DNA of 64,000 nt, taken from assembly GCA_965645245.1 (NCBI GenBank), contig OZ287067.1, positions 2,604,001-2,668,000 of the forward strand. Direction: 5' to 3'. This document shows, piece after piece, positions 1 through 64,000 of this stretch (positions are counted from its first letter, which is position 1; the number at the start of each line of letters is the position of its first letter). The stretch is from Massalongia carnosa. Taxonomy: Eukaryota. The translations under genes were made by a program, and so were the position numbers. Below the pieces are notes generated by a model, which had not been told where the DNA came from, did not search any database, and saw only the letters and a program-made list of their open reading frames with translations.

Positions 1-27
1 ACATTAAAGTGAAGAACAACGGCATAC

Positions 28-238
28 CTATGTGGCCGTTGGCACTTGCCATATGGAGTAAGCTATTGCCACTTTCTTCCTCAACTGTGGTGCTAATAAT
101 ACTAAATCGAGAAAGGTTTGAAGCTTCGACAAAGGTGTTGATAGAGTTTTGGAGGCCTTCCAATTGGCCGGTTCGAGAAAAGTAGAGGAGATCCTCTATT
201 TGCTCCTCAGACAGGGCAGCCAAGATTACGGACGGCAT
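28..238 (-). CDS. YAR1: Ankyrin-repeat protein Yar1-like, first exon (gene continues off the left edge)
   Basis: Manual translation from ATG 238: MPSVILAALSEEQIEDLLYFSRTGQLEGL...ESGNSLLHMASANGHI, then a GTATGC donor at 27. The ankyrin GNxxLHMAxANGH motif and the DLLYFxRxG N-terminus are typical of Yar1. Confidence 0.75.
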
Positions 239-799
239 GAAGGGAGTGAGGCAATGAAAGTTGATGACGGAGTTGTGTATCAACGGTAGCGGATTGGTGA
301 GTCGGAATACGAGTACTAACGTTAGCTTTGGTTTAAATGCTTGGCAGTCGCTTTATGAAATTATTTGTTAACAGCTAAAACCTTCATCTTCGACACTTCA
401 GCAAAAAATACCTGGGGCAGCTATCTGAATCGTCTCTCCAACGTACAGTTTAATATCACTAGACTCCACGAAATCAAAGCACCCATATTTCTCAGGCCGC
501 CCTACAGGCAGATGTTGAAAAATTATACAGGGCGTTACAATATTCGAATACGCATTGCTGATACGCAGCATCCATAGCGCATTGATCTCCTTTGCTTGTC
601 GTCCTATGGACAGGTATATGAAGATATCGGATTCTTCGTCTCAATCTTTACGCCGGTGAGACGCAGGACCCATTCCACGTGAGCATAATGCGGGCCGGCA
701 CGCATCCAATGTTGGTATTTACACAACGAGGGCTATTCTCCTCCTTCAACAAATATAGAAATACACATCCTTATTCCGAAGACAATTCTTCTGTTGCTT

Positions 800-1636
800 T
801 CAATCCCTCAACCAAGCTCTCCTCTTCTCCTCCTTTCTTTCCTTCCGCTTCTCCTTGAACGCTTTCAGTTCTTGCTTGGTCAGTTTCTTTCCGCTGCGCT
901 CCGCCTTCAGGCTCTTTCCATTATGGCTGTTAGCCGCAGCGTCCACGTCGAAGAAGGCGCTCATTTGCCTCTTGCTTTTATTCTCGTCGTTGTGATTCTC
1001 GGGTGTGATGGTGCTGGGCTGCCATTTGCCCGTGAAACGATTGAACACCCCAGTTGCGGTATAAATCGCGTCAGGATCCACTATTACTGCACCGGCTGTG
1101 TCTTCATCCACAAATGGGGTTTGCAGATCTTGAGCATAGGCTGCAGTGGGATCGTAATCACCATGTATGGCAGGATCGTACCCGCCATGAGGGCGAGCGG
1201 GGGAATTGGAAGTGTTTTCGCTTGTCGTTCCCGGTGCGTGGTCGGGCATTCTGTCGTAGTTACCGACGCCGGATACCAAGGGCTGAGAGTCGGGTACGCG
1301 CGGGTTAGTCCATTGGGAGGCGCCGTTGAAGCGATTGTAGAAGTAGTATGCTTGTGCTGTCTCGTCCCAGATTGGGTCCCAGCCGTCGTCCACAGTATTT
1401 GAGGGAGGTAGTTCCAGCGGTAATGGGGGACGTGCTGTTAATTTTTTGGGTGATGAATCTTGCTTCGTTGAGTCTTTTACCGGTTGCTGTGATGTTTTAT
1501 CGTCATCTCCTAACCCTTTCTGTGTTACTTCGCTCGTACTTGATGACCGATTAGAAAGGACAGTGTCATCTGTGGAAGAACGATCCGATGGTCCATCGTC
1601 GAGTGAGTCATTCTTTACACTGCTGTCGCTTGCCAT
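800..1636 (-). CDS. WW-domain protein with basic C-terminus
   Basis: WW domain WDPIWDETAQAYYFYNRFNGASQWTNP; conserved-looking C-terminus FNRFTGKWQ...KRRAWLRD; first ATG at 1636 (an upstream exon is not excluded). Confidence 0.8.
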   Translation of the reverse strand: MASDSSVKNDSLDDGPSDRSSTDDTVLSNRSSSTSEVTQKGLGDDDKTSQQPVKDSTKQDSSPKKLTARPPLPLELPPSNTVDDGWDPIWDETAQAYYFYNRFNGASQWTNPRVPDSQPLVSGVGNYDRMPDHAPGTTSENTSNSPARPHGGYDPAIHGDYDPTAAYAQDLQTPFVDEDTAGAVIVDPDAIYTATGVFNRFTGKWQPSTITPENHNDENKSKRQMSAFFDVDAAANSHNGKSLKAERSGKKLTKQELKAFKEKRKERKEEKRRAWLRD

Positions 1637-2201
1637 TGTTATAGCTAACACACTATGTATTCAAGGACGAACGGAACGGTGATGCCGATGAGGGCAAATA
1701 TCGAAGGAAGGATGAGAATATATGCGTAGGTCTGCATTGAAGTTAATGATTATGTAAATCCTTCGTCATGCTAACTGACAAGCACGGAAGATTTAAAGAC
1801 ATAAAGGGCAAGGCGTCACGGCGCGGAACTATAAAGATGCCGATGCGACTTCCGATGTACTCCGGTGCTTGTATTCGATCTCCACGTCGAACTATTCCAC
1901 CCCCAAGATCGAATAAGAAGCTTTTCAAGATGTTCGCTTGTAGTTGTGGGGTGGGAAGAGAGAGTAAAAAGAAAGAACGCCTCTGTATGACGTCAGATCT
2001 CGATCCAAGGCGCTCGGAGTTCTTCGGACAGAATCTTGCCTGGCTAACCCTCCTTCGCTTTGTTCGCATCCTGTCGTTGATTTTTGAGTAGTGTTTGGTG
2101 TTCTTCCACTTCACAAAGTGGTAATGGTGTGTCTGCTTGATTAAGTCAAGGCTGAGACAAAGAATTTGCTCCAGGAAGCCTAGGGAACCCAGGTCTCAAA
2201 G

Positions 2202-3901
2202 ATGTCATCGCTCGTCAAGAAACTGTTCATTGACAAGAAGCGGGAGATAGTCCTGTTCTCCTCCACGGCAATTGCTCTCTATGGCTATGATCAAGGCATG
2301 ATGTCTTTGATCAACACGAACTACGACTACCTGAACACAATGGGCATCAGCAAAGAAGATCCCCTTGTTGGGGTAATTGTCTCAGTGTACTACCTAGGTT
2401 GCGCCGTGGGCTCAGTGCTCGCAAGCTTGTTAGCTGACAAACGAGGGCGGAAACCAAGCATCTTTGCGTGTTTAGCTGTGACGGCGGTCGGAAATCTGCT
2501 GATGTTCATCTCTGGCATGGGTTTCGAAAAGGGCGCCATGGCACTCATGTTCGTAGGGAGGGTTGTCATGGGCCTGGGAGTGGGCGGCATCGATTCAGTC
2601 ATACCGGTATATTCTTCCGAACTAAGCTCAGATGGCGGCCGGGGAAAAGCCCTAGCACAAGAGTTTCAATCGAACATTTTCGGCCTCGTAATGGCATTTG
2701 GCTTGAATCTTGTAGTGACCAAGACTCTTGGAAAAGGGAATCAGTGGGGTGGGTGTTCCGGTCTAGTGTTGCTCGTTCCGTCGAAAGCTGACCCCGTAAA
2801 AAAGCATGGAGGATCCCAATAATAGCCATGCAGATTTACCCGGTTTTGCTACTAAGCTTCATATATCGCCTCCCTGAAACACCGCGATGGTTCATATTCA
2901 ATGACCGGCGTGACGACGCCCATGACGCTTTGACTGACATCTACGGTGACGACGCGACAGAAAAGTTTGACCAGCTGGTGCAGGCGCACCAGGACGAAGC
3001 CAGCCATGCCATTGGCTACAATGACATGATCTGGCCTTCCGGCAGCCAATTCCACCAGACGGTCGTAACGGTCATGGGCCAGGTCAATCAAGCGTTGACA
3101 GGTTATGGGGCAGTCAGTGTCTATGGCCCGCAAATCTTTCAGCTGCTTGGCTTCGACGTCAGCGACTCAGAATATTTAACGCTGGGAAACTACATCTCCT
3201 ATTTTTTTCTCATGACTCTTGCTTGGCTGCTCATCGATCGCGTTGGCCGACGTATTCTCATGGTCGGCGGGGCCTTTGCCATCGCAGCCTGCTTCCTCAT
3301 CCTCACTATCCTGGGCGGTCTTGCAATGAACTCGGACCGCTTTAAGATTCCTAATTTAGCCGTTGCGATACCGGGTAGCGTGATACTGTACATTGCAACA
3401 GGTGCGTTTGGGGTTGGCTGGTTAGCCGAGCCCTGGCTTATCCCAACGGAGATATTCCCTTCTACTTCGCGTGCTCAAGGGGCTGCCATCTCTGTTGTGA
3501 TCTGGGGTTTAGCCAATTTCGCCGTTACGCTGCTCACCCCGATCCTTTTTAACGAAATCAGATACTGGCTCTTCCTCGTCTTCGTGGTCACAAACCTGTT
3601 CGCCGGCTGGTGGACTTGGGTGCGGTTTTACTATTCCCTTCTTCACTTTTTGCCCTAAGGCTTTGGCTCACAACTGCTAATTATGAATTCTCAGGCATAC
3701 TCCCCCGAAACTGGCGGCCGCTCGTTTGAAGAAAACCAGGCTTTCTTTGAAGACGCCAAGGATCACTCTACCTGGCGCGTGCAAAGGGTCAATAAGGGCG
3801 AATTCCGACACATGCCGGGCAGCGAGAAGAGTAGTTCAGGCGATGGGGGAGAGGGAAATGGCGAGTCGGCACCTTTACTGGGAGGGGCTGATAGGTCATA
3901 A
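2202..3901 (+). CDS. MFS sugar porter family transporter (3 exons; introns 2749-2804, 3620-3694)
   Basis: Motifs YGYDQG, DKRGRK, PVYSSE, PETPRW, DRVGRR, EIFP..R and PETGGRS; the GT-AG introns with CTGAC/CTAAT branch sites restore one frame. Confidence 0.92.
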
Positions 3902-5694
3902 ACTTCTTGACAGCGGCGCAGCGCTTTTGTCACGAGGCAGGGGGGGTCTAGTCAGGGAAAAAGCAGCCCGTACTTCGCCACCAAGCAGCCAATTCCTTCC
4001 CTTCCCTATTCATTCGCGCACCATAGCTCTGATTCCCAACCAAAATTTTCTATGTCAGCAACTCAAAACATCCACATCATCAGCTTACATGCTGCTTTCT
4101 TGAATGTCGACTTCCGTTAGCCTGATGTCTGCATCTTCTTCTTTCTCTCCTCTCCCTCTTTCTTTCCCTCCAAAAACGCACTTGTCGCCCATTAATTTCC
4201 TTTCTTCTTGCATACAATCATCAATGCCCTTCCCCCATTTCCACCGTGGCACACCCAAACATATCATAGCGAATACCTTGAGAAAGAAAACGCATTTCCA
4301 AAAGAAAGTCAAACTGCTCTCCTACCGCTTGATGTACTTGGCATCTATAGCAATCAGACGACCACGGCTCCTAGTCAACATATAACTCCCAAACAATGCC
4401 CCATCTACCTTCGAAATCCTATGCGGTGCATTTGCAAAAGTCGAAAAGGTTATCGATGCGAGTATGGGCTACCTGTAAGCCAGGAAAGATATCTACAAAA
4501 TCTATCGGCAGGAAAATAAACCCATAGAGAAGGAAGCAGCAGAAAAACCATCTGCAGGGTCAGATACGTCATGAGATTCGCATCAGGAGAAGAAACCAAT
4601 ATGTAAGCATGGTTTTGGTGCTTTGCCGAGATTTCGGCCCCAATCATGCGAAAGCTACACATCGTGCTATGTAACAAGCGGACTTTAGAGACAAGCTTAC
4701 GTACGCCTCTTCTGGTGATGCCATACTTTTCTCTCGGAAATCCGGGAGATCCGCAAGAAGACAATCCCATGAACGTGAAAAAGAGAGAGACATTCGATCT
4801 TCTTTTTCGGGTTCTCAAAGAGTCCCCAGATTACCCACGCCCGCGCAGCGTGACGCATCGAGATCCTGAAGCCAGCGAACAAGCTCGCTGAGCCTCACTG
4901 TCCTTTCATCATCTAAGCTCGCCAACTCAAGTCTTACGAACGGAGCGAAAAGATGCTAGCTTGAGAGCTTTTTTTTGTTAGGACACTTCCCTATAGCGCG
5001 CGTGAAGTTCATTCCGACTTATAACAGAAGCCTTCCGTGGACCTATGATCGGCCGGTGTCGCTGTATTGCAGTATTATGCGTACGGCCATCTCCAAGGGC
5101 GCTCGAGGAGAGACGCGGAGAGCATGATGGGGCGTCCAAGGATGAAAGGGTGAGGCCACTCTTGGTGTCGGCGTATTTCTGGTTATGCAAACGACTTGAA
5201 ATCAGATCGCTTGATAGATCTTCTCACAATCGAAATGCTGAAGATCGATCCCGAGAGACTCCCTCCGAGCGAGTGTCTGAAGAAAGGCACTTGCATCCTT
5301 GGGGGAGAAGAACGACGCGCTAGCATTATTTGCCTGCATACATTAGGTATCTAGGTATATGGAGAGAGTGTAAGGGGGTCACGTGCTACTTGGGGATGGT
5401 AGATGGTATGGGTAGGTATATACCTAGATATTATGCCAAATAGGCGCCATTGAATGAGAAAGCGTTGGAAATAAGTAGTAATTAGCTATAGATTCCGAAA
5501 CAGGTGATCGACAAATCTATAGAGCCAAAAAAAAACTCCCCCGGATAGCCAGCTGTGGCCCCAAATCGAGGAACCGAGCGAACTTATGCATCACATGAAG
5601 TATATTGTACAGTCCCACTGCCCACTTACACTCCCCCCCGGTTCTGGTTGGTGGTAAAAAGAGAGAGAGATTTATGACTTATTACTTCGATACA

Positions 5695-6773
5695 TCATGA
5701 TGTATTTGAAACAGAATTAAAGCGGTGCGAACCAAGCGGATGGTCCGAGTCCATGGTTGGGACCACAACGCTGTTCCCACCCACACCTTGTACGCTGGCA
5801 GCGGAAGTGGACTCCCGATCCGAGCCCGGCCGGGTCGTCGGTACCACTGTAGCGCCCTCCTGGCGCGTGTCTCCTAGGCTGGTGTCGCCTTCCGTATTCC
5901 GGTGGCCGCCGTTCACGTACACGGGCGCCACAATGGTGTCACCCTGGCGCATGCCCTGGACGTGGCCGCCTTGGTGGTCATAGCCGTCATTCGATTCAAT
6001 GGTCGGGACAACGACGGCGTCGCCCGGGGGAGGGTTCGTGGTGCGGCTGTCCGTTGTGGAGTATCCGGGCGAGGGGATGACGGGGACTACGACCGCGTTT
6101 GGATCTTGGCTTTTGGGCCCGTTGCCCGTGCTTTGGTCATCGGTTTGCTGAGAGGTGGTGGGGGCGTAACTGGTATCGGTTGAAGCGCGGGAGGACTCGT
6201 CTTCTATGCAGCATTGAACGGTGTCGTCGCCTATGCAATAGCCCCTATTGTTTGATCAGTCTAATTGGCATTTCGATACGGCGGTAAGGGTACGTACGGG
6301 ACGAATTTGCCTTTGCCGTGGCCGCATTGTTCCTTCTTGTATGTGTTCAGGCAGGAAAATCTTCCATATGATTGAGCGTTTTCGCCAGCGGTGCATTGTG
6401 CCACTACGCAACATTGAACGCTGGCATCTGGAAAAATTGCATCAATATTCTGGTCCCGGTTCGGGGTGGGACAAACGGAGACAAGCATGATCGAGTGTCA
6501 AAAGAAACAGTAGGTGGGAGATCGAGATGAGTATCTTACCTGGTCCGTATTTCCAGAAAGAAACTGCACCAGGGCAATCATCTGTTTTTGTGACTGTACC
6601 GGGATGCTGAGAAGAATTGATTAGTATATTCTCCGCTGAGATCAAAACAGACGTACACCATCAAAGTCGCATTCTTCGCCAACAGAAGGGATGTTTCTTG
6701 CTTCAATCGGAGGCAAGGCGTAGACGAGAACGCCTGCGGAAAGCACCAAGTAAAGTAGAACAGATGATCTCAT
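5695..6773 (-). CDS. Secreted Cys-rich protein, about 287 aa (exons 6773-6657, 6606-6540, 6427-6298, 6244-5695)
   Basis: Signal peptide MRSSVLLYLVLSAGVLVYA; three GT-AG introns give a continuous 864-nt frame; two ..VQCC modules followed by an S/T/G/P-rich tail with repeated VVP motifs. Confidence 0.8.
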
Positions 6774-7079
6774 TGGTGCCGCTGCAATTGAATAAAAGAT
6801 GAAATGTCAGAGATTCGGGAGTACTTTAGGCTGATGATTTCATTCAGGAATAACAACGGTATAAGTAGTACAGAATAAGAATTGCAAGCGGTATGATGAT
6901 GAATGAGAAAAACGACTCAAGTTTCAACGCGAACAACCGTTCCTTATATCTCTTGCTTGAATCTGCCTCGTCTTCTAGGAAAAGCGGTTTGAGAGATTTT
7001 GACTTGCAGCACAAGCTCAAACCCCAAGACATGGAAGATCTCTGGGCATCCAGAAGACGGGATTGTTGGGCTAGAAACG

Positions 7080-7760
7080 TCCGGCGAGATCTGTGCTTCT
7101 CAACGAGCTATTGATGGTTGACAGACGGGAAGAGTTCTTGGTGAAACATTGGAGGCCACCACGTACGAGCCACTTGTGAGGCTTTCGGACAAGAAACGTT
7201 ACCTATTTATTTGGCCGCGTTTCACCAGACGATTGCGGGAAGACGTCGGCCATTGTTTTTTTGAAGGTTAATTATTGACCCTTGAAAAAAGGCAAGAGTC
7301 AATGATGACGATAGACGATGAACGTACGACGAAGAGGTTCATTCATCGAGGTCGCTAGGTAAAGAAGCTGAGTTGAAAACGGATCCTTTGCTGCACTTGC
7401 TTGCCGCTAAGATCTTTCGGCCCTTTCTTACTAACTACATTAAGCCGTTTGCGCTGGAAAGTGCCTTGTAGGGCTCTGGCTTTGCCGTGTTAAAGAATCC
7501 TCATCCACCAGGGACAATCAAACAGTGTTCCATTCTGTTCATTCGCTTTCACGTTTTTATATCTACAACGATGCCACTGCATTTGATAGACGACGAAGGA
7601 ACGGTCGATGTGAGGAAACCCTCAAGGTCATCCTCACGTTTTCCCAAACGGCCCGCTTGCCAAGTCTACCAAGTATCTCCTGTTTCATCCATGCCGTTTT
7701 GGAGAAATGGGAACTCCTTACTCCCCTGTTGATCCTTCGCTTCAGTGTACCTTAAAGAAC
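7080..7760 (+). mobile_element. Possible highly degenerate Ty3/Gypsy integrase remnant
   Basis: Fragment TYEPLV...FIWPRFTRRLREDVGHC resembles the integrase Zn-binding region (WPxxxRxLRxYxxHC); broken by stops, no LTRs seen. Confidence 0.3.
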
Positions 7761-8562
7761 ATTACGGGAAGCGAAAACAAGCCCGTTATTGGGGCACAAA
7801 AGGCCGATTCCCTGTCAGGCTTCAGCTGACACTTCATTGGCCCGCTCATGGATGAACACTTCTGAATTCTGGAGTAGCTGATTCATGGTGCTGCTTGGGC
7901 CACATGAGATTATGCCCTTGCTCCACTTACGCCTATGATCTTTTCACGACTCTTGTATTCTTAACAGCGTACGTTTGTGACTACATTTCGAATTTCTTGA
8001 TTACATCTGCATCATGCACGTGCGTTTTATACGCGTCGATCGATTGCTATATATTTTACACCAGCAATCAAAGGTGTGAGGAGGAATGTCTCTAATCATC
8101 TTGAGTATTGATAAAATGCTGTAAAGGATCCAAACTGACGGAACATGAATAAAATTGTTTTCAGCCGGCCAGATACGATGTAGTTCTTTTCTTGTATACT
8201 ACCAGGCGCTCATTAGTTCGTCTCTCAAATCTGCTGGGGCCAGTCTATCTTCAACAAACCTAGGAATACCGCGAAAGCTTTTGATGGATGAAGATTTTAA
8301 GAGCGAATTGACGAGATTAACGCCCTTAACAGCAACGGAATGTCCTAAAAGGGCAAAAGAGGATGGACCCAGTCATAAGACGAGAAAATCTACTCACCTG
8401 CAAAGAAAACCTCTGTGTAGCGCATGCTTATTTAACAAATACTCTCTGATATTCTTAATCTAGCCGTCTAAGAATATATAGGAAAAGGATTAGCGATTCC
8501 AGATAGGTCATGGATGTAACCCTGTTTACAAAACTCCTTGCTTTGCAACTACCTGGAGTCGC

Positions 8563-9853
8563 CTGGGTAGTTTATGTTAGCCGATTGCTGACTATGAGAA
8601 GCTTTAACTGAGTAATTTTAATTTTTGCACATCTATCATTCTCTATGTTTGTGCCAACAATCTGCCTAATTTCCACAAAAGCTCGAGATCCGTAAAAGAA
8701 AGATTCTTACGCCGTGAATTTTTCTTGACAGCTTCCTGGTTTCCTATTTATCCTTTCAATGCTTGTTACTCACCTGTCACTTATTGCCATATCAACTCAA
8801 TTTCATTCCCGTCTTTGGCTTAGTGCGTAGGCACTAAATTCGGCTTCTTTTCACTTTCATGATGGACGCTCAGTCCGAGGAAATCAACCGGTGGGTCTAC
8901 TACATAGATTCTTGTTAGGAAGTAGATGGACAGCTCTTGGAGGCTATTCAGGGGTAGCCACTTCCCCTTTCGCGATTTTTCTTCTTTTTCACTTTTTCGG
9001 TTTTTCCCAACTTGAGTTATCTTAGTGAGAAAGCAGTCGGGGTCGCAGCAGTAACTATTGCAGATCGCGGGCTCCCGCATCAAAGCGGATGTAAACGCTC
9101 AGAATCCGCAATGCGGCAGATGAGCAACTTGGGTGATGGTGGGGGCACTTCGTGTTGTCGTTGGTTAGCTAGCTAAATTGTCGGTAAAGGCGAGGCCGAG
9201 TTGGCGGTTTGGAAGGGGCGGGCTACGGAGCCTTCGGTGAAAGCGATGAGAGGAGTGGTTGTTATCAGTACGAGTGGTTGATGATGGGGCGAATTTATCC
9301 GTGCTGGCCAGAGTGGGACTTGATAGGTCAAGGGAAGCGGGACGGAGAGGCTACACACAAGCACTAGTTAGCAACTAGGAGGATGAGAAGTAGATAGATT
9401 GAACATATTTGACCATGCTTCGTCGTGATGAGGATCCTACGAACCAGAACCGAACCCAGAAAAAACCCCCTCAAAAAACAGGCCGCTCTAAACACATTCA
9501 TAGCAACGTCCATACATATCTCCACCCCCACTTAGGCCACGCAGATACCTCGCCCCGCTACCGGAAATCAGGTAGAGAAAGGGATTATTTGGGGGTTTTT
9601 TGGACTGGTAGGTAAGTAAGTATGTATGTAGATAGATACCTACATAGCACGTACTGGCTCTGTGAGGGTGGGGGTTTGGCTTTTTTCAAGGGAGACGTTG
9701 AGGAAGAAGAAAGTATACTGTATAGATATGTAGGAGGAATGTTGTAGTTTTCTGATCGTGGATCCGGGGGGGGCTCTTTCTCTAGTTGGAGTTCCTGGTA
9801 GGGCAAAGCTGCTGGGGGGGACAGGTTAAGTAAAAAGTTGATCCGGGGCATAC
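8563..9853 (-). other. Putative multi-intron transcript with no clear long ORF
   Basis: Same-strand donor/branch/acceptor sets: 9654-9558 (GTACGT..CTGAT..TAG), 9444-9351 (GTTCGT..GCTAAC..TAG), 8773-8563 (GTGAGT..GCTAAC..CAG); weaker 9853-9812 and 9548-9488. Confidence 0.4.
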
Positions 9854-10000
9854 CTTGTAGATTTTGGTTTTTGCGTGAGGATGGTTGTTGGAGGGTTTCA
9901 GGTTATTGAATTTGCGGAAAGGGGGTTTCATTTTATTTTTTTTACGATTCTAATGTTTTTTTGGTGGGTTTTTTCTATTATTTCTATTTAATTTGTTGAG

Positions 10001-10033
10001 ATCATGAGGATATCCCCATGATATCCTCATGAT
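10001..10033. repeat. Perfect 14-bp inverted repeat with 5-nt loop
   Basis: ATCATGAGGATATC-CCCAT-GATATCCTCATGAT. Confidence 0.9.
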
Positions 10034-10603
10034 GTTTGTTGTCGTATGCATGCAGACATAAAATTATGCAGCCAGCTCGGCGCACATAGAAGTTGCTTGG
10101 CGCAACTAGAATGTGCCGGGAGTTCATGATTTTAATCTTTTAAGTTTTAGCGCTGGTGCAAAAGGGGATGTGATGCAAATAGGGGTAAACACGGGTAGGA
10201 TCCGCTGAGTCAATCGGAGCTCGCGGGGCTGGCATTCCGATGCATCTGAAGTACTGGCGCAGCCCGAAATTTTTGAAGGTTTTATTTAGTTCTAACTATC
10301 TTTTTCTTGAAGTAAGCACCATGATTTGGTTCCACATATGTTTATTTTATGCTCTTGGGAGCCAGCCAAATCCAGTTGAGCATAAGAACATTGTGGGTCA
10401 TTCAAATAATTGAAACCAAATCATGCTTGGTTTCATCTTTTGTTTTAAGTACAAGTGAGTTTGGATGGATGAACGCGGAGGGTTGAAGTTGACTCAAGGG
10501 TTCGCGCTTTGGATTGTTGACCGACTGCATAACAAAAGTCCTCTTCTCCTTGCAAAGTCTTTTCATCAAATCTTGTCACTAATGGAGACAACACGGCGGA
10601 AAC

Positions 10604-11781
10604 TTATTTTGAATGCAAAAGCGAGTTTTTGAATAATGAATCCATGTACCTCTCGGTTTGTATCTCACTAAAGTCCCTTGTGAAACGAACAGTCAATATT
10701 TCATTAAAGGTTTTCAGTTGTTCTTTAAGTTGTCTAAGCCGAGATATAAATGCTGCAACCTCTTCACCTCCAGACATTCCCTTAAAAACACCCCGAATTT
10801 GACAGTGGAGAATCTCTGAGTGTTTGCTTGATCCTCGTCTCCATACTGTAGGAGACCATGTATGAATCAGCATGCCGTGCTGGCTGGTCTTAATAATCTT
10901 GCACAGTATTGGCAAAATAATTTCTTCAAATCTCATCACCGAGAGAGATGCCCTCCCAAGTAACATAATCTCCATAAGGACGGCCGAACCGATTACATCA
11001 GTGTGGCATATCCTCTCAGCCCTCCTTATCACTATCGGTAACAGCATGATCATTTTAGTCCAGAGCTGGTTTTTATAATACTCACAGGATTCTGCCAGTT
11101 GTAAAGCCTTGAATACCTGTGTTGTACGCAGCTCATCTTTGTTCAACTCCTGGATTCTCGGCTCCGATACATGGAGCAGTAAAGTTGGCTAAGCAGATCT
11201 TTGGGCTGCCGTTGGTGAGTTTGTGCTAGCCTTATCGACGGGAGGAGGGGTTTCCATGCGCTCTTGTGATTGTATTTCTACCACTCTAGCTTCCTCTGAC
11301 TGCTCTGCACTTTTCTCTGTTCCGATGTCATTCTAAAATCCCTTCCTACTGATTGCTCTCCATATTCCTCCCGTTCAATTTCATCCATAAGGCCTCTCTC
11401 CCTGAATTCCTTCACAAAATCTGTTATGACATCCTTATGCTTTCGGATGATAGAACTGGAAAACCTATCCCGAACCAGCTCCTCTCGGAATTCCTTCCAA
11501 ACCGCCTTGTGTTCCTGTACAACCGATTCAAGAGCTTAAATAACCTTCCCACATCCTCCAGCCGAGCTTTGAAGTTCCTTCCGGTAGCTATGTTTGCAGT
11601 AGCATAGGAGGTTTTCAGGGTCGGATAAGATTTCCTCGAGACGATGGAGGACAAGATGGAGGCTTGTGAACTCCTGGGTAAGCTCGTTGTGCTCGCCACA
11701 TGCCTTCTTGGAATTTTGCACAATTTTCCATACAGATTTGGTAAGAAGTACTGCGTCGCTAGGAGAGAAGCTGAAAGACAT
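10604..11781 (-). pseudogene. Disrupted gene with fungal STAND/NACHT-type (HeLo-like) N-terminal domain
   Basis: MSFSFSPSDAVLLTKSVWKIVQNSKKACGEHNELTQEFTSLHLVLHRL, then an in-frame TAA at 11536-11538; protein-like reading continues (AVWKEFREEL..FSSSIIRKHK) with further stops. The 3' limit is uncertain. Confidence 0.6.
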
Positions 11782-12133
11782 GTTGATTCGCTCAACTGTT
11801 GGTCTGCTGTAATATTTCCCAATCAGACAGCGTTGGCATTAACTTAACTTAGATACTTGCTATGCGGATCAAGTAACGATAGCGATTAGGCTAAAATACC
11901 TTCTGAGGTCTTTAAGTCTTGCACAAGGCTAAGGCTAAGGCTGACCATCTACAGAGCAGCGAAGAAAGTGATATCATAATATAGAACAATATCTATTAAT
12001 GTAAGACGACAGACCCCTCTCTACTTCTTCTAAATGCTTTCATACTCATCATCAAAGTTGTTTAGTCTTTTTTCGCATGCCTTTATCTTTCCATCCATCT
12101 TCCCTTCTACTGCCAGACCCCCTTGTTCCACCT

Positions 12134-13666
12134 CTAGTACCACGGGCGCCAGCGTCCCACATAGCGGCAAAGAATGATATTTCTTTCGTGCAAGAAGCCA
12201 GCCCATGTATCTCTACTATTGATTCGCCAATTGCGCGTGAATGGCACCGAGGAAACGATGAGTTTCCATTTGACACCTGGAGCCTCGGGGTGAGAGAGGA
12301 AAGAAAGTAGCGAGGAGAGCTGAGCGGACCCCAACATAGTCTTATCAGGAGAATTTGCAGGACGCGATTTAGTGGGAGAGCGGTATCGGCGGGTGTCCAG
12401 CAGAAAGAAAGAAGCGGGGCCATGAGCAAAACTTGAATAGGAAGAGGAATTTCCTGCAGGCGGAGGATTGACTGATTCGTGGTAGAGATCCCATGGCTCA
12501 ATTGCAGCTGGATAGGGATCCTCGAGGCCTTAATCCTAGTCGTTGGCAATATCATGATCGTCGATAACATGAATCCAGGGAAGAGACTCGGAGACCGCGG
12601 AAATTCAGGGGATGCATAGACTTGTCGATACTGTTGGCGGTAAGAATCTACATTGAAACCGAATCTTCAAGGCATGTCAATATAAATGAAATCGTCAAGG
12701 AATAGCATAAATGATGCATGAAGGGAAGGAATCCATTTTGCTAGATGCCAAAAGCCAGGAACTGAAAGAGGGTGGGAAAGCGGATGGTATGGAAAGTTGG
12801 CCTTGATACAACTGGACGTAAGGTTAGTTTTCCCGTACCTGATGGGTTCTCCCTAGAGCAGGGGGTAGTGACGAAGAATCCTGAATGATTATTTGACAAG
12901 CTGTACTGATATCTACTTGCAGGACGAAGCTTTAATATGGTTACTGAAGATGTAGAGTCGGTATCATTTGGTAGCCAATATACTTGCCCCGCAAATTTCC
13001 AGGTATTGGTAGGCTCTTCTGCTTCTGGCGTGTCCCTGTATGAGATGTAAATGGGTAATCGGGAAGCATTGGGCTCTCGTTTTAAAAGATGCCGGCGGCA
13101 TTATCAGAAACGTAGCCCACCCGAGCAAATGAAAGATCTTGACTTTTATAGTACAGTGGAACGCGATATACCATATCGGCGGCAAGTAAGGCAAGACTAT
13201 CATTGAGTGCTACCGCAAGAATGCTCCATAAATAAGATGTCGAGGATGGGATGCCTAGTAATAGCGCACGGGCTATCTCAACGCGCCCACCTTGGGCTAT
13301 CCCCAGTTGGCCAGCTCCATTTTGCCTGCTGGGGTACTTCCACGTCTCACCCTTCCACGTCTCACCAATATCCGTTGAGCTTCCTTGTCTGATCCTGACG
13401 CTGGGCTTTATTCCTCCAGTCTTCTCCTTACTTTCTCGCGACTGATTCGCCAACCGCCAGGCAAGAGTGAAGAAGCTTACATACACCAATGCCGAAGTAA
13501 ATATTAATGGTGGTAGGTGATGACCTGGTATCTAAACCAGATAGGTCAGCTTCCTTCCGTTGGCTTACATATGGAGGATTCTAATCACCCATCTGAGAAA
13601 CACGTAGGCAAAAAAACGCATTCCGAAGCAGCTCGAAACGGTCCCAATATCAAGGTAGGTAAGCAT
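12134..13666 (-). pseudogene. PhoD-family alkaline phosphatase pseudogene
   Basis: Across frames: AYVFLRW/IPGHH, DLSFARVGYVS, REP, TSSCIKANFPY, FMLFLDDFIYID, LPWIHVIDDHDIAND*, FFLLDTRRYRS, KTMLG, SSVPF, DTWAGF. Stops at 13082, 12667, 12536 and 12530, several frameshifts, intron 13532-13588. Confidence 0.85.
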
Positions 13667-13887
13667 TTGAAAGAAGTATGCTGGGGCTACCAGCCAGCGA
13701 AGACTGCGTTGAGTTACTTTTACATGCATGCTACAAAGTTAGTTAGCAATAGTTGTACTCTATCCTCTATAGGCTGCATTGTGATTGTGTGAATAGCAAT
13801 ATAGATGTACAGAGTACTTCGCACAGAATACTGAATATAGAGCATTGAATAGCGCAAATAATTGCATCCAGACGATTAACTCGATAC

Positions 13888-13895
13888 TCACGTGA
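13888..13895. promoter_or_regulatory. bHLH E-box TCACGTGA about 220 bp upstream of the PhoD pseudogene
   Basis: CACGTG is the core bound by Pho4/NUC-1/PalcA and Cbf1-type factors; function here is inferred only. Confidence 0.35.
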
Positions 13896-14381
13896 TGGTG
13901 AGACTTTTTGTGCCTTATAGGGCTGAGCTGTAGCGAGGAACTATGTCCTTTTCTTCGTCCCCCTATTAACGTATCCAGTCTGTAGAAAGTACTCCGTACA
14001 GAGTACTTACTCCACCTATATGCTCATGTGCCACCTCGTTAAAGACTAATTCCAAGCCGGGATGCATCTACATTGCTGCTTGCAGCGTGACGTTCTAGCT
14101 TTCTGAAGTCCGCGTGAAAATCACCCGCTGATCCCATCGTTTGATTGGCTGGCACAGCTTGGCCAACGTCAGACGTTAGATTCAAGAAAGATTCTGGGAA
14201 GGACCTTTGTAAGTCATATCCCGCTGCCAGCGCACGCTGCATCTCGCCACCGGCATCACTCGCCTGTCCACGCGTGGCCAATTCCAGTGCCTGAACATCT
14301 GCACTCCATACTCCCACTCCTATGCATAAGCTCTTTCAAAGCCAATACTATTGATCCAATTGTGGCACCCGACCATTGCTC

Positions 14382-15416
14382 ATGGCCGAAATCTCTAAAC
14401 AACACTCATCATATGGGCGGTCTGCGGACATTACCGAACGTGCAGTCGCCATGCATGAGGGCCGAGAAGGAGAAGGCAATGCTCTTAAAGAGGACTTTGG
14501 TCCAGCCTTTGAGGGACATTGTAGATCACAGGAGGGATCAAGTAAACCCGCTGCATTCCCAAAACAGATTTGCAAAGCCCAAATTGGAAATCTCGCAAAG
14601 CTTGAAAGCAGCAGCACCCCCAATCGTCCGGCAGAAATAACAGCACTGCAAAAAGACCTTACTCGTGAAGCAGCTCCTCGTTGCCTGAACGGTACATCCA
14701 GTCCACACCGAGACAAATATAACACTGTAGAGCCTGGATCATCGACCAGTGCTCAGCCTGTCCTGGTCAGCACTTATCCAAACTCGGTAGCAGACTCAAG
14801 GTCGTCAAACCACGCAAAGATGAAGAGAAACCGTACTTCCAGGGTCGAGAGCAAGTCGTTCGATCTTCCGCCATTGGAAAGATTTTCGTTCCAGGATATC
14901 TTGGCGTCGATTGACCCAGAAATACGACTTTCGATTGATAGCATTGCCGAAATATGTGGCCGAAGTAAGATGAGCTTGGCCGATGAGTACAACAGCCATC
15001 TTCCACCCCAAGGGGAACTCGTTTCTCCACATGAGCAACAGGACGGCACGAACGCACTCCCAGCGCATCTTGCTACAGTACCAGAATCATCTCCACAAGA
15101 CTCAGGCCATAGCTACGGAAATTCAACGAGCTTAGCCCTAGTTGGCATTTCCAGCCAGAGGAAGGCCGCTATTGTAAGCGCGCCCACCGCCGCAACTTCT
15201 GTTATCAACTCCCATGCCTACACGGAGTCTTTCGCTCATTATCCTATTAACTACAACCTTCAGACCAACCCCCACTCCGCGATGGTCCCTCAAGTCCACA
15301 TTTGGATGCCTCGCTCAAATGCTTCATTTACCAAAGTCGTTGAGCGAAATCAGACAGAAAGAGATCCAACAGTTGCTTTGCAAAGAATTCTGACCAAGTT
15401 GAAAGAGACATCCTGA
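14382..15416 (+). CDS. Hypothetical protein
   Basis: Uninterrupted ORF of about 344 aa with an ordered core FDLPPLERFSFQDILASIDPEIRLSIDSIAEICGRSKMSLADEY. Confidence 0.75.
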   Translation: MAEISKQHSSYGRSADITERAVAMHEGREGEGNALKEDFGPAFEGHCRSQEGSSKPAAFPKQICKAQIGNLAKLESSSTPNRPAEITALQKDLTREAAPRCLNGTSSPHRDKYNTVEPGSSTSAQPVLVSTYPNSVADSRSSNHAKMKRNRTSRVESKSFDLPPLERFSFQDILASIDPEIRLSIDSIAEICGRSKMSLADEYNSHLPPQGELVSPHEQQDGTNALPAHLATVPESSPQDSGHSYGNSTSLALVGISSQRKAAIVSAPTAATSVINSHAYTESFAHYPINYNLQTNPHSAMVPQVHIWMPRSNASFTKVVERNQTERDPTVALQRILTKLKETS

Positions 15417-17514
15417 GTAAAAGGAGCTCTACATCCTTGATTTATATAGATTGCCGCACTGGAGAAGGAAAGGAGAAACAACTCGATTTCTTGTGACGGG
15501 AAACACACCTTGGAATGGAGATAGCTTGTCTCCATCGTCAATGCCATGACAAGTCATAAGTTTTAGGGACGTTCCTCCCTATAAGATTATAGGCCGCTTC
15601 CCTATACCGCCAGCAAAAAACCGCGCCATCTCCCCTCTGACCGCTCAGCTTGGATGTTCCCAACCTTCTCTCGCCATGCAGAGTCCGCAACCTTGTCCGC
15701 GTTTTCAAATGCCCTACGGCGAGAATTCTAGGAATACCTGTAGTACCCACCTACAGAATCTTGTGAAGATAATGCGCTAAGTCACCTCACTTCCGCTGCA
15801 ACGGTACTGCCGGATGGTGTAGGTGATATCACCGCTTGACAACAGATAAACTCATACTTAGAAACCCCAGATTAGCATGCCTATACAATGACGTTGATTC
15901 ATATTAGGGCTTATTAGATCATATGAGAAGATGTTACTGACGAAGAGAATGAAGGAGGCTAGATCAAAATATGTTATTCAAAGGCGCCAGAGCAGAGAGT
16001 CCTCTAGGCGCAAACAGTGGTTGAAGCCTCGGAGGCTCTAGTTTCCGTGTTTGCTGGAATCATCTGGACAGAACCAATCTTTTCAAAGTGAAGGAACAGG
16101 GTGTTTTAACTGCAGCTTTTCTCTGACTTACATCCTGTAATCTCGCTTTTTCACGGAAGTATATCTAAAGCATTGCACTAGGGCATCAACGTCTTTTGTA
16201 CACTGAGCCTTGTCATCGAAATTGTCACTAAAGCTAGTATTTTGTTCATGGAAACTATTTAGTTCCCTTCATACTTGCTCCTCTCCTAGGCTTTTGGCAG
16301 ACTGAAAATTAACGGATTTCCATTCCCTCCATCCATGAACGAGCCCATGTTCCGCTTCATCCCTACTCTTGATGCACTCGCCTTCACCCAAGAGTCCCTA
16401 TTCTTGTCTAAACGCACCGGGCGTGGTTATCATAGCCAATGCCAGATGCTGCTCAGCACACGACTGAACTTTCTCCACATTTTATTCCAGCAGAGTACCA
16501 GGTAATCCGTGCTATACAGAGTACCTAATTCCACCTCAACACCACACCACATGCAAAGAAAGAACATGGCAGAAAATACGTAGGATAGGCACCCCAGCCC
16601 CCCAAAAAACCCCCCAATCCCCATCCACGCTTCGAATCGCAAGAGCCATCCACGCAAGCAAGTATGCAAGCAATTCAAGGGAAAGCCAGCCCCTGGACAA
16701 CAAGCAAACCAGTTGTCACGACAAACACTCCCAACCCCGAGTCCCAATGCAATCCACATCCGCAAAAGGTATCTTGCTTAACTAGTCAGTTTTACCAGCA
16801 AGCAGTAGTAGCAGAGCACTCGCTTGAAGAAACCTACCTACTTAAAACCGCCTCCCCAGCCCAGGCCAGCCAGGTTTTGGAGGGTTTTTGCGCGGGACAG
16901 GAAGGGGGAGAGGGGGGGGGGAGAGAGAGAGAGAAAGAGAAAGAGAGAGGAGAGTATTGAGAGCGATATTTGACTCTCCCGCTTCACCTACTTTTCGGGG
17001 AACGCAAGAGCCTTCACCTTCACCTTTCACGTATGTGTCTACCTTGGGGTACCTGATTGATTTAGTCGTTACACCATTTCGAGTCTCAGTCCCAATCCCA
17101 GTTCCAATTCCAGTGCATTTTATCAGACTAGCCTTGACGAGGATTTATTCTGGATATAAGTACTCTATTCTCCGCGAGGAAGGATTAGTGGCATCTACTC
17201 CTGATAATCTAGTCAACTATACCACTCACTCACACACCCAGTTCCTCCTCTCCTCATATCCATTCTCTTCCTCCTCCCTTCCTTCTATACATAGAGAATT
17301 TAGAGAGGTGGAACCAGGTTTTTACTCCCAAACTTGTCGATTTTGCCTTTTTAAACATTCAAACCCTTTATCTTGATGAGTCAGGTCTTTTCGTTCCTTT
17401 TTTGTCCCTAAATGTTTTCCTAAACTTTCCCTGAACGAGGCGCACATCCCAACCATTTCAATAACTCGAAGCAGCTTTTCGGTGGAGCGCAGCGCGTCGT
17501 GAATGAGAAGTATC

Positions 17515-18453
17515 TTAGAAGCAATAGATATGCCCGTTATGGATGAGAGCCAAAAGGTTTGACCCACCAGGGCGGGGTATACGGGCGCGAAGGGATGAAG
17601 GGATCTTTTCGCCGCGGTGCAGCATTATTCGGGCGTACGCAATCCGCTCCCGTCCCTCCGTTCTAGACACGATCGTTAAACGTTTCAAATTTCCAATCAT
17701 TCGGGGAAACCACTTTACCTTGTCTGGAAAAACATTGCAGCAGTATCGTTTCTTGGGATCGTCGCAATCTTCGTTATAGTCCAAGGTATCATCGTCGTAA
17801 ACTGCGCAGTGAATAAGACTTTACAACATCGAGGATGCTGCAGAACCTATAGCTTGAACTTAAGACAGGAAGGTGAAGAAACGTACAGTCCTTGCAATCT
17901 TGCACGTTCTGAAGGGCTTCACCTGCACCTCTGAGCGTCCCCGAAAACTGTTTTCCACGGCAACAGACAGCAAATTTCTTTTTCCCGTCATGGCATTGAA
18001 CGACCCATTCAGGCCAGTCCATATCATCGATTTTATCATTTGGGGATCGGGGGATGAACCTTTATCTAGAGGTGGTGTCGATTTTGTGGGACATGTTGCC
18101 CCCGGCTTTTCCTGTGGGTCTCCCCTGAAGAAGTTGACCACTTTGTTAAGAGCAGCTCCAGCATCTTGTCTTATTCTCAGGACGTTGGAATTCCATGATT
18201 GATCCAGAGGTTTGTTAAGATCGTCCGAGGAGCTTTGCGTGTTGCAGGCAGGAACCACGGCTTGCAGATCGGGTGATTGAGATACAGAATCGTCATTAGA
18301 AAGCTGGATGTTAGCGGCGTCGAAAGGTGGTAAGTCAAGGAGGGAACCAGTATCAGCCTGGACAAGTGGGTCCTCTAAGGGTATATTCGAAAGTTCTGCC
18401 TCAATCGACACAGTCAAAAGAAGCAGAAGGATGATAGGAATGATTGAATGCAT
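17515..18453 (-). pseudogene. Secreted Cys-rich protein with apparent single-base frameshift (or assembly error)
   Basis: Signal peptide MHSIIPIILLLLLTVSIEA; the Cys-rich domain (QCHDG..AVCC..QDCKD/FYD..EDCDD..YCCN) is in another frame, with the shift near homopolymer runs at 18042-18053; intron 17802-17886. The 3' end is uncertain. Confidence 0.6.
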
Positions 18454-19192
18454 CGTGCTATCGGATGCCATCAGGAACATATGAAGATACAGCAAGTTTG
18501 AATAATATATCAACAAAGGCGCAAAATCAAATCAGTTCCGAAGATATCACCATCTTATGAAACACTATCATCCCGTCCAGCTTTATCCCTCAGAAAAGAC
18601 TTGTATGCCTCACTGCTTGCGGCTGTCAGCCAGACGGCAAAGAACATAATTTATGACATATTTCTGTCAATGATGTAAAGCGCACTCGTGCTGTTGCCAT
18701 CGTCATCATCAACTCTATCATTATTTATTAGTATTACTGTCTCTCCATCTCCTTGACCAGTCATTCTCTGTGCACATAAATCTTGATGTCAAGTCCCGAC
18801 TTCATGCGGTCAGAGCGACTTACACTGACACCGCAAAAATAAAAAATAACGTTCGAATTGTAGTGTTTTTGTCTTCATTCGTGCCATTTGATAGATAATT
18901 ATTCTGAAAGTCCTGATGTTTAGCTGGCAGACGCTAAGACTAGTTATTGGTGTCGGGTTAAAATGGCATGAAACTCTATTGCTTCGGAGATAGTTTATCG
19001 TATTAGGGAGACTATGCCGTTATAAACGATTTTTCTACGCATGTGATCTCCCAAGAAGATGTACAAACTACCATCATCCATCATCCCTGTTAAAAAGGGC
19101 ACAACAAGAACTTGTTTTAGACCTCCCATCCCCCTTTCCCATTATACTTCAACCAAATGTCAACCTCAGCCTCTTGCTGCACAATTTCTGTG

Positions 19193-20836
19193 TCAAAATC
19201 CCACTTCCCCCAGCCTCGGCGCACCACCTTCCCAGTCAAACCGCTCGTAGTACTTGAAAACCAGCTCATAGCCTTCCAGATCATGCACAATGCGGTCCAC
19301 ACGGCGATATCCCCTAATATGATCTATGCGCATCGAGCGCTTCGTCGTCTGAAGCTCCATTGCCCTCCGGGTTCCATACCAATCCTCATCATCATCGCTG
19401 GTGACCGCCTTGGCCTCGAAAAGCGTAACGGAAAATCGGCCTGGTTTGAAAATTCCCACGACCTGCTCCACAACGTCGGCAGTTTCGCGACCAGTCTGCC
19501 GAGAAGGGATGTTGGTTTCAAAGGAGGCATATGAACAGTGCGGCTCAGGCGTGACGTGCACTGTGAAGTAGTGAGTGGCATTGCGGCCGCTTGGGGAGGG
19601 GATGACGCCGTTGGCAGAGAAGCCGCAGGGTGTGAACAAGTATGCGTCGACCCGGGCGTCCGGGTATTTGGAAGAAGGATAGACCTTGGAGAGGCCTGAA
19701 GATTCGGAAACGACGGTGCCAAGGGCGTGCCCTTCGGTAGCAAGTTCCTCGGGAAAACTTGCTTCTTTAGACGCTACAAACTCACCATTTTCGGAGGAGG
19801 TATTACTAAAGACGTCGATGGAGTCGTCGCCCCCGTAGTGGGAGTTACCACGATACTGGAAATTGCCCGGGACTTCTTCGTCAATTGAACCCAAGTGCGC
19901 CTGGGCATCGACTCGTGCTTTGTGGGTTTGCTGATAATACTGACCTTCCGCGACCGCACTCGCATGGTCAAGATAAAACTGCTTCGCATTTTGCTCGTCT
20001 AAATCAGTCATCAGAACCTCCAAAGTCTCATCCTGCCCATCATCTTCCTCTTCGGTGAATGCGGTGATTGCAGCCTTAGAAACTGGTAGGCCCAAGATCT
20101 TGGTTTTAGTTTCCATACGATCCGGGGTTGCCGGAGGAGTCAGAATGGTGTTTGGCTCTGTCAGATACAGGTACCAGTGTTCACCATTCATCTTCCCAAT
20201 CATATACGCGCTGCCGCCAAGAAAAAGCCTGTCTAGGGTCTTGACCTCGTCTCTCCAGCTCCGATGAGGCCCTCGCTGGCGGTCCGGAAACAAGAAGTTC
20301 TTCCGGCTATAAAAGACTCGATAGGGCATTGCGGCAGTAGCGGTACCCTTAACCAGATTGGCGACCGAGTGGGGAAATCCGGCAATCAACGCGGCGATCT
20401 CCAACATCCTTGGCAGACCGTTGAGTAGAGTAGTGGTCCCGCATGTCTTTAGGATTATCTTATGAGGAAACACAAACATGCTCGATTCCGATAACAGGTA
20501 CGCATCGACATGCTCGGACTCAATGACCGAGAGTATCTTACAATTGACCAGGTCAAGCATATCCCTCCAGATTTCTGCAGGTACAACTTTGAGTCCTGCC
20601 GGCGCAGTGACCACGGGTAATGAGTTAGCTGAAGAGCTGAACCATACTTCTAGTAATTTCTCCGGTCCTATCGAGGTTAGCAAAGAATGGAAATTACGGG
20701 TTTGCATAGTTTCACCTTCAAATGCATTGGTGGAGTCCAAATCGATCGTGACATCACGATTGATGGTCAAATGAGGCGTTCCACTAAATGAGGACGGAGA
20801 AGCTGTGTAATGCTTAGGTATTTCAGTGTTGACCAT
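19193..20836 (-). CDS. SPE2: S-adenosylmethionine decarboxylase proenzyme (probable 48-nt intron 20668-20715)
   Basis: Motifs FEG/PEKLLEVWF, YLLSE|SSMFV (pyruvoyl site), LKTCGTT, PCGFSAN and TVHVTPEPHCSYASFETN. Confidence 0.97.
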   Translation of the reverse strand: MVNTEIPKHYTASPSSFSGTPHLTINRDVTIDLDSTNAFEGETMQTRNFHSLLTSIGPEKLLEVWFSSSANSLPVVTAPAGLKVVPAEIWRDMLDLVNCKILSVIESEHVDAYLLSESSMFVFPHKIILKTCGTTTLLNGLPRMLEIAALIAGFPHSVANLVKGTATAAMPYRVFYSRKNFLFPDRQRGPHRSWRDEVKTLDRLFLGGSAYMIGKMNGEHWYLYLTEPNTILTPPATPDRMETKTKILGLPVSKAAITAFTEEEDDGQDETLEVLMTDLDEQNAKQFYLDHASAVAEGQYYQQTHKARVDAQAHLGSIDEEVPGNFQYRGNSHYGGDDSIDVFSNTSSENGEFVASKEASFPEELATEGHALGTVVSESSGLSKVYPSSKYPDARVDAYLFTPCGFSANGVIPSPSGRNATHYFTVHVTPEPHCSYASFETNIPSRQTGRETADVVEQVVGIFKPGRFSVTLFEAKAVTSDDDEDWYGTRRAMELQTTKRSMRIDHIRGYRRVDRIVHDLEGYELVFKYYERFDWEGGAPRLGEVGF

Positions 20837-21344
20837 CTCCGTCCGGGGACTCGGTACAAGGACCCTTATCTAGAAATATCTACGTGATAGCCTAGATTTG
20901 ATTAGCGTGGATTATCATGAAACCGCCCTAGAGATTGCTACGGGAGAGGAATTTTCAGCATACCGGGATGGCACGGTCTCTATATGGGGATCTAGACTGT
21001 TCTGCCTAGCGTTGTGAAGCACAATCTGCCGCCCAGACGAACAGTGCGGCGTTCGACTGAGAAGAGAAGGCCCACGCTAAGTTGGGGGGACTCAAGGCTA
21101 GCTGTTGCCAGCAGCACTAAGGAGATTTTTTTGATGGGCTTTTGTGTGGGGGTTATGGAGGTCGGGCGGAGAGCGGAACGAAGAAGTCCTTATACCAAGG
21201 AATCTTGGCTATGTCATGTGTTCCTCGCACTGAAAGATGCCGATACCGTATGAAAGTATCGGGTCTTGCAGACGAGGTTATCTGCTTTGATGATGCTAGA
21301 CAATGATATGGCACGGGGATATTTTCAAATGCTTTTAGCGAATG

Positions 21345-21474
21345 TTATCTAGGCCTAGCGAAAAGCAGACGGTTAGCCAACGAGCTTTGCCTCCATTCAA
21401 CAGGTTGAGAAATTTGACAAGGCTCACTTGGCAGGCTTTGAGAAAAGGAAGCGTAGCAAGGTTTCACGGCTCAT
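21345..21474 (-). promoter_or_regulatory. Intron-split uORF in the SPE2 leader (MSRETLLRFLFSKPAKPR*)
   Basis: ATG 21474; intron 21427-21355 (GTGAGC..GCTAAC..TAG); TAA 21347-21345. A second leader intron lies at 20963-20892 and a tiny ATG-ACA-TAG at 21217-21209. Confidence 0.6.
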
Positions 21475-21716
21475 GGAGGATGGGTTAGGAATGAAGAGAT
21501 AAAAAGACAAAGTGATGCGTGAGATAAGTTACGGATTTGTTTTTAGCGGTAGTGGGGGTGTGGTTGTGGTTTGTGTATCTGAGAAATGAGAAAAGAGAAA
21601 AAGGTGGTGGTGAGATATTAATTTTGTGTGATGAGCTAATTCACGTCCCGGGGCGGGCGCGCAATACAAAACCATCGTAGAGTAATGTTGATCCGCGTAA
21701 TAAATCGCACTTGATA

Positions 21717-21723
21717 TCACGTG
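21717..21723. promoter_or_regulatory. TCACGTG (Cbf1-type) site upstream of SPE2
   Basis: Exact motif about 245 bp upstream of the uORF ATG; function is inferred. Confidence 0.3.
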
Positions 21724-24455
21724 TGAAGCTTCAAAACCTCAAGTCCAATCTATCATCTGTTATACACCATCCTGTTACCCTGTTGCAATCAATGGCCCAA
21801 CCAGAAGCATTGATTCATGAATCGGAATGATCATACAGCTCTGGAAACCAAAAACTCTTCAGGAGTTTGGGATGCTTACACAGTACCCCGTACAGAGGTA
21901 TCTATTACGAATCGTGTGAGGCATGGGAGTTTCTAGATTCATCAGTAAAGTGCTCTCCGTCAGTCCATCTCCATGGAGTCAGGTAGTAGGCTACGTGCTG
22001 CACTCGAACACCGGCCCATTAGAGGAGTCTTTTTTGCTGCCTAAGACGGACGGCGAAGGTTGAAACTGGAGTAATATTGGCTTTGAGTTGCACTTATGGC
22101 TCTTCTGATTCCGGTTTGTTAGGACCACAGCGTCGTTCAACGACGAGTTTCTTGCTAGATGTATATACCGGGCCTCACGACGTCGAGGTTTCCAACCATC
22201 CATCTATGGAGGGTTGCCTTACAAGGCGTCGTTCCAAGTGAAACGAAACTCCGCCAGATCGACGATCACAATTCTTGCCTCTTGGTTATGCAGAACTTAC
22301 ATGGGACTTTCGTACCGAGTGCGCTGTAGTATTGGGACTAAAGTTGCACGGAGTAAATGATTTGTTTTACCTTTGGTTCGGGTCCGGAAGTTTTCACCTT
22401 AAATTAATCCAAAGCAGACTGGCTCGAAAGTGAAGTTATTGTATGTTGAACTACGAAACCCCCGTCAAGTTGGATGAGTTCCTATAAGTCTTATTTGCCA
22501 GAACATTCATTCTCGCCGCGATACCCACTCTGATTCGTTTTAATTGTGGTGTTCAAGCAATATTCTTTAATACTCGGAACGACACGACTAAGCCAAATCA
22601 TGTACGACAGTCTAACTTACCGGCTCATCGCGGCAATATACCTATCTTACATTCCATTTCACCAGCTTCCATGTCAGTTTCACTTAATCCGTTCTTATCG
22701 TGAAGTTTGGTCAAGCCACAAACTCAGAGCGCAACCGGTGAAAACACTATATATCGCCCTCGTTCTTGTATGGGTTGTGTTTCTTGCTCTTGCTGGATGC
22801 GCAGCCCATCAGGTGTTAGTCGCTCGTGTGTATTTTGAACTGGGTCGAATACGATGATGAAGAGCAGGAGAATGATTCCATTCTTGGTCGATGATGCTCA
22901 TTTCCCAGCGATTTAGCATGCGGATTCCCTCGCCAATTAACAGAGCATGCACTGCCAACTCACCGTGAATCCACGGTTCAGCAGCTGCAAATCATGGCTG
23001 CGTGACTTTTGGCGTCCTGCAGATAGCCGCATGTTCGGTTCGATTTTGGTCACGGGACCTGTTAGGTGCAGGAGCCACCGAGAAAGAAGGGGAATCATGG
23101 GGCAGCTGGAGTTGAGGAGGAAGAAAAACAAAATTGCGATTTCCAATGGCAATCTGATTCAAAAGGGCAGCTGGATGGACTTTATGCTATCATTGCCGAA
23201 ATACAACTCAACGAGGACCCAAGACTAGAGTTTGCGTCGGATAGGAATAGAAAGCGACACTACACACCAACGTGAAAAGGATCTGAGAGCCTTTAACTCA
23301 GTGAGTATGATGACTCTGTTCGAAGCGCATCTAACCTGAACCTGCAGCAATGATGCATCAAAAATAAGGGATTGGTGTGTGCCTTTTTTATTTTATTTTG
23401 GATTTATCTGGATACTGGATACCGCCATTGGCAGTGGCTTGGGATGGGGTGGCACGGTATTCGTTATCTTTACGATCAGTACGGAGTACGGAGTACATAG
23501 TCTCCCTTCGCAGCGTCGAACCCGATTTGCTGTACACTGTAGTTATTACAAAACCAAAGAATCCGATAGGATCAGGGGATATTATGTCATCAATTCCAGA
23601 AGAGTATCGATATTTGCAAATATCGTGCTCATTACGACCGACCCACGCCCGCACAGAGTACAGAGTAAACAAATCCGAGTCCCGTGTGACAAGTACGTGT
23701 TCGTGCTCCTACTTTGTAAAGGAATTGATGTTAATTCTGGGGAGTTGCAGCATTCGAGGGCATCCAAGGGGTCTTAGCCCCTTCCCTCTTGAACCGTCTT
23801 TGGTGGGGTCTTGGAATGCGCCAATAGAAAGCTGTCAACAAGCCAAAGTAGTACCTACAGATGCAGCTGCCGCACCACAACGCTTGCCGCATGACTTGTA
23901 CACCACCCACATAGTATAGAAGTACGAAGTACCTCTGTAAGGTCTGAGTAGTATGTAAGATACTCTGTACTTTGCGACAAAGGCAGGATTTTCTTGGGAT
24001 TAACGAATGCACACAACAATCGACCAACCCTCCTTATTGCCAGCTGCACATGGCCATTCTACCGACATCATCCATCCAGCGCCGACTTTCATCGTCGCAA
24101 TGCGCTCACGCGGTCAGGAAGTCTTCTATACATCAACCTAAGACTCCAGCGGCCCACCCTCGTCCTTACCATAGTCGCAAGTCCACCGCGCAGGACTCCA
24201 TGTCGAAGCGACGGCGTCACGCTTCACGCTTGAAAGTGATAGGTGCATGTTGATTATGGAGCATACCTACTCCTTGCATGGGCATACACGAAGCATGTCT
24301 TGTACGTGACGTCGTTCTCCCTCATCTCGCTGGACTTGTCGACGAATCTCCCCAAGCATTCAGATCACTCCATTTCAAACTGGGACGAAGATGAGCTGAC
24401 TGAATCAGCGTTGGCCTCGACCATTGTGCCTCTTGCTTCTGAGCCTTCAAATCTA

Positions 24456-27400
24456 ATGGCTGTCGCTGTTTCGCCGATAGAACCGGAGCATTCTCCCGCC
24501 ATTCCCATTGAGCTTCAAATACCATTGCCTGAGTCGAGCAGCTGCTCTGAATATGGAGAGGACCATTTGAAGCCGGAAGAAACGCCAGATAATCTAGAGT
24601 CATGGGATGCGGGGATAGGACCTTGTAGCGCAACCCTGCCAATACCCACAAACAGAGAGGCTGATGAAGATACGCCCATGTTGGTTACTGAGACGCCCTC
24701 TGTATCCTTGGGCAAGCTTGCAAAGCTTTGTGAGCTCGAGCAGCATACTACTCGTCATGCTTTATCTATGAAAGATGGACTTGACAAACTTTCGCTGTCC
24801 AGTGCCCTGGCTAGGAGATTGATCCGAAGCTCATCCTTAGCCTATCGGGAAATGGTGGATCAATTAATGAACAACGACCATGGGGACTTTGCGGCGTCTT
24901 ACCAAGCCTGTGAAGATCTTGTTGATCAGTGTATGCGTGGTGAAGGTTCCCAGCCTTTCCGTGATTCACAGAGTGGGGGAGTTGTACTGAATCCGAATAC
25001 TTTGGAGGATAGTACGCAGTCATGGATCCACATGTTGCCCGCAGATTACCAGGAAGATATTCTCGAATTGATCTTAAAAATCAGAACTGATCCCAATTTC
25101 CTTTATGGGTGCATTTCACGCTTGTCATCATCAGAACTCATTGCGCTGACTTCTTCGCATCAATTTTCGGGAACTGTTGAATCCATTTTTCAAGGTTATT
25201 TTCGGGACCAAACCCGGACCAACGGAAAGAACGGCCGGGGAGGGTCACCTACCACCAGAGTAGAGGCTTTACGCAAATTCTATCAGGATGATCCTTTTTT
25301 CTCTCTACTTTACGGCGTCTTCGATGACTCTTGTAAGCAAGGCTCATCAGAGTACCATCTCCGGGCTGACATGTGGTCAACGGCTTGTGCGAGGATTCTT
25401 ACGGAGGGTAAACAAGGAAGTGAGGAATTTGTCATTACTATACTCGACACTTTTAGCAGCTTTCAAGACTGGAAACTGAAGCCGAAGATGGAACTGTTCT
25501 TGATGAAGCTCCTAAATATAGGATCGTTTCTTCTAGATCCGCCTCAACCGACGGACTTCAAGAAGCCTGTGGAATTACGCAATGCTCAAGCCGTCATTGC
25601 GGTATCCAATTTCTTTGATGACTCGTTGAAAGAACTCTTCCAGCTTCTTGCGGACGAGCAGCCTTTTGCCGGTGTACCGAGCAGCGCCTTGGACTTCGCG
25701 CGTGCTATTTTGACCAAAATCCAGGATCCTAGGGTTCAACTTCGCTCAAAAACTTTTATCACCACGAGGTGGTACTTCTCCTCCTATATTTCTAATTTCA
25801 TCCTCTATCCAGAGGTAAATTATTATAACCTCCCCTGAAGATAGTGCTAACATGTGCTATAATAGAGCCAAGGAGTTCTGACGAATTATCACATTGGTGA
25901 TACGGTTCGCCAAAAGATTCTGAAAGAGCTTACAAACCGGATGCAGAAGCAGGTGGCTGATGTTACTGCTCCTTGGTATGTATAGATGTCAGAGCTCTTC
26001 GGATTTCTGCGGGTCTGATCGGCATAGGAATCACCTGAGCATTGTATCGCCAGACATCCAGGCTCGTGTAGGCCAATTTCTTGAAATATTCGAGCCATGT
26101 CCATTGAAAGGCTCTAGTTCTCCCATGCAGCATGATGGCGAATTATTATTGCCAGCTCATCTGCTCGTAAGCCCACAAACCCTGATATGCCTAATCAACT
26201 TTTTCTATCCGGAGCTCCCTTCGCCTTCAATAGATTCTCCATATAGTGCAAATCCTTCTACTTCTTCTTCTCTTGCTGGCTGTTCAACCCTTGCATCTGG
26301 ATCAACGGATCTTGGTAGCACAGCGGCCTCTTCTCTTACGCCTAGCATCAGTGGGACTCTTGTGGCAACTAGTAGCCTTACCAATGAAAATCCCCAGGAA
26401 GACTTGCAGACGAAAGATATGCAGTGTCCGCTAACCCAGCTTGGAGCTTTGGGTTTGAAAACCCAGACCATAGAGTCCAAATATAATCTCGGTCATAAGA
26501 TGAGATCAGTTTGTAAGAAGCTGGCAGAACTGCTACCATCAGATAAAGACCAATCTTGTCGTTGGTCTGCACAAGAATGGGTGTTTATATACATTGCTCG
26601 AGATCGGAAGAGTCTTTCTTGGAGTCCTCCAAGTCTTGAATCAAGTTCATACGAAGGGGTCCCTTCGATTGATGAGGTGCATCCACTGCCAAGAATCTCT
26701 CGACAGGACCTTGAAGGCCTAAGACAAGCGATAACAATGATTTTTTCCGATTCTAATTCTTTTCATGAACTCCTTTGGGATGCGCAAGCACAGGTAGGAG
26801 AATCTTATGATGTTGGGTATGTGCTGAAACAGCTTTTTGAACGAGCAATGTTAGAGTGCGAAGCCAAGTACTGTTTTACAGAGGCTCTTCTTTGGTGGAA
26901 AAACATCCAACTTTTGCAGAAGCTTTCAATCGAACAGCACCACCCAGAATATCTTAACGATCATCTACGGGCGATCGAGAGAGACATCCACACCGATATA
27001 AGTAGTCATACGGAGACCATGAAGAGAAACCAAACCTGGTATTATTCTCTTAAAAATCTCCAGAATTCACAACAAAAAGAGCTCAACAAGCTAGAGATTG
27101 CGCGAAAAGCTTTGCGTATCAAAATGTGGTATGTTTCAGATGTCAGACATTCCGCACCATATGAGGATGCTTTATATGTTGCTCGCGCATTGCGGGCTAT
27201 GGCAAATTCCTCACGCACGAAACAGCCTGGAAGTATCACAAACTGGGCTCGCCACCGACTTCGGAGTTCCTTGGGCCAAGATCGATCCGAAGCACAGACT
27301 CTTGAGATTCTGGCAGCCCATAAGGACTACGGAGGACTTGCCAAGCTTGCTGATGACCAGGTTGAGCTGACATCAAGGTGGTTGACTCGAAATAGCGTGG

Positions 27401-29301
27401 AGAATTTCTGCAAAGGCGAAGAGAGAATCCACCGGTTCTGTTTCGAGGTCCAAAGGTGTGTCAACAAACTTGCGGGACTGAGTTTGCTTGATAGTCCTGT
27501 TTTGTGGTCCAGCCGGCTTTTTGGGCGTGAAAAGTTGGCATTTGATGGAAGGCTTCCGGCTTCGCGCACGTACGAAGGGCCATACAGTATTTCTAATACA
27601 CAAGTGTATGCTTCCAACCAGAATAGTTCAAATTCTTCGCAAATGTCCTATCTATCAATTAACTCATCGGTGAATTCCGATGGCTTTATTCAGGACCACC
27701 GGACAAACCATCTAAGTCGAATTTGGAGTCTCCCTAAGTCGCATGTTGAGTACAACGCCACATCTCCGGCTTCAAAATCAAGGCTCACCTATCATCCGGG
27801 TGTAGCACCGCCACATTCTTCATCAACGACTCAGCAATTCACGTCAACTCCCGGCTATAGCGGGTTAGCCAGGAATATACCAAACGAGGTGATGGATGCG
27901 AAAAAGGCTTTCACCGACCAAATCAAGAAGGTTCTATATAGTTTTCTAATAAGCGATCTGGGTTATCTGTTATGGACTCAAGGTAGTGAAACAGATACAT
28001 GGATTAATCTTCGAAATCAAGACGAGTTTCTGCGGCCTCCGCAGTCTTGGCAGCCCCGGTGTATGACTCCAGATGTTGGTGCTGGAACGAAGGTAGATCC
28101 TAGAAACGGTGATTCAAATCAGGTTAATGACGTTGTTGATCAGACCGAGAGGGCTCTTCAGGATCAACATCAATCCAGAAGTTTGTTGGCATATCAAGGA
28201 TATACACAACGACTTGAGGAAGCAGCCACCAACTCGGATGCGCCTGCCCATAGCGCGCTGCAAACAGGTGGAACCAAAGGCCAAAGCCTTAGTTCACCTT
28301 TCCCTTATTCAGAAGCATACAAACTGCTATTAGAGAGATTTTCCTTCAGTCCTGATCCCTACTTCAAACTTCAAATGTTGTCAGAGCTCGAAGCTCTTGT
28401 TTCGATATCCCTCGCCGAGACGACACCCAGTCCTCAAATTATGCCGAATTTCCCGTCAGCTAGTCCTGATCTATATACCGAGACCGGCAATTACGCGAAT
28501 AGACGAGATACAAATGTGCCTCGAACAAAAGCGACTAGCTTAGAAGAAGTCATTGCGAATTGTACCGAGCGGCGAGCGGGTACTTTGAAATTTACCTTAT
28601 CAAAAGCCAGCCAAGGAAGAAGGATATTGTCATCAAAAAAGTACAATCTCTATCTTCCCGACCCCGATTCAATTACCAACGCCCTTCTTGCGATCCTCCG
28701 CGACCCGACTCTTCGTCCTCGCACCCTTTACCGCGATCTTCAATTCATCGCCGCCTTTGTCCCTTCTTCTGTCCTGGATCAAACCTCGCAAGGAAAAACC
28801 TTTTGGGATGCCAGCCTCGCGGCATTAGTTCTCAAAGAGGATCTCTGCGCATCCATGATTACCCGGGCGACAGCCATAACTACATATCATATTTCGGTTT
28901 CCAAAACGCTTTCCAACCCTCAAGATGATGTTCTTGCAAATACTACTCTCGGCGACGCCGCACGTCTGTGGCTTATTACCGCCAAGGAGGGCTCGCCGCT
29001 TGCCGCCCGCGAGTTAGGCCTCTTCTATTTAACACATCCGGAGTTACTACCACGCGTGACGCTACCCCTTTCAAAGGCCAAGGATGTGTTTCGATTGACC
29101 GCTTCAGGCGATCACAGAGGTGGAAGTGCTGGGGTTGGGGGTTTGGTGGGGGGCGCTGGGATTGGAGCAGGGGCGACGGGAGGCCTAGATGCATGGACGT
29201 TTGCGGTAGTATTTCATTGGATGGAGCTGGCAGCCAACGGGGGTGACAGGGATGCACGTGACTTTTTGAAGGGAAATGGGGAGTTGAGCGCAGGGCGGTG
29301 A
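24456..29301 (+). CDS. Large hypothetical protein; possible RasGAP-like N-terminal and VPS9-like C-terminal regions (introns 25815-25865, 25976-26027)
   Basis: Two long ORFs joined in frame by GT-AG introns. The start codon is uncertain and the domain calls are by eye. Confidence 0.8.
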
Positions 29302-29923
29302 TACGAGTTTTGGAGGCCAGGGAGAAAAGTGGGCCCCTCTTCCAGCGGCCGACAAAATCCTTCAAGACTTCTTTTCTCTACTTCTACCATTTCTCTTCAT
29401 TTTCCTCCATCTTTTGTTTGTTATTTTCTCTCTCTTGCTCCATTCCCCTATCTAAGAGCACGGGCTAGGCTTCTAGAACCGACTATTCTGGGGCGGCTTT
29501 CTGTACATCTCTATTATTTTTTACCAATCAATTTTTCCTTCTTGCCTTTGGTAATGTTGTTTTTTTGGGGGGGGAGGGGGGAAGGTAGGAGTCGGTAGGG
29601 GAATACCCAACGTTTGAGTGGATTAAGGGGTACTTTGAGGAGGAGGTTTTTTGTAGGATAGAATTATATAAATCAAAGGGTCGATTGATCAAGGTGGAGG
29701 GTCGTTCGGAAGGATATTTGTTCATAGGAGGAGAATGATAACGAGATGATGCCCGGACAGTCGCTGTTTACACTTGGATATACACGTGATCGAAGGAGGC
29801 TTTCAGGCACCTCGGCCCGAGGTCTGCATTTTCACCTCAATCCTCATGGTATTCTCATGATGGCACCATGGCCATCGACAGAGCAATTGCATCTCTCCTT
29901 CAGCAGAGCTCTCCAAACACGAA

Positions 29924-31282
29924 ATGCCTTTCAGCACCGCTCTTACCCGACAGCTAGGGATCAAGAGTAGGGACTTCCAAAGTCCAAGCAGCAGACACCG
30001 TGGCTGATGTTCTGCAGTTCCTGTGGTTCAGGGAGGAATGCAATGGTGTGCTCCTTTGACAACTTTAGACCCACTGTAGTGCTGAAAATACATCCAAAGG
30101 ATCGGGTATGCTGAACTCGCAAGTGCTGTCAGCAATGCCGGAGGGCTTGGAATAGTAATGCCTCCCATTTCCGTAAACTCAAGCAGTCATATCATTGATT
30201 CTGACAACCGACATCAAAGCTCACAGCTCTCACGCAACCCTCCCCGGACGCCCTCCGCCATGAAATCCAAAGATGCCGGAAGATGACCCCAAACCCCTTC
30301 GGCGTGAACCTTACCCTCCTCCCGGCTCTCGTCCCGCCGGACTATCGAGGCTATGCCCAAGCCATCATTGACGAAGGGATCACGATTGTCGAGACAGCCG
30401 GGAACAGCCCAGGCCCTGTGATCCGCCAGCTGAAAGCGGCCAATTGCACCATCCTGCATAAATGCACCACCATCCGCCACGCGGAGTCGGCCATCAAGCT
30501 CGGCGTCGATTTCCTCTCCATCGACGGTTTCGAGTGTGCGGGGCACGTAGGCGAGTCGGACATCACGAACTTCATTCTCTTGGGCCGCGCGCGACAATCC
30601 CTCAGCGTGCCGTTCATCGCCTCCGGTGGGTTCGCAGACGGCCAGGGGCTGGCGGCGGCGCTGAGCCTTGGCGCTGAGGGCATCAACATGGGCACACGCT
30701 TCATGTGCACGATCGAAGCGCCCATCCATCAGAACGTGAAGCAAGCGATTGTCGATGCGCAGGAAACCGATACGGAGCTCGTGCTGCGGCGATGGAAGAA
30801 CACGACCCGGCTGTTCGGGAACAAAATCGCCAAGCAGACTGTGCAGGCCGAACGCGCCAGCACCAGCGGAAAATTCGAGGACGTCGCGCCACTCGTGAGC
30901 GGGAAGCGAGGGCGGCAGGTCTTCATCGACGGAGATGTGGATTTCGGCGTAAGTTCCCACCCCTCTCCGCGTCAATCTTTCCGAGGCGCCGCTAGGCTGG
31001 ACTGGACTGGACTAATGGAGTATTGCTGCCAATAAGGTATGGACAGCCGGTCAAGTGATCGGCCTGATCCATGATATCCCCTCGTGCAAGGAGCTGGTGC
31101 ACCGCATCGAGCGCGAAGCGGAGGAGACCCTTACGAAAGCCTCCGCGCTCATCGTCGGCTCAGGGGCCGAGAGGCCTGCAGCCCTGGAATCGGCGGCGCC
31201 ACCCGCGAGAGGCGGCACAGTGGGGCAGCATATGAACAATCCTGGCGCGGAGGTCTGGGGTGTGGGCAAGAGTAAACTGTAG
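29924..31282 (+). CDS. Nitronate monooxygenase / 2-nitropropane dioxygenase family protein (multi-exon), C-terminal SKL
   Basis: Motifs PVVQGGMQW, SNAGGLG, PFGVN, IDGFECAGH, ASGGFADG, GINMGTRF and WTAGQVIGLI; short 5' exons are bounded by GT-AG. Confidence 0.93.
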
Positions 31283-31567
31283 AATGGAAAAGTTGCATAT
31301 GCATATTCCAATTTTGAGTGTCTGGTTTTGAGATTTGAGATTTATTTTATTCTTTCTCCCTCCAATCCCGCTTCTGGATGTAGAATAAAAAGCCAGTGAT
31401 CGCTCCATGCCTGATGACCTGATGACCTGCTGCATAAACCTCCCCCCCCCCTTCTGAAGTCTTGCTAAGAAAGGCAAGTAACTAACGTAGCTCCAGTTGC
31501 AAGTATGGTTCCACCCAACCCCAAACCCCCCTATCGCCCCCCCTTCTTTCCACCCCCATCGGCTCTC

Positions 31568-31833
31568 TTACCGCTCAATAAAGAAGCCAAAGCCGACGAA
31601 GACGCAGACGCAGCCTTCAGGGCGCCCGCGCGCAGGAGCCGGCGCTGCTTGAGATAATTCTCGACGAGGTTCTCGACGCTGCCACGGTCGTGTTTGGGTT
31701 TCCTATTTGGGGAAGAAGGAAAGGGTTGGGGTTAGTGGTTAGTTGGCTTGATTTTAATGGAGAGGGAAGGGAAGGGGGGAGACAAAATGATCCCTATCTG
31801 CTTCTTCTGCACGCCAGCTAGATTATGAGGAAA

Positions 31834-31868
<35 letters not shown>

Positions 31869-32555
31869 ACGCCCCCCTTCCCATAAGAAAACACACATAC
31901 CTCAAGAAATACGCCCTCGCCCTCCTCATCCTCTTCTCCACCCTCTTCACCACCTCCAAGCTTATCACATTCGGGCTGAACACCTTCACCCACATCTCCA
32001 CGCCCGTCGTCATCAATCTGCCGCGCAGCAGCACCGCCGTATCGGTCCCCCGCCGCCGCACGCTAAGACATACGCCCGCGAACGGATCGCCGGTCTTGAA
32101 CGTGGCGAGGAGGACGTCCCCCGTGCGGGGCGTGTCCGGGTTGTTGCGCGCGAACAAGCGCGTGCGGGTGCCTGTCGGGTCGAGGGTGGCGAGATGCGCG
32201 GTTTGGGCCAAGGCGAGGGGGGTGGAGAATTGCGCGCGGGCGGAAGGGGGAGGGGGGTAGGTCTTGATTTTCGGTTGGGGGGAGGCTGGGGAGAGAGAGA
32301 GAAGGGAAAGGGGGGGGGTTAGGTTGGATGGATGGATGGATAAGGGTACATGGAATGGGGGAGGGAAAGGGAGGGAAGGGGGGGGAGAAGGGGAGGCGAA
32401 CCTTTCTTATCTGAGAAAGAGGAGAAGAAAGGGTTGTGGGGGGGAGATGATGGTTTTTGGTGGGTGGAGAGGGCGGAGTAGAGGCATCGAGCAGGCGATT
32501 GGAAACAAGAGGATCGAAAGTGAGGATGTTTCCAGCAGCTCAGAAGAGGGCGCAT
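31568..32555 (-). CDS. IMG1: Mitochondrial ribosomal protein bL19m (multi-exon)
   Basis: Motifs GDVLLATFKTGDPFAGVCLSVRRRG..LLR..GVEMWVKVFSP and RRARAYFLR/KPKHDRGSVEN; presequence-like N-terminus. Confidence 0.88.
31837..31866 (+). repeat. (GA)n microsatellite in an IMG1 intron
   Basis: Run of about 15 GA units. Confidence 0.9.
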
Positions 32556-32823
32556 GGTGGGGAGGTGTGAAAGCTAAATAGGTAGTCGAAAAGATTGAAG
32601 AGAGGGAAGGTTTTAGTTTCGGAGCTATTCGTCTCGCTAGAATATTTTTCCGAGAGCGCTCTTCCCTGTACTACTCCGTAAGTTTAACTACTCTCTAGCT
32701 TTCAACAAACGACACATTTGTTCAATCCCCCATCTCTCTCTTGTCCCTAGAGAAGGGGGTCATACACACCTCCTTCAGCAACTTCAATTAATCTACGAAC
32801 TCGGTTCAATCGTTCAACCAACC

Positions 32824-34118
32824 ATGTCCCCTCTCCGTCCTCCTCTCCTGTCGTCGTCGTCGTCCTCACTTCCCCGTCTCCAGCTCCAATTCTACAACCT
32901 CCGCGCGCTACAGCCGCAACAAACAGCAACACGCACCATAACCACAACTCCGTCCCGAAGAAAAGGTTCCTTCCCCCCCCCCCCCACCCAAAAGAAAGAA
33001 AAAGAAAGAAAAGACAAGCTAACCCAATCCAACCTCCCCTCCCTCCCCCAACAGGCGGTCCCCTCCCAACCATCCTCCCCACTCAATCTACGCCCCTCAA
33101 CGACCTCCTCAACACCTTCCGGACCAACATCTTCCTGCCCGCGCACCTCCACAAGTCCCAACGCGACCTCATCTACCGGCGCAAACACCAACACCTGCTC
33201 ACAGGCGACGAGCCCGCGACGGCCTCGATCGCGGGCGAAATTGTGCAAATGCGCCCGTTGGACCGGCTGCGCGACGAGCCCGCTACGGACCCGTCGATCG
33301 CGCGCGTCCTACAGCTGATGCGGGAGACGGGCCATTGGGGCAATTTGCCGGGGTTTTTGGCCGGGCTGCAGACGGCGCGGAGGAAGCCCAAGGGATGGCA
33401 GATGGAGCGGGTGGCGCGGAAGGCGTGTTTAGTGGGCAAGGAGGGGTTGGTGGTGCAGTGCGTGCGGTCGGCGGAGATAACGGGACTGGGGCTGTGGGAG
33501 GTGGGGGTCGTGAGGGAGTTGATGTGGGCGGCGATGCGGCGGGCGCAGGCCGGAGCATGGCGGAGGAATGCGGTGGAGCGGGGCTTGCGGTTCGCAGAGA
33601 TGGTCTGGGTGTTGCTGCAGGATCCCAAGCAGGCCGTTCCCCAGGGGTCCGGGCTCGTGAATCCAAGGGGCAGGTCGGAAGTGGTCGGGGTGCTGTTGCA
33701 GCTGCATGCGGCCATGGCGATCGTCACGCAGGGCGGGACGGAGGGGGTCAAAGTGCAGGATGAAGGGAAAAGGGTGGGCAAGTACGTGCGATTGCTACTA
33801 GCGTCATGGGACAATGCGAGACTGGGAGTCACGGAGAAAGGGGACGACCACGAGGCGAATCGACAGTTGATGAGGTGGGCGCCGGTCTGGCACGGCATGA
33901 AGCTGGCGCGAGAGGTGCTGGGCAAGGACTCATCGCTGGGGCGCGAGCTCACAGTCAAGTTGTGTCAAGTGGAGCCAGTCTTGCAGAAAGCGCAGGAGAG
34001 GGTATTATTGGCGCAGACCGCACCGGCCACGCCGGCGGATCTGGCTCATCAGGAAGAGGGCATTCGCCGCGGCGTGAAGGTGTACGACGATCTATCTGCA
34101 GCTACCGTCTCTTCGTAG
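32824..34118 (+). CDS. Hypothetical protein, probably mitochondrial (one intron at about 32966-33053)
   Basis: Arg/Ser/Leu-rich presequence-like N-terminus; the spliced frame LNDLLNTFRTNIFLPAHL..QRDLIYR continues into the 291-aa ORF; head-to-head with IMG1. Confidence 0.75.
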
Positions 34119-34377
34119 TACTCAATCAAACCTGGCATTTGATATCGGTCTCGAAACCGGTTCAGCGCTCGCCACCGTCGCTGTTGCTCGGGAACTGAGT
34201 CGTGATTCAAAATGGAGATGACGAACCAACGCCGGTCGAAATGTCGGCCCTACGGACGGGGTTAGCTTCAATCTCGATGTGAGTCTCTCGGTTGAACTGA
34301 GAGAAAATGGCAAAAATCAACCAAATAAATCACCACCACCAAAAAAGTCCCGGTCAAGCGTTTCCCCTTTCCTTCCC

Positions 34378-35307
34378 CTACTTCCCATTCACGAACCCCC
34401 AACCCAGCCAAAAACGGAAAAACCCACGGAACAAGGAACTACCTAGACTCACCAAATTCTCCACCCAGTAATCCAACCAATACGGCGCCGTCCGCACAAT
34501 CACCTCCACCACCCCTCCACCACTGCTGAGCCCGGTCCATGGCGTCACCAAGGGGGAAATGATATTCGGATGGATCTTCCAGTCGGACTCCCCCCACGCG
34601 AGCATGAAGTCGACTTGAACCTTCAGCGAGGGGCCACTATGATGCTGCAAGAAGCCGGCGAGCGCGTAGCAGTTGCGGTGGACTTGGCTGTGTAGGATGT
34701 CGCCTTGATAGGGGCCGTGGACCTAGGAGTTTGTCAGCGGGATGTGGGAGAAAGGTTTGACGAAGGTAGATGGACGGGGAACCATGCCGGGGGGTTGGGA
34801 AAGGCTCAAGCAGCAATCAAGCACTGGGGGAAAAGGATCGAACCACAGTTTTCAAAGACAAAAGAAATCATTCAAACATACCGGAACATCGATTACAATG
34901 TTCCGCATGGTGCTCAATCGCCATGCCGAAATCCGATACACCTTTTCCAGATGCTCCAAAATCGGGGGGCCCAACAACAGTCCCTCGGTAATCCAGAACA
35001 CATTCTCATGGTAGAAAACTCCCAAGCCCTCGGTGTAAGTTTGCCTACAGACACGCAGCAGCGCCGTGTCCTGGGTTAGGGAGAAGTGGCGTTTGATCTT
35101 GAAGGCACGGGGGCTGACGAGGGCGTGGCGGTAAATGAGGTTTCGGAGCTCCCCGGGGAGAGAGAGGAAGCGGAAGGGTTGCGGGGGTGGGGTGTCGGGG
35201 ACGGCGGGAAGAGCGGAGAGGGCGGAGAGGGGCTGGTAGAAATTAGGGTTTACGTGGGGTGATTGTTCGTACCTGCAAGCGAGGGTTAGTGTCATGTGAT
35301 CAGTCAT
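34378..35307 (-). CDS. Hypothetical protein with F-box-like FLxLPxELRNxIY motif (multi-exon, start uncertain)
   Basis: PFRFLSLPGELRNLIYRHAL..TALLRVCRQTYTEGLGVFYHENVF. Confidence 0.65.
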
Positions 35308-35968
35308 CGGTTATCCTCATCGAGGAGGGGTTGGAAGTACTGTTCGCGGTATGGACATGGTAAAAATGAGGGCGTGGATGGGCTTGGAACGAGTGGACTA
35401 TAGCATGGAAAGGCCATGGCTAAAATGGATGCGATGAAGTGGCCTGGGTATTCTCTGTGGACCTTCCGACGAAAAGAGCGGACGCTAGGGACAGGCTGAA
35501 GATATCAATGTGGTGGACTTAATCATGCCTTTTATTGGAATAAAAAGGTTACGAGTATCGGTTGGCGAATGTGCCCATGATGTTCAAGACTGATCGTTCG
35601 GGTTGGTGTTCAGAGTATTCTATGAATCAACAAAGATGGGTCGTGGGCGATTGGGTATTGCTCACAGTGGAAGGTGCGATTGTCTGTGCATGGTTGATTG
35701 TGGGCTGATTTATTTAGTTATTATGCCTAACTTAGCCCAGGCACCCAGGCAGCGCAGGCAACACAGGAATGCGACACTATTCATCCAACCAAATAACAGT
35801 GAGTGACGAGCAGCTCAACTACAATGAGTTTATCATTTTCATTCTATAACGTAGTTAATCATAAACAGGCATCTATGCATTAGTGCCGAATCAGAGTGTA
35901 TCGAGAATATTGAGTCCAACCTATTCCCCCCTTTCGTCGCCTAGTTCCAACTCCTCTGCTGGTTTCCT

Positions 35969-37747
35969 TTATGCAAAACTCAACGTGTTGCTGTCCGTAA
36001 CGGTCATTGTCTGGCTTAATTTGGTCTTTCCTGTAACAACTGCAGGCCCGCTTACGATAGGTCGCCCTATTGGCCGGTCGTCTTCCGACGCATCCTTCGT
36101 CTCCTCCAGTTTGAGCTCAACACAGCTCAGGGGTGGCCCAAAGTGCGCATGCTTGCTTAGGCTAGTTTCGCGGGTTTGATAGTCGAATAAGTTCGTTTGC
36201 GTAATAGCCCCAGCTACATTTGCAGCGGTAAAGGCATACACGATGCGAGCTCTAGTTAGCAATCTAAGATCCAGAATATCTTTTGCCTCCAAAGCTACTT
36301 TGTCAACACCTGCCCGATGAGATATGTATAATAATCGCGGACCTGGTGTTGTGCTAAAAACTCTAGGCATGACTCCATATGCCAACGAACGAGCCTGTAT
36401 CCAGCGCCTCAATCTGTGCCCCATGCCAGTTGCCGCAGCTTTGCTGTCTTGATGAGCTGTGAACATTATATTGGTAGATGCAATCACAATTGATGGCATC
36501 ACGATTTGGCAACTGGTATCGTAGTCGACTTTATGACCAGCGACAGACGTGAGCGCTAGCGAAGAGTTTGAATAGAGTGCTGCGAGAACAACGGTTAAGG
36601 TCCATATATTGCTTAGAGAATCTAACGGTAACACTAGATCAGCTGGCCTGAAACGATGAGTGCTAGGTAGAGCCGCGATCTGCGCTGCTACTGCGGCCAC
36701 AATATTCTGCAATACAATGTTAGACGGACTTCAAACCCCCCAGTGTATGGGAATCCCACCTTTTGTGTGAAATTTACAATCTCAACGTTGTCGGTTCCAT
36801 TGCTTTGATACTCGTAGATTACAGTTACCTCAGATAGGTCAGCGCTTGGAATGTCGGGTGGTAACTCAGGAGGAGATTGGCTATTCTGTTTGCCAACGAT
36901 ATCATGCCAAGCGGAGATATTCGTTCCACTTCCAACGCCTTCAGGCACTTCATTCCAGTCAATGTGACGGCTTGACCGCTCTACAACCCATATTACTTGT
37001 TTGAGGCCGGAATAGTGTTTTACGAGCTCCTTCAAAGGTATGGTTCCTGCTGCTGCTACTATGACATCGGCTTGCGTTCGATTCAGAAGTTCCGCAAGCT
37101 TGTCAGAACTTTGGCCTTGGGGGATGAGAATTGGAGTGAGGTTAAAAAAGGCACTGGCTATGGAAAATCAGTAGCCGCATGGAAAAAGAGCAGATTGGTA
37201 ATGTACCAAAAAATGTCACGACGAACTCCACAGAGTTGGGAAGATAAATTGCTATCCGAGACCCCCCATGAGTTTTGAGGAATTCTCCCGCAGCAATTAT
37301 TTCGCTGGTTAACTGTGTAACTCCGAACTCAATTACTTCTTCTTTCCCTAAGAAAGCAAGCAGCCTGCCCGGCGTTCCTGTAGACTTTCCATCCACGTCA
37401 ACGGGATCTCTAGTGGCCTGCTTCCAGATATCCCTAAGATCGCCATCACGGCCACTTGTCCATTTAGGAGCTCCTGGAATTTTGACACTCAGCCCTGACC
37501 TCAACGGATAGCCCTCAGGCGTTTCCAAGGAGCGAAAGGTAGCTGATTCCCCCGGTTGCCGTACATGTGAAGCAGAAGCTTGGCAAACAAGTAACAGGGG
37601 ATGCGTATCCGGCTCGGGTGAGAAGAAGATAGGATAAAGTAGGAAAGAGACAAGGGAAAGGAAGATGATGGTTGTGTAGATGCTCCAATCGGAAAAGAAT
37701 AAGTCAAGCTGAGAATCGACCTGCTGAAGTGTACTACCGCCCGTCAT
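35969..37747 (-). CDS. AMP-binding (acyl-CoA synthetase-like) family protein with N-terminal membrane anchor (3 exons)
   Basis: Motifs EPDTHPLLL, RQPGESATFRS, IAIYLPNSVE, FTQ/NIVAAVAAQ and HFGPPLSCVE across three ORFs. Confidence 0.75.
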
Positions 37748-38134
37748 TTTCTATACCAGACGACGTTGAAGTATGGTTCTAAGCATGTAAAAAGGAGGAA
37801 GATCCTGAAGCGTGCAAGCGGGGTTTTTACCGTTGTGTAAGTACATTTGCCAAATGTCTTGATTTGTTCCGGCGATCGGCCCGCGGTCCCGAAGAAAACA
37901 AAATGTCGCGAACACTTTCACATCACTCTCCCTCTTCTTTGTAAACAGTATAGAATGCTCATAGAGTTCTCTTTAAATTACTAACTTGTGATTTAGTCTG
38001 TTGCATGGGTTTATAAAAACAGAGTAAATGAAAGAAAATTTACGGAACTAACAAGGTATGATCTGAAGGCAAGGCTTCTTAGAAAAGTCATAACTGACAG
38101 CAATTGAAGAAACAGGAATTCCACTATCCCGTTC

Positions 38135-39005
38135 ATGGCTCTGGTCAGGGCTCCATCCACACCAACATCTCAATTATCCCAAGCCGCCGCATCTTCCCCA
38201 TCCCCCGGTACTTGGCGGCATCCTAAGTTGGACGAGATATCCAAGCGACAAAATGCTGCAATATTCGGTCAAAACAATCTTCGAAGGATTCTCTGGAACG
38301 GTGGGGCATTGTGCGCGTTATGGTACACAAGCAGCTTGTTCAAATCACAGTAAGGTACTTGATAGTCGTTCATTTCCCTGGCTAAGGCGAAGCAGTTCCG
38401 AGTTAAGAAACGCATTCCTTCCTGTAGCCACACAGCAATACACCTACTACCTTTTCAATGTTCTTTGTCTCCTATCGATATTTAATATAGTGGTGTCTTG
38501 CTATCCGCTGGTGAGGAAGAAGGATAATCTGACGGATATCGCCTTGACGCCATCGCAGCGAGCTCTTCTCGGACTAGATCCAGACGAAACGCCCCCGGTC
38601 ACTCCATCCACAAGGTACATCACACCGCCTCGATATTCCCGCTCAATAACGCCTCGAAAAAATTCCTCGGGGAACTGGAGTGGTAGTAACAACCCTTCGC
38701 CTACATCGCGAAACGCGAGCCCGTCTCTAGGACTGGAAAGAATTGGATTACCATTTTCGCCCTTGACCAGCTTGAACTGGCAGAAAGCCATTGGCGGGTC
38801 CCGCAATGTCGCAAATCGAGACAGCTATGGATCCCCATCACCGATAGGAATTGGCCGTAGCTTGAAGGATACTAGCGTCTTAGGCGTACCAAGCACACCT
38901 AGCCCTTCTGGGGGAAAGGGGTCTAGTGTTGGTTTAAATAGCCGTTGGCTTTATGAGAGGGGGAGGGCGAGCCCAGGGAGTAGAATGCCTAAAATATACT
39001 CATGA
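38135..39005 (+). CDS. POM34: Nuclear pore membrane protein Pom34-like (one intron)
   Basis: PGTWRHPKLDEISKRQ, two transmembrane segments, DIALTPSQRALLGL and an S/P-rich tail. Confidence 0.8.
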
Positions 39006-39339
39006 TAGAGGGCATTATGAAATTTTGTGTGTTTGACTAATCCAGTACAAACTCGATCATTATTCGAAATCATGATGATATCGTATCCAGTGAGTTGTAG
39101 ACAGCTTTTCGTCCATGAGCAAAAACCCAGCGTTAAGGGGTAACTTTAAAGAACGGTTAGAGCAGGTCCATTCAGCCCTACCGGGGAAAAACCGGGGTAA
39201 GCTTCGTTAGTGCGCTATCAGGACACGAAGCAGGACAAGAATTGTCTGGAAAGCAAGAACTACCTGCCCGACTGTACAATACGGAACCCATCATCACTGA
39301 TCGTGAAACCAGCTTCGAATTCATGACTGTACCTCCGCC

Positions 39340-42262
39340 ATGGGTGCCTCAGACTCCAAGCTAGTCTTCAAACAAGGAATCTTCAGGTTGTCTGAGCCTG
39401 CTGCAATCGTGGCAGACGACCCCTACTGGGCCGGAGTATGCAGTTCATCTTTTCGGGTGCGTGGTCAATTGTCGTACTGACTGCGATCAGTTTTGGGAAT
39501 TACCAGACTCCACCGAAGATGTCTTCAGCCTCTTCTCGCCTGTCGATGTCCGCCGAGCTCGGGATACCGCGCTCAAAAACCTCGAAACCCTCATTTCAGC
39601 GCTGACATCACGAATCTCTGCGCTTCGGCACCATTCATCCTTTCCAGACCCGGAAGTTGCGCCCGAGAAGCACGTTTTGAACTGCATCCGAGTGCTTACT
39701 CGTATCTTGCCTTTTCTCTACGAAGCCGACCATCTTGAAACCTGGGAGGAGGAATTCTTTTGGGCGCCTAGGAAAAGGCGTTCGACGAAAGATGGAAGAG
39801 CAAGAATAGAAGTGTTTTTTGATGGATCTCAAAAGGAGGACGTTCCAACCGAAGAAACGAAGGATCACTTCGAAAAGCTAAGGCCTCTTGGGCAAGAGTT
39901 GATTGATGATCTCATCGACCTATTGTTTTACACTGAGTTTACTTTACCTCTAAATGAGCGATCAAGGAAAAAGGTTACGTACTCGATATGGCAGAGCGGT
40001 GTGGGATGCAACACGCCAATGAGTTCAAGTAAAGAGCTTGAGAGTAATCGAACGGAGATATTGAGATTACTCCTAACCCTAGCGAGCAAATCTTTATACA
40101 TGCCCGCTCGTGTGTTTCTCCCTGATCTAGTCATCTCGCAAGCTAATCAAAGAAGATGTCCTATCTGTGAAAGGGGTGAAAGCGATCACATATATCTCGA
40201 CATGTCCGGATAAGCAAGTCGTACTTTCCCTACTTTGCTCACAATTAAATACTGTAAGCTCTCAGCTAGGAACCGACCCTACGTGATCTAATGGGCTTTC
40301 AGACGCTCAAATATAACCCGGCCAGTTGGCGCGTACCGTACGATCATGTGGTGTATCGAGATCCGAAGCAAGTTCTCGTCTCATACTGCCTGCAATTTCT
40401 TCTTATATTGATTCTTTACCCCATACCGGAAAGCGGACGAGGTTCTCCACCCAAGAATTATTTTCGACATTTCCTCGGTAGACTCCACCGTCCTCAGGAC
40501 TTTCAGTTTCTTGTGGATGGCATGATGAGAACCTTGAACCAACCCGTGAGTGGCGTGGTGATGAATGAGCCCTATGCACGCTAATATTTGATCAAGTTAC
40601 AAGCTTCTTCCTCGTATCTACCCGGTAGCCAAAGATCGCTGAAATGGGCTCCAGAAATGATTATGTTGTTTTGGGAGACTTTGCAATGTAACAAGCGATT
40701 TCGCTCTTTTATCATTGACACCGATCGGGGGCATGACTTTGTGATTCTTGTTCTTTTCTATGCCCTCGAGTACAAGACTGATGCAGCAAAACAAGGAGTT
40801 GTCCGCATGTGTGTCTTTGTCTTGCAAACGTTGAGTACCGAGCCAAACTTTGGGAAACGCTTGAACAAGCTATTTGATCGCCAAGAGTATCTACCCTCAA
40901 GCATTCGACTACAGGATTTCAATGGCACATACGCTGATTTTCTGATCATTGTAAGGTTGTTTGTTTACCTATGGTTTTCTCGCTAATTTTCATAGTCGAT
41001 ACATACTTTGATCACAACGAGCAAGGGAAAACTCGATGCGATATACCCTGCGCTACTGGCAACCATTAACAACGTTGCCGCATATCTCCAAAACCTTGGG
41101 AATCAGTCAAGCTCGAAGTTGCTACATCTATTTGCGTCGATGTCAGCTCCAAGTTTTCTACTTGCGAACGAAACGAACCATCTACTGCTTCAATCGCTTC
41201 TCGAGTCGATGAACGCAATCGTGGAACATCAATACACTAGTCCGTCTAGACCTTTTCACATTGCTCGAATTGCTGCTTATAAGATTTACAGGCAATCGCA
41301 CTTTTATCCATGCCATGCTCAAGTCTAAGAAGCGTTTCGAAGCTCTACGATCCTTCACACTTGAAAGTGGACAAGAAGAAATTAAGCGCCTGAACCAGCG
41401 CCGAAAAGATCTTGCAGAAGTTTCAGACCCCGACAATAGGCCTCTTCGTCATTCCCGCAATAGTTCGGTAGAAAGTCCTCGAAGCCCTCAAAGTGTTAGA
41501 AGTCCTACCTTAAGCAATGTGCCGGAAGAAGGTGGCGCATTTGCCATTGGCGATGATGAAGATTCCGACGACGATGATCGGCAACTGCTACCTACACCTT
41601 CGCAGTCGTCGCCATCAGCCCACAATTCGCGGACACCTTCCGTCTCCTCTACCGATGAACCGCTGCCAACCCAACTCCGCGGTATGTCGGAGAAAGCGCG
41701 CGGCAAGATGCCTGCAAGCCAGCCATCTTTTTCCCGCCAAAACAGCACCACGAGTCTAAGCAGCCATCCTGCATCCATTGTCCCTTCTAGTACTTCTTTT
41801 AATCCTTCCGCCCATTGGGTAAGTTACTGCCCTAACCCCAATATCTAAATTTACCTAACCGGTCCAACTTAGATCGACTCCTGGCTCCCTTCCCTCCCTC
41901 TTCACACCCTTTTAACCCTCATCTCTTCCCTTCCCTCTCCAACTCTTCCCCCCACTATCGACCCTTCCTCACCGCGAATCCATCTCTTTGAATGGACCCC
42001 CCTCTCCCTCGGCTGGTACGAGTCCTTGCTCTGGGGCCTCATCTTCGCCTCAGAGATGGTGGTGCAGAAGGGCACAGTGGGCGTGTGGAACGGCACCAGC
42101 GTGCGGCTGTTCCGCGTCGAGAAAGAAGCCGCGCGGGGACCAAGCTTGATGAAGCCCATGGGCGCGGTCGATGCCGTGGGGAGCAATCTTGTTATGAGAA
42201 TTGGAGGCCTGAATCGGCGTGGGGAGGGGGAGAAAAAAGGGGAGGTGCCTAGGGATAGTTAG
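39340..42262 (+). CDS. HID1: Hid1/Ecm30 (dymeclin-like) Golgi protein (multi-exon)
   Basis: MGASDSKLVFK (myristoylation-type start), LNCIRVLTRILPF, IWQSGVG, RLHRPQDFQF and GVWNGTSVRLF. Confidence 0.88.
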
Positions 42263-42865
42263 GATTCGAACCGTGTATGTTGGGAGGGGGGGTTGATATT
42301 GAGGGTTTAGGCCTTGTATGGCGGTTCCTTGTATTGGTATACATGAGAATAACGAAATCTAATAACGGCGGATGTACGCACGCGAGACTTTGGGGAAAAT
42401 GTTTTTGGGATCATCTGCCAAATTCATTGCCGTTTCTCCAGACAGCTAAATACAATCCACCTAGTTCTTTCCCTGTTGTAGTCCCGGCCATAATAAGGCG
42501 GTAGAGGAGAGTAGAAAGCATCTGGGGGAATGTGGGGGACATGGGTTTTGATTTAGTTCGCTCTTGATCTGATTTGTTTACAGAGTACGTTTAACTTGAT
42601 TTGAATTCGACGACTGTGGTTTTTTTCGGCGGGGGGTAAAAGTGGGAAGACTGTCTAGTAGAATTGAGAGGATGGAATCTCACAGTTCTAGTCACAGGTT
42701 GATGGGCATTTATAGATGACTGACTAAGCGGGAGAACTAGAGCCTAGTGGTTGGTTAGTAGGTTGATGCTTCGTTTTTTGTAAGGTAGCGACTTTGTGAT
42801 TTCTGCAGGAAGACCACCAGTCCTGCATTATTCCCTTCCTCCTTTTCTCCTTCCCCCTTCCACCC

Positions 42866-43618
42866 TCACTTCTTCCTTTTCCCGGTCAGCGTCTTCCTCT
42901 CCCTTCCTCTCGCCCTTCCCACGACCCTCTTTCGCCACGCCTTGAACCGATCCCCAGGCTTGAACAGCACGACGCGGCCCCTGCTCTTCTCCGCCGCACG
43001 GCCGATTTCAAAGTTCGTTTTTCGGAACGTATACCCCTTCTTCAGCCCAGGCAGGACCTTTCCCTCCTTCCACTGCCCACCCGCCAGCTTCTCCACCTCC
43101 ACCCTCTTTATTATTCCATCCCAACCCTGTCCCCCCTGTCCCTCCCCGTCTCGGTGGTCCAAAATCGTAGTGGCGCACAACCCCAGTCGCCTCCGCCGCG
43201 CCTCGTTCCGCCCCCGCGGCAACGTGTCGCCGGGCCGAAACACCACCCCGATGTACTTCCGGCCCGGGAACCGCTCCTCGTCGCGGTAGTACGTCACGAA
43301 GCCCTTCTCACGCGCGAAGATCGTGTGGTCGCGGCCCATGCCGCAGTTCTCGCCGGGGAACCAGTGCGTGCCGCGTTGGCGGAATATGATGTTGCCGGGG
43401 ACGACGAGCTCGGAGGCGCCTTTTTTGGCGCCGAGGCGTCTGCCAGGGCCTTGGGCGGCTTTGTTGGCGCGGCCTTCAGAGGCGTGAGAGGCGGGGCGGG
43501 CGAGGAGAAGGAGGTAGTAGGAGGAGGGAGTGAAGGCGCGAGGAGGATGAGATTGGTGGTGGTGAAGAAGAAGGGAGAATTGAGTGGTGAGAGGGCGGTG
43601 GGAGAGGCCGGGTGGCAT
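42866..43618 (-). CDS. MRP7: Mitochondrial ribosomal protein bL27m
   Basis: [37 protein letters not shown]. Confidence 0.93.
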
Positions 43619-43847
43619 GGTAGAAGATCGGTTTTCGGTGGTCGTTGTGGTTAAGGAGCAATGGCTGCGGTTGGTTGATACAGAGTAGTTTGCGGACGCT
43701 TAGCAAAAAATCACGTTACCATAACACTAGTTAACAAAGTCATCGATTACCTAATCTTGTATCTTCCAATTCATCAACCTGTCCCTTTCTCTATCTCCAT
43801 ATCATCCACATCCCAAGGATCTCCCCCTCCAAAACCAATACAAGACC

Positions 43848-44401
43848 ATGGCAAAAGTCTTCTTCTCCCCCACTCCCCTCTTTCTCCTCTTCCTCCTCCT
43901 CCTCACTCACCAAACAACCGCGCAATTCCAATTCTTCGAGCAGATGTTTCAAGGCGGGGGCGGCGGCAACCAGGCCCAACACCACCACCAACAGCAGCAA
44001 AACGTCGCCTCGGACTCGGCCTGGTACCGGAAAAACTACGAGTCAGGTATCTATTTGCTTCCTCTTTCCTTCTTTGTTCTATCCCCGAAACAATATCTAA
44101 ACAACCCCCCCCCCCCCCCCCCCAGACCCCCCAACCTCAAAACCCCCCTTAAACAATCAACACCTATCTAACCCCCAAATATAATACCTATCTAAATCTC
44201 TCAACAGCATACTGCACGCATTACCTCTGCCCTGGCACGCTCGCGTGTGTGCATTTCCCGCACCACTGCCCGTGCGCGTTCCCGGCCGTCGAGGACAAGG
44301 TCGAGTTGGGGGAGGGGAGCGCAGTGTGCGCGTCCAAGGGCGGGTGGCGGGCCGGGGAGCTGGGCCGGAAGATCGAGTTAGCGAGGAAGGGAGTGCTTTG
44401 A
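43848..44401 (+). CDS. LCL2: Long chronological lifespan protein 2 (intron 44047-44207)
   Basis: Signal peptide, QFQFFEQMF, and [36 protein letters not shown]. Confidence 0.88.
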
Positions 44402-44740
44402 CCGGGTGGGGGTTTTCTTGGAGGAGGGCGCGCGGGGAGGGGTATATGGGTATCTGGCATACTTCTGAATTGGGAGGGGAGGGGCGTTGTTTTCGATATT
44501 GTCGTAATTGTACCGTTGACCGGATGTACCTACTTGCCTAGCTATAAAAGCGGAATCAGAGAATAGGTTGAGATACTAGGATCCGGCTAATCGAATGACC
44601 TCGTGGAAACCAAAATCTTCTCCGTCCCAGCCTTGGAACAAGGGGGATTCTAAATCGCTCAACAATGTCCGTTCATACAAAATCCGTATCCAACTAAACT
44701 CTTCTATCATTCACTCCGTCATCCATCCCCCCTCCCCGGC

Positions 44741-47700
44741 CTAATCAATCAGTTGCCCCAGAATCAAGCTCTGAATCACAAACTCATTGCCCACCACCCT
44801 TGGCCTGCCCTGGTCTCCCTCCCCCCTACCCCTCTTCCGCTTCCTCCCGACAGGATTGCCCCCAAACAGGACTTTCTCCGCCTTCTTTTCGTTGTCGTGG
44901 CTATATATCCAATCCCACGGCTTCTCGTCGCCGTTTGCTTGCGCTTTGGCGATAGCTTTAGCGGCGGCCTCCAAGCTCAATGTCCGAGAGACTCGGCTGG
45001 CGCCCAGGCCATGCGTGATGAGCGGGTGGAATTTCATGGTGTCCTCCTCCGATTTGCTCATGATGAGCAGTACCGAGGCGCCGTCGAGAGGTTTCGGCCG
45101 GCAATTCATGACATGTGTAAGCGTTGCCGTATTGGGGTCGTACGGCGGCAAAACACGGGAGTGTATGGCGCCGCCGAGGAAGGCGGACTCGCCGGCGGGA
45201 AGGAGGTAAGGCTCCCAGGGTAAGACGCGCTGGTTGGAGATGCAATCGTTTACCCAGCGGGTGGCGAGGCAGGGGATGCCGAGCGCAAGCGCTTGAATGT
45301 ATTTCGCTTTGCGGCAATGCTTGTCGGCGATAAGGCAGGTGAAGCCAATGCGTTTGGCAGCCACCGTGAGGCGGAACGCAACATCGACAGGCTTCTTAGG
45401 GCTACATTTCTCCTTGGAAGGTGATGTAAACTCGAGAGCGGGGAAATCGAAGAGTTCGTCGAAGCCATCGGCGACGATGCGGCCACCGTTAGCGAGTATC
45501 TGCCGCGTTGCGCGCTCACGGGTTTCGGCGCAGGCAATGTTGGTGATGGCAAAGGCTGTGTTTGTAAACAGGTGTACGCTTGAGCCTGTCGTAGATTTTG
45601 TTGAGCGCGAGTTGACGAGCGATGACATCGACTTTTGAAAGCCATGGGAAAATGGAGTAGGGGGGGTAGAGGGGCGCTCCGAAGGGGTTTGCGGCCTTTT
45701 TGAAGGTTCGGTTATGCCTACATTGAATGCCCGATCTTTGAAACTCGCCCATAGTGTCTTATTCAAATAGACATCCTTTATGGGGATGGACATCACCTCA
45801 GCAGGATCGCCTTCTCCGGATTGGGTCTGTTTCAGAACCACGGTGACCGCTGTGTGGCCATATACATCTGTAAATGCCAAGGGCAGGTTTTGCCCTTTCA
45901 CGCCTCTTCGCCTTGAAGGGGTCTCTAGGTCTGGTTGCCCTATTATAGGCTGGGGATCCGAAAAACCCTGGATTGTGTAGGTATTCTTCTTCCGTTGATT
46001 ACCAGTATCGATCTTGATGTTATCCCCAATTCGTAATTCTAGTCTTTTGATAGCAAACGCATCAACATCATCCTTCTGGCCGTCATCGAATTCTATCCTA
46101 TACCGAAGTACTGGGCCGCATACGACTGCATGACAAGTGGCCGGAAAATACCCAGGATCGTTTCCATTGAAATGCGCGAAGACTCGATAGGGTGCAACCA
46201 GGGCCTGATCAGTAATACAGCTTTCGGAAATGCCTCCAAGACTTACGTGTTTCTCGATATGGGGGGACTTCATGGCACTTGTAACATCTAAAGTAGCCTT
46301 CCCCTTGTTTCTCTTCATGTTCTGTTTAGTGTCCCCTTTTACTAACGGCCGAGGTTTTCGCGGTCTGCCTCTTGACGCGGATTTTGGCTTCGGAGCTGTT
46401 GAAATACGAGACCTGCTCTCTAACCCTTTTGGAGTTAGGGCAACTCCTATGTTCTTATCCGTTTTTCCCAAAGCAGGGTAGTCGACAGCAAGTTCATCTG
46501 TAGCCAGAGCATCCTGGTTTTCATCTGCATTCACAGCGCTCGGGCCTACCGCGCGGAGGGGAAGCGTTCCCGGTTTAGATTCTGCAGATACTACGACTTG
46601 TCCACTGTTTCCACGTCGCCTCTTTCTGGCAGGCCCAACTGGACTGGATCCATCAATCACGTTTTGAAATTCAATATCTTCGTTTGTGAGTAGGCTGATA
46701 TCGACATCAACTTCGCCTATCGCATCACGAGGAGATGTATCAACCGCGATCTGGGTTAAGGTTTTAGGGAGGACTGGGTTGAAACTCAAAGGGGGCCCAC
46801 TCTGGAAAGACGGATCGCGAGAACGAGCCGAATGTGACTTAGACGGCGACTTCAAGAAATTTGTACGCGCAGTTTCAAATAGTGATGATCCAAGTGACGA
46901 GGGAGGATTCAATAGCCCAGGCTGTGTTTTAGATGTGGATTTTGTACCAGTATGAGGTAATTGGATGATAGCAGTAGATTCCGTGGCAGTAGAATGTCGT
47001 CCAAAATTCTTAATGGCAGAGCTAGTCTCCGGTATTGTGCTGAGCAACGATGAAGAAAGATTACCCGGTGATGACCCGACGAGAAACTTCTCGGAATTTG
47101 CTTTTACTTGGAGTTCCAGTTCATCATGCGCAGATCCCGAGCGCAAGATCTCTTTGGTCGAAGGTTCCATGCCTTGGCTGGCTCCTTCCAAGATCCTACG
47201 ATTCTCACCTACGTTTGCAGCCATTTGGCCGTTACATTTCATTGCGAGGTGTTGAGGCCTGGATTGATGTGGTGAAACGTCACCGGTAAACCCGGCCACT
47301 ATGGGCTGCGATGAGGTTAGCTGGCCGCTGGTTGGCGGAGAGACCATATCAATGGGAGAGAGGGTGGAAGCTGGGTGTGATAACTGACGAGAATCAGGGC
47401 CTATGGCTGAATCATCTGCTAGGAGTTTACCCTTGTGTACCTCCGCCGGGTGTTGAGATGTGGCAGACGCGGGAAATGCTTGAGAACCAGGGATGAGTAC
47501 CTCGGATGACGCTGATAGCACAAGACGCTTGGTTACTGGCTCGGGCCCCTGGCGAACCTTATCACTCCATTTTGTGGGCTGCGAATCTGCAATAGCTGAA
47601 GTTTGCGTTCCTTCTGAATTGGGTAAATTTTTCGTTACATTCATGCTTTGGCGCTGACTCCTTGGAGGCTTGGGATAACGAGGAGATGAGCTGATGCCAT

Positions 47701-49292
47701 TTAGATTGGCAGAGCGCGAAGGACTTGACTGTGAGCCAGTTATAGCACTCTTTCGCTGATTATGCCTTGAGATTGTCACAGGCACTTCGACGTTCTCTTT
47801 ATTATCCTCCGCTAACTCGTCACTTTCTTCGGCATGCGAATCCTCACAGTCTTCTTCATGCTCTGTTTCGTCTTCCGTAACGTTGCCCTCCACAGGTAGG
47901 TCATCAGATGTTATCACTGTTTCGCTCGCCGCTTTATCAGCGTAATGTTTTGAGGCCCTGCCTTCACGCTGTCTAGGAATCCTCCCCCTGCCACGCCCGC
48001 TCGAAGTTGGCCGGATTGGCGCTGTTATCCCGACAAACTGTCCCCTTGCTCTTAGGTCAATTTTCCTTTGGTTTCGGCGCCTACGAAGCTGACTGTCGTC
48101 TGACTCGAAATCCTCGTCAGAGCTCACGACGACAGATACATCTGCCAGAGGTGCTGATTGTCTGGCTATTCGATCTCTCTCCGCCTGAGATTCTTTCATG
48201 GAGATATAGATCGTCTGGGGTTCGGTCACAGCGCGGATTACAGGCGGACCATTTATTCTGGGAGGGGATGACATGGAACTTGCGGTTATTGGTCTCCGCA
48301 CGTTATACATATCGGGCGAAGGTCTCTGAGATAACCCATCGGATTGGATTATGTTGGAAAATGGAGAGGATACCGCTTGGGTAGCCTTGAAAGCTTGACT
48401 CGAATTCATCATAGCATCAAGCTCCAGCAGCTGGCCTGCGAAAGGATTAAGAGGCAGCCTGGGAGTAGAGTCTCCCCGGGGTGTTATTTCGCTAGAAAAA
48501 TCAAGCTTTTTCCCACCAGTAGCCGGAGTTTTGGGTTGCTGGAAGCGCTTGGACTCTGGGTATATCTCGGCTCGAACATCAGCGGCGGGAGAGAGGGGAT
48601 CCATATCATCATTATTGTTCGTAGAGGGAGGCTCTTCAGGATCAGTTCTAAACGGTTGTTCTAGCGCACCCACGAGATCGACATATCCAGTTTGACCCTG
48701 ATGATAGCTACATAGTGAAGTTTCGTCAAGATCGCAAGTCCCGTCACAGACTTCTAATGTTGTTTCCTTTGCACTCTCGAGCTTGTTCTTAATTGCGAAC
48801 TCATGAAACACCCGCTGAGAGACTGGCTGAGTGTCCCCGTCTGGTTGACTGTCGCCGGTAGTCATTTTGGTCTTCGACAAATCTGCTACTGTACTTGACA
48901 GCTCAACATCCTCTTCGCAAAGACCCTGTTGTGAGTCGGTTGAGTGGCGCAAGAAGGCTGATGGATTTGGTGGGGGAACATGAGATGGTGATTTGCGTGG
49001 AGTGATGGTCGCACTATCATGGCGGTCTTTTTGTGTTGCCGCGGAACTTGCCTTTTGTTTTTTTGACGATGTAAGTAGACTCCCCGATGCTGATGATCTC
49101 GTCGCTTCGACGATGCATGACACGTTAAGTGTCCGGGACTGCAGGGTTGATGGCGTCAGCTCACGCGTTAAGGAACGCTAGGCTTCGGAATGAACGTTAT
49201 CTTACCGCAGGAGGGGTAAAGAATTCATCTTGAATTCCCAATGCTAAAGCCTTCAGTTGAGATATTTGTACACTATCGATTTGAGTTGCCAT
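44741..49292 (-). CDS. RAD9: DNA-damage checkpoint mediator Rad9/Crb2/53BP1-like (intron 49139-49205)
   Basis: SQ/TQ-rich N-terminus, Tudor-like region (VFAHFNG..YFPATC) and C-terminal tandem BRCT (RKAKYIQALALGIPCL..W..YLLPAG); upstream exon 49292-49206 splices in frame. Confidence 0.88.
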
Positions 49293-50326
49293 AATCCAGG
49301 GATGGAATTTCTTCGGACATATCCTATCGTTGAAAGTGGTCCAAAGAACGCGACGGATCAATAGTCAAGCCGGGTTAATATGAAAATCAACGCCACACAC
49401 ACGTGCTGATAAGGCACTCCTCGGGTTAATGTATATCCAAGACCGAATATTCTCTTCATCGCATGATTCATGCATTATTTCTACGAAGATCAGAGACAAT
49501 GTTAAAGCATTAAACTTCGAACAACCAAATTGAAGTTCACAAACCGAGCTCTCAATACGGAACCATGCAGGTTTTGGAAATTCATAGGAGATCATTGATA
49601 TGGCCTACTCTATGCGAAAGAAGGAATCTAAAAATCCAGTTTGATCAAAGTACTGTCTTGTCCTTATCGTGTTTTCCACCTATCCTTCAGATACAGGGGT
49701 GTGTCAGGGTAAATCTGTAAATAGTGAGCTTTAGCAGCTGTCTGGTACGTATCACAACGGAAGTCAGCTGTTCTTGTTGAGGAGTCTCTCTGTACAGCCA
49801 AACAAGTGCTTTCCATGAATACCCACCGCGATATGCGGGGATCTTGCTTTGTTTTCTTTCTCAAGCAAGCCGACTGGCAGATTTCAGAAATGTAATTGCG
49901 ACCACGGAACGGATCGGAGGATCTTCAGTATTTGCTCTTTGAACACTGATGCAACCAACCTGAGCCGCTAAAGGCCCGGTGCTTTACTTTTGCCGTGCCA
50001 CACGTGCCTGGCCATTCAAGGTACCCTCGATGATACGAGTAATGTATTCTAGACAGTTTCATCCTTCGCCTGCATAGAAATCCACACGGGCGACGAGGAA
50101 ACGTGAGGCCATGAGACTTCCTAGTCAGGCCGAGATGCTTGATCAGAGAAACATCTCCCTGTCAGGCCAGAAGACCTTTTATGTTGGCAATACTATGCAT
50201 ATTGTTGACACCTGAAAATCTCTCTCAGTCGGTCTACTAAAACCTTGCTCTAGCAAGAACCTTCAGGCGTTAACAAAACATAGAGTAAGACTTTCATGCT
50301 TATCAAACTGCATCACGTACTTCACT

Positions 50327-50863
50327 ATGCGTCGCTTACTTTGCCTGTTCTTTGGTAGTCTGATATTGGTTATAACTTCACCTATGGACCTCCTTCCGGC
50401 ATCAGTTGAACTTGGGAATGCTTCATGCGATCCACAAATCAACAATAACTGTGCTCAGCCAAACTCTTTGGACACTAATCCACCACCTCAGCAGCTTTCT
50501 CCCAATCCGCCATTTACCGCCAATCTTATTCAAGCATCCAACGATGCTAATACCAATCATATCCAAGGTGCCAATGGTGATTCTACCAACGTCCCCGGAG
50601 TGTCCAATGATATTCCTATCAAACCCCTTCATGTTTTCAATGGAGCTGCTACATATCCCGACCCTTTTGACACCTTTGATTCCACGTCGAGCGCGAACAT
50701 AGGCCCTGGAAAAGCCTTTCTCCTCGCCCAGACTGACCCTCAGACCAACATTAAGCACGCGACGCTTGATTGTAACTTGGCCGCCAAATACTCTAAATAC
50801 TGCCTTGATAAAGGCAATGAGTGCTATGATGCGCTATTGGCCTGCAAAACGGAAAATCCGTAA
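50327..50863 (+). CDS. Secreted protein with Cys-rich C-terminus (possibly truncated by a premature stop)
   Basis: Signal peptide MRRLLCLFFGSLILVITS, N/P-rich linker, Cys cluster. Confidence 0.65.
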   Translation: MRRLLCLFFGSLILVITSPMDLLPASVELGNASCDPQINNNCAQPNSLDTNPPPQQLSPNPPFTANLIQASNDANTNHIQGANGDSTNVPGVSNDIPIKPLHVFNGAATYPDPFDTFDSTSSANIGPGKAFLLAQTDPQTNIKHATLDCNLAAKYSKYCLDKGNECYDALLACKTENP

Positions 50864-52607
50864 AAGTGCACAGTCTGTCTTAAGTATCACTCGAACCAGG
50901 TCCAGCTACCAGACTGCTGTGATCTCGATGATATTCGGGTCGCGCCATCTTCCTAAAACCCCTTGGGCTAGGATTTTTATGACTTGCCGGAATGTCTTCT
51001 GCTGCGTTGTTCAGTTTTGATGATGATGTATTCATACTCCGATATGTCACCGGCCGTAGGCCGGCCCATGCAGGCAAAGCTATCTAAGTTATGTTACATG
51101 GAAACCCTTTTTCAGGTGTAAAAACCATATCCCTTGATACCTGTCCGATGTGACACCGGGTCGACGTCGGACAGGAGACGCAGAGCGAAAATTATGTGAG
51201 AACTGTGACGCCTTGTGAGATAAGGAAAAGATAAGTGAAACTACTGTTAATTGTACAATAGTGTAGATGCCAGTGAGAATTGGGTCAGTAGACCTGTTTT
51301 CATTAGCCAAGTAGTTAATATCTTTAGAGTTTTTGATGTTTCGGTCAGCTGTTGATAGTTGTTCGTGCCAGCGGCGCGAAACATCTGTTCTCTATTGTCA
51401 ATAAGTCTACAGAACATAATTACGTGTTCTGGAGTTTGTCTGTGCCAGCCACATGGGCAGGCCGGTGAGGTGACGGCGGGGACCCGTCGCTGGTAGAGGA
51501 AGTCAGCTAGACCGATCTTACCGGTGCGGATCTGTGTTGTCAGGGCGCTTTCTGCCTTTTTTAGCAGCGTGTGTATTTTCAGTCCTTTTTTGCTCAGTGG
51601 GACTGATTGCGCTATGGAGGGTTCGGTGACGCGATTTTGATATGCGCGTTCAGTTTTGTATTGGTGGATTTTATGCTTATAAAATTTTACGAAGATCGGA
51701 TAAACAAGGCAAGCATGGATTACTGCAGGGCCAGCTCCATTGCATCTTTCTCATCGAATAAAGGAAGAAAAATTGGAGTTGTTGAAGTACGATGGAATAA
51801 AATCACGGATGGAAAAATCGAAATGCTGAAGCAGTGGAGAGGCGATCGAGCAATATGGCTACTTCATTTTCTGCCCACTCGGTGTCCTATCTACTGTAAA
51901 TACCCCCAAGAAAATATCTATCTGCCAACCGAGATCTCTGTCCGCATCATGAAGATATGCGGCTACTACTCTTAGAGTTTCCTAAGACTAGTCTTCAGTA
52001 GAGAAATAGAAGCTGCGAATCTGGTTTCCACATCTTATTGGCTTTAGCATCAAGATCACATCAGATGTTATAATCTTAAAAAGCTTAGTTCATTGTTTAA
52101 TGCATATTACTTCGCGCCTTACTGTTCACGGCTCGCTGGATTCTGAACGATACCCAACCTTTTTATAAATGCCTTCAAGGGCTCTATCAGCAATAGAAAC
52201 TAACCACAAGGGCAATGCCCAAAGTATATGCCGTAGAGCTAATGACATAGATTCACAGTCTTAGCTGCCACAACACAAGCATTACAGGGCAAGCCTTTGG
52301 TGCTCGATCAATACATTGGAACGTGACTCTTTGGATCTTTAGCTAGAGAATGGTCCGAGACTTGATGGCGCCTAAAATAGGGCGTAATCGCATAGAGGCA
52401 GAACATCCCATATCTTGGCTTATATCGAAATTTAGGCCGGCTGCAGCAGATGTGTAAAAACATAATATACCATTTCGACTATCGGTAAGGCGCAACTATC
52501 TCAGAACAATCGATTTCAAGGTAAGAAGCTCTTTCGCTGCAATATCAATATGGAAGAAATATCCCTTAATTGCAGCGGAAGCGATTGAGAAACAAGATAT
52601 GTAGCGA

Positions 52608-52640
<33 letters not shown>

Positions 52641-52968
52641 TCATTAAGCGTATGCATCCTTAGGATATGACGCTGCGACTGCTATTTATGTACATAAACA
52701 ACAGTCAGGAAGTGGAAACCTGGCCCCCAGGGTAAAACCACTCCCTTTTATTCCATATTGAATGCAACGAGATCGTTCTTCTACCACGCGGTGCATACAC
52801 CCAGATCTTCAAGCGCTAGGAATCCTATAGACCCGATGAACTAGACAGTGTATCTCCACACGTTCGACGAACATTCTCTCTCTTTAACCGTTTTGACTCA
52901 ATAGATGATAGACTGGCCATGATTGATCGAGGGCAGATCGTGGTGTCGTATAAATGAAGATGTGAAAA

Positions 52969-53177
52969 TGTGGCCATTCCGAATGAATGGGCTTTTTCGA
53001 TGAGGTGAGAGGCTTCCGCCTGGGGGGTGTGGCCATTCCGACTGAATAGACTTTTTCGATGAGGTGAAAGGCTTCCGCCTGGGGGGTGTGGCCATTTCGA
53101 CTAAATGGGCTTTTTCGATGAGACTTTTTCGATGAGGTGAAAGGATTCCGCCTGAGGGTGTGGAATGAATGGGCTTT
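52969..53177. repeat. About 3.3 copies of a 59-nt tandem repeat inside the retroelement
   Basis: Units start at 52969, 53028, 53087 and (partial) 53159: TGTGGCCATTCCGA.TGAAT.G.CTTTTTCGATGAGGTGA.AGGCTTCCGCCTGGGGGG. Confidence 0.92.
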
Positions 53178-53258
53178 GTATGCCTTCGAAGTGGTGAATG
53201 ATCAGTAGAGACGTTGATCATTCAAACGGCCACCGAGGTGGGCTTCAGCGTTGGCGAT

Positions 53259-53330
53259 GATCAGATATTGGCCACCTCCGAGGAGGTGTTGATAGCCTGC
53301 ACCACGTAGAGGTTTCTGACCTAGCAGGCC
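53259..53330 (-). ncRNA. HDV-like self-cleaving ribozyme
   Basis: P1 GGCCUGC/GCAGGCU (G1-U37 wobble); P2 GGUCAGAA/U(A)UCUGAUC; P3 ACC/GGU; L3 UCUACGU; single-pair P1.1 U-A; CAA strand; P4 CACCUC/GAGGUG; J4/2 GCCAA with putative catalytic C at 53271. Confidence 0.82.
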
Positions 53331-53729
53331 GATATGTAGCGATCCCAGGGTAAGATAAGTAGGAAATAATTAAAGGCTTTAGGCTTGCTATTAAGTGTCA
53401 CTTACAGCTGCTAAAACCTTTTAGAATGCTCAGATATATAACACTCTTAGAACTATATGAGACATAGTGTCTTTCATTCTAAATACTCTGGCTTTGAAAA
53501 AGATATAGGAATAAGGTTGTGGCACAAATCTAATCAAGCTAGCTAACGTTAGCTGCCGCTGTCATATTTAGTTCTGGCATAATTTTATGTTAGTGGCTGT
53601 GCTAATTAGTAGTTAACTTCACGTACCCTCGGATACCTGTCCGCCAGCCAAGGGGCAAACTCGATAAGCCAAGTTAGGGAGATCTTTGAAATCCACGGCC
53701 TCAGCTACCGTTTCAAATTACCATGCACA

Positions 53730-56700
53730 ATGGAGGATCTTACAGGCTTGGACTGGACGGTCTCACACCTAACCCCCAAAGTGCAGAAGCCTCCACCCAT
53801 GAACCCAACATCCTACTATTCTAGCCTACGGCCTACTCCTCCTCTCTCAGGGAGATCAACGCCCTCTGCCGCTGAGACTTCTGGGTACGCTTTTAAACCT
53901 CCGCCAAAACCAGCTTCAAGAAGTAATAGTTCAACGCCTGCAAACGATAGCTTCGCCAACCTGGTTACCTTCAATACTCCTCAGTCTAGCGCCAACGGCT
54001 CCTCGTTGAAGAACGTGTCTTTGCATGATCAGCAAAAAAAAATCCTGGAGAAGAGGGAAAGAGAACAAACTTTACGGAACAAACAGCTTGCGCCAGTTTT
54101 TGGTCACTCAGATGGAGATTTCTTGGAAAGCCTAGGCAGTGGAAGGAGGACCCCCAACAGAATTACTACTCCGCCAACTTACACTGGTACAGACGAGTAC
54201 GGAGGGCAGAAGCTGTCGAGTGCAATCAACAAGCCATTTATTAGCATTGGAAAAGCATCACGTCATCCGGATAGTAAAGCTTATAAAAATAGCGAAGTCG
54301 ACCTCCTCTCGGTCTTTGACTCACCTTCACCGGCTCAAAAATTGAACAGGTTAAGTACGGACAAACTTAGTTCCAGCAACGGCTATGGCATAGACATCAA
54401 TGGAGGGTTTCCTGGAGATTTGGCTTCCTCGGAGCCTTTACATAAATCAGACGGAGCAAGTAGAGGTCCTACTTTGGCTCTAGATGATGATCCGTTTGGG
54501 TTGGGCACCACGGAAACCAAAACTGCAGATAGAACTGAAATCGCGGCCCAATCTATCGATGATGATGATATCTTAGGTCTTTTGGGACGGCCAGTCTCAG
54601 ATTTCCCTGCGATACAAGAGGACAAAAAGTGTTCCGAGGAGCCTATTAATGTTGACATGTCCGATCAAATGGATCATGCAATGGCGGAATTGATAGATAT
54701 GGGATTCGGTCCGGAGAAGTCAAAAGAAGCTCTGGAAAGCACAGAATCAGGTACCAACGTACAAGCCGCCATTGGCTGGCTCCTAAGTCAAGCACACGAG
54801 GACGCAGTGAGGAAATCTAAGTCGTATAGGAAGCAAGAAACCAAGGATTTTGAACTCGAAGCAGGCCAGCCGAGAATGGCACCGCGAAGAACGAACCCAC
54901 GGAGAAGTCAAAGTTCTGGGAGCGACACTGTGAAACCAGCATGGCTGCAGAAGCAGAAACAGCAAAATGCAGATCAATGCCGCCAAGAAAGTAGATCTCC
55001 TGTGAATGGAGAGAAAGACCCCGGGAAGTACGCGGCCGAACTTGGTACCAATCTCTTCAAGACTGCAAACTCTCTTTGGAAGACAGGAACCAAGAAGCTG
55101 AACCAAGCTGTTTCAGAACTCAACTCTGATAGCGATTCCAGCCAGCCAAAGTGGATGAAAGATGTACAGTTCAGATCCGATAGTGGCAGACCAAGACTTC
55201 GAGACCCTCGAACAGAACTTTCAAGTGGGGATGAGGAGATATTTTCACAGCGGCCAGCAACAATCAGGCCGCCCAAAGTCACGGATGAGGCATTACTCCT
55301 GGAATCTAGTAATGCACGGCCACTGCGAAAGCCTACAAGACCAGGAAAGGTAGTAGCTAGCCCCTGGATATCAGGCTCTTCAAGCGACCAATCTCCTATA
55401 CTTACAAAGCCTTATGAGCAAGAAAAACCGCACCCAAAGGTTTTGCATCAGCCAAGAAATTTTGTTCAGAAAGCGAAGGTGACCAAGCAATCAGTTGAAG
55501 AGCAAGCATCCAATGCGTACATCAGCCCAGCCCGCCGGAAAAAGCCACCTCAAAAGCCTGCCCTGCATGAGCCGGATCTGCTCTTTGATACTGGGAACCA
55601 TATATCCGAACCTCGGCCGCAAGCTACGCAAACAAAATCGTCCATCCAACTAGACTTACATACCTCGCCTAAAACCTCTGCTCCAATCCGCACTTCACCT
55701 CCCACCCGAACCATCCCCCCAGTTACATCCTCCGCACTTCAAACATCAACCACAAAGCGCCAAGATGGGACATCGGCGTTCAAAAGAGGCGACTATGCTC
55801 TTGCTACAACCTTCTACAGCTCGGCTCTCTCCGCCCTCCCGCCTACACATCCCTTAACTATTGTGCTCCTCACCAATCGCTCACTCGCCCATCTCAAAAC
55901 AGGCGACCCGAAATCCTCGATTGTCGATTCCAAATCTGCGCTCTCTCTGATCGGCCCTTCTCGTGGTGCGCTCGAAACCATCGATCTTGGCGACGATGAA
56001 GGCGCTAAAGACATGCAAACCTTTTGGGCCAAAGCCATGACTCGTCAAGCTGAGGCTCTTGAGGAGCTTGAGCGATGGTCTGATGCTGCAACAATATGGA
56101 GAATATGCGTTGAAGCAGGTGTTGGCGGCGCAACAAGTATTGCGGGAAGAAATCGGTGCGAGAAAGCAATTGCGGGACCTGCTTCCCAACACTCCCGCAA
56201 ACCAAGGACCGCCGCACCAACATTACCCTCTCCAAAGCCTATTCCAAAATCCTCGGCGCTTGACGACCTCTCAGCATACCCTGCACGTTCATCAGCCTCA
56301 GTGAGTCTTTCTACCACTAGCTCGATAGAGGCGATCACGCGTCTTCGAAAAGCGAACGCTGCAGCTGAGAGGCTGGACGATGAGAAGTTCGCGCTCGCGG
56401 ACCAAGTAAGTGACCGGCTCACCCGGTGGCGAGCAGGAAAAGAGGGAAATCTGAGGGCGCTGCTGGCGAGTTTGGACACCGTGCTATGGGAGGGGGCGGG
56501 GTGGAAGAAGGTGGGGATGGGGGAGTTGATCGTGCCGGGAAAGGTCAAGGTTGTCTACATGCGAGGGATTGGGAAGGTGCATCCGGATAAGGTAATATTC
56601 CTCTCCTCTGGTCCCTTTTCCCCGAGCTTCGGGTGCTCTGGGACGGCCTCCGTCTACCGGACCTGGAAGCTTCAGGCTAATCACCCTGGATTTTAGCTAC

Positions 56701-56798
56701 CACCAACCGCTACGACCGAGCAACAGATGATCAGCGCGGCCGTGTTTGCCGCGCTGAACGAGGCGTGGGATGGGTTCAAGAGGGAAAACGGGCTTTAA
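53730..56798 (+). CDS. SWA2: Auxilin-like clathrin uncoating factor, UBA-TPR-J domain (intron 56592-56696)
   Basis: UBA (AELIDMGF..AAIGWLL), TPR (GTSAFKRGDY..LLTNRS) and J-like domain (NLRALLASL..VHPDK/LP..LNEAW). Confidence 0.9.
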
Positions 56799-57591
56799 AA
56801 CCTACTATAGCGTATCTTCAACTCTCTCGAACTAGAACTATGACATTTATGCGTGTTCGATCGCCTAATTTTCAGCGCTTGCTTGGGTTGTGAGCGAGTT
56901 AGTGAATGTGCATGGGAGAAGAGACGACGAGCAAGGACGTGTGTGGTCCGAAGCGGAAAGGGGGGTGGGTTTGTTGGTACCTGGGGTATGGTTTATGGAT
57001 AGAGTAGCATGGTATAATAGATGTTAAATAAAACTCACCTAGATATGATATATACCATGAGTTCGATTCCCTCTGAATTTGAGGTTGCCGGTTTTTTTGC
57101 GTTTCCATTGTTAGAAAAGCAACAAGACCGCTTTCAGGAGGGAGCATCTTTTTCTTGCTTGTTTAGCTTTCCGCCTCGGCATTAGAGCGATATATCACGT
57201 GACTAAACAAATGGTACTTAATATCCTTTGTTGCATCATTTAGTCATCAGGATTTCATCAAACACAATCATCAGCTCAATCACTCTGAACAGTAACTACG
57301 TTCTACTCAGTGATGAGTTAACAAAAGTCCTCTCTAGGACTTGATTGTTCTTAAATATGTGACATTCTCAACTTGCTGTTGCAAGTTGTTTAACCATATT
57401 GAAACTGTTCTGTCGATGCATTAAGCCGTTGACTTCTAGCATACGAATTTATCTAATGAGCTCAACCAGGCCGCAGTAGCGTTAGTAGAACGCAAATCTG
57501 ATGCACCAAACCATCTAAAGAACCAGCTCTGAACCATTTGCGATTTTCGATCTCGCAAGACATTAAAAGGCTGCGATGTTGGTAACAGTAT

Positions 57592-59026
57592 CTAGAAGAC
57601 AGCATACTTGAGCGGTTGTGCCTCGCGGGGAATCACTTTGACGGTCATTGTATCCTTGATCTGACGGAATTCAGGACCAAAATAACGCTCATTCGCAAAC
57701 GACCAGCCCATGAGGCCGCTGAGATACATGAGTTTCTGATTCAGGGTCATAAGCCCTTATGGTACTGCAACTCACCTGATTAGGCGCTCGACACCTCGGA
57801 TGTATGTCGAGACGATTTCATCGGTCTCGGGGTCGAACTGAGGGATCTTGGAACGGCCTTCGGTCCACTGATCGACTGCTGATTGGTACATGAGGAATGC
57901 GTATTCCATGCTCACTTGGACAGGAATATCCTTTTCTACAGACACGATGGCGATGAGATTCTGGTAATCCTGTAGCGAAGGTCAGCAAACGCTCGGTAAT
58001 CGTCGAGGCAAGCTTAAGATGGAAACTCGACTAACTCCAGCAGCTTGTTCTCGGTTGAAGCTACACATGTCCTACAAACACAGCATGCAGTCTATTAGTG
58101 GCAGTTCAACGCGACAAATTTGCTAATTGCTACAGAGGTCAGGGATATGCTTACATTTCCCCAAACTATGATGTCGTTCGCGGCTTCATGGAGGCTTTCG
58201 ATGACCGGATGGTGCAATGCCTTATCGGGAACCTCTATCTGGAGGGTGTATTCGACCAAGGGGTAACAAGTCTTGAAAACGTAGATGAATTAACCAAGGA
58301 CCTCGAGGATTGAATGCAATGCCTTGTGTACCTTGACGGCTCCAGTCTCACGGCGCAGAGCGATGTACTCTTTAAGAGTTGGACGCTCATCACGCCCACG
58401 AATGCCACTCTGTTTATTCGCCGCCTTAGCGTAGCTCAAGACGGCATCAACAAACCGCTTCTGTATGCTGGGTGGTGAGTTTGCGCAATATCGTATCCAG
58501 AAACTGTGTGAGTCAGCATATCAAACACTATGTGGACACCTGGCAGGTTGAGTCTCAAGACATACTGGTGAAAAACTGTTGCGATCGGCAAGCTCGGGAT
58601 CGGTTTAAAATTATCCGGGTCTATCAGTACTGACAACATGATCTTTGAAGCTTCAGTGGCACCTCTCTCATCAAACGCAAGTTTACTGGTTGCATCATCC
58701 AAAAGATCATCGTAGGTGAATATGATATACAACCAGTCTACGGCAACGCGAAGGCGCTCCTTTTTTCCAAGGCAATATGACATAGCTCCTGCTAGGCTAT
58801 AGTCTTCCTTGAGGGTTTCCTCCCACTTTGATGAGGACATCATGTTGAAACTAATACTGATAAGCTTGCGAGTTGGGGCCATGGCGCCAGTCTGGCTAGG
58901 CCATATGGGTGCTTACCTTGCGAACCAACTGCTAGCAGCTTGACTGACTTCTGCTCGGTCAGGATGCATCCCAGATTCGAGATGTGAAATAGCTCCAAGC
59001 ATGTCTGGGACCCGAAGTGAAGTCAT
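57592..59026 (-). CDS. Class I terpene (sesquiterpene) synthase, 346 aa, 7 exons (59026-58917, 58850-58566, 58503-58332, 58271-58155, 58071-58036, 57969-57776, 57718-57592)
   Basis: DDLLD, effector LRRETGA, NSE motif NDMCSFNRE and WSF..RYFG; six GT-AG introns give an intact 1041-nt frame. Confidence 0.92.
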
Positions 59027-62000
59027 GACAAGAATTATGAAAGAGATTGCTGCAGCTCGGAATGATGGGATTGCGAGGTCTTTTTTCTGATCTGCTTTAT
59101 TTTTGCTCCAAATAATAGTGACTATATCTGAGCACAGGCCGTACTATATACGTTCTGCTCCTTCGCACTTGGAATTTCGTTTTTCAGCCGGAGTGCTAGT
59201 GCACTCCTTTGTCATCTTTCATTTTCCTTTCACTATACGATTATTCACCGGCCGTGCAGGTAGGTTCCTTTGCTACCTTAGTTCTCAGGGGTCCGACTGT
59301 TCGTTCCAATGGTTCCGGGACACCAGGAGTGCTATCGAGGGTTTTTCTTGGCTACCCATAAGCTGATAAACCGCTTCTGCTGCTTCTTAGTAACAGTAGC
59401 CATGATCGGAGGCCGGGAATTTTGTCGAACCCGGAAACATTAAGCAATCTTTGTAACTGTGTACATTTGGCTGACTCCGCTTTTCGATGAATGAAAAGCT
59501 AACTGCCTCATGATATAGATGTTAACCCTCAGGAAACCGATACGATACAATGCTTTAAACACTACTTGCAATAGTAGTAAGCCTATGCATATGTTCCCAA
59601 AACCGTAGATTTTTTTTTCGCGTACGGCTACCTATCACAGTCTACATGAACTTACAAAAACAAGAGCTCTCTATACTCCGTACGATAAACGAACCCTCTC
59701 GGCTATCTCGGACGTGCTTATGTTCATTTTAGGTTGGCTCCGAGCTTAGAGAAGAATTCGCTGGTTTGACGGCATGTGTAAAGTAATTTAGAATTTTCCA
59801 TCATTCGCTCAACCTCTCACCGACTTATCGATTCAACGGATTCGTGACTTCTTCGGACCAATCAAGATGAAGATTTCTGACAGAACCAAAAAAAGTTTGT
59901 TTCCGCGTTTTGGAGTAGGTATTGCGCACTACCCCAAACTTGTCGCAAAATTGAATTGTTCCACGGGGAAAAAGGCTCGACGTCAACCGTAACTAGTTAA
60001 GAGGAACATCGAAACCCGGAGGAGGGCCTGACCGAAAGATGAGTACCGCCGCATAGACGTGTCGAAAAGGATCCTGAATGGACGAGCACGATGACTGATG
60101 CACCTACGCACAGATTTGGTTGTTTTGAATAGTCATGGCATTTGGTTAGCTGGGCTAAGTTGGAATTCCTTCAGGAGAAACTCCACTAGACGTTAGATTG
60201 GTATGTAAAATCCAATCATACTGATATATCTTATCAGCAAGTTTAAATAGGAACGGTCAAAGGAAGAAGAATTTCAGAAGATGTGGGTAAGAGACGACAG
60301 GTTCTTATCTCGTGTTCATTTATCTTCGAGATCGGAATTTCTTCTTCATTTACTCTCACGTTTCGAAAGATGAGTTTCAAGTAAAAATTGCAAAAATTGA
60401 TGAACAAACAAAGTATAAGGTATTTCTGATGACGCTGAGGCAAAAAGATAAACCAATTATTTTTTTGCTTATGTACTCGCCCATTTGTAACACGCTAATT
60501 AAACAAGCCCCTGAGAATAGGATAAAATATTCGTATTCTCAATCCTCTCATATTATTTGAGTCATTTTGCCGTAGTAAAAATCCAGCGTGTTGCAAATGG
60601 GGATGTGTTGTAAATAGGAGTGGTTGGCCGAACTTTGAACTTGGAAAAAAAAAACTTATGGCGATCAATATGTATGCGCAACCTTATTTACAACCCCTAT
60701 GATGATTATAATCAAAAACATCAGACAAAACATAATTTATCACGTTGCAATTCAACCAACTGATGAGAAACAAATGTGTTCAATCAGCAATATTGACGTA
60801 AATGCAAAGAAACTATGAAAGAGGTTGCAAGAGAAGGTAGCTAGTTAGGAGTAAATAGGAGTAAGTGATTAATATGCTGATCGCCTAGGCTTTCTCTATA
60901 TTCGCTTTTCCCCCCCTCAGGTTCAATGCTCAACACATCATTTTGCAGAGAGGAGTACTGTAGCTAAACACTGTCTCGCACATATAAATAAATAGAAAAC
61001 CGCATCTTACAACATGACGATGATAACAACGTGACGTTCGGGTTCTGATCGGTGTTGCAAATTACATAGTTAAAAAGAAGATTTTCCTTCTCTCTCAAAC
61101 CAACACAGGAACATGATATAGATATGATATAGGTATACTCCGTCATGCCATCTCTTACACCTAACTTTCTTCCGCAACACTGATTCTGCATATTCAGATC
61201 GTTAGCAGCGAGCATGTTCGAGAAAGCCAGGAGCGCTGGAGACTTCAGTGCTGGACCGAGCGATGTTAGGAGCTTTGGTGTGGAAAACCAGCTGCGGATG
61301 TCAAGAAACTGTGTTCAGCCTCGGGGGGGGGGGGGGGGGGCGAACGAACCCATTCACGAAGAACCAAGGATATATATCCAAAAGTTCATGGTGCCGTCTT
61401 CGGTTTGTGGTACAGTACCTGTTGCAAGAGAAAAGAGGGTTCCGACGAAGACAAAAAGAAAAAGCGCATGACGAGCGGGAGAGATCAACAGATCGGACTC
61501 TCAAAGGGCTAGGCAGCGGGAGAGGGAATTGTACCGAATCATTTCATCGATGACATCGCAAGAGTATGTTAAGCCTTCCGACTGAAACATCTACTTCAAC
61601 GCCTACCGCAAAGTTTCTCCAGGCGCCTTGCAAAGAGGAAAAGCAGGAAGAACGATTTCCAAGGGCTTCGATAATGGGAAAGGAAATATTTGTGAAAAAG
61701 CTGGCCGTTTTATCCAACCGGGAACTATACTGAACATATAAACAATCATCATCTCTGGAGACTTCTGTGAAGATGAAGTGAGTTGTTCGAAACATGAATT
61801 CGACGCTTCAACTTGCAAGTCAACCGTTCCAACGACTGTATAACAAAAACACGTTTAATTACGATGCCATAAAATTCGTGGTTTTCAGATTCGAACGTTT
61901 CACTTGCTTTTCCAAACTTGTGATATGTCTTGAGGAGAAGGAGAAGGTATAACTAGTGATAGCAGAATTCCTTTTCCTTCGGATTTTTCCCCCTTTACGT

Positions 62001-62321
62001 TCAAGTCCCGTTAAAAGACGGGAGATCACAATATTTTTCTTTTCTGTCGGGCAACTTTATGATTGATATATACGATAAATGTCAATCCTACGGATTTACG
62101 TATCAACATTTTACACAAAGAATGAAACAGATATTAAAGGAAATCCTCGTCCATTCGTAGAGCTTATGACGGGTCTCCTAACTAACCATGTGCAATGCCT
62201 AGCGCTTCGCTGAAGAGGAGAACGATCAGCAATTGGTTTCTTGGATGCAACTCCATGTTTCTCGACGGTAAAACGATACCCTGCGCCAGGTCCGAATTAT
62301 GCCCGTATCTAGAGGAAATCG

Positions 62322-63271
62322 TCATAACCCGTTGACGGCCGCGCTGGCAGGACGAGGCGGTAGGTTTGTGTAGTCATCGTCGAAATCTTCGATGGCTTCA
62401 GGATGCCTTTGTTCATCACCGTTGAGATAAGCAGCTGCAGGAACTCGACAAAAACAAAGAGGGAACAGCCTACCCCAGCAACCCTTTGATGTCCTTCATC
62501 TCATAATGTTTCTTCCGCATCTCCTCAAATTCCCGGTGGCGAACGATCCCGTCATGCTCGGCTCCCTCCCCCTCAGGTACAACAACGACCTGTTTCTCTC
62601 CCTTCACACTGACCGAGCGCACCACCCGCTCATCTTCATCCGGCATGTCTCCTGTCGGGATCTCGGGCTCTCCTAGATTCAACCCGGGGATCTCCGCATC
62701 GCGAGTCCGTGACCGCCCTCCGCAACGCTGCTGGTCCAGTTCGTCGACGAGCAATTCGTCGGCATCAAGCGTATGCATCTCCTCTTCGTCATCTTCGGGT
62801 TCATAGCGTTTCGCGTACGGCGTTTTGGGCTCATCGATTTTCATCGTGCTGCTTTTTTCCTGCTCGGTAAGGTACAGGTTGGCTTCGTCCCAGGTCAGTC
62901 GGTGATTATTTGGATCGTCTCCGGTGCCGTAGGGGGGGTTTGCGGAGAGCCGACGGGAGATGGAGGAGCGAGTGTTGGACGAGGTGCGCCGGTGGCCGGC
63001 ATTTTGGAGGGTGTTCTGCAGCGTTTGATCTTGACTTGTCGAAGCCCGGTGAAGGATTGGTGGAAACTGGGCGGGGGGGATGGGGAGGGCGGGTGGTTCG
63101 TCAGTTGTTGGGGCGGGTTGAGTGAGCGGGGATCGGTGGTAGGAGTTTTTGAGAATCCCTAGTGGTCTGTGAGCGGGTATTTACTATGGTGGGGGGGATA
63201 TTCTATAGAGTACCTTTGGGTCGCTTAGACATTTCGGATTGATTCGGCTTTGTGGAAGAGATGTGCGTCAT
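62322..63271 (-). CDS. GLC8: Protein phosphatase 1 inhibitor-2 (IPP-2/Glc8) family protein (3 exons)
   Basis: Motifs [27 protein letters not shown] and [11 protein letters not shown]; introns 63159-63213 and about 62407-62473. Confidence 0.88.
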
Positions 63272-64000
63272 TTGGAACTGAGTCGATAGATATGCTGAGA
63301 AACAGCTGCAAGATGGCTGATGGTACTTATAGTTTTATCAGGTTTATCAGGTGCTCTTTGAGAATAATCGCATGACCGCACTCAGGCTAACTTAGCTGAC
63401 TACAAGGGAAGACGGCCCCGAATGCCGGGAAAGCCCTTACGCTTTGCCCAATGCGGACTTTCCCGCACATTTTCAGAATCACCATGTGTCATGCAAGTCT
63501 CAGCCGTTCAGAGCGAGAACAGATAACAGATAAAATTTCAAGATAACTGGTTGTTAGAGTTCCAGTCTGTTATGTAGCGGCATGAAAACTCATAATCATA
63601 GGGCATCGTTGACGATCACGTTTGCTTCGTCTTTTTAAAGAAAAAGTGCTGATCCAGCAACACCCGCGGCCGAACTTGATCACCCCTAAGCAATCAGACC
63701 GCTTAGACCGCTTAGGTTCTGCTTTCATGTTCGTGCCTAGGCTCTGCATCCTGCAGCGGCCTCTTCTTCACCAGTCTTTTGCTTTGAGGCCGGGAGTTCC
63801 CTCCTTCGCCGTTGGCTATCCTATAAGCCCGTGACCCTTGCCATATTCTCCCTAGCCTGATATCAGCCGCTGGTGAATAGTCATCGTGTATGTCGGATAC
63901 ACCCCTCCGGCCGCTTTCGTAAGACGTCTTTCTTGTAGCGCCATCGTTGCCTTGACGCTCTTTTTTATTCCATGTATGAGCATTCTCTCGCGGTGTAGCG

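Follow-up and report, generated by a model that had tools for sequence, protein, structure and literature searches.

In animals and trypanosomatids, HDV-like ribozymes trim the 5′ ends of the non-LTR retrotransposons R2, RTE, baggins and L1Tc/ingi and of the short elements that depend on them. Among the trypanosomatid elements, NARTc, RIME and SIDER are non-autonomous partners of L1Tc and ingi and have the 77-nt Pr77 HDV-like ribozyme in common (PMC4035085, PMC3383444, PMC3185411). According to these reports, they are short, dispersed and abundant non-LTR elements without a reverse transcriptase, which carry the ribozyme in their first ~77 nt, are cleaved just upstream of the element and are copied in trans by a LINE. 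The R2 SIDEs (short internally deleted elements) and R2/R1 hybrid SIDEs of Drosophila are also non-autonomous and join a 5′ HDV-like ribozyme to a LINE-type 3′ end, the hybrid being flanked by 14-bp target-site duplications (TSDs); they are rare, specific to rDNA sites, and match their R2/R1 parents at both ends (PMC3414825). In the SINE-like elements of Schistosoma, the RNA of a non-autonomous retroelement is defined by small self-cleaving ribozymes of the hammerhead type or by twister variants (PMC6765202, PMC8501958).

Here we describe an element of 721 nt on the minus strand, at positions 52610..53330 of the window (the whole 64,000-nucleotide stretch that was analysed), which is probably a full-length copy, recently inserted, of a non-LTR retroelement that is high-copy and non-autonomous; its own ribozyme would cut the 5′ end, and a LINE would copy the RNA in trans. 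It comes from a fungus that occurs in lichen metagenomes. Like NARTc, RIME and SIDER, the element is short, dispersed, abundant and without a reverse transcriptase, and it begins with an HDV-like ribozyme fold; cleavage just upstream of the element is predicted, and a LINE would mobilise the element in trans. It differs in its fungal host, in a body made of 59-nt tandem repeats and in that no sequence relationship was found. In the trypanosomatids, the head is also a promoter and the partner LINEs are L1Tc/ingi. In contrast to the Drosophila SIDEs, the fungal family is high-copy, has a poly(A) end and is spread across many large contigs, and no parent LINE was seen for it. The Schistosoma elements have ribozymes of another class and an animal host, and those with a hammerhead are described as transcribed by Pol III (PMC6765202). 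The first-pass annotation, made without a search, named no described fungal family of this architecture. For the host this appears to hold, as our literature search, with Ruminski 2011 and Webb 2009 outside its coverage, returned no fungal example of ribozyme-headed architecture; the architecture itself is that of trypanosomatid NARTc/RIME/SIDER and Drosophila R2 SIDEs, so that only the fungal host appears to be new.

The borders of the insertion are precise. The exact 14-mer GATATGTAGCGATC occurs twice in the window, at 52596..52609 on the 3′ side of the element and at 53331..53344 on its 5′ side, while two or more matches were found in 0 of 100 shuffles. The element ends in a pure A29 tail (52610-52638, read as a T-run on the forward strand; TRF period 1, 29 copies, 100% matches) preceded by AAT, so that an AATAAA spans the tail junction. 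Both the coordinates and the anatomy proposed previously, an insert of 721 nt lying between identical 14-mers and ending in A29 on the minus strand, were thereby confirmed. It had also been suggested that other isolates might carry the empty site, and one does: a 9620-nt contig of the public run X4 (record 15), which comes from a lichen metagenome and represents a related strain, joins 51800-52595 directly to 53331-54100 with one copy of the 14-mer and 12 base differences in the flanks. The filled junction is present with 0 differences in two independent runs (X1 record 7 and X3 record 14). The A29 tail, the 14-bp TSD and the precise empty allele in X4 are together the marks of target-primed reverse transcription. 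The element lies ~390 bp upstream of the start of a gene.

In order to place this copy within a family, contigs from four public runs (X1, X3, X4 and X5) were compared with the window; runs X6-X12, with 0.04-0.13 of words, were left out. Matching contigs numbered 1913 in X1, 397 in X3, 203 in X4 and 114 in X5, and 753 of the 1913 contigs in X1 were at least 99% alike. Summed contig depth, which is not the same as copy number, was 10^2-10^3 times higher in bins of the element than in the flanks in all four runs (108,419-645,677 vs 670-979 in X1, 27,252-174,761 vs 395-426 in X3 and 769-12,134 vs 28.4 in X4). With hundreds of variant contigs across four runs, this is a family and not a single copy.

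Copies of the family have a common 5′ end, as the first-pass annotation had expected of a ribozyme-processed element: many of them share the boundary at G1, beyond which the upstream sequence is unrelated. Among the loose ends listed, those at 53330/53331 amount to at least 13+5 contigs in X1, 12+7 in X3, 9+6 in X4 and 7+1 in X5, so that per run between at least 8 and at least 19 contigs stop at this point and then enter unrelated flanks, for which agreement with the consensus beyond 53330/53331 is only 0.40-0.50 among the loose ends listed. Since a further 200 loose-end rows and 19 variant rows lie outside those listed, and summed depth does not equal copy number, a minority of copies may have truncated or extended 5′ ends. 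The same junction can be seen in database proteins, since three ORF products (P0008, P0009 and P0017) read across the 5′ junctions of other copies, with differing upstream residues followed by an identical peptide from the codon xGG that corresponds to G1G2. ORF products derived from the element come from at least 8 different contigs of 1.7-3.8 Mb, sizes that point to a chromosome-scale assembly, and, like the metagenome contigs, place copies in different flanks, the dispersal expected of a non-LTR retroelement. Upstream of G1, at differing distances from it, P0008 and P0017 also have a motif of five residues in common, for which we have no explanation.

Downstream of the head, the element consists of a linker (53164..53258, minus strand) without Pfam or Rfam match, a VNTR-like body (52969..53163, minus strand) and a 3′ domain. 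The tandem repeats reported in the insert proved to be ~3.3 copies of a 59-nt unit, of which TRF recovers 2.6 copies at 91% matches (52969-53122), while self-BLAST adds one more, degenerate, copy that reaches 53163. Copies of the family differ in the length of this region (skips of 71, 108, 160, 182, 215 and 219), and at least 29 variant rows fall in the body of abundant copies. The 3′ domain (52639..52860, minus strand) is structured and is a candidate region for recognition by a reverse transcriptase: its 222 nt fold with an MFE of -76.5 kcal/mol, compared with -59.8 +/- 4.4 in shuffles (z=-3.76), and 0 of 200 shuffles were as stable. No variants were seen in 52639-52749 among the rows listed.

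The element does not encode the enzymes for its own transposition, as had been claimed: seven sense-strand fragments of at least 30 aa contain no reverse transcriptase or endonuclease domain in Pfam, since their sole match, to Tho2 (E=0.073), is below its cutoff. This absence, together with open frames that are unconserved among copies, places the family in the non-autonomous class. It is not a classical SINE, whose Pol III head would come from tRNA, 7SL or 5S, given that ARAGORN found 0 tRNA genes and that Rfam gave no tRNA, 5S or 7SL match at E up to 10. A LINE partner was found neither by protein search nor among the ORFs of the window, where Pfam identified no reverse transcriptase in 63 ORFs and only ordinary fungal genes. 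A phmmer search against 1.84 billion representatives returned no long protein with the N- or C-terminal peptides of the element; with P0002 as the query there were 11 proteins, none of them similar to reverse transcriptases, and Pfam assigns no family to the only long match, P0016 (3049 aa, E=7e-4). We also considered whether the tail could be the C-terminus of a LINE ORF2, and rejected this because a search for longer proteins with the 51-aa peptide of the tail frame gave only four (128-148 aa), all from other copies.

How such an element was first assembled is a question of origin only, and here the strongest alternative is that the family descends from a LINE by internal deletion, in the manner of NARTc or of an R2 SIDE, its head and tail being the ends of the parental UTRs, and did not arise as a composite SINE by capture of a ribozyme module. 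We regard this as possible, if somewhat doubtful. Short forms of the family join head to tail directly (52829 to 53211, 52846 to 53240 and 52853 to 53253), a pattern that deletion derivatives would show, and SIDEs are built by such deletion (PMC3414825, PMC4035085). However, the parent LINE was not seen, since protein searches found no long protein with the peptides of the element, and the body is a 59-nt tandem repeat in which there is no remnant of reverse transcriptase or endonuclease. In addition, four contigs of run X5 match only the 72-nt head and diverge exactly at 53259, and this would agree just as well with a ribozyme module that moves.

The head itself is the feature that probably sets the 5′ end. 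The proposal that the first base against the TSD is G1 of an HDV-like fold was borne out by all four helices and by a full-length Rfam match from base 1: nucleotides 1-72 (53330 down to 53259; 53259..53330, minus strand) make up a complete HDV-like double pseudoknot, with P1, P2, P3 and P4 of 7, 7, 3 and 6 bp, and cleavage is predicted 5′ of G 53330. Checked base by base, P1 (GGCCUGC/GCAGGCU) forms 7 of 7 pairs and is closed by G1.U37; the pseudoknot P2 (GGUCAGA/UCUGAUC), a helix that the Rfam models do not score, also forms 7 of 7 pairs, including one G.U. P3 (ACC/GGU, with L3 UCUACGU) abuts the 3′ strand of P1, P4 is CACCUC-CUCG-GAGGUG, and J4/2 (GCCAAUA) has a C at the catalytic position, followed by AA. 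In HDV the P1.1 mini-helix consists of two pairs between L3 and J1/4. In the fungal element the single canonical pair is U23-A38, with C22 facing U39 as a mismatch and AUCAA as J1/4; P1.1 is thus reduced, because one base is missing after P1.

Two Rfam families recognise this head, in both cases below the gathering threshold. RF02682 (HDV-F-prausnitzii) matches nucleotides 1-72 over model positions 1-74 at 31.4 bits (threshold 44), with E=0.002 in a 2-kb search and E=0.063 over the whole window, the best of 4227 families, and RF00094 (HDV_ribozyme) matches at 26.5 bits (threshold 50). The nested double-pseudoknot layout is that of both models; the P3/L3 segment CCUCUACGUGGUG of the RF02682 consensus is identical in the fungal element, and its J1/4 and J4/2 also contain the CAAC and GGC.AA, respectively, of the Rfam alignments, J4/2 being aligned to GGCuAA/GGCgAA. 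What sets it apart from these families, besides the scores, are the base missing after P1 and the context of a eukaryotic retroelement. A loose descriptor of the HDV fold had a single match over the two strands of the window, placing G1 at 53330, and 7 matches on 40 dinucleotide shuffles (0.175 per 128 kb), which implies a chance of ~1.4e-6 per position that a match should fall exactly on base 1. In its nested part the fold shows no unusual stability (z=-1.20 for the first 100 nt, with 17 of 200 shuffles folding as well). Two scans of metagenome contigs for exact 20-mers of ribozyme core segments gave 0 loci each.

No variants were seen in 53248-53330 among the rows listed for abundant copies. 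In the divergent relative P0017, for which base changes were read back from the protein, the peptide is unchanged over P1, P2, P3 and L3 and is altered in P4, where it is 2 codons shorter; the change from Leu to Pro at U37 would imply U to C, and so a G1-C pair.

A uniform 5′ end is not by itself proof of cleavage, because a single 77-nt stretch serves L1Tc/NARTc both as promoter and as ribozyme (PMC3383444, PMC4035085). The same family could in principle owe its uniform 5′ end to transcription initiating at base 1, from an internal promoter similar to Pr77 or by Pol III, with an HDV-like fold that is inactive or decayed. The Rfam scores below gathering, the weak P1.1 and the lack of significance of the nested fold are in keeping with this view, as is the trypanosomatid precedent, but we consider it unlikely. 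Four helices and the catalytic C are in place in a fold that starts from exactly base 1, against a chance of ~1e-6 per position, and the head is free of variants among the rows listed, whereas at least 29 such rows lie in the body. Furthermore, the element has no tRNA, 5S or 7SL head, and two TTTT runs in the sense orientation (element positions 363 and 594) argue weakly against transcription by Pol III.

We also considered that the family may encode a functional small protein, in the form of an ORF of 107-148 aa starting with MINVST, with the ribozyme serving translation as proposed for R2 and L1Tc. The copy in the window has an open frame of 107 codons through the repeats (52901..53221, minus strand), and other copies have frames of 128-148 codons. 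The same Met starts 7 of 10 database ORF products as well as the copy in the window, and HDV-like ribozymes have been proposed to act like an IRES (PMC6765202). Nevertheless, the frames of different copies start and end differently, with ends in three different frames and a fourth frame for the start of two copies, all three reading frames of the 59-nt repeat are used, no Pfam family matches and, beyond the family and its relatives, phmmer gave only low-complexity matches; we judge the frame to be non-functional and a role as a protein very improbable. That the locus resembles a mobile element only by chance or arose through misassembly, for which the sub-threshold Rfam scores and nothing more could be adduced, is scarcely credible in view of the filled junction without differences in X1 and X3, the empty site in a third run and the hundreds of variant contigs.

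If the element is, as we favour, a ribozyme-headed retroelement mobilised in trans, a copy would be transcribed within a longer Pol II transcript starting upstream, and the ribozyme would cut this read-through RNA just 5′ of G1, such that each RNA, and hence each new copy, would start at the same base. An autonomous LINE would then supply the reverse transcriptase and endonuclease, which would bind the structured 3′ domain, the poly(A) tail or both, and the RNA would be copied by target-primed reverse transcription at a staggered nick, which would give rise to the 14-bp TSD.

The broader reading, which we hold to be evenly balanced, is that this is the first fungal retroelement family in which an HDV-like ribozyme makes the RNA 5′ end, that it is active now or was so recently, with hundreds of copies in a lichen-associated fungus, and that the 72-nt ribozyme is a portable head of several families with different bodies; these would include P0017, the relatives P0011-P0013 and the X5 contigs that diverge at the 3′ end of the ribozyme. 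In that case 5′ processing by a ribozyme would be a strategy used generally by non-LTR elements that lack a promoter, fungi included. A fungal family of this kind would carry HDV-like 5′ trimming to a third eukaryotic lineage. Signs of mobility are that the insertion is polymorphic between strains, with a perfect TSD and a pure A29, and that many copies are at least 99% alike, and the family would be of use as a natural test system, present in high copy and apparently still mobile. Its 72-nt fold, with intact helices and a reduced P1.1, is a natural variant of use to ribozyme biochemistry. For lichen genomics, the family is an abundant repeat that breaks short-read assemblies and, as the element described here lies near a gene start, its members may affect nearby promoters.

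The element (52610-53330, minus strand) is best supported as a non-autonomous non-LTR retroelement. The anatomy described in the first-pass annotation, including its coordinates, was confirmed: read on the minus strand, GATCGCTACATATC is followed by a 721-nt insert, which starts with GGCCTGCTAGG and ends in AATGAAT and A29, and then by a second GATCGCTACATATC. These perfect target site duplications (TSDs; 52596-52609 and 53331-53344) are the only two exact plus-strand occurrences of the 14-mer in 64 kb, and none of 100 dinucleotide shuffles contained two matches. Tandem Repeats Finder reported the 29-base homopolymer at 52610-52638 and a 59-nt unit repeated 2.6 times (91% matches) at 52969-53122, as well as a small 14-nt repeat at 53110-53136. 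Self-BLAST of the window extended the repeat array to 53163 and found no second copy of the element within the 64 kb. In agreement with the proposed absence of reverse transcriptase and endonuclease, none of the seven sense-strand fragments of at least 30 aa in the element had a significant Pfam match, and a Pfam scan found no reverse transcriptase among the 63 ORFs of the window.

The first base of the insert, G1 at 53330, had been proposed to open an HDV-like ribozyme. A scan of 52000-54000 at permissive Rfam settings aligned minus-strand positions 53330-53259 with HDV-F-prausnitzii (RF02682) over its full length (model 1-74; 31.4 bits, E=0.002) and gave a second match, to HDV_ribozyme (RF00094, 26.5 bits); since both scores lie under the respective gathering scores of 44 and 50, the ribozyme head is not a member of either family by the gathering criterion. 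When the whole window was scanned with 4227 Rfam families, the RF02682 match ranked first (E=0.063) and was the sole HDV-type match. A base-by-base check verified the helices: P1 (GGCCUGC/GCAGGCU) has seven pairs with G1·U37 closing, P2 (GGUCAGA/UCUGAUC) also has seven, P3 is ACC/GGU with UCUACGU as L3, P4 is CACCUC-CUCG-GAGGUG, and J4/2 (GCCAAUA) has a C at the place of the HDV catalytic C, followed by AA. P2 forms a pseudoknot, which is beyond scoring by covariance models. The weak point of the fold is P1.1, which in HDV consists of two G-C pairs and for which J1/4 (AUCAA) permits one canonical pair only, U23-A38. The nested fold alone is unremarkable in stability (z=-1.20; 17 of 200 shuffles equally stable). 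A loose HDV descriptor (7-bp P1 from G, 3-bp P3, L3 of 6-8 nt, P4 of at least 4 bp, C..AA in J4/2, P2 of at least 6 bp) had a single match in the window when both strands were scanned, which puts G1 at 53330, the same base at which the Rfam match starts and which abuts the TSD. The descriptor matched seven times in 40 shuffled windows (0.175 per 128,000 positions), and the chance of a match whose start is the very base that follows the TSD is roughly 1.4e-6, an order of magnitude only, because the descriptor was written with the sequence already seen.

The window stretch is present in public sequencing runs of two organisms and in lichen metagenomes. Contigs of four runs were aligned to 51800-54100 at 80% likeness, giving 1913 contigs in X1, 397 in X3, 203 in X4 and 114 in X5. 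Summed contig depth in nine bins of the element was 108,419-645,677 in X1 (flanks 670-979), 27,252-174,761 in X3 (395-426), 769-12,134 in X4 (28.4) and 120-685 in X5 (0-4.4), sums which are not copy numbers and are read only as showing that the element exceeds its flanks by two to three orders of magnitude, bearing out the expectation of a multi-copy family. Among the ends listed, contigs came loose just past 53330 and 53331 in all four runs (13 and 5 in X1, 12 and 7 in X3, 9 and 6 in X4, 7 and 1 in X5), with overhangs of median length up to 255 letters and a consensus agreement of 0.40-0.50. This low agreement indicates that many copies end at one base and then run into unrelated DNA, as had been predicted for copies that share the GGCCTGC start but have different TSDs; a minority may have other 5' ends.

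An empty site was found in a related strain in X4, which lacks the element and has a single 14-mer copy. Record 15 of this run, a 9620-nt contig, joins 52595 to 53331 (51800-52595 correspond to its 183-978 and 53331-54100 to its 979-1731), its flanks differing at 12 bases and by one deletion of 17 nt. The X1 and X3 samples carry the insertion, since flank contigs (X1 record 7 and X3 record 14) enter the 5' end of the element by 29 nt with 0 differences; the insertion is thus polymorphic between strains. Likeness in X1 spreads from 753 of the 1913 contigs at 99% or more to 79 below 90%, so that young and old copies lie side by side. Inside the element are 29 of the 40 variants listed, all at 52750-53247, and none of the 40 lies within the ribozyme region (53248-53330) or within the 111 nt that precede the tail (52639-52749). 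Many joints among copies remove or swap parts of the repeat body, and in some the head is nearly fused to the tail (52829 joined to 53211, 52846 to 53240, 52853 to 53253). Four X5 contigs follow the 72-nt ribozyme head as far as its 3' edge, 53259, and depart from the element precisely there (agreement 0.6); they may represent other families, or an autonomous partner, with the same head.

The interpretation offered in the first-pass annotation was supported wherever it could be tested. The RNA of the element would be freed from a longer transcript by a cut 5' of G1, and the enzymes of a LINE would copy it at a staggered nick, producing the 14-bp duplication. The main rival explanation takes base 1 for a transcription start and the HDV-like fold to be inactive. 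Both readings of base 1 can hold, because a single 77-nt stretch of L1Tc is described as serving as promoter and ribozyme (PMC4035085).

The genes around the element are ordinary fungal ones, with Pfam matches to a Crb2/Rad9-type Tudor-BRCT protein, SAM decarboxylase, Hid1, a sugar transporter and mitochondrial ribosomal proteins. The element lies antisense to a plus-strand UBA-domain gene of 988 aa and has its 5' end some 400 bp upstream of the first ATG (53730) of that gene; a divergent promoter of this gene could be the source of read-through RNA. Elsewhere in the window, 32001-34000 has a GC content of 0.61 (window 0.49) and long open frames overlapping on both strands, for which no Pfam match was found.

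The 222 nt leading up to the tail have a predicted fold with two long hairpins at -76.5 kcal/mol (-59.8 ± 4.4 when shuffled; z=-3.76, none of 200 as stable). This stability, and the fact that none of the common variants listed lies in the last 111 nt, would fit a candidate protein-recognition domain, as in LINEs recognising their own 3' UTR. The tail is preceded by AAT, so that AATAAA spans the body/tail junction (52636-52645, minus strand) and could act as a polyadenylation signal. Transcription by Pol III seems unlikely, on the slight grounds that TTTT occurs twice in the sense strand, at 363 and 594 of the element, and that no tRNA, 5S or 7SL head was found in the element.

The open frame of the element was judged not to be a conserved gene, because frames differ among copies, the repeat is read in three frames and no Pfam family was found for the window frame or for its database matches. 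A protein database searched with the tail-frame peptide and, in a second round, with one of the matches yielded ten ORF products of 128-148 aa, nine on large contigs (eight different lengths, 1.7-3.8 Mb) and one on a short Logan contig, all of them translations of other element copies. Seven of the ten share their start Met with the window's 107-codon frame; the aligned products end in three different frames, P0008 and P0009 begin in the flank and cross the ribozyme in yet another, and the 59-nt repeat is translated in all three. On the minus strand, four extra bases that resemble a duplication of ATCA are present in the window copy at 52917-52924, near position 410 of the element. Many copies are without them, and the 4-base omission at 52920 predominates in X3, X4 and X5; the extra bases shift the frame, and in their absence the frame starting MINVST extends to the 128-148-aa ORF.

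In P0008, P0009 and P0017, unrelated residues give way to an xGG codon and then to the common peptide, so that G1G2 marks the limit of homology in three additional copies. P0017 is more distant (76% identity over the head), and its peptide is identical across P1, P2, P3 and L3, with P4 two codons shorter and a Leu to Pro change at the codon holding U37, implying G1-C; this pattern, read from protein and not DNA, is what a fold under constraint would be expected to give. The motif HLHSR occurs upstream of G1 in P0008, where it adjoins G1, and in P0017, 14 residues further off; a target repeat that is favoured for insertion, or nesting of insertions, may lie behind it. An exhaustive phmmer search with the protein P0002 found 11 proteins, with no RT-like or LINE-length relative among them. 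Remoter relatives among the 11 (P0011-P0013), in which the peptides of the repeat unit and the tail can still be recognised (56-66% identity), suggest that related families exist in this genome or elsewhere.

The architecture has already been published for other hosts. According to PMC4035085, NARTc, RIME and SIDER, the non-autonomous partners of L1Tc/ingi, have the Pr77 HDV-like ribozyme in common with these elements, and several cleave in vitro; according to PMC3414825, Drosophila R2 short internally deleted elements and R2/R1 hybrids combine the R2 ribozyme with a LINE 3' end, the hybrids having 14-bp TSDs. A 2019 review states that hammerhead or HDV-like ribozymes are used by certain LINEs and SINEs in a range of metazoans (PMC6765202). 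A full-text literature search (fungi, lichen, SINE), the scope of which did not extend to the primary surveys Webb 2009 and Ruminski 2011, found no report of a fungal retroelement with an HDV-like ribozyme. The suggested novelty therefore holds, as far as checked, for the host lineage, a fungus, and not for the architecture, which is known in trypanosomatids and Drosophila. The element is a clean, abundant and apparently active example, which would carry a known strategy into fungi rather than reveal a new principle.

Follow-up and report, generated by a model that had tools for sequence, protein, structure and literature searches.

An HDV-like ribozyme fold at the 5' end of a short non-LTR retroposon from Massalongia carnosa

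The retroposon and the fold at its first base

We analysed a 64-kb stretch of DNA from Massalongia carnosa (GCA_965645245.1, OZ287067.1, positions 2,604,001-2,668,000; hereafter, the window) and found a short retroposon whose first base is also the first base of an HDV-like ribozyme fold. The fold recurs with covariation in metagenome loci, and the insertion that it heads has its boundary at G1, a target-site duplication, a poly(A) tail, a high copy number and an empty site in public contigs. It is very probable that a self-cleaving ribozyme sets the 5' end of this non-autonomous non-LTR retroposon, which would be mobilised by an APE-type LINE.

The insertion is 721 nt long from G1 to the last A (minus strand, 53330..52610). 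Upstream, one copy of a 14-bp duplication, GATCGCTACATATC on the minus strand, ends directly before G1 (53331..53344); downstream, the second copy follows the poly(A) directly (minus strand, 52596..52609), and our repeat search found the two to be 100% identical. They lie 735 nt apart and, according to a script count, are the only 14-mer direct repeat at a spacing of 300-8000 nt in the window. Their neighbouring bases are not the same, which sets the length of the duplication at exactly 14 bp. The tail consists of 29 uninterrupted A on the minus strand (52610..52638; T29 on the plus strand), so that both hallmarks of target-primed reverse transcription, a poly(A) tail and a perfect target-site duplication, are present.

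The body of the element (minus strand, 52639..53258) has no recognisable coding capacity and ends in TAATGAAT (52646-52639) directly before the A run. The repeat search found 59-nt tandem repeats at 52969-53145. The sole ORF of at least 60 aa in the element, with 107 aa at 52898-53221, runs through these repeats and matched no Pfam family; judged by its ORFs and by Pfam, the element has no reverse transcriptase of its own. A blastn search of 50901-53500 against the window gave no second copy. The retroposon context explains why a ribozyme is present at this place.

Two host genes lie nearby. One encodes a Crb2/Rad9-like checkpoint protein with Tudor_3, Rad9_Rad53_bind and BRCT domains (minus strand, 44741-49177). 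The other encodes a UBA/TPR protein (plus strand, 53730-56696), and about 400 nt separate its ATG from the retroposon, which is located upstream in antisense orientation. The G+C content is 0.56-0.61 at 30001-34000 and about 0.47 elsewhere in the window.

The predicted ribozyme occupies 72 nt of the minus strand (53259..53330), with cleavage predicted 5' of G1 (53330), and is supported by the fold, the Rfam family RF02682, our covariance model R1 (described below), covariation in relatives and the MFE fold. Ribozyme position n corresponds to window position 53331-n. An earlier note on this DNA had proposed an HDV-like fold here; our analysis confirmed the fold, with the minus-strand letters exactly as given there. 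P1 comprises 7 bp (positions 1-7 with 31-37; 53330-53324 with 53300-53294), including a G1.U37 wobble at the cleavage site, and J1/2 is U8 A9 (53323-53322). P3 has 3 bp, ACC/GGU (18-20 with 28-30; 53313-53311 with 53303-53301), with the loop L3 UCUACGU (53310-53304). J1/4 is A38 U39 (53293-53292), after which come the CAA strand (C40 A41 A42; 53291-53289) and the 6-bp P4 with its loop CUCG (43-48 with 53-58; 53288-53273). J4/2 is G59 C60 C61 A62 A63 U64 A65 (53272-53266). All parts of the nested double pseudoknot, namely P1, P2, P3/L3, J1/4, P4 and J4/2, are present in HDV order according to sequence, alignment and a script count. The sequence and the RF02682 alignment also bore out the arrangement that the note had described, from the 7-bp P1 with G1.U37 through the 3-bp P3, L3, CAA and P4 to J4/2. 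The candidate catalytic cytosine, which it had put at 53271, stays there on renumbering as C60, in a G-C-N-A-A context that aligns to the conserved GGCYAAGA block of the relatives.

The fold needs correction in P2. The note had placed a bulged A in this helix, which proved unnecessary: GGUCAGA (10-16; 53321-53315) pairs with UCUGAUC (66-72; 53265-53259) in 7 contiguous base pairs including one G.U, A17 (53314) is a single-nucleotide spacer between P2 and P3, and U64-A65 belong to J4/2. A script count found the same geometry, with no bulge and a single spacer, in related ribozymes.

The canonical HDV P1.1 consists of two G-C pairs. In the window copy, the only Watson-Crick pair possible in P1.1 is U23 (53308) with A38, and C22 (53309) opposite U39 is mismatched. 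The reduction of P1.1 to one U-A pair beside a C/U mismatch, as the note had it, was upheld by the sequence and the RF02682 alignment.

The earlier note had also called for a covariance-model search with HDV-like families. The search gave a full-length alignment to RF02682 (1-74), although the score of 31.4 bits fell short of the gathering threshold of 44 (E = 7.9e-4 on 801 bases). On the whole 64-kb window the E-value was 0.063, and the site was the top match of all Rfam families. RF00094 scored 26.5 bits at the ribozyme site against a threshold of 50, and Rfam at gathering thresholds gave no match over the whole window. The MFE fold of the 72 nt includes P1 and P4 (z = -2.4; 2 of 200 shuffles were as good). 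By themselves, the Rfam scores and the MFE fold are suggestive of a ribozyme and not conclusive. The context is decisive for the fold being more than chance, because G1 is the exact 5' base of an insertion with a poly(A) tail and flanking target-site duplications.

The element family and the AU-type relatives

Parts of this region are contained in 20 public runs, several of which are labelled lichen metagenome. We aligned the contigs of four runs (X1, X4, X5 and X6) to it at a likeness of at least 80%, and found 1911, 203, 113 and 26 contigs, respectively, on the element. According to these public contigs, the family is high-copy and occurs in at least three organisms. The summed contig depth in X1 at 52622-53357 was about 100-900 times that of the flanks (flanks 670-846; element bins 76,653-669,785), which is not a copy number; in X4 the depth in the element was 19-507 times that of the flanks, likewise not a copy number. 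In X4, X5 and X6, the highest depth of all bins was at 53266-53311. Two public RNA runs contain 0.04 of the words sampled from the region.

The contigs also mark the end of the element. In the four runs, 13, 9, 7 and 2 contigs (31 in total) depart from the element exactly at 53330, and 5, 6, 1 and 1 depart at 53331. The share extending one base to 53331 equals the expectation from a chance match of the next base. Flank agreement is 0.40-0.65 at 53330 and 0.49-1 at 53331, where two of the four values come from single contigs. The low agreement at 53330 means that these are different insertion loci, all of which have the boundary at G1. In X4, a contig of 9620 nt (record 9) matches 52300-52595 and, with no gap, 53331-53631, so that 52595 adjoins 53331; it represents the empty site, in which the 14-mer occurs once. 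The insertion in the window is thus polymorphic and young.

Among the 41 of 73 variants listed, 38 lie in 52750-53247 and three in the flanks, with none in 53248-53381 and none in the ribozyme. This subset indicates, without proving it, that the ribozyme sequence is conserved among copies of the family. Four X5 contigs follow the ribozyme sequence and then diverge exactly at its 3' end, 53259. These four contigs hint at a second element with the same ribozyme head, possibly the autonomous one.

A scan of metagenomes with a 21-nt stretch of P2/P3/L3 gave no loci, so that the exact window family was not found in that collection. A second scan with the pattern CCTCTACGTGGT-N7-ATCAAC, which has 18 fixed and seven free bases, gave 89 loci, many of them chance matches in coding sequence. 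About a third of the 89 have a P1 partner 10-12 nt upstream, the GGCYAAGA junction and P2. To score these loci, we used a covariance model (R1) that was built from nine metagenome loci with the window excluded, and ran it on the window and on all 89 loci. The window site scored 46.2 bits and was the sole match in the 64 kb. Scores of 39.9-87.5 bits were reached by 30 loci, whereas the remaining loci, with the same 18 fixed bases, scored at most 26.8 bits, which leaves a gap of about 19 bits below the window site. One of the latter (L062, 26.2 bits) has the appearance of a ribozyme truncated at a contig end. Because R1 was built without the window and the decoys share the fixed bases, the circularity of a pattern derived from the window is removed.

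By R1 score, therefore, 30 of the 89 loci are complete HDV-like ribozymes with L3 UCUACGU and J1/4 AU; we refer to them as AU-type. We fitted these loci and the window to the structure of the model (alignment A4; 31 sequences, 27 of them distinct, related rows inflating the pair counts). On the 27 distinct sequences, 93.3% of the cells pair, against 70.5 ± 1.5% in shuffled alignments (a value as high was seen in 0 of 500) and 27-45% with the partner slid. Both sides change in six of seven P1 pairs and four of five P4 pairs. The first P1 pair is CG in 14 distinct rows, GU in 6, GC in 3, AU in 2 and UA in 1. P2 is contiguous over 5-7 bp in 26 of the 27 (the last is cut by a contig end), with at least eight different sequences in the script count; about 1 nt lies between it and P3, which agrees with the window. 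The scan pattern fixed L3, P3 (except its A) and J1/4, and the relatives are uninformative on covariation in P1.1. The GGCYAAGA block is reached by 26 of the 27 distinct rows, L019 being cut before it. At the position of the catalytic cytosine, 21 of 25 metagenome rows have C; L015 and L071 have T, and in L050 the preceding G is changed.

The earlier note had offered a mutated copy (C>T plus G>A) as one explanation of the P1.1 mismatch. This was not supported: UCUACGU and AU recur together in complete ribozymes with covarying P1, P2 and P4, and none of the 41 of 73 variants listed from the four public runs falls inside the ribozyme. Since there are 30 complete AU-type ribozymes with compensatory changes, AU is a recurrent natural state and not decay. 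The best explanation is that the window ribozyme belongs to a natural subtype with L3 UCUACGU, J1/4 AU and a P1.1 of one U-A pair beside C/U.

Viral contigs with the same L3 have AGG, AGA or GGG as J1/4, and none has AU (12 loci, of which about 9 are real). RF02682 placed four of four such viral relatives above gathering, at 53-77 bits. Among 15 AU-type loci, it placed one at gathering; 12, this one included, scored 33.6-44.8 bits, and three were not among the matches listed at E <= 0.01. Present Rfam models under-call the AU subtype, with 14 of 15 relatives and the window copy below gathering. Lacking the second P1.1 pair that the viral relatives keep as C-G, the AU subtype may be slower.

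The AU-type relatives occur in several contexts. Six of them (L005, L027, L055, L056, L065 and L088) lie directly 3' of tRNA genes in tRNA arrays and have the P4 hairpin, and in all six the predicted cleavage site is at most 1 nt from the tRNA 3' end as determined by ARAGORN. One metagenome locus, L008, contains a 665-nt element (minus strand, 466-1130 of the reverse complement). Its first base is G1 of an AU-type ribozyme with a G.U first pair as in the window, its 3' end reads …TAATGAATA(CAT)n, and an exact target-site duplication of 16 bp encloses it. The window element (…TAATGAAT + A29) and L008 have the terminal motif in common. Their bodies are unrelated, with only a 16-nt match at chance level. 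No repeats resembling target-site duplications were found beside the other metagenome ribozymes, the 11-mer at L048 being an A run, and Pfam searches of 20 ORFs found no reverse transcriptase within 1 kb of the metagenome ribozymes.

In a further 15 loci (L019, L020, L022, L030, L035, L045, L047, L048, L050, L054, L058, L063, L075, L081 and L089), the ribozyme lies directly behind an A run of 9-12. This group is AT-rich, with a downstream GC of 0.21-0.34, and shows compensatory changes in P1 between loci. We considered these loci as 5' ends of transposons and ruled this out, because the upstream sequence is conserved between them.

A possible mechanism and its alternatives

An ORF remnant at 51247-51750 (minus strand) contains a Cys/His knuckle motif and represents the C-terminal part of ORF2 from an APE-type LINE. 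The remnant itself has no Pfam match. However, a 472-aa RVT_1 protein (40 member sequences) matches it at 98% identity, and proteins of about 1120 aa that combine RVT_1 with Exo_endo_phos match it at 58-60%; from these relatives it follows that the fungus carries APE-type LINEs. The 3' end of the element has no significant similarity to the 3' region of this remnant (51300-50950); the local score was 20, which 60 of 300 shuffles reached. We found no autonomous LINE with this ribozyme or this 3' end, and the window contains only the one LINE remnant.

The following scheme could account for the element. A source copy would be transcribed, either by read-through from upstream or from its own promoter. 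The ribozyme would cut the transcript 5' of G1, so that the element RNA starts at its own first base. An APE-type LINE would supply its reverse transcriptase and endonuclease in trans, and these would use the 3' end, …TAATGAAT with poly(A), in target-primed reverse transcription. Copying up to the cleaved 5' end would restore a complete ribozyme in the new copy, with a 14-bp duplication on either side. In this scheme, it is catalysis and its rate, the mode of transcription and the identity of the LINE that we infer.

The fold might instead be conserved but cut negligibly or not at all. The G1 end would then result from initiation at an internal promoter, and the structure would serve stability, the binding of reverse transcriptase or protein, or a promoter function of the DNA, as in Pr77. 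The loss of the second P1.1 pair and the sub-threshold Rfam scores fit this explanation. In L1Tc/NARTc, moreover, the same first 77 nt are described as both internal promoter and ribozyme, so a 5' end at +1 alone is no proof of cleavage (PMC3383444). We nevertheless consider a non-cutting fold improbable. Thirty unrelated loci retain the four helices, with compensatory changes, together with L3, CAA and the catalytic-C context, the AU subtype lies exactly at tRNA 3' ends in 6/6 loci, where only cleavage makes sense, and a ribozyme with a single-pair P1.1 is reported as active in L1Tc (PMC3185411).

Slightly less probable still is an active family ribozyme of which the window copy has been killed by mutation. 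The window copy does depart from its relatives in that J4/2 has GGCCAAUA where 24 of the 25 metagenome rows reaching it have A-A-G-A, J1/2 has 2 nt where most relatives have 3, and its 46.2 bits fall in the lower part of the ribozyme group under R1. Against a dead copy, the insertion is young, as its perfect 14-bp duplication, its uninterrupted A29 and the empty allele in X4 indicate. The variants listed (41 of 73, from four runs) include none in the ribozyme, so that the copy appears to match the common sequence of the family, and AU in J1/4 is the normal state of the subtype. Chance, in which the HDV descriptor would be matched fortuitously by the 5' end of an ordinary retroposon, is the least probable explanation and close to negligible: the window-level Rfam E-value is indeed only 0.063, but the independent model scores the site about 19 bits above decoys with the fixed bases, and the cleavage predicted from the fold falls on the first base of the element, both here and in L008, and at tRNA ends.

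A self-cleaving ribozyme that defines the 5' end thus remains our preferred explanation, and it would tie a fungal HDV-class ribozyme to a job. As the element is young, polymorphic and high-copy, its 5' processing is directly testable. The explanation would also account for an abundant repeat in the annotation of these fungal genomes. The AU-type loci appear to show that a core with one Watson-Crick P1.1 pair is kept by selection in many lineages, which bears on the need for P1.1 in the HDV fold.

More tentatively, with chances that we put somewhat below even, L3 UCUACGU with J1/4 AU could define a distinct, uncatalogued HDV-like subclass that works with a single U-A P1.1 and is missed by standard Rfam. 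Its vehicles would be tRNA arrays of phage-like contigs, conserved AT-rich loci, and short retroposons with TAATGAAT and a simple-repeat tail that are high-copy in lichen-associated fungi. Retroposons of this last kind would then be headed by many of the fungal HDV ribozymes that have been described with "widely variable gene associations".

Comparison with known systems

HDV-like ribozymes at the 5' ends of retroposons, including non-autonomous elements, are known, and so are fungal HDV-class ribozymes. Our search of the literature for HDV-like ribozymes with retrotransposons, LINEs and SINEs in fungi and lichens found no case at a fungal retroposon 5' end and none for lichen fungi.

Li and Breaker (2017, PMC5640933) have reported 230 fungal HDV-class ribozymes in 26 species, which cleave in vitro. 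They describe "widely variable gene associations" and make no mention of transposons (0 occurrences). Their fungal variants have one extra nucleotide, mostly C, between P2 and P3 (PMC5640933). The AU-type relatives have exactly this one spacer, which in the window copy is A. A C-G first pair, as in the fungal variants, is common in the AU-type relatives (14/27), whereas the window copy has G.U (PMC5640933). P4 of the fungal variants is described as partly replaced by loop E, in contrast to the plain 6-bp P4 hairpin of the window copy with no evident loop E (PMC5640933). Set against these three features, the window copy agrees only in the single spacer A17, and its cleavage-site pair and P4 do not agree.

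The best Rfam match is RF02682, the Faecalibacterium prausnitzii type: its P3/L3 block, ACC UCUACGU GGU, is identical, and its CAA and G-C-N-A-A junctions agree with those of the window copy. The RF02682 consensus has A-G-G in J1/4, giving U-A and C-G in P1.1, whereas the window copy has A-U. The RF02682 family is bacterial or phage-borne, unlike the retroposon-borne window copy. Theta ribozymes of gut phages are described in the same context, directly 3' of tRNAs, as six AU-type relatives (PMC10879173). They are, however, minimal and without P4, whereas the six relatives and the window copy have the P4 hairpin (PMC10879173). Unlike in the theta context, no tRNA lies beside the window copy.

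The scheme of a ribozyme-defined 5' end is established for R2 and SIDEs (PMC3414825) and for L1Tc/NARTc (PMC3185411, PMC3383444). The R2 SIDEs and R2/R1 hybrid SIDEs of Drosophila are, like the window element, short non-coding non-LTR elements (529 bp in D. willistoni), with an HDV-like ribozyme at the 5' end and a middle of no known origin (PMC3414825). In R2 SIDEs, only the 5' ribozyme and the 3' end are described as required, and the 3' end is one used by an autonomous element (PMC3414825). The poly(A) tail, and a 14-bp target-site duplication in the R1-site hybrids, are as in the window element, and a ribozyme module common to different element bodies is a further likeness (PMC3414825). 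SIDEs are reported as site-specific in 28S rDNA, cut from Pol I co-transcripts, and are described as rare (PMC3414825). The window element differs from them in being dispersed, high-copy and fungal, with another ribozyme core (L3 UCUACGU, J1/4 AU).

L1Tc/NARTc and ingi/RIME of trypanosomatids are likewise dispersed poly(A) retroposons with target-site duplications, and in them the LINE and the non-autonomous element have in common a ribozyme of about 77 nt, which forms the exact 5' end of each (PMC3185411, PMC3383444, PMC4035085). The host belongs to another kingdom, and the L1Tc DNA also acts as the promoter Pr77 (PMC3383444). P1.1 is described as "one or two base-pairs" across the HDV-like family (PMC4908430). 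L1TcRz has a single-pair P1.1, as is predicted for the window copy, and yet it cleaves co-transcriptionally (PMC3185411).
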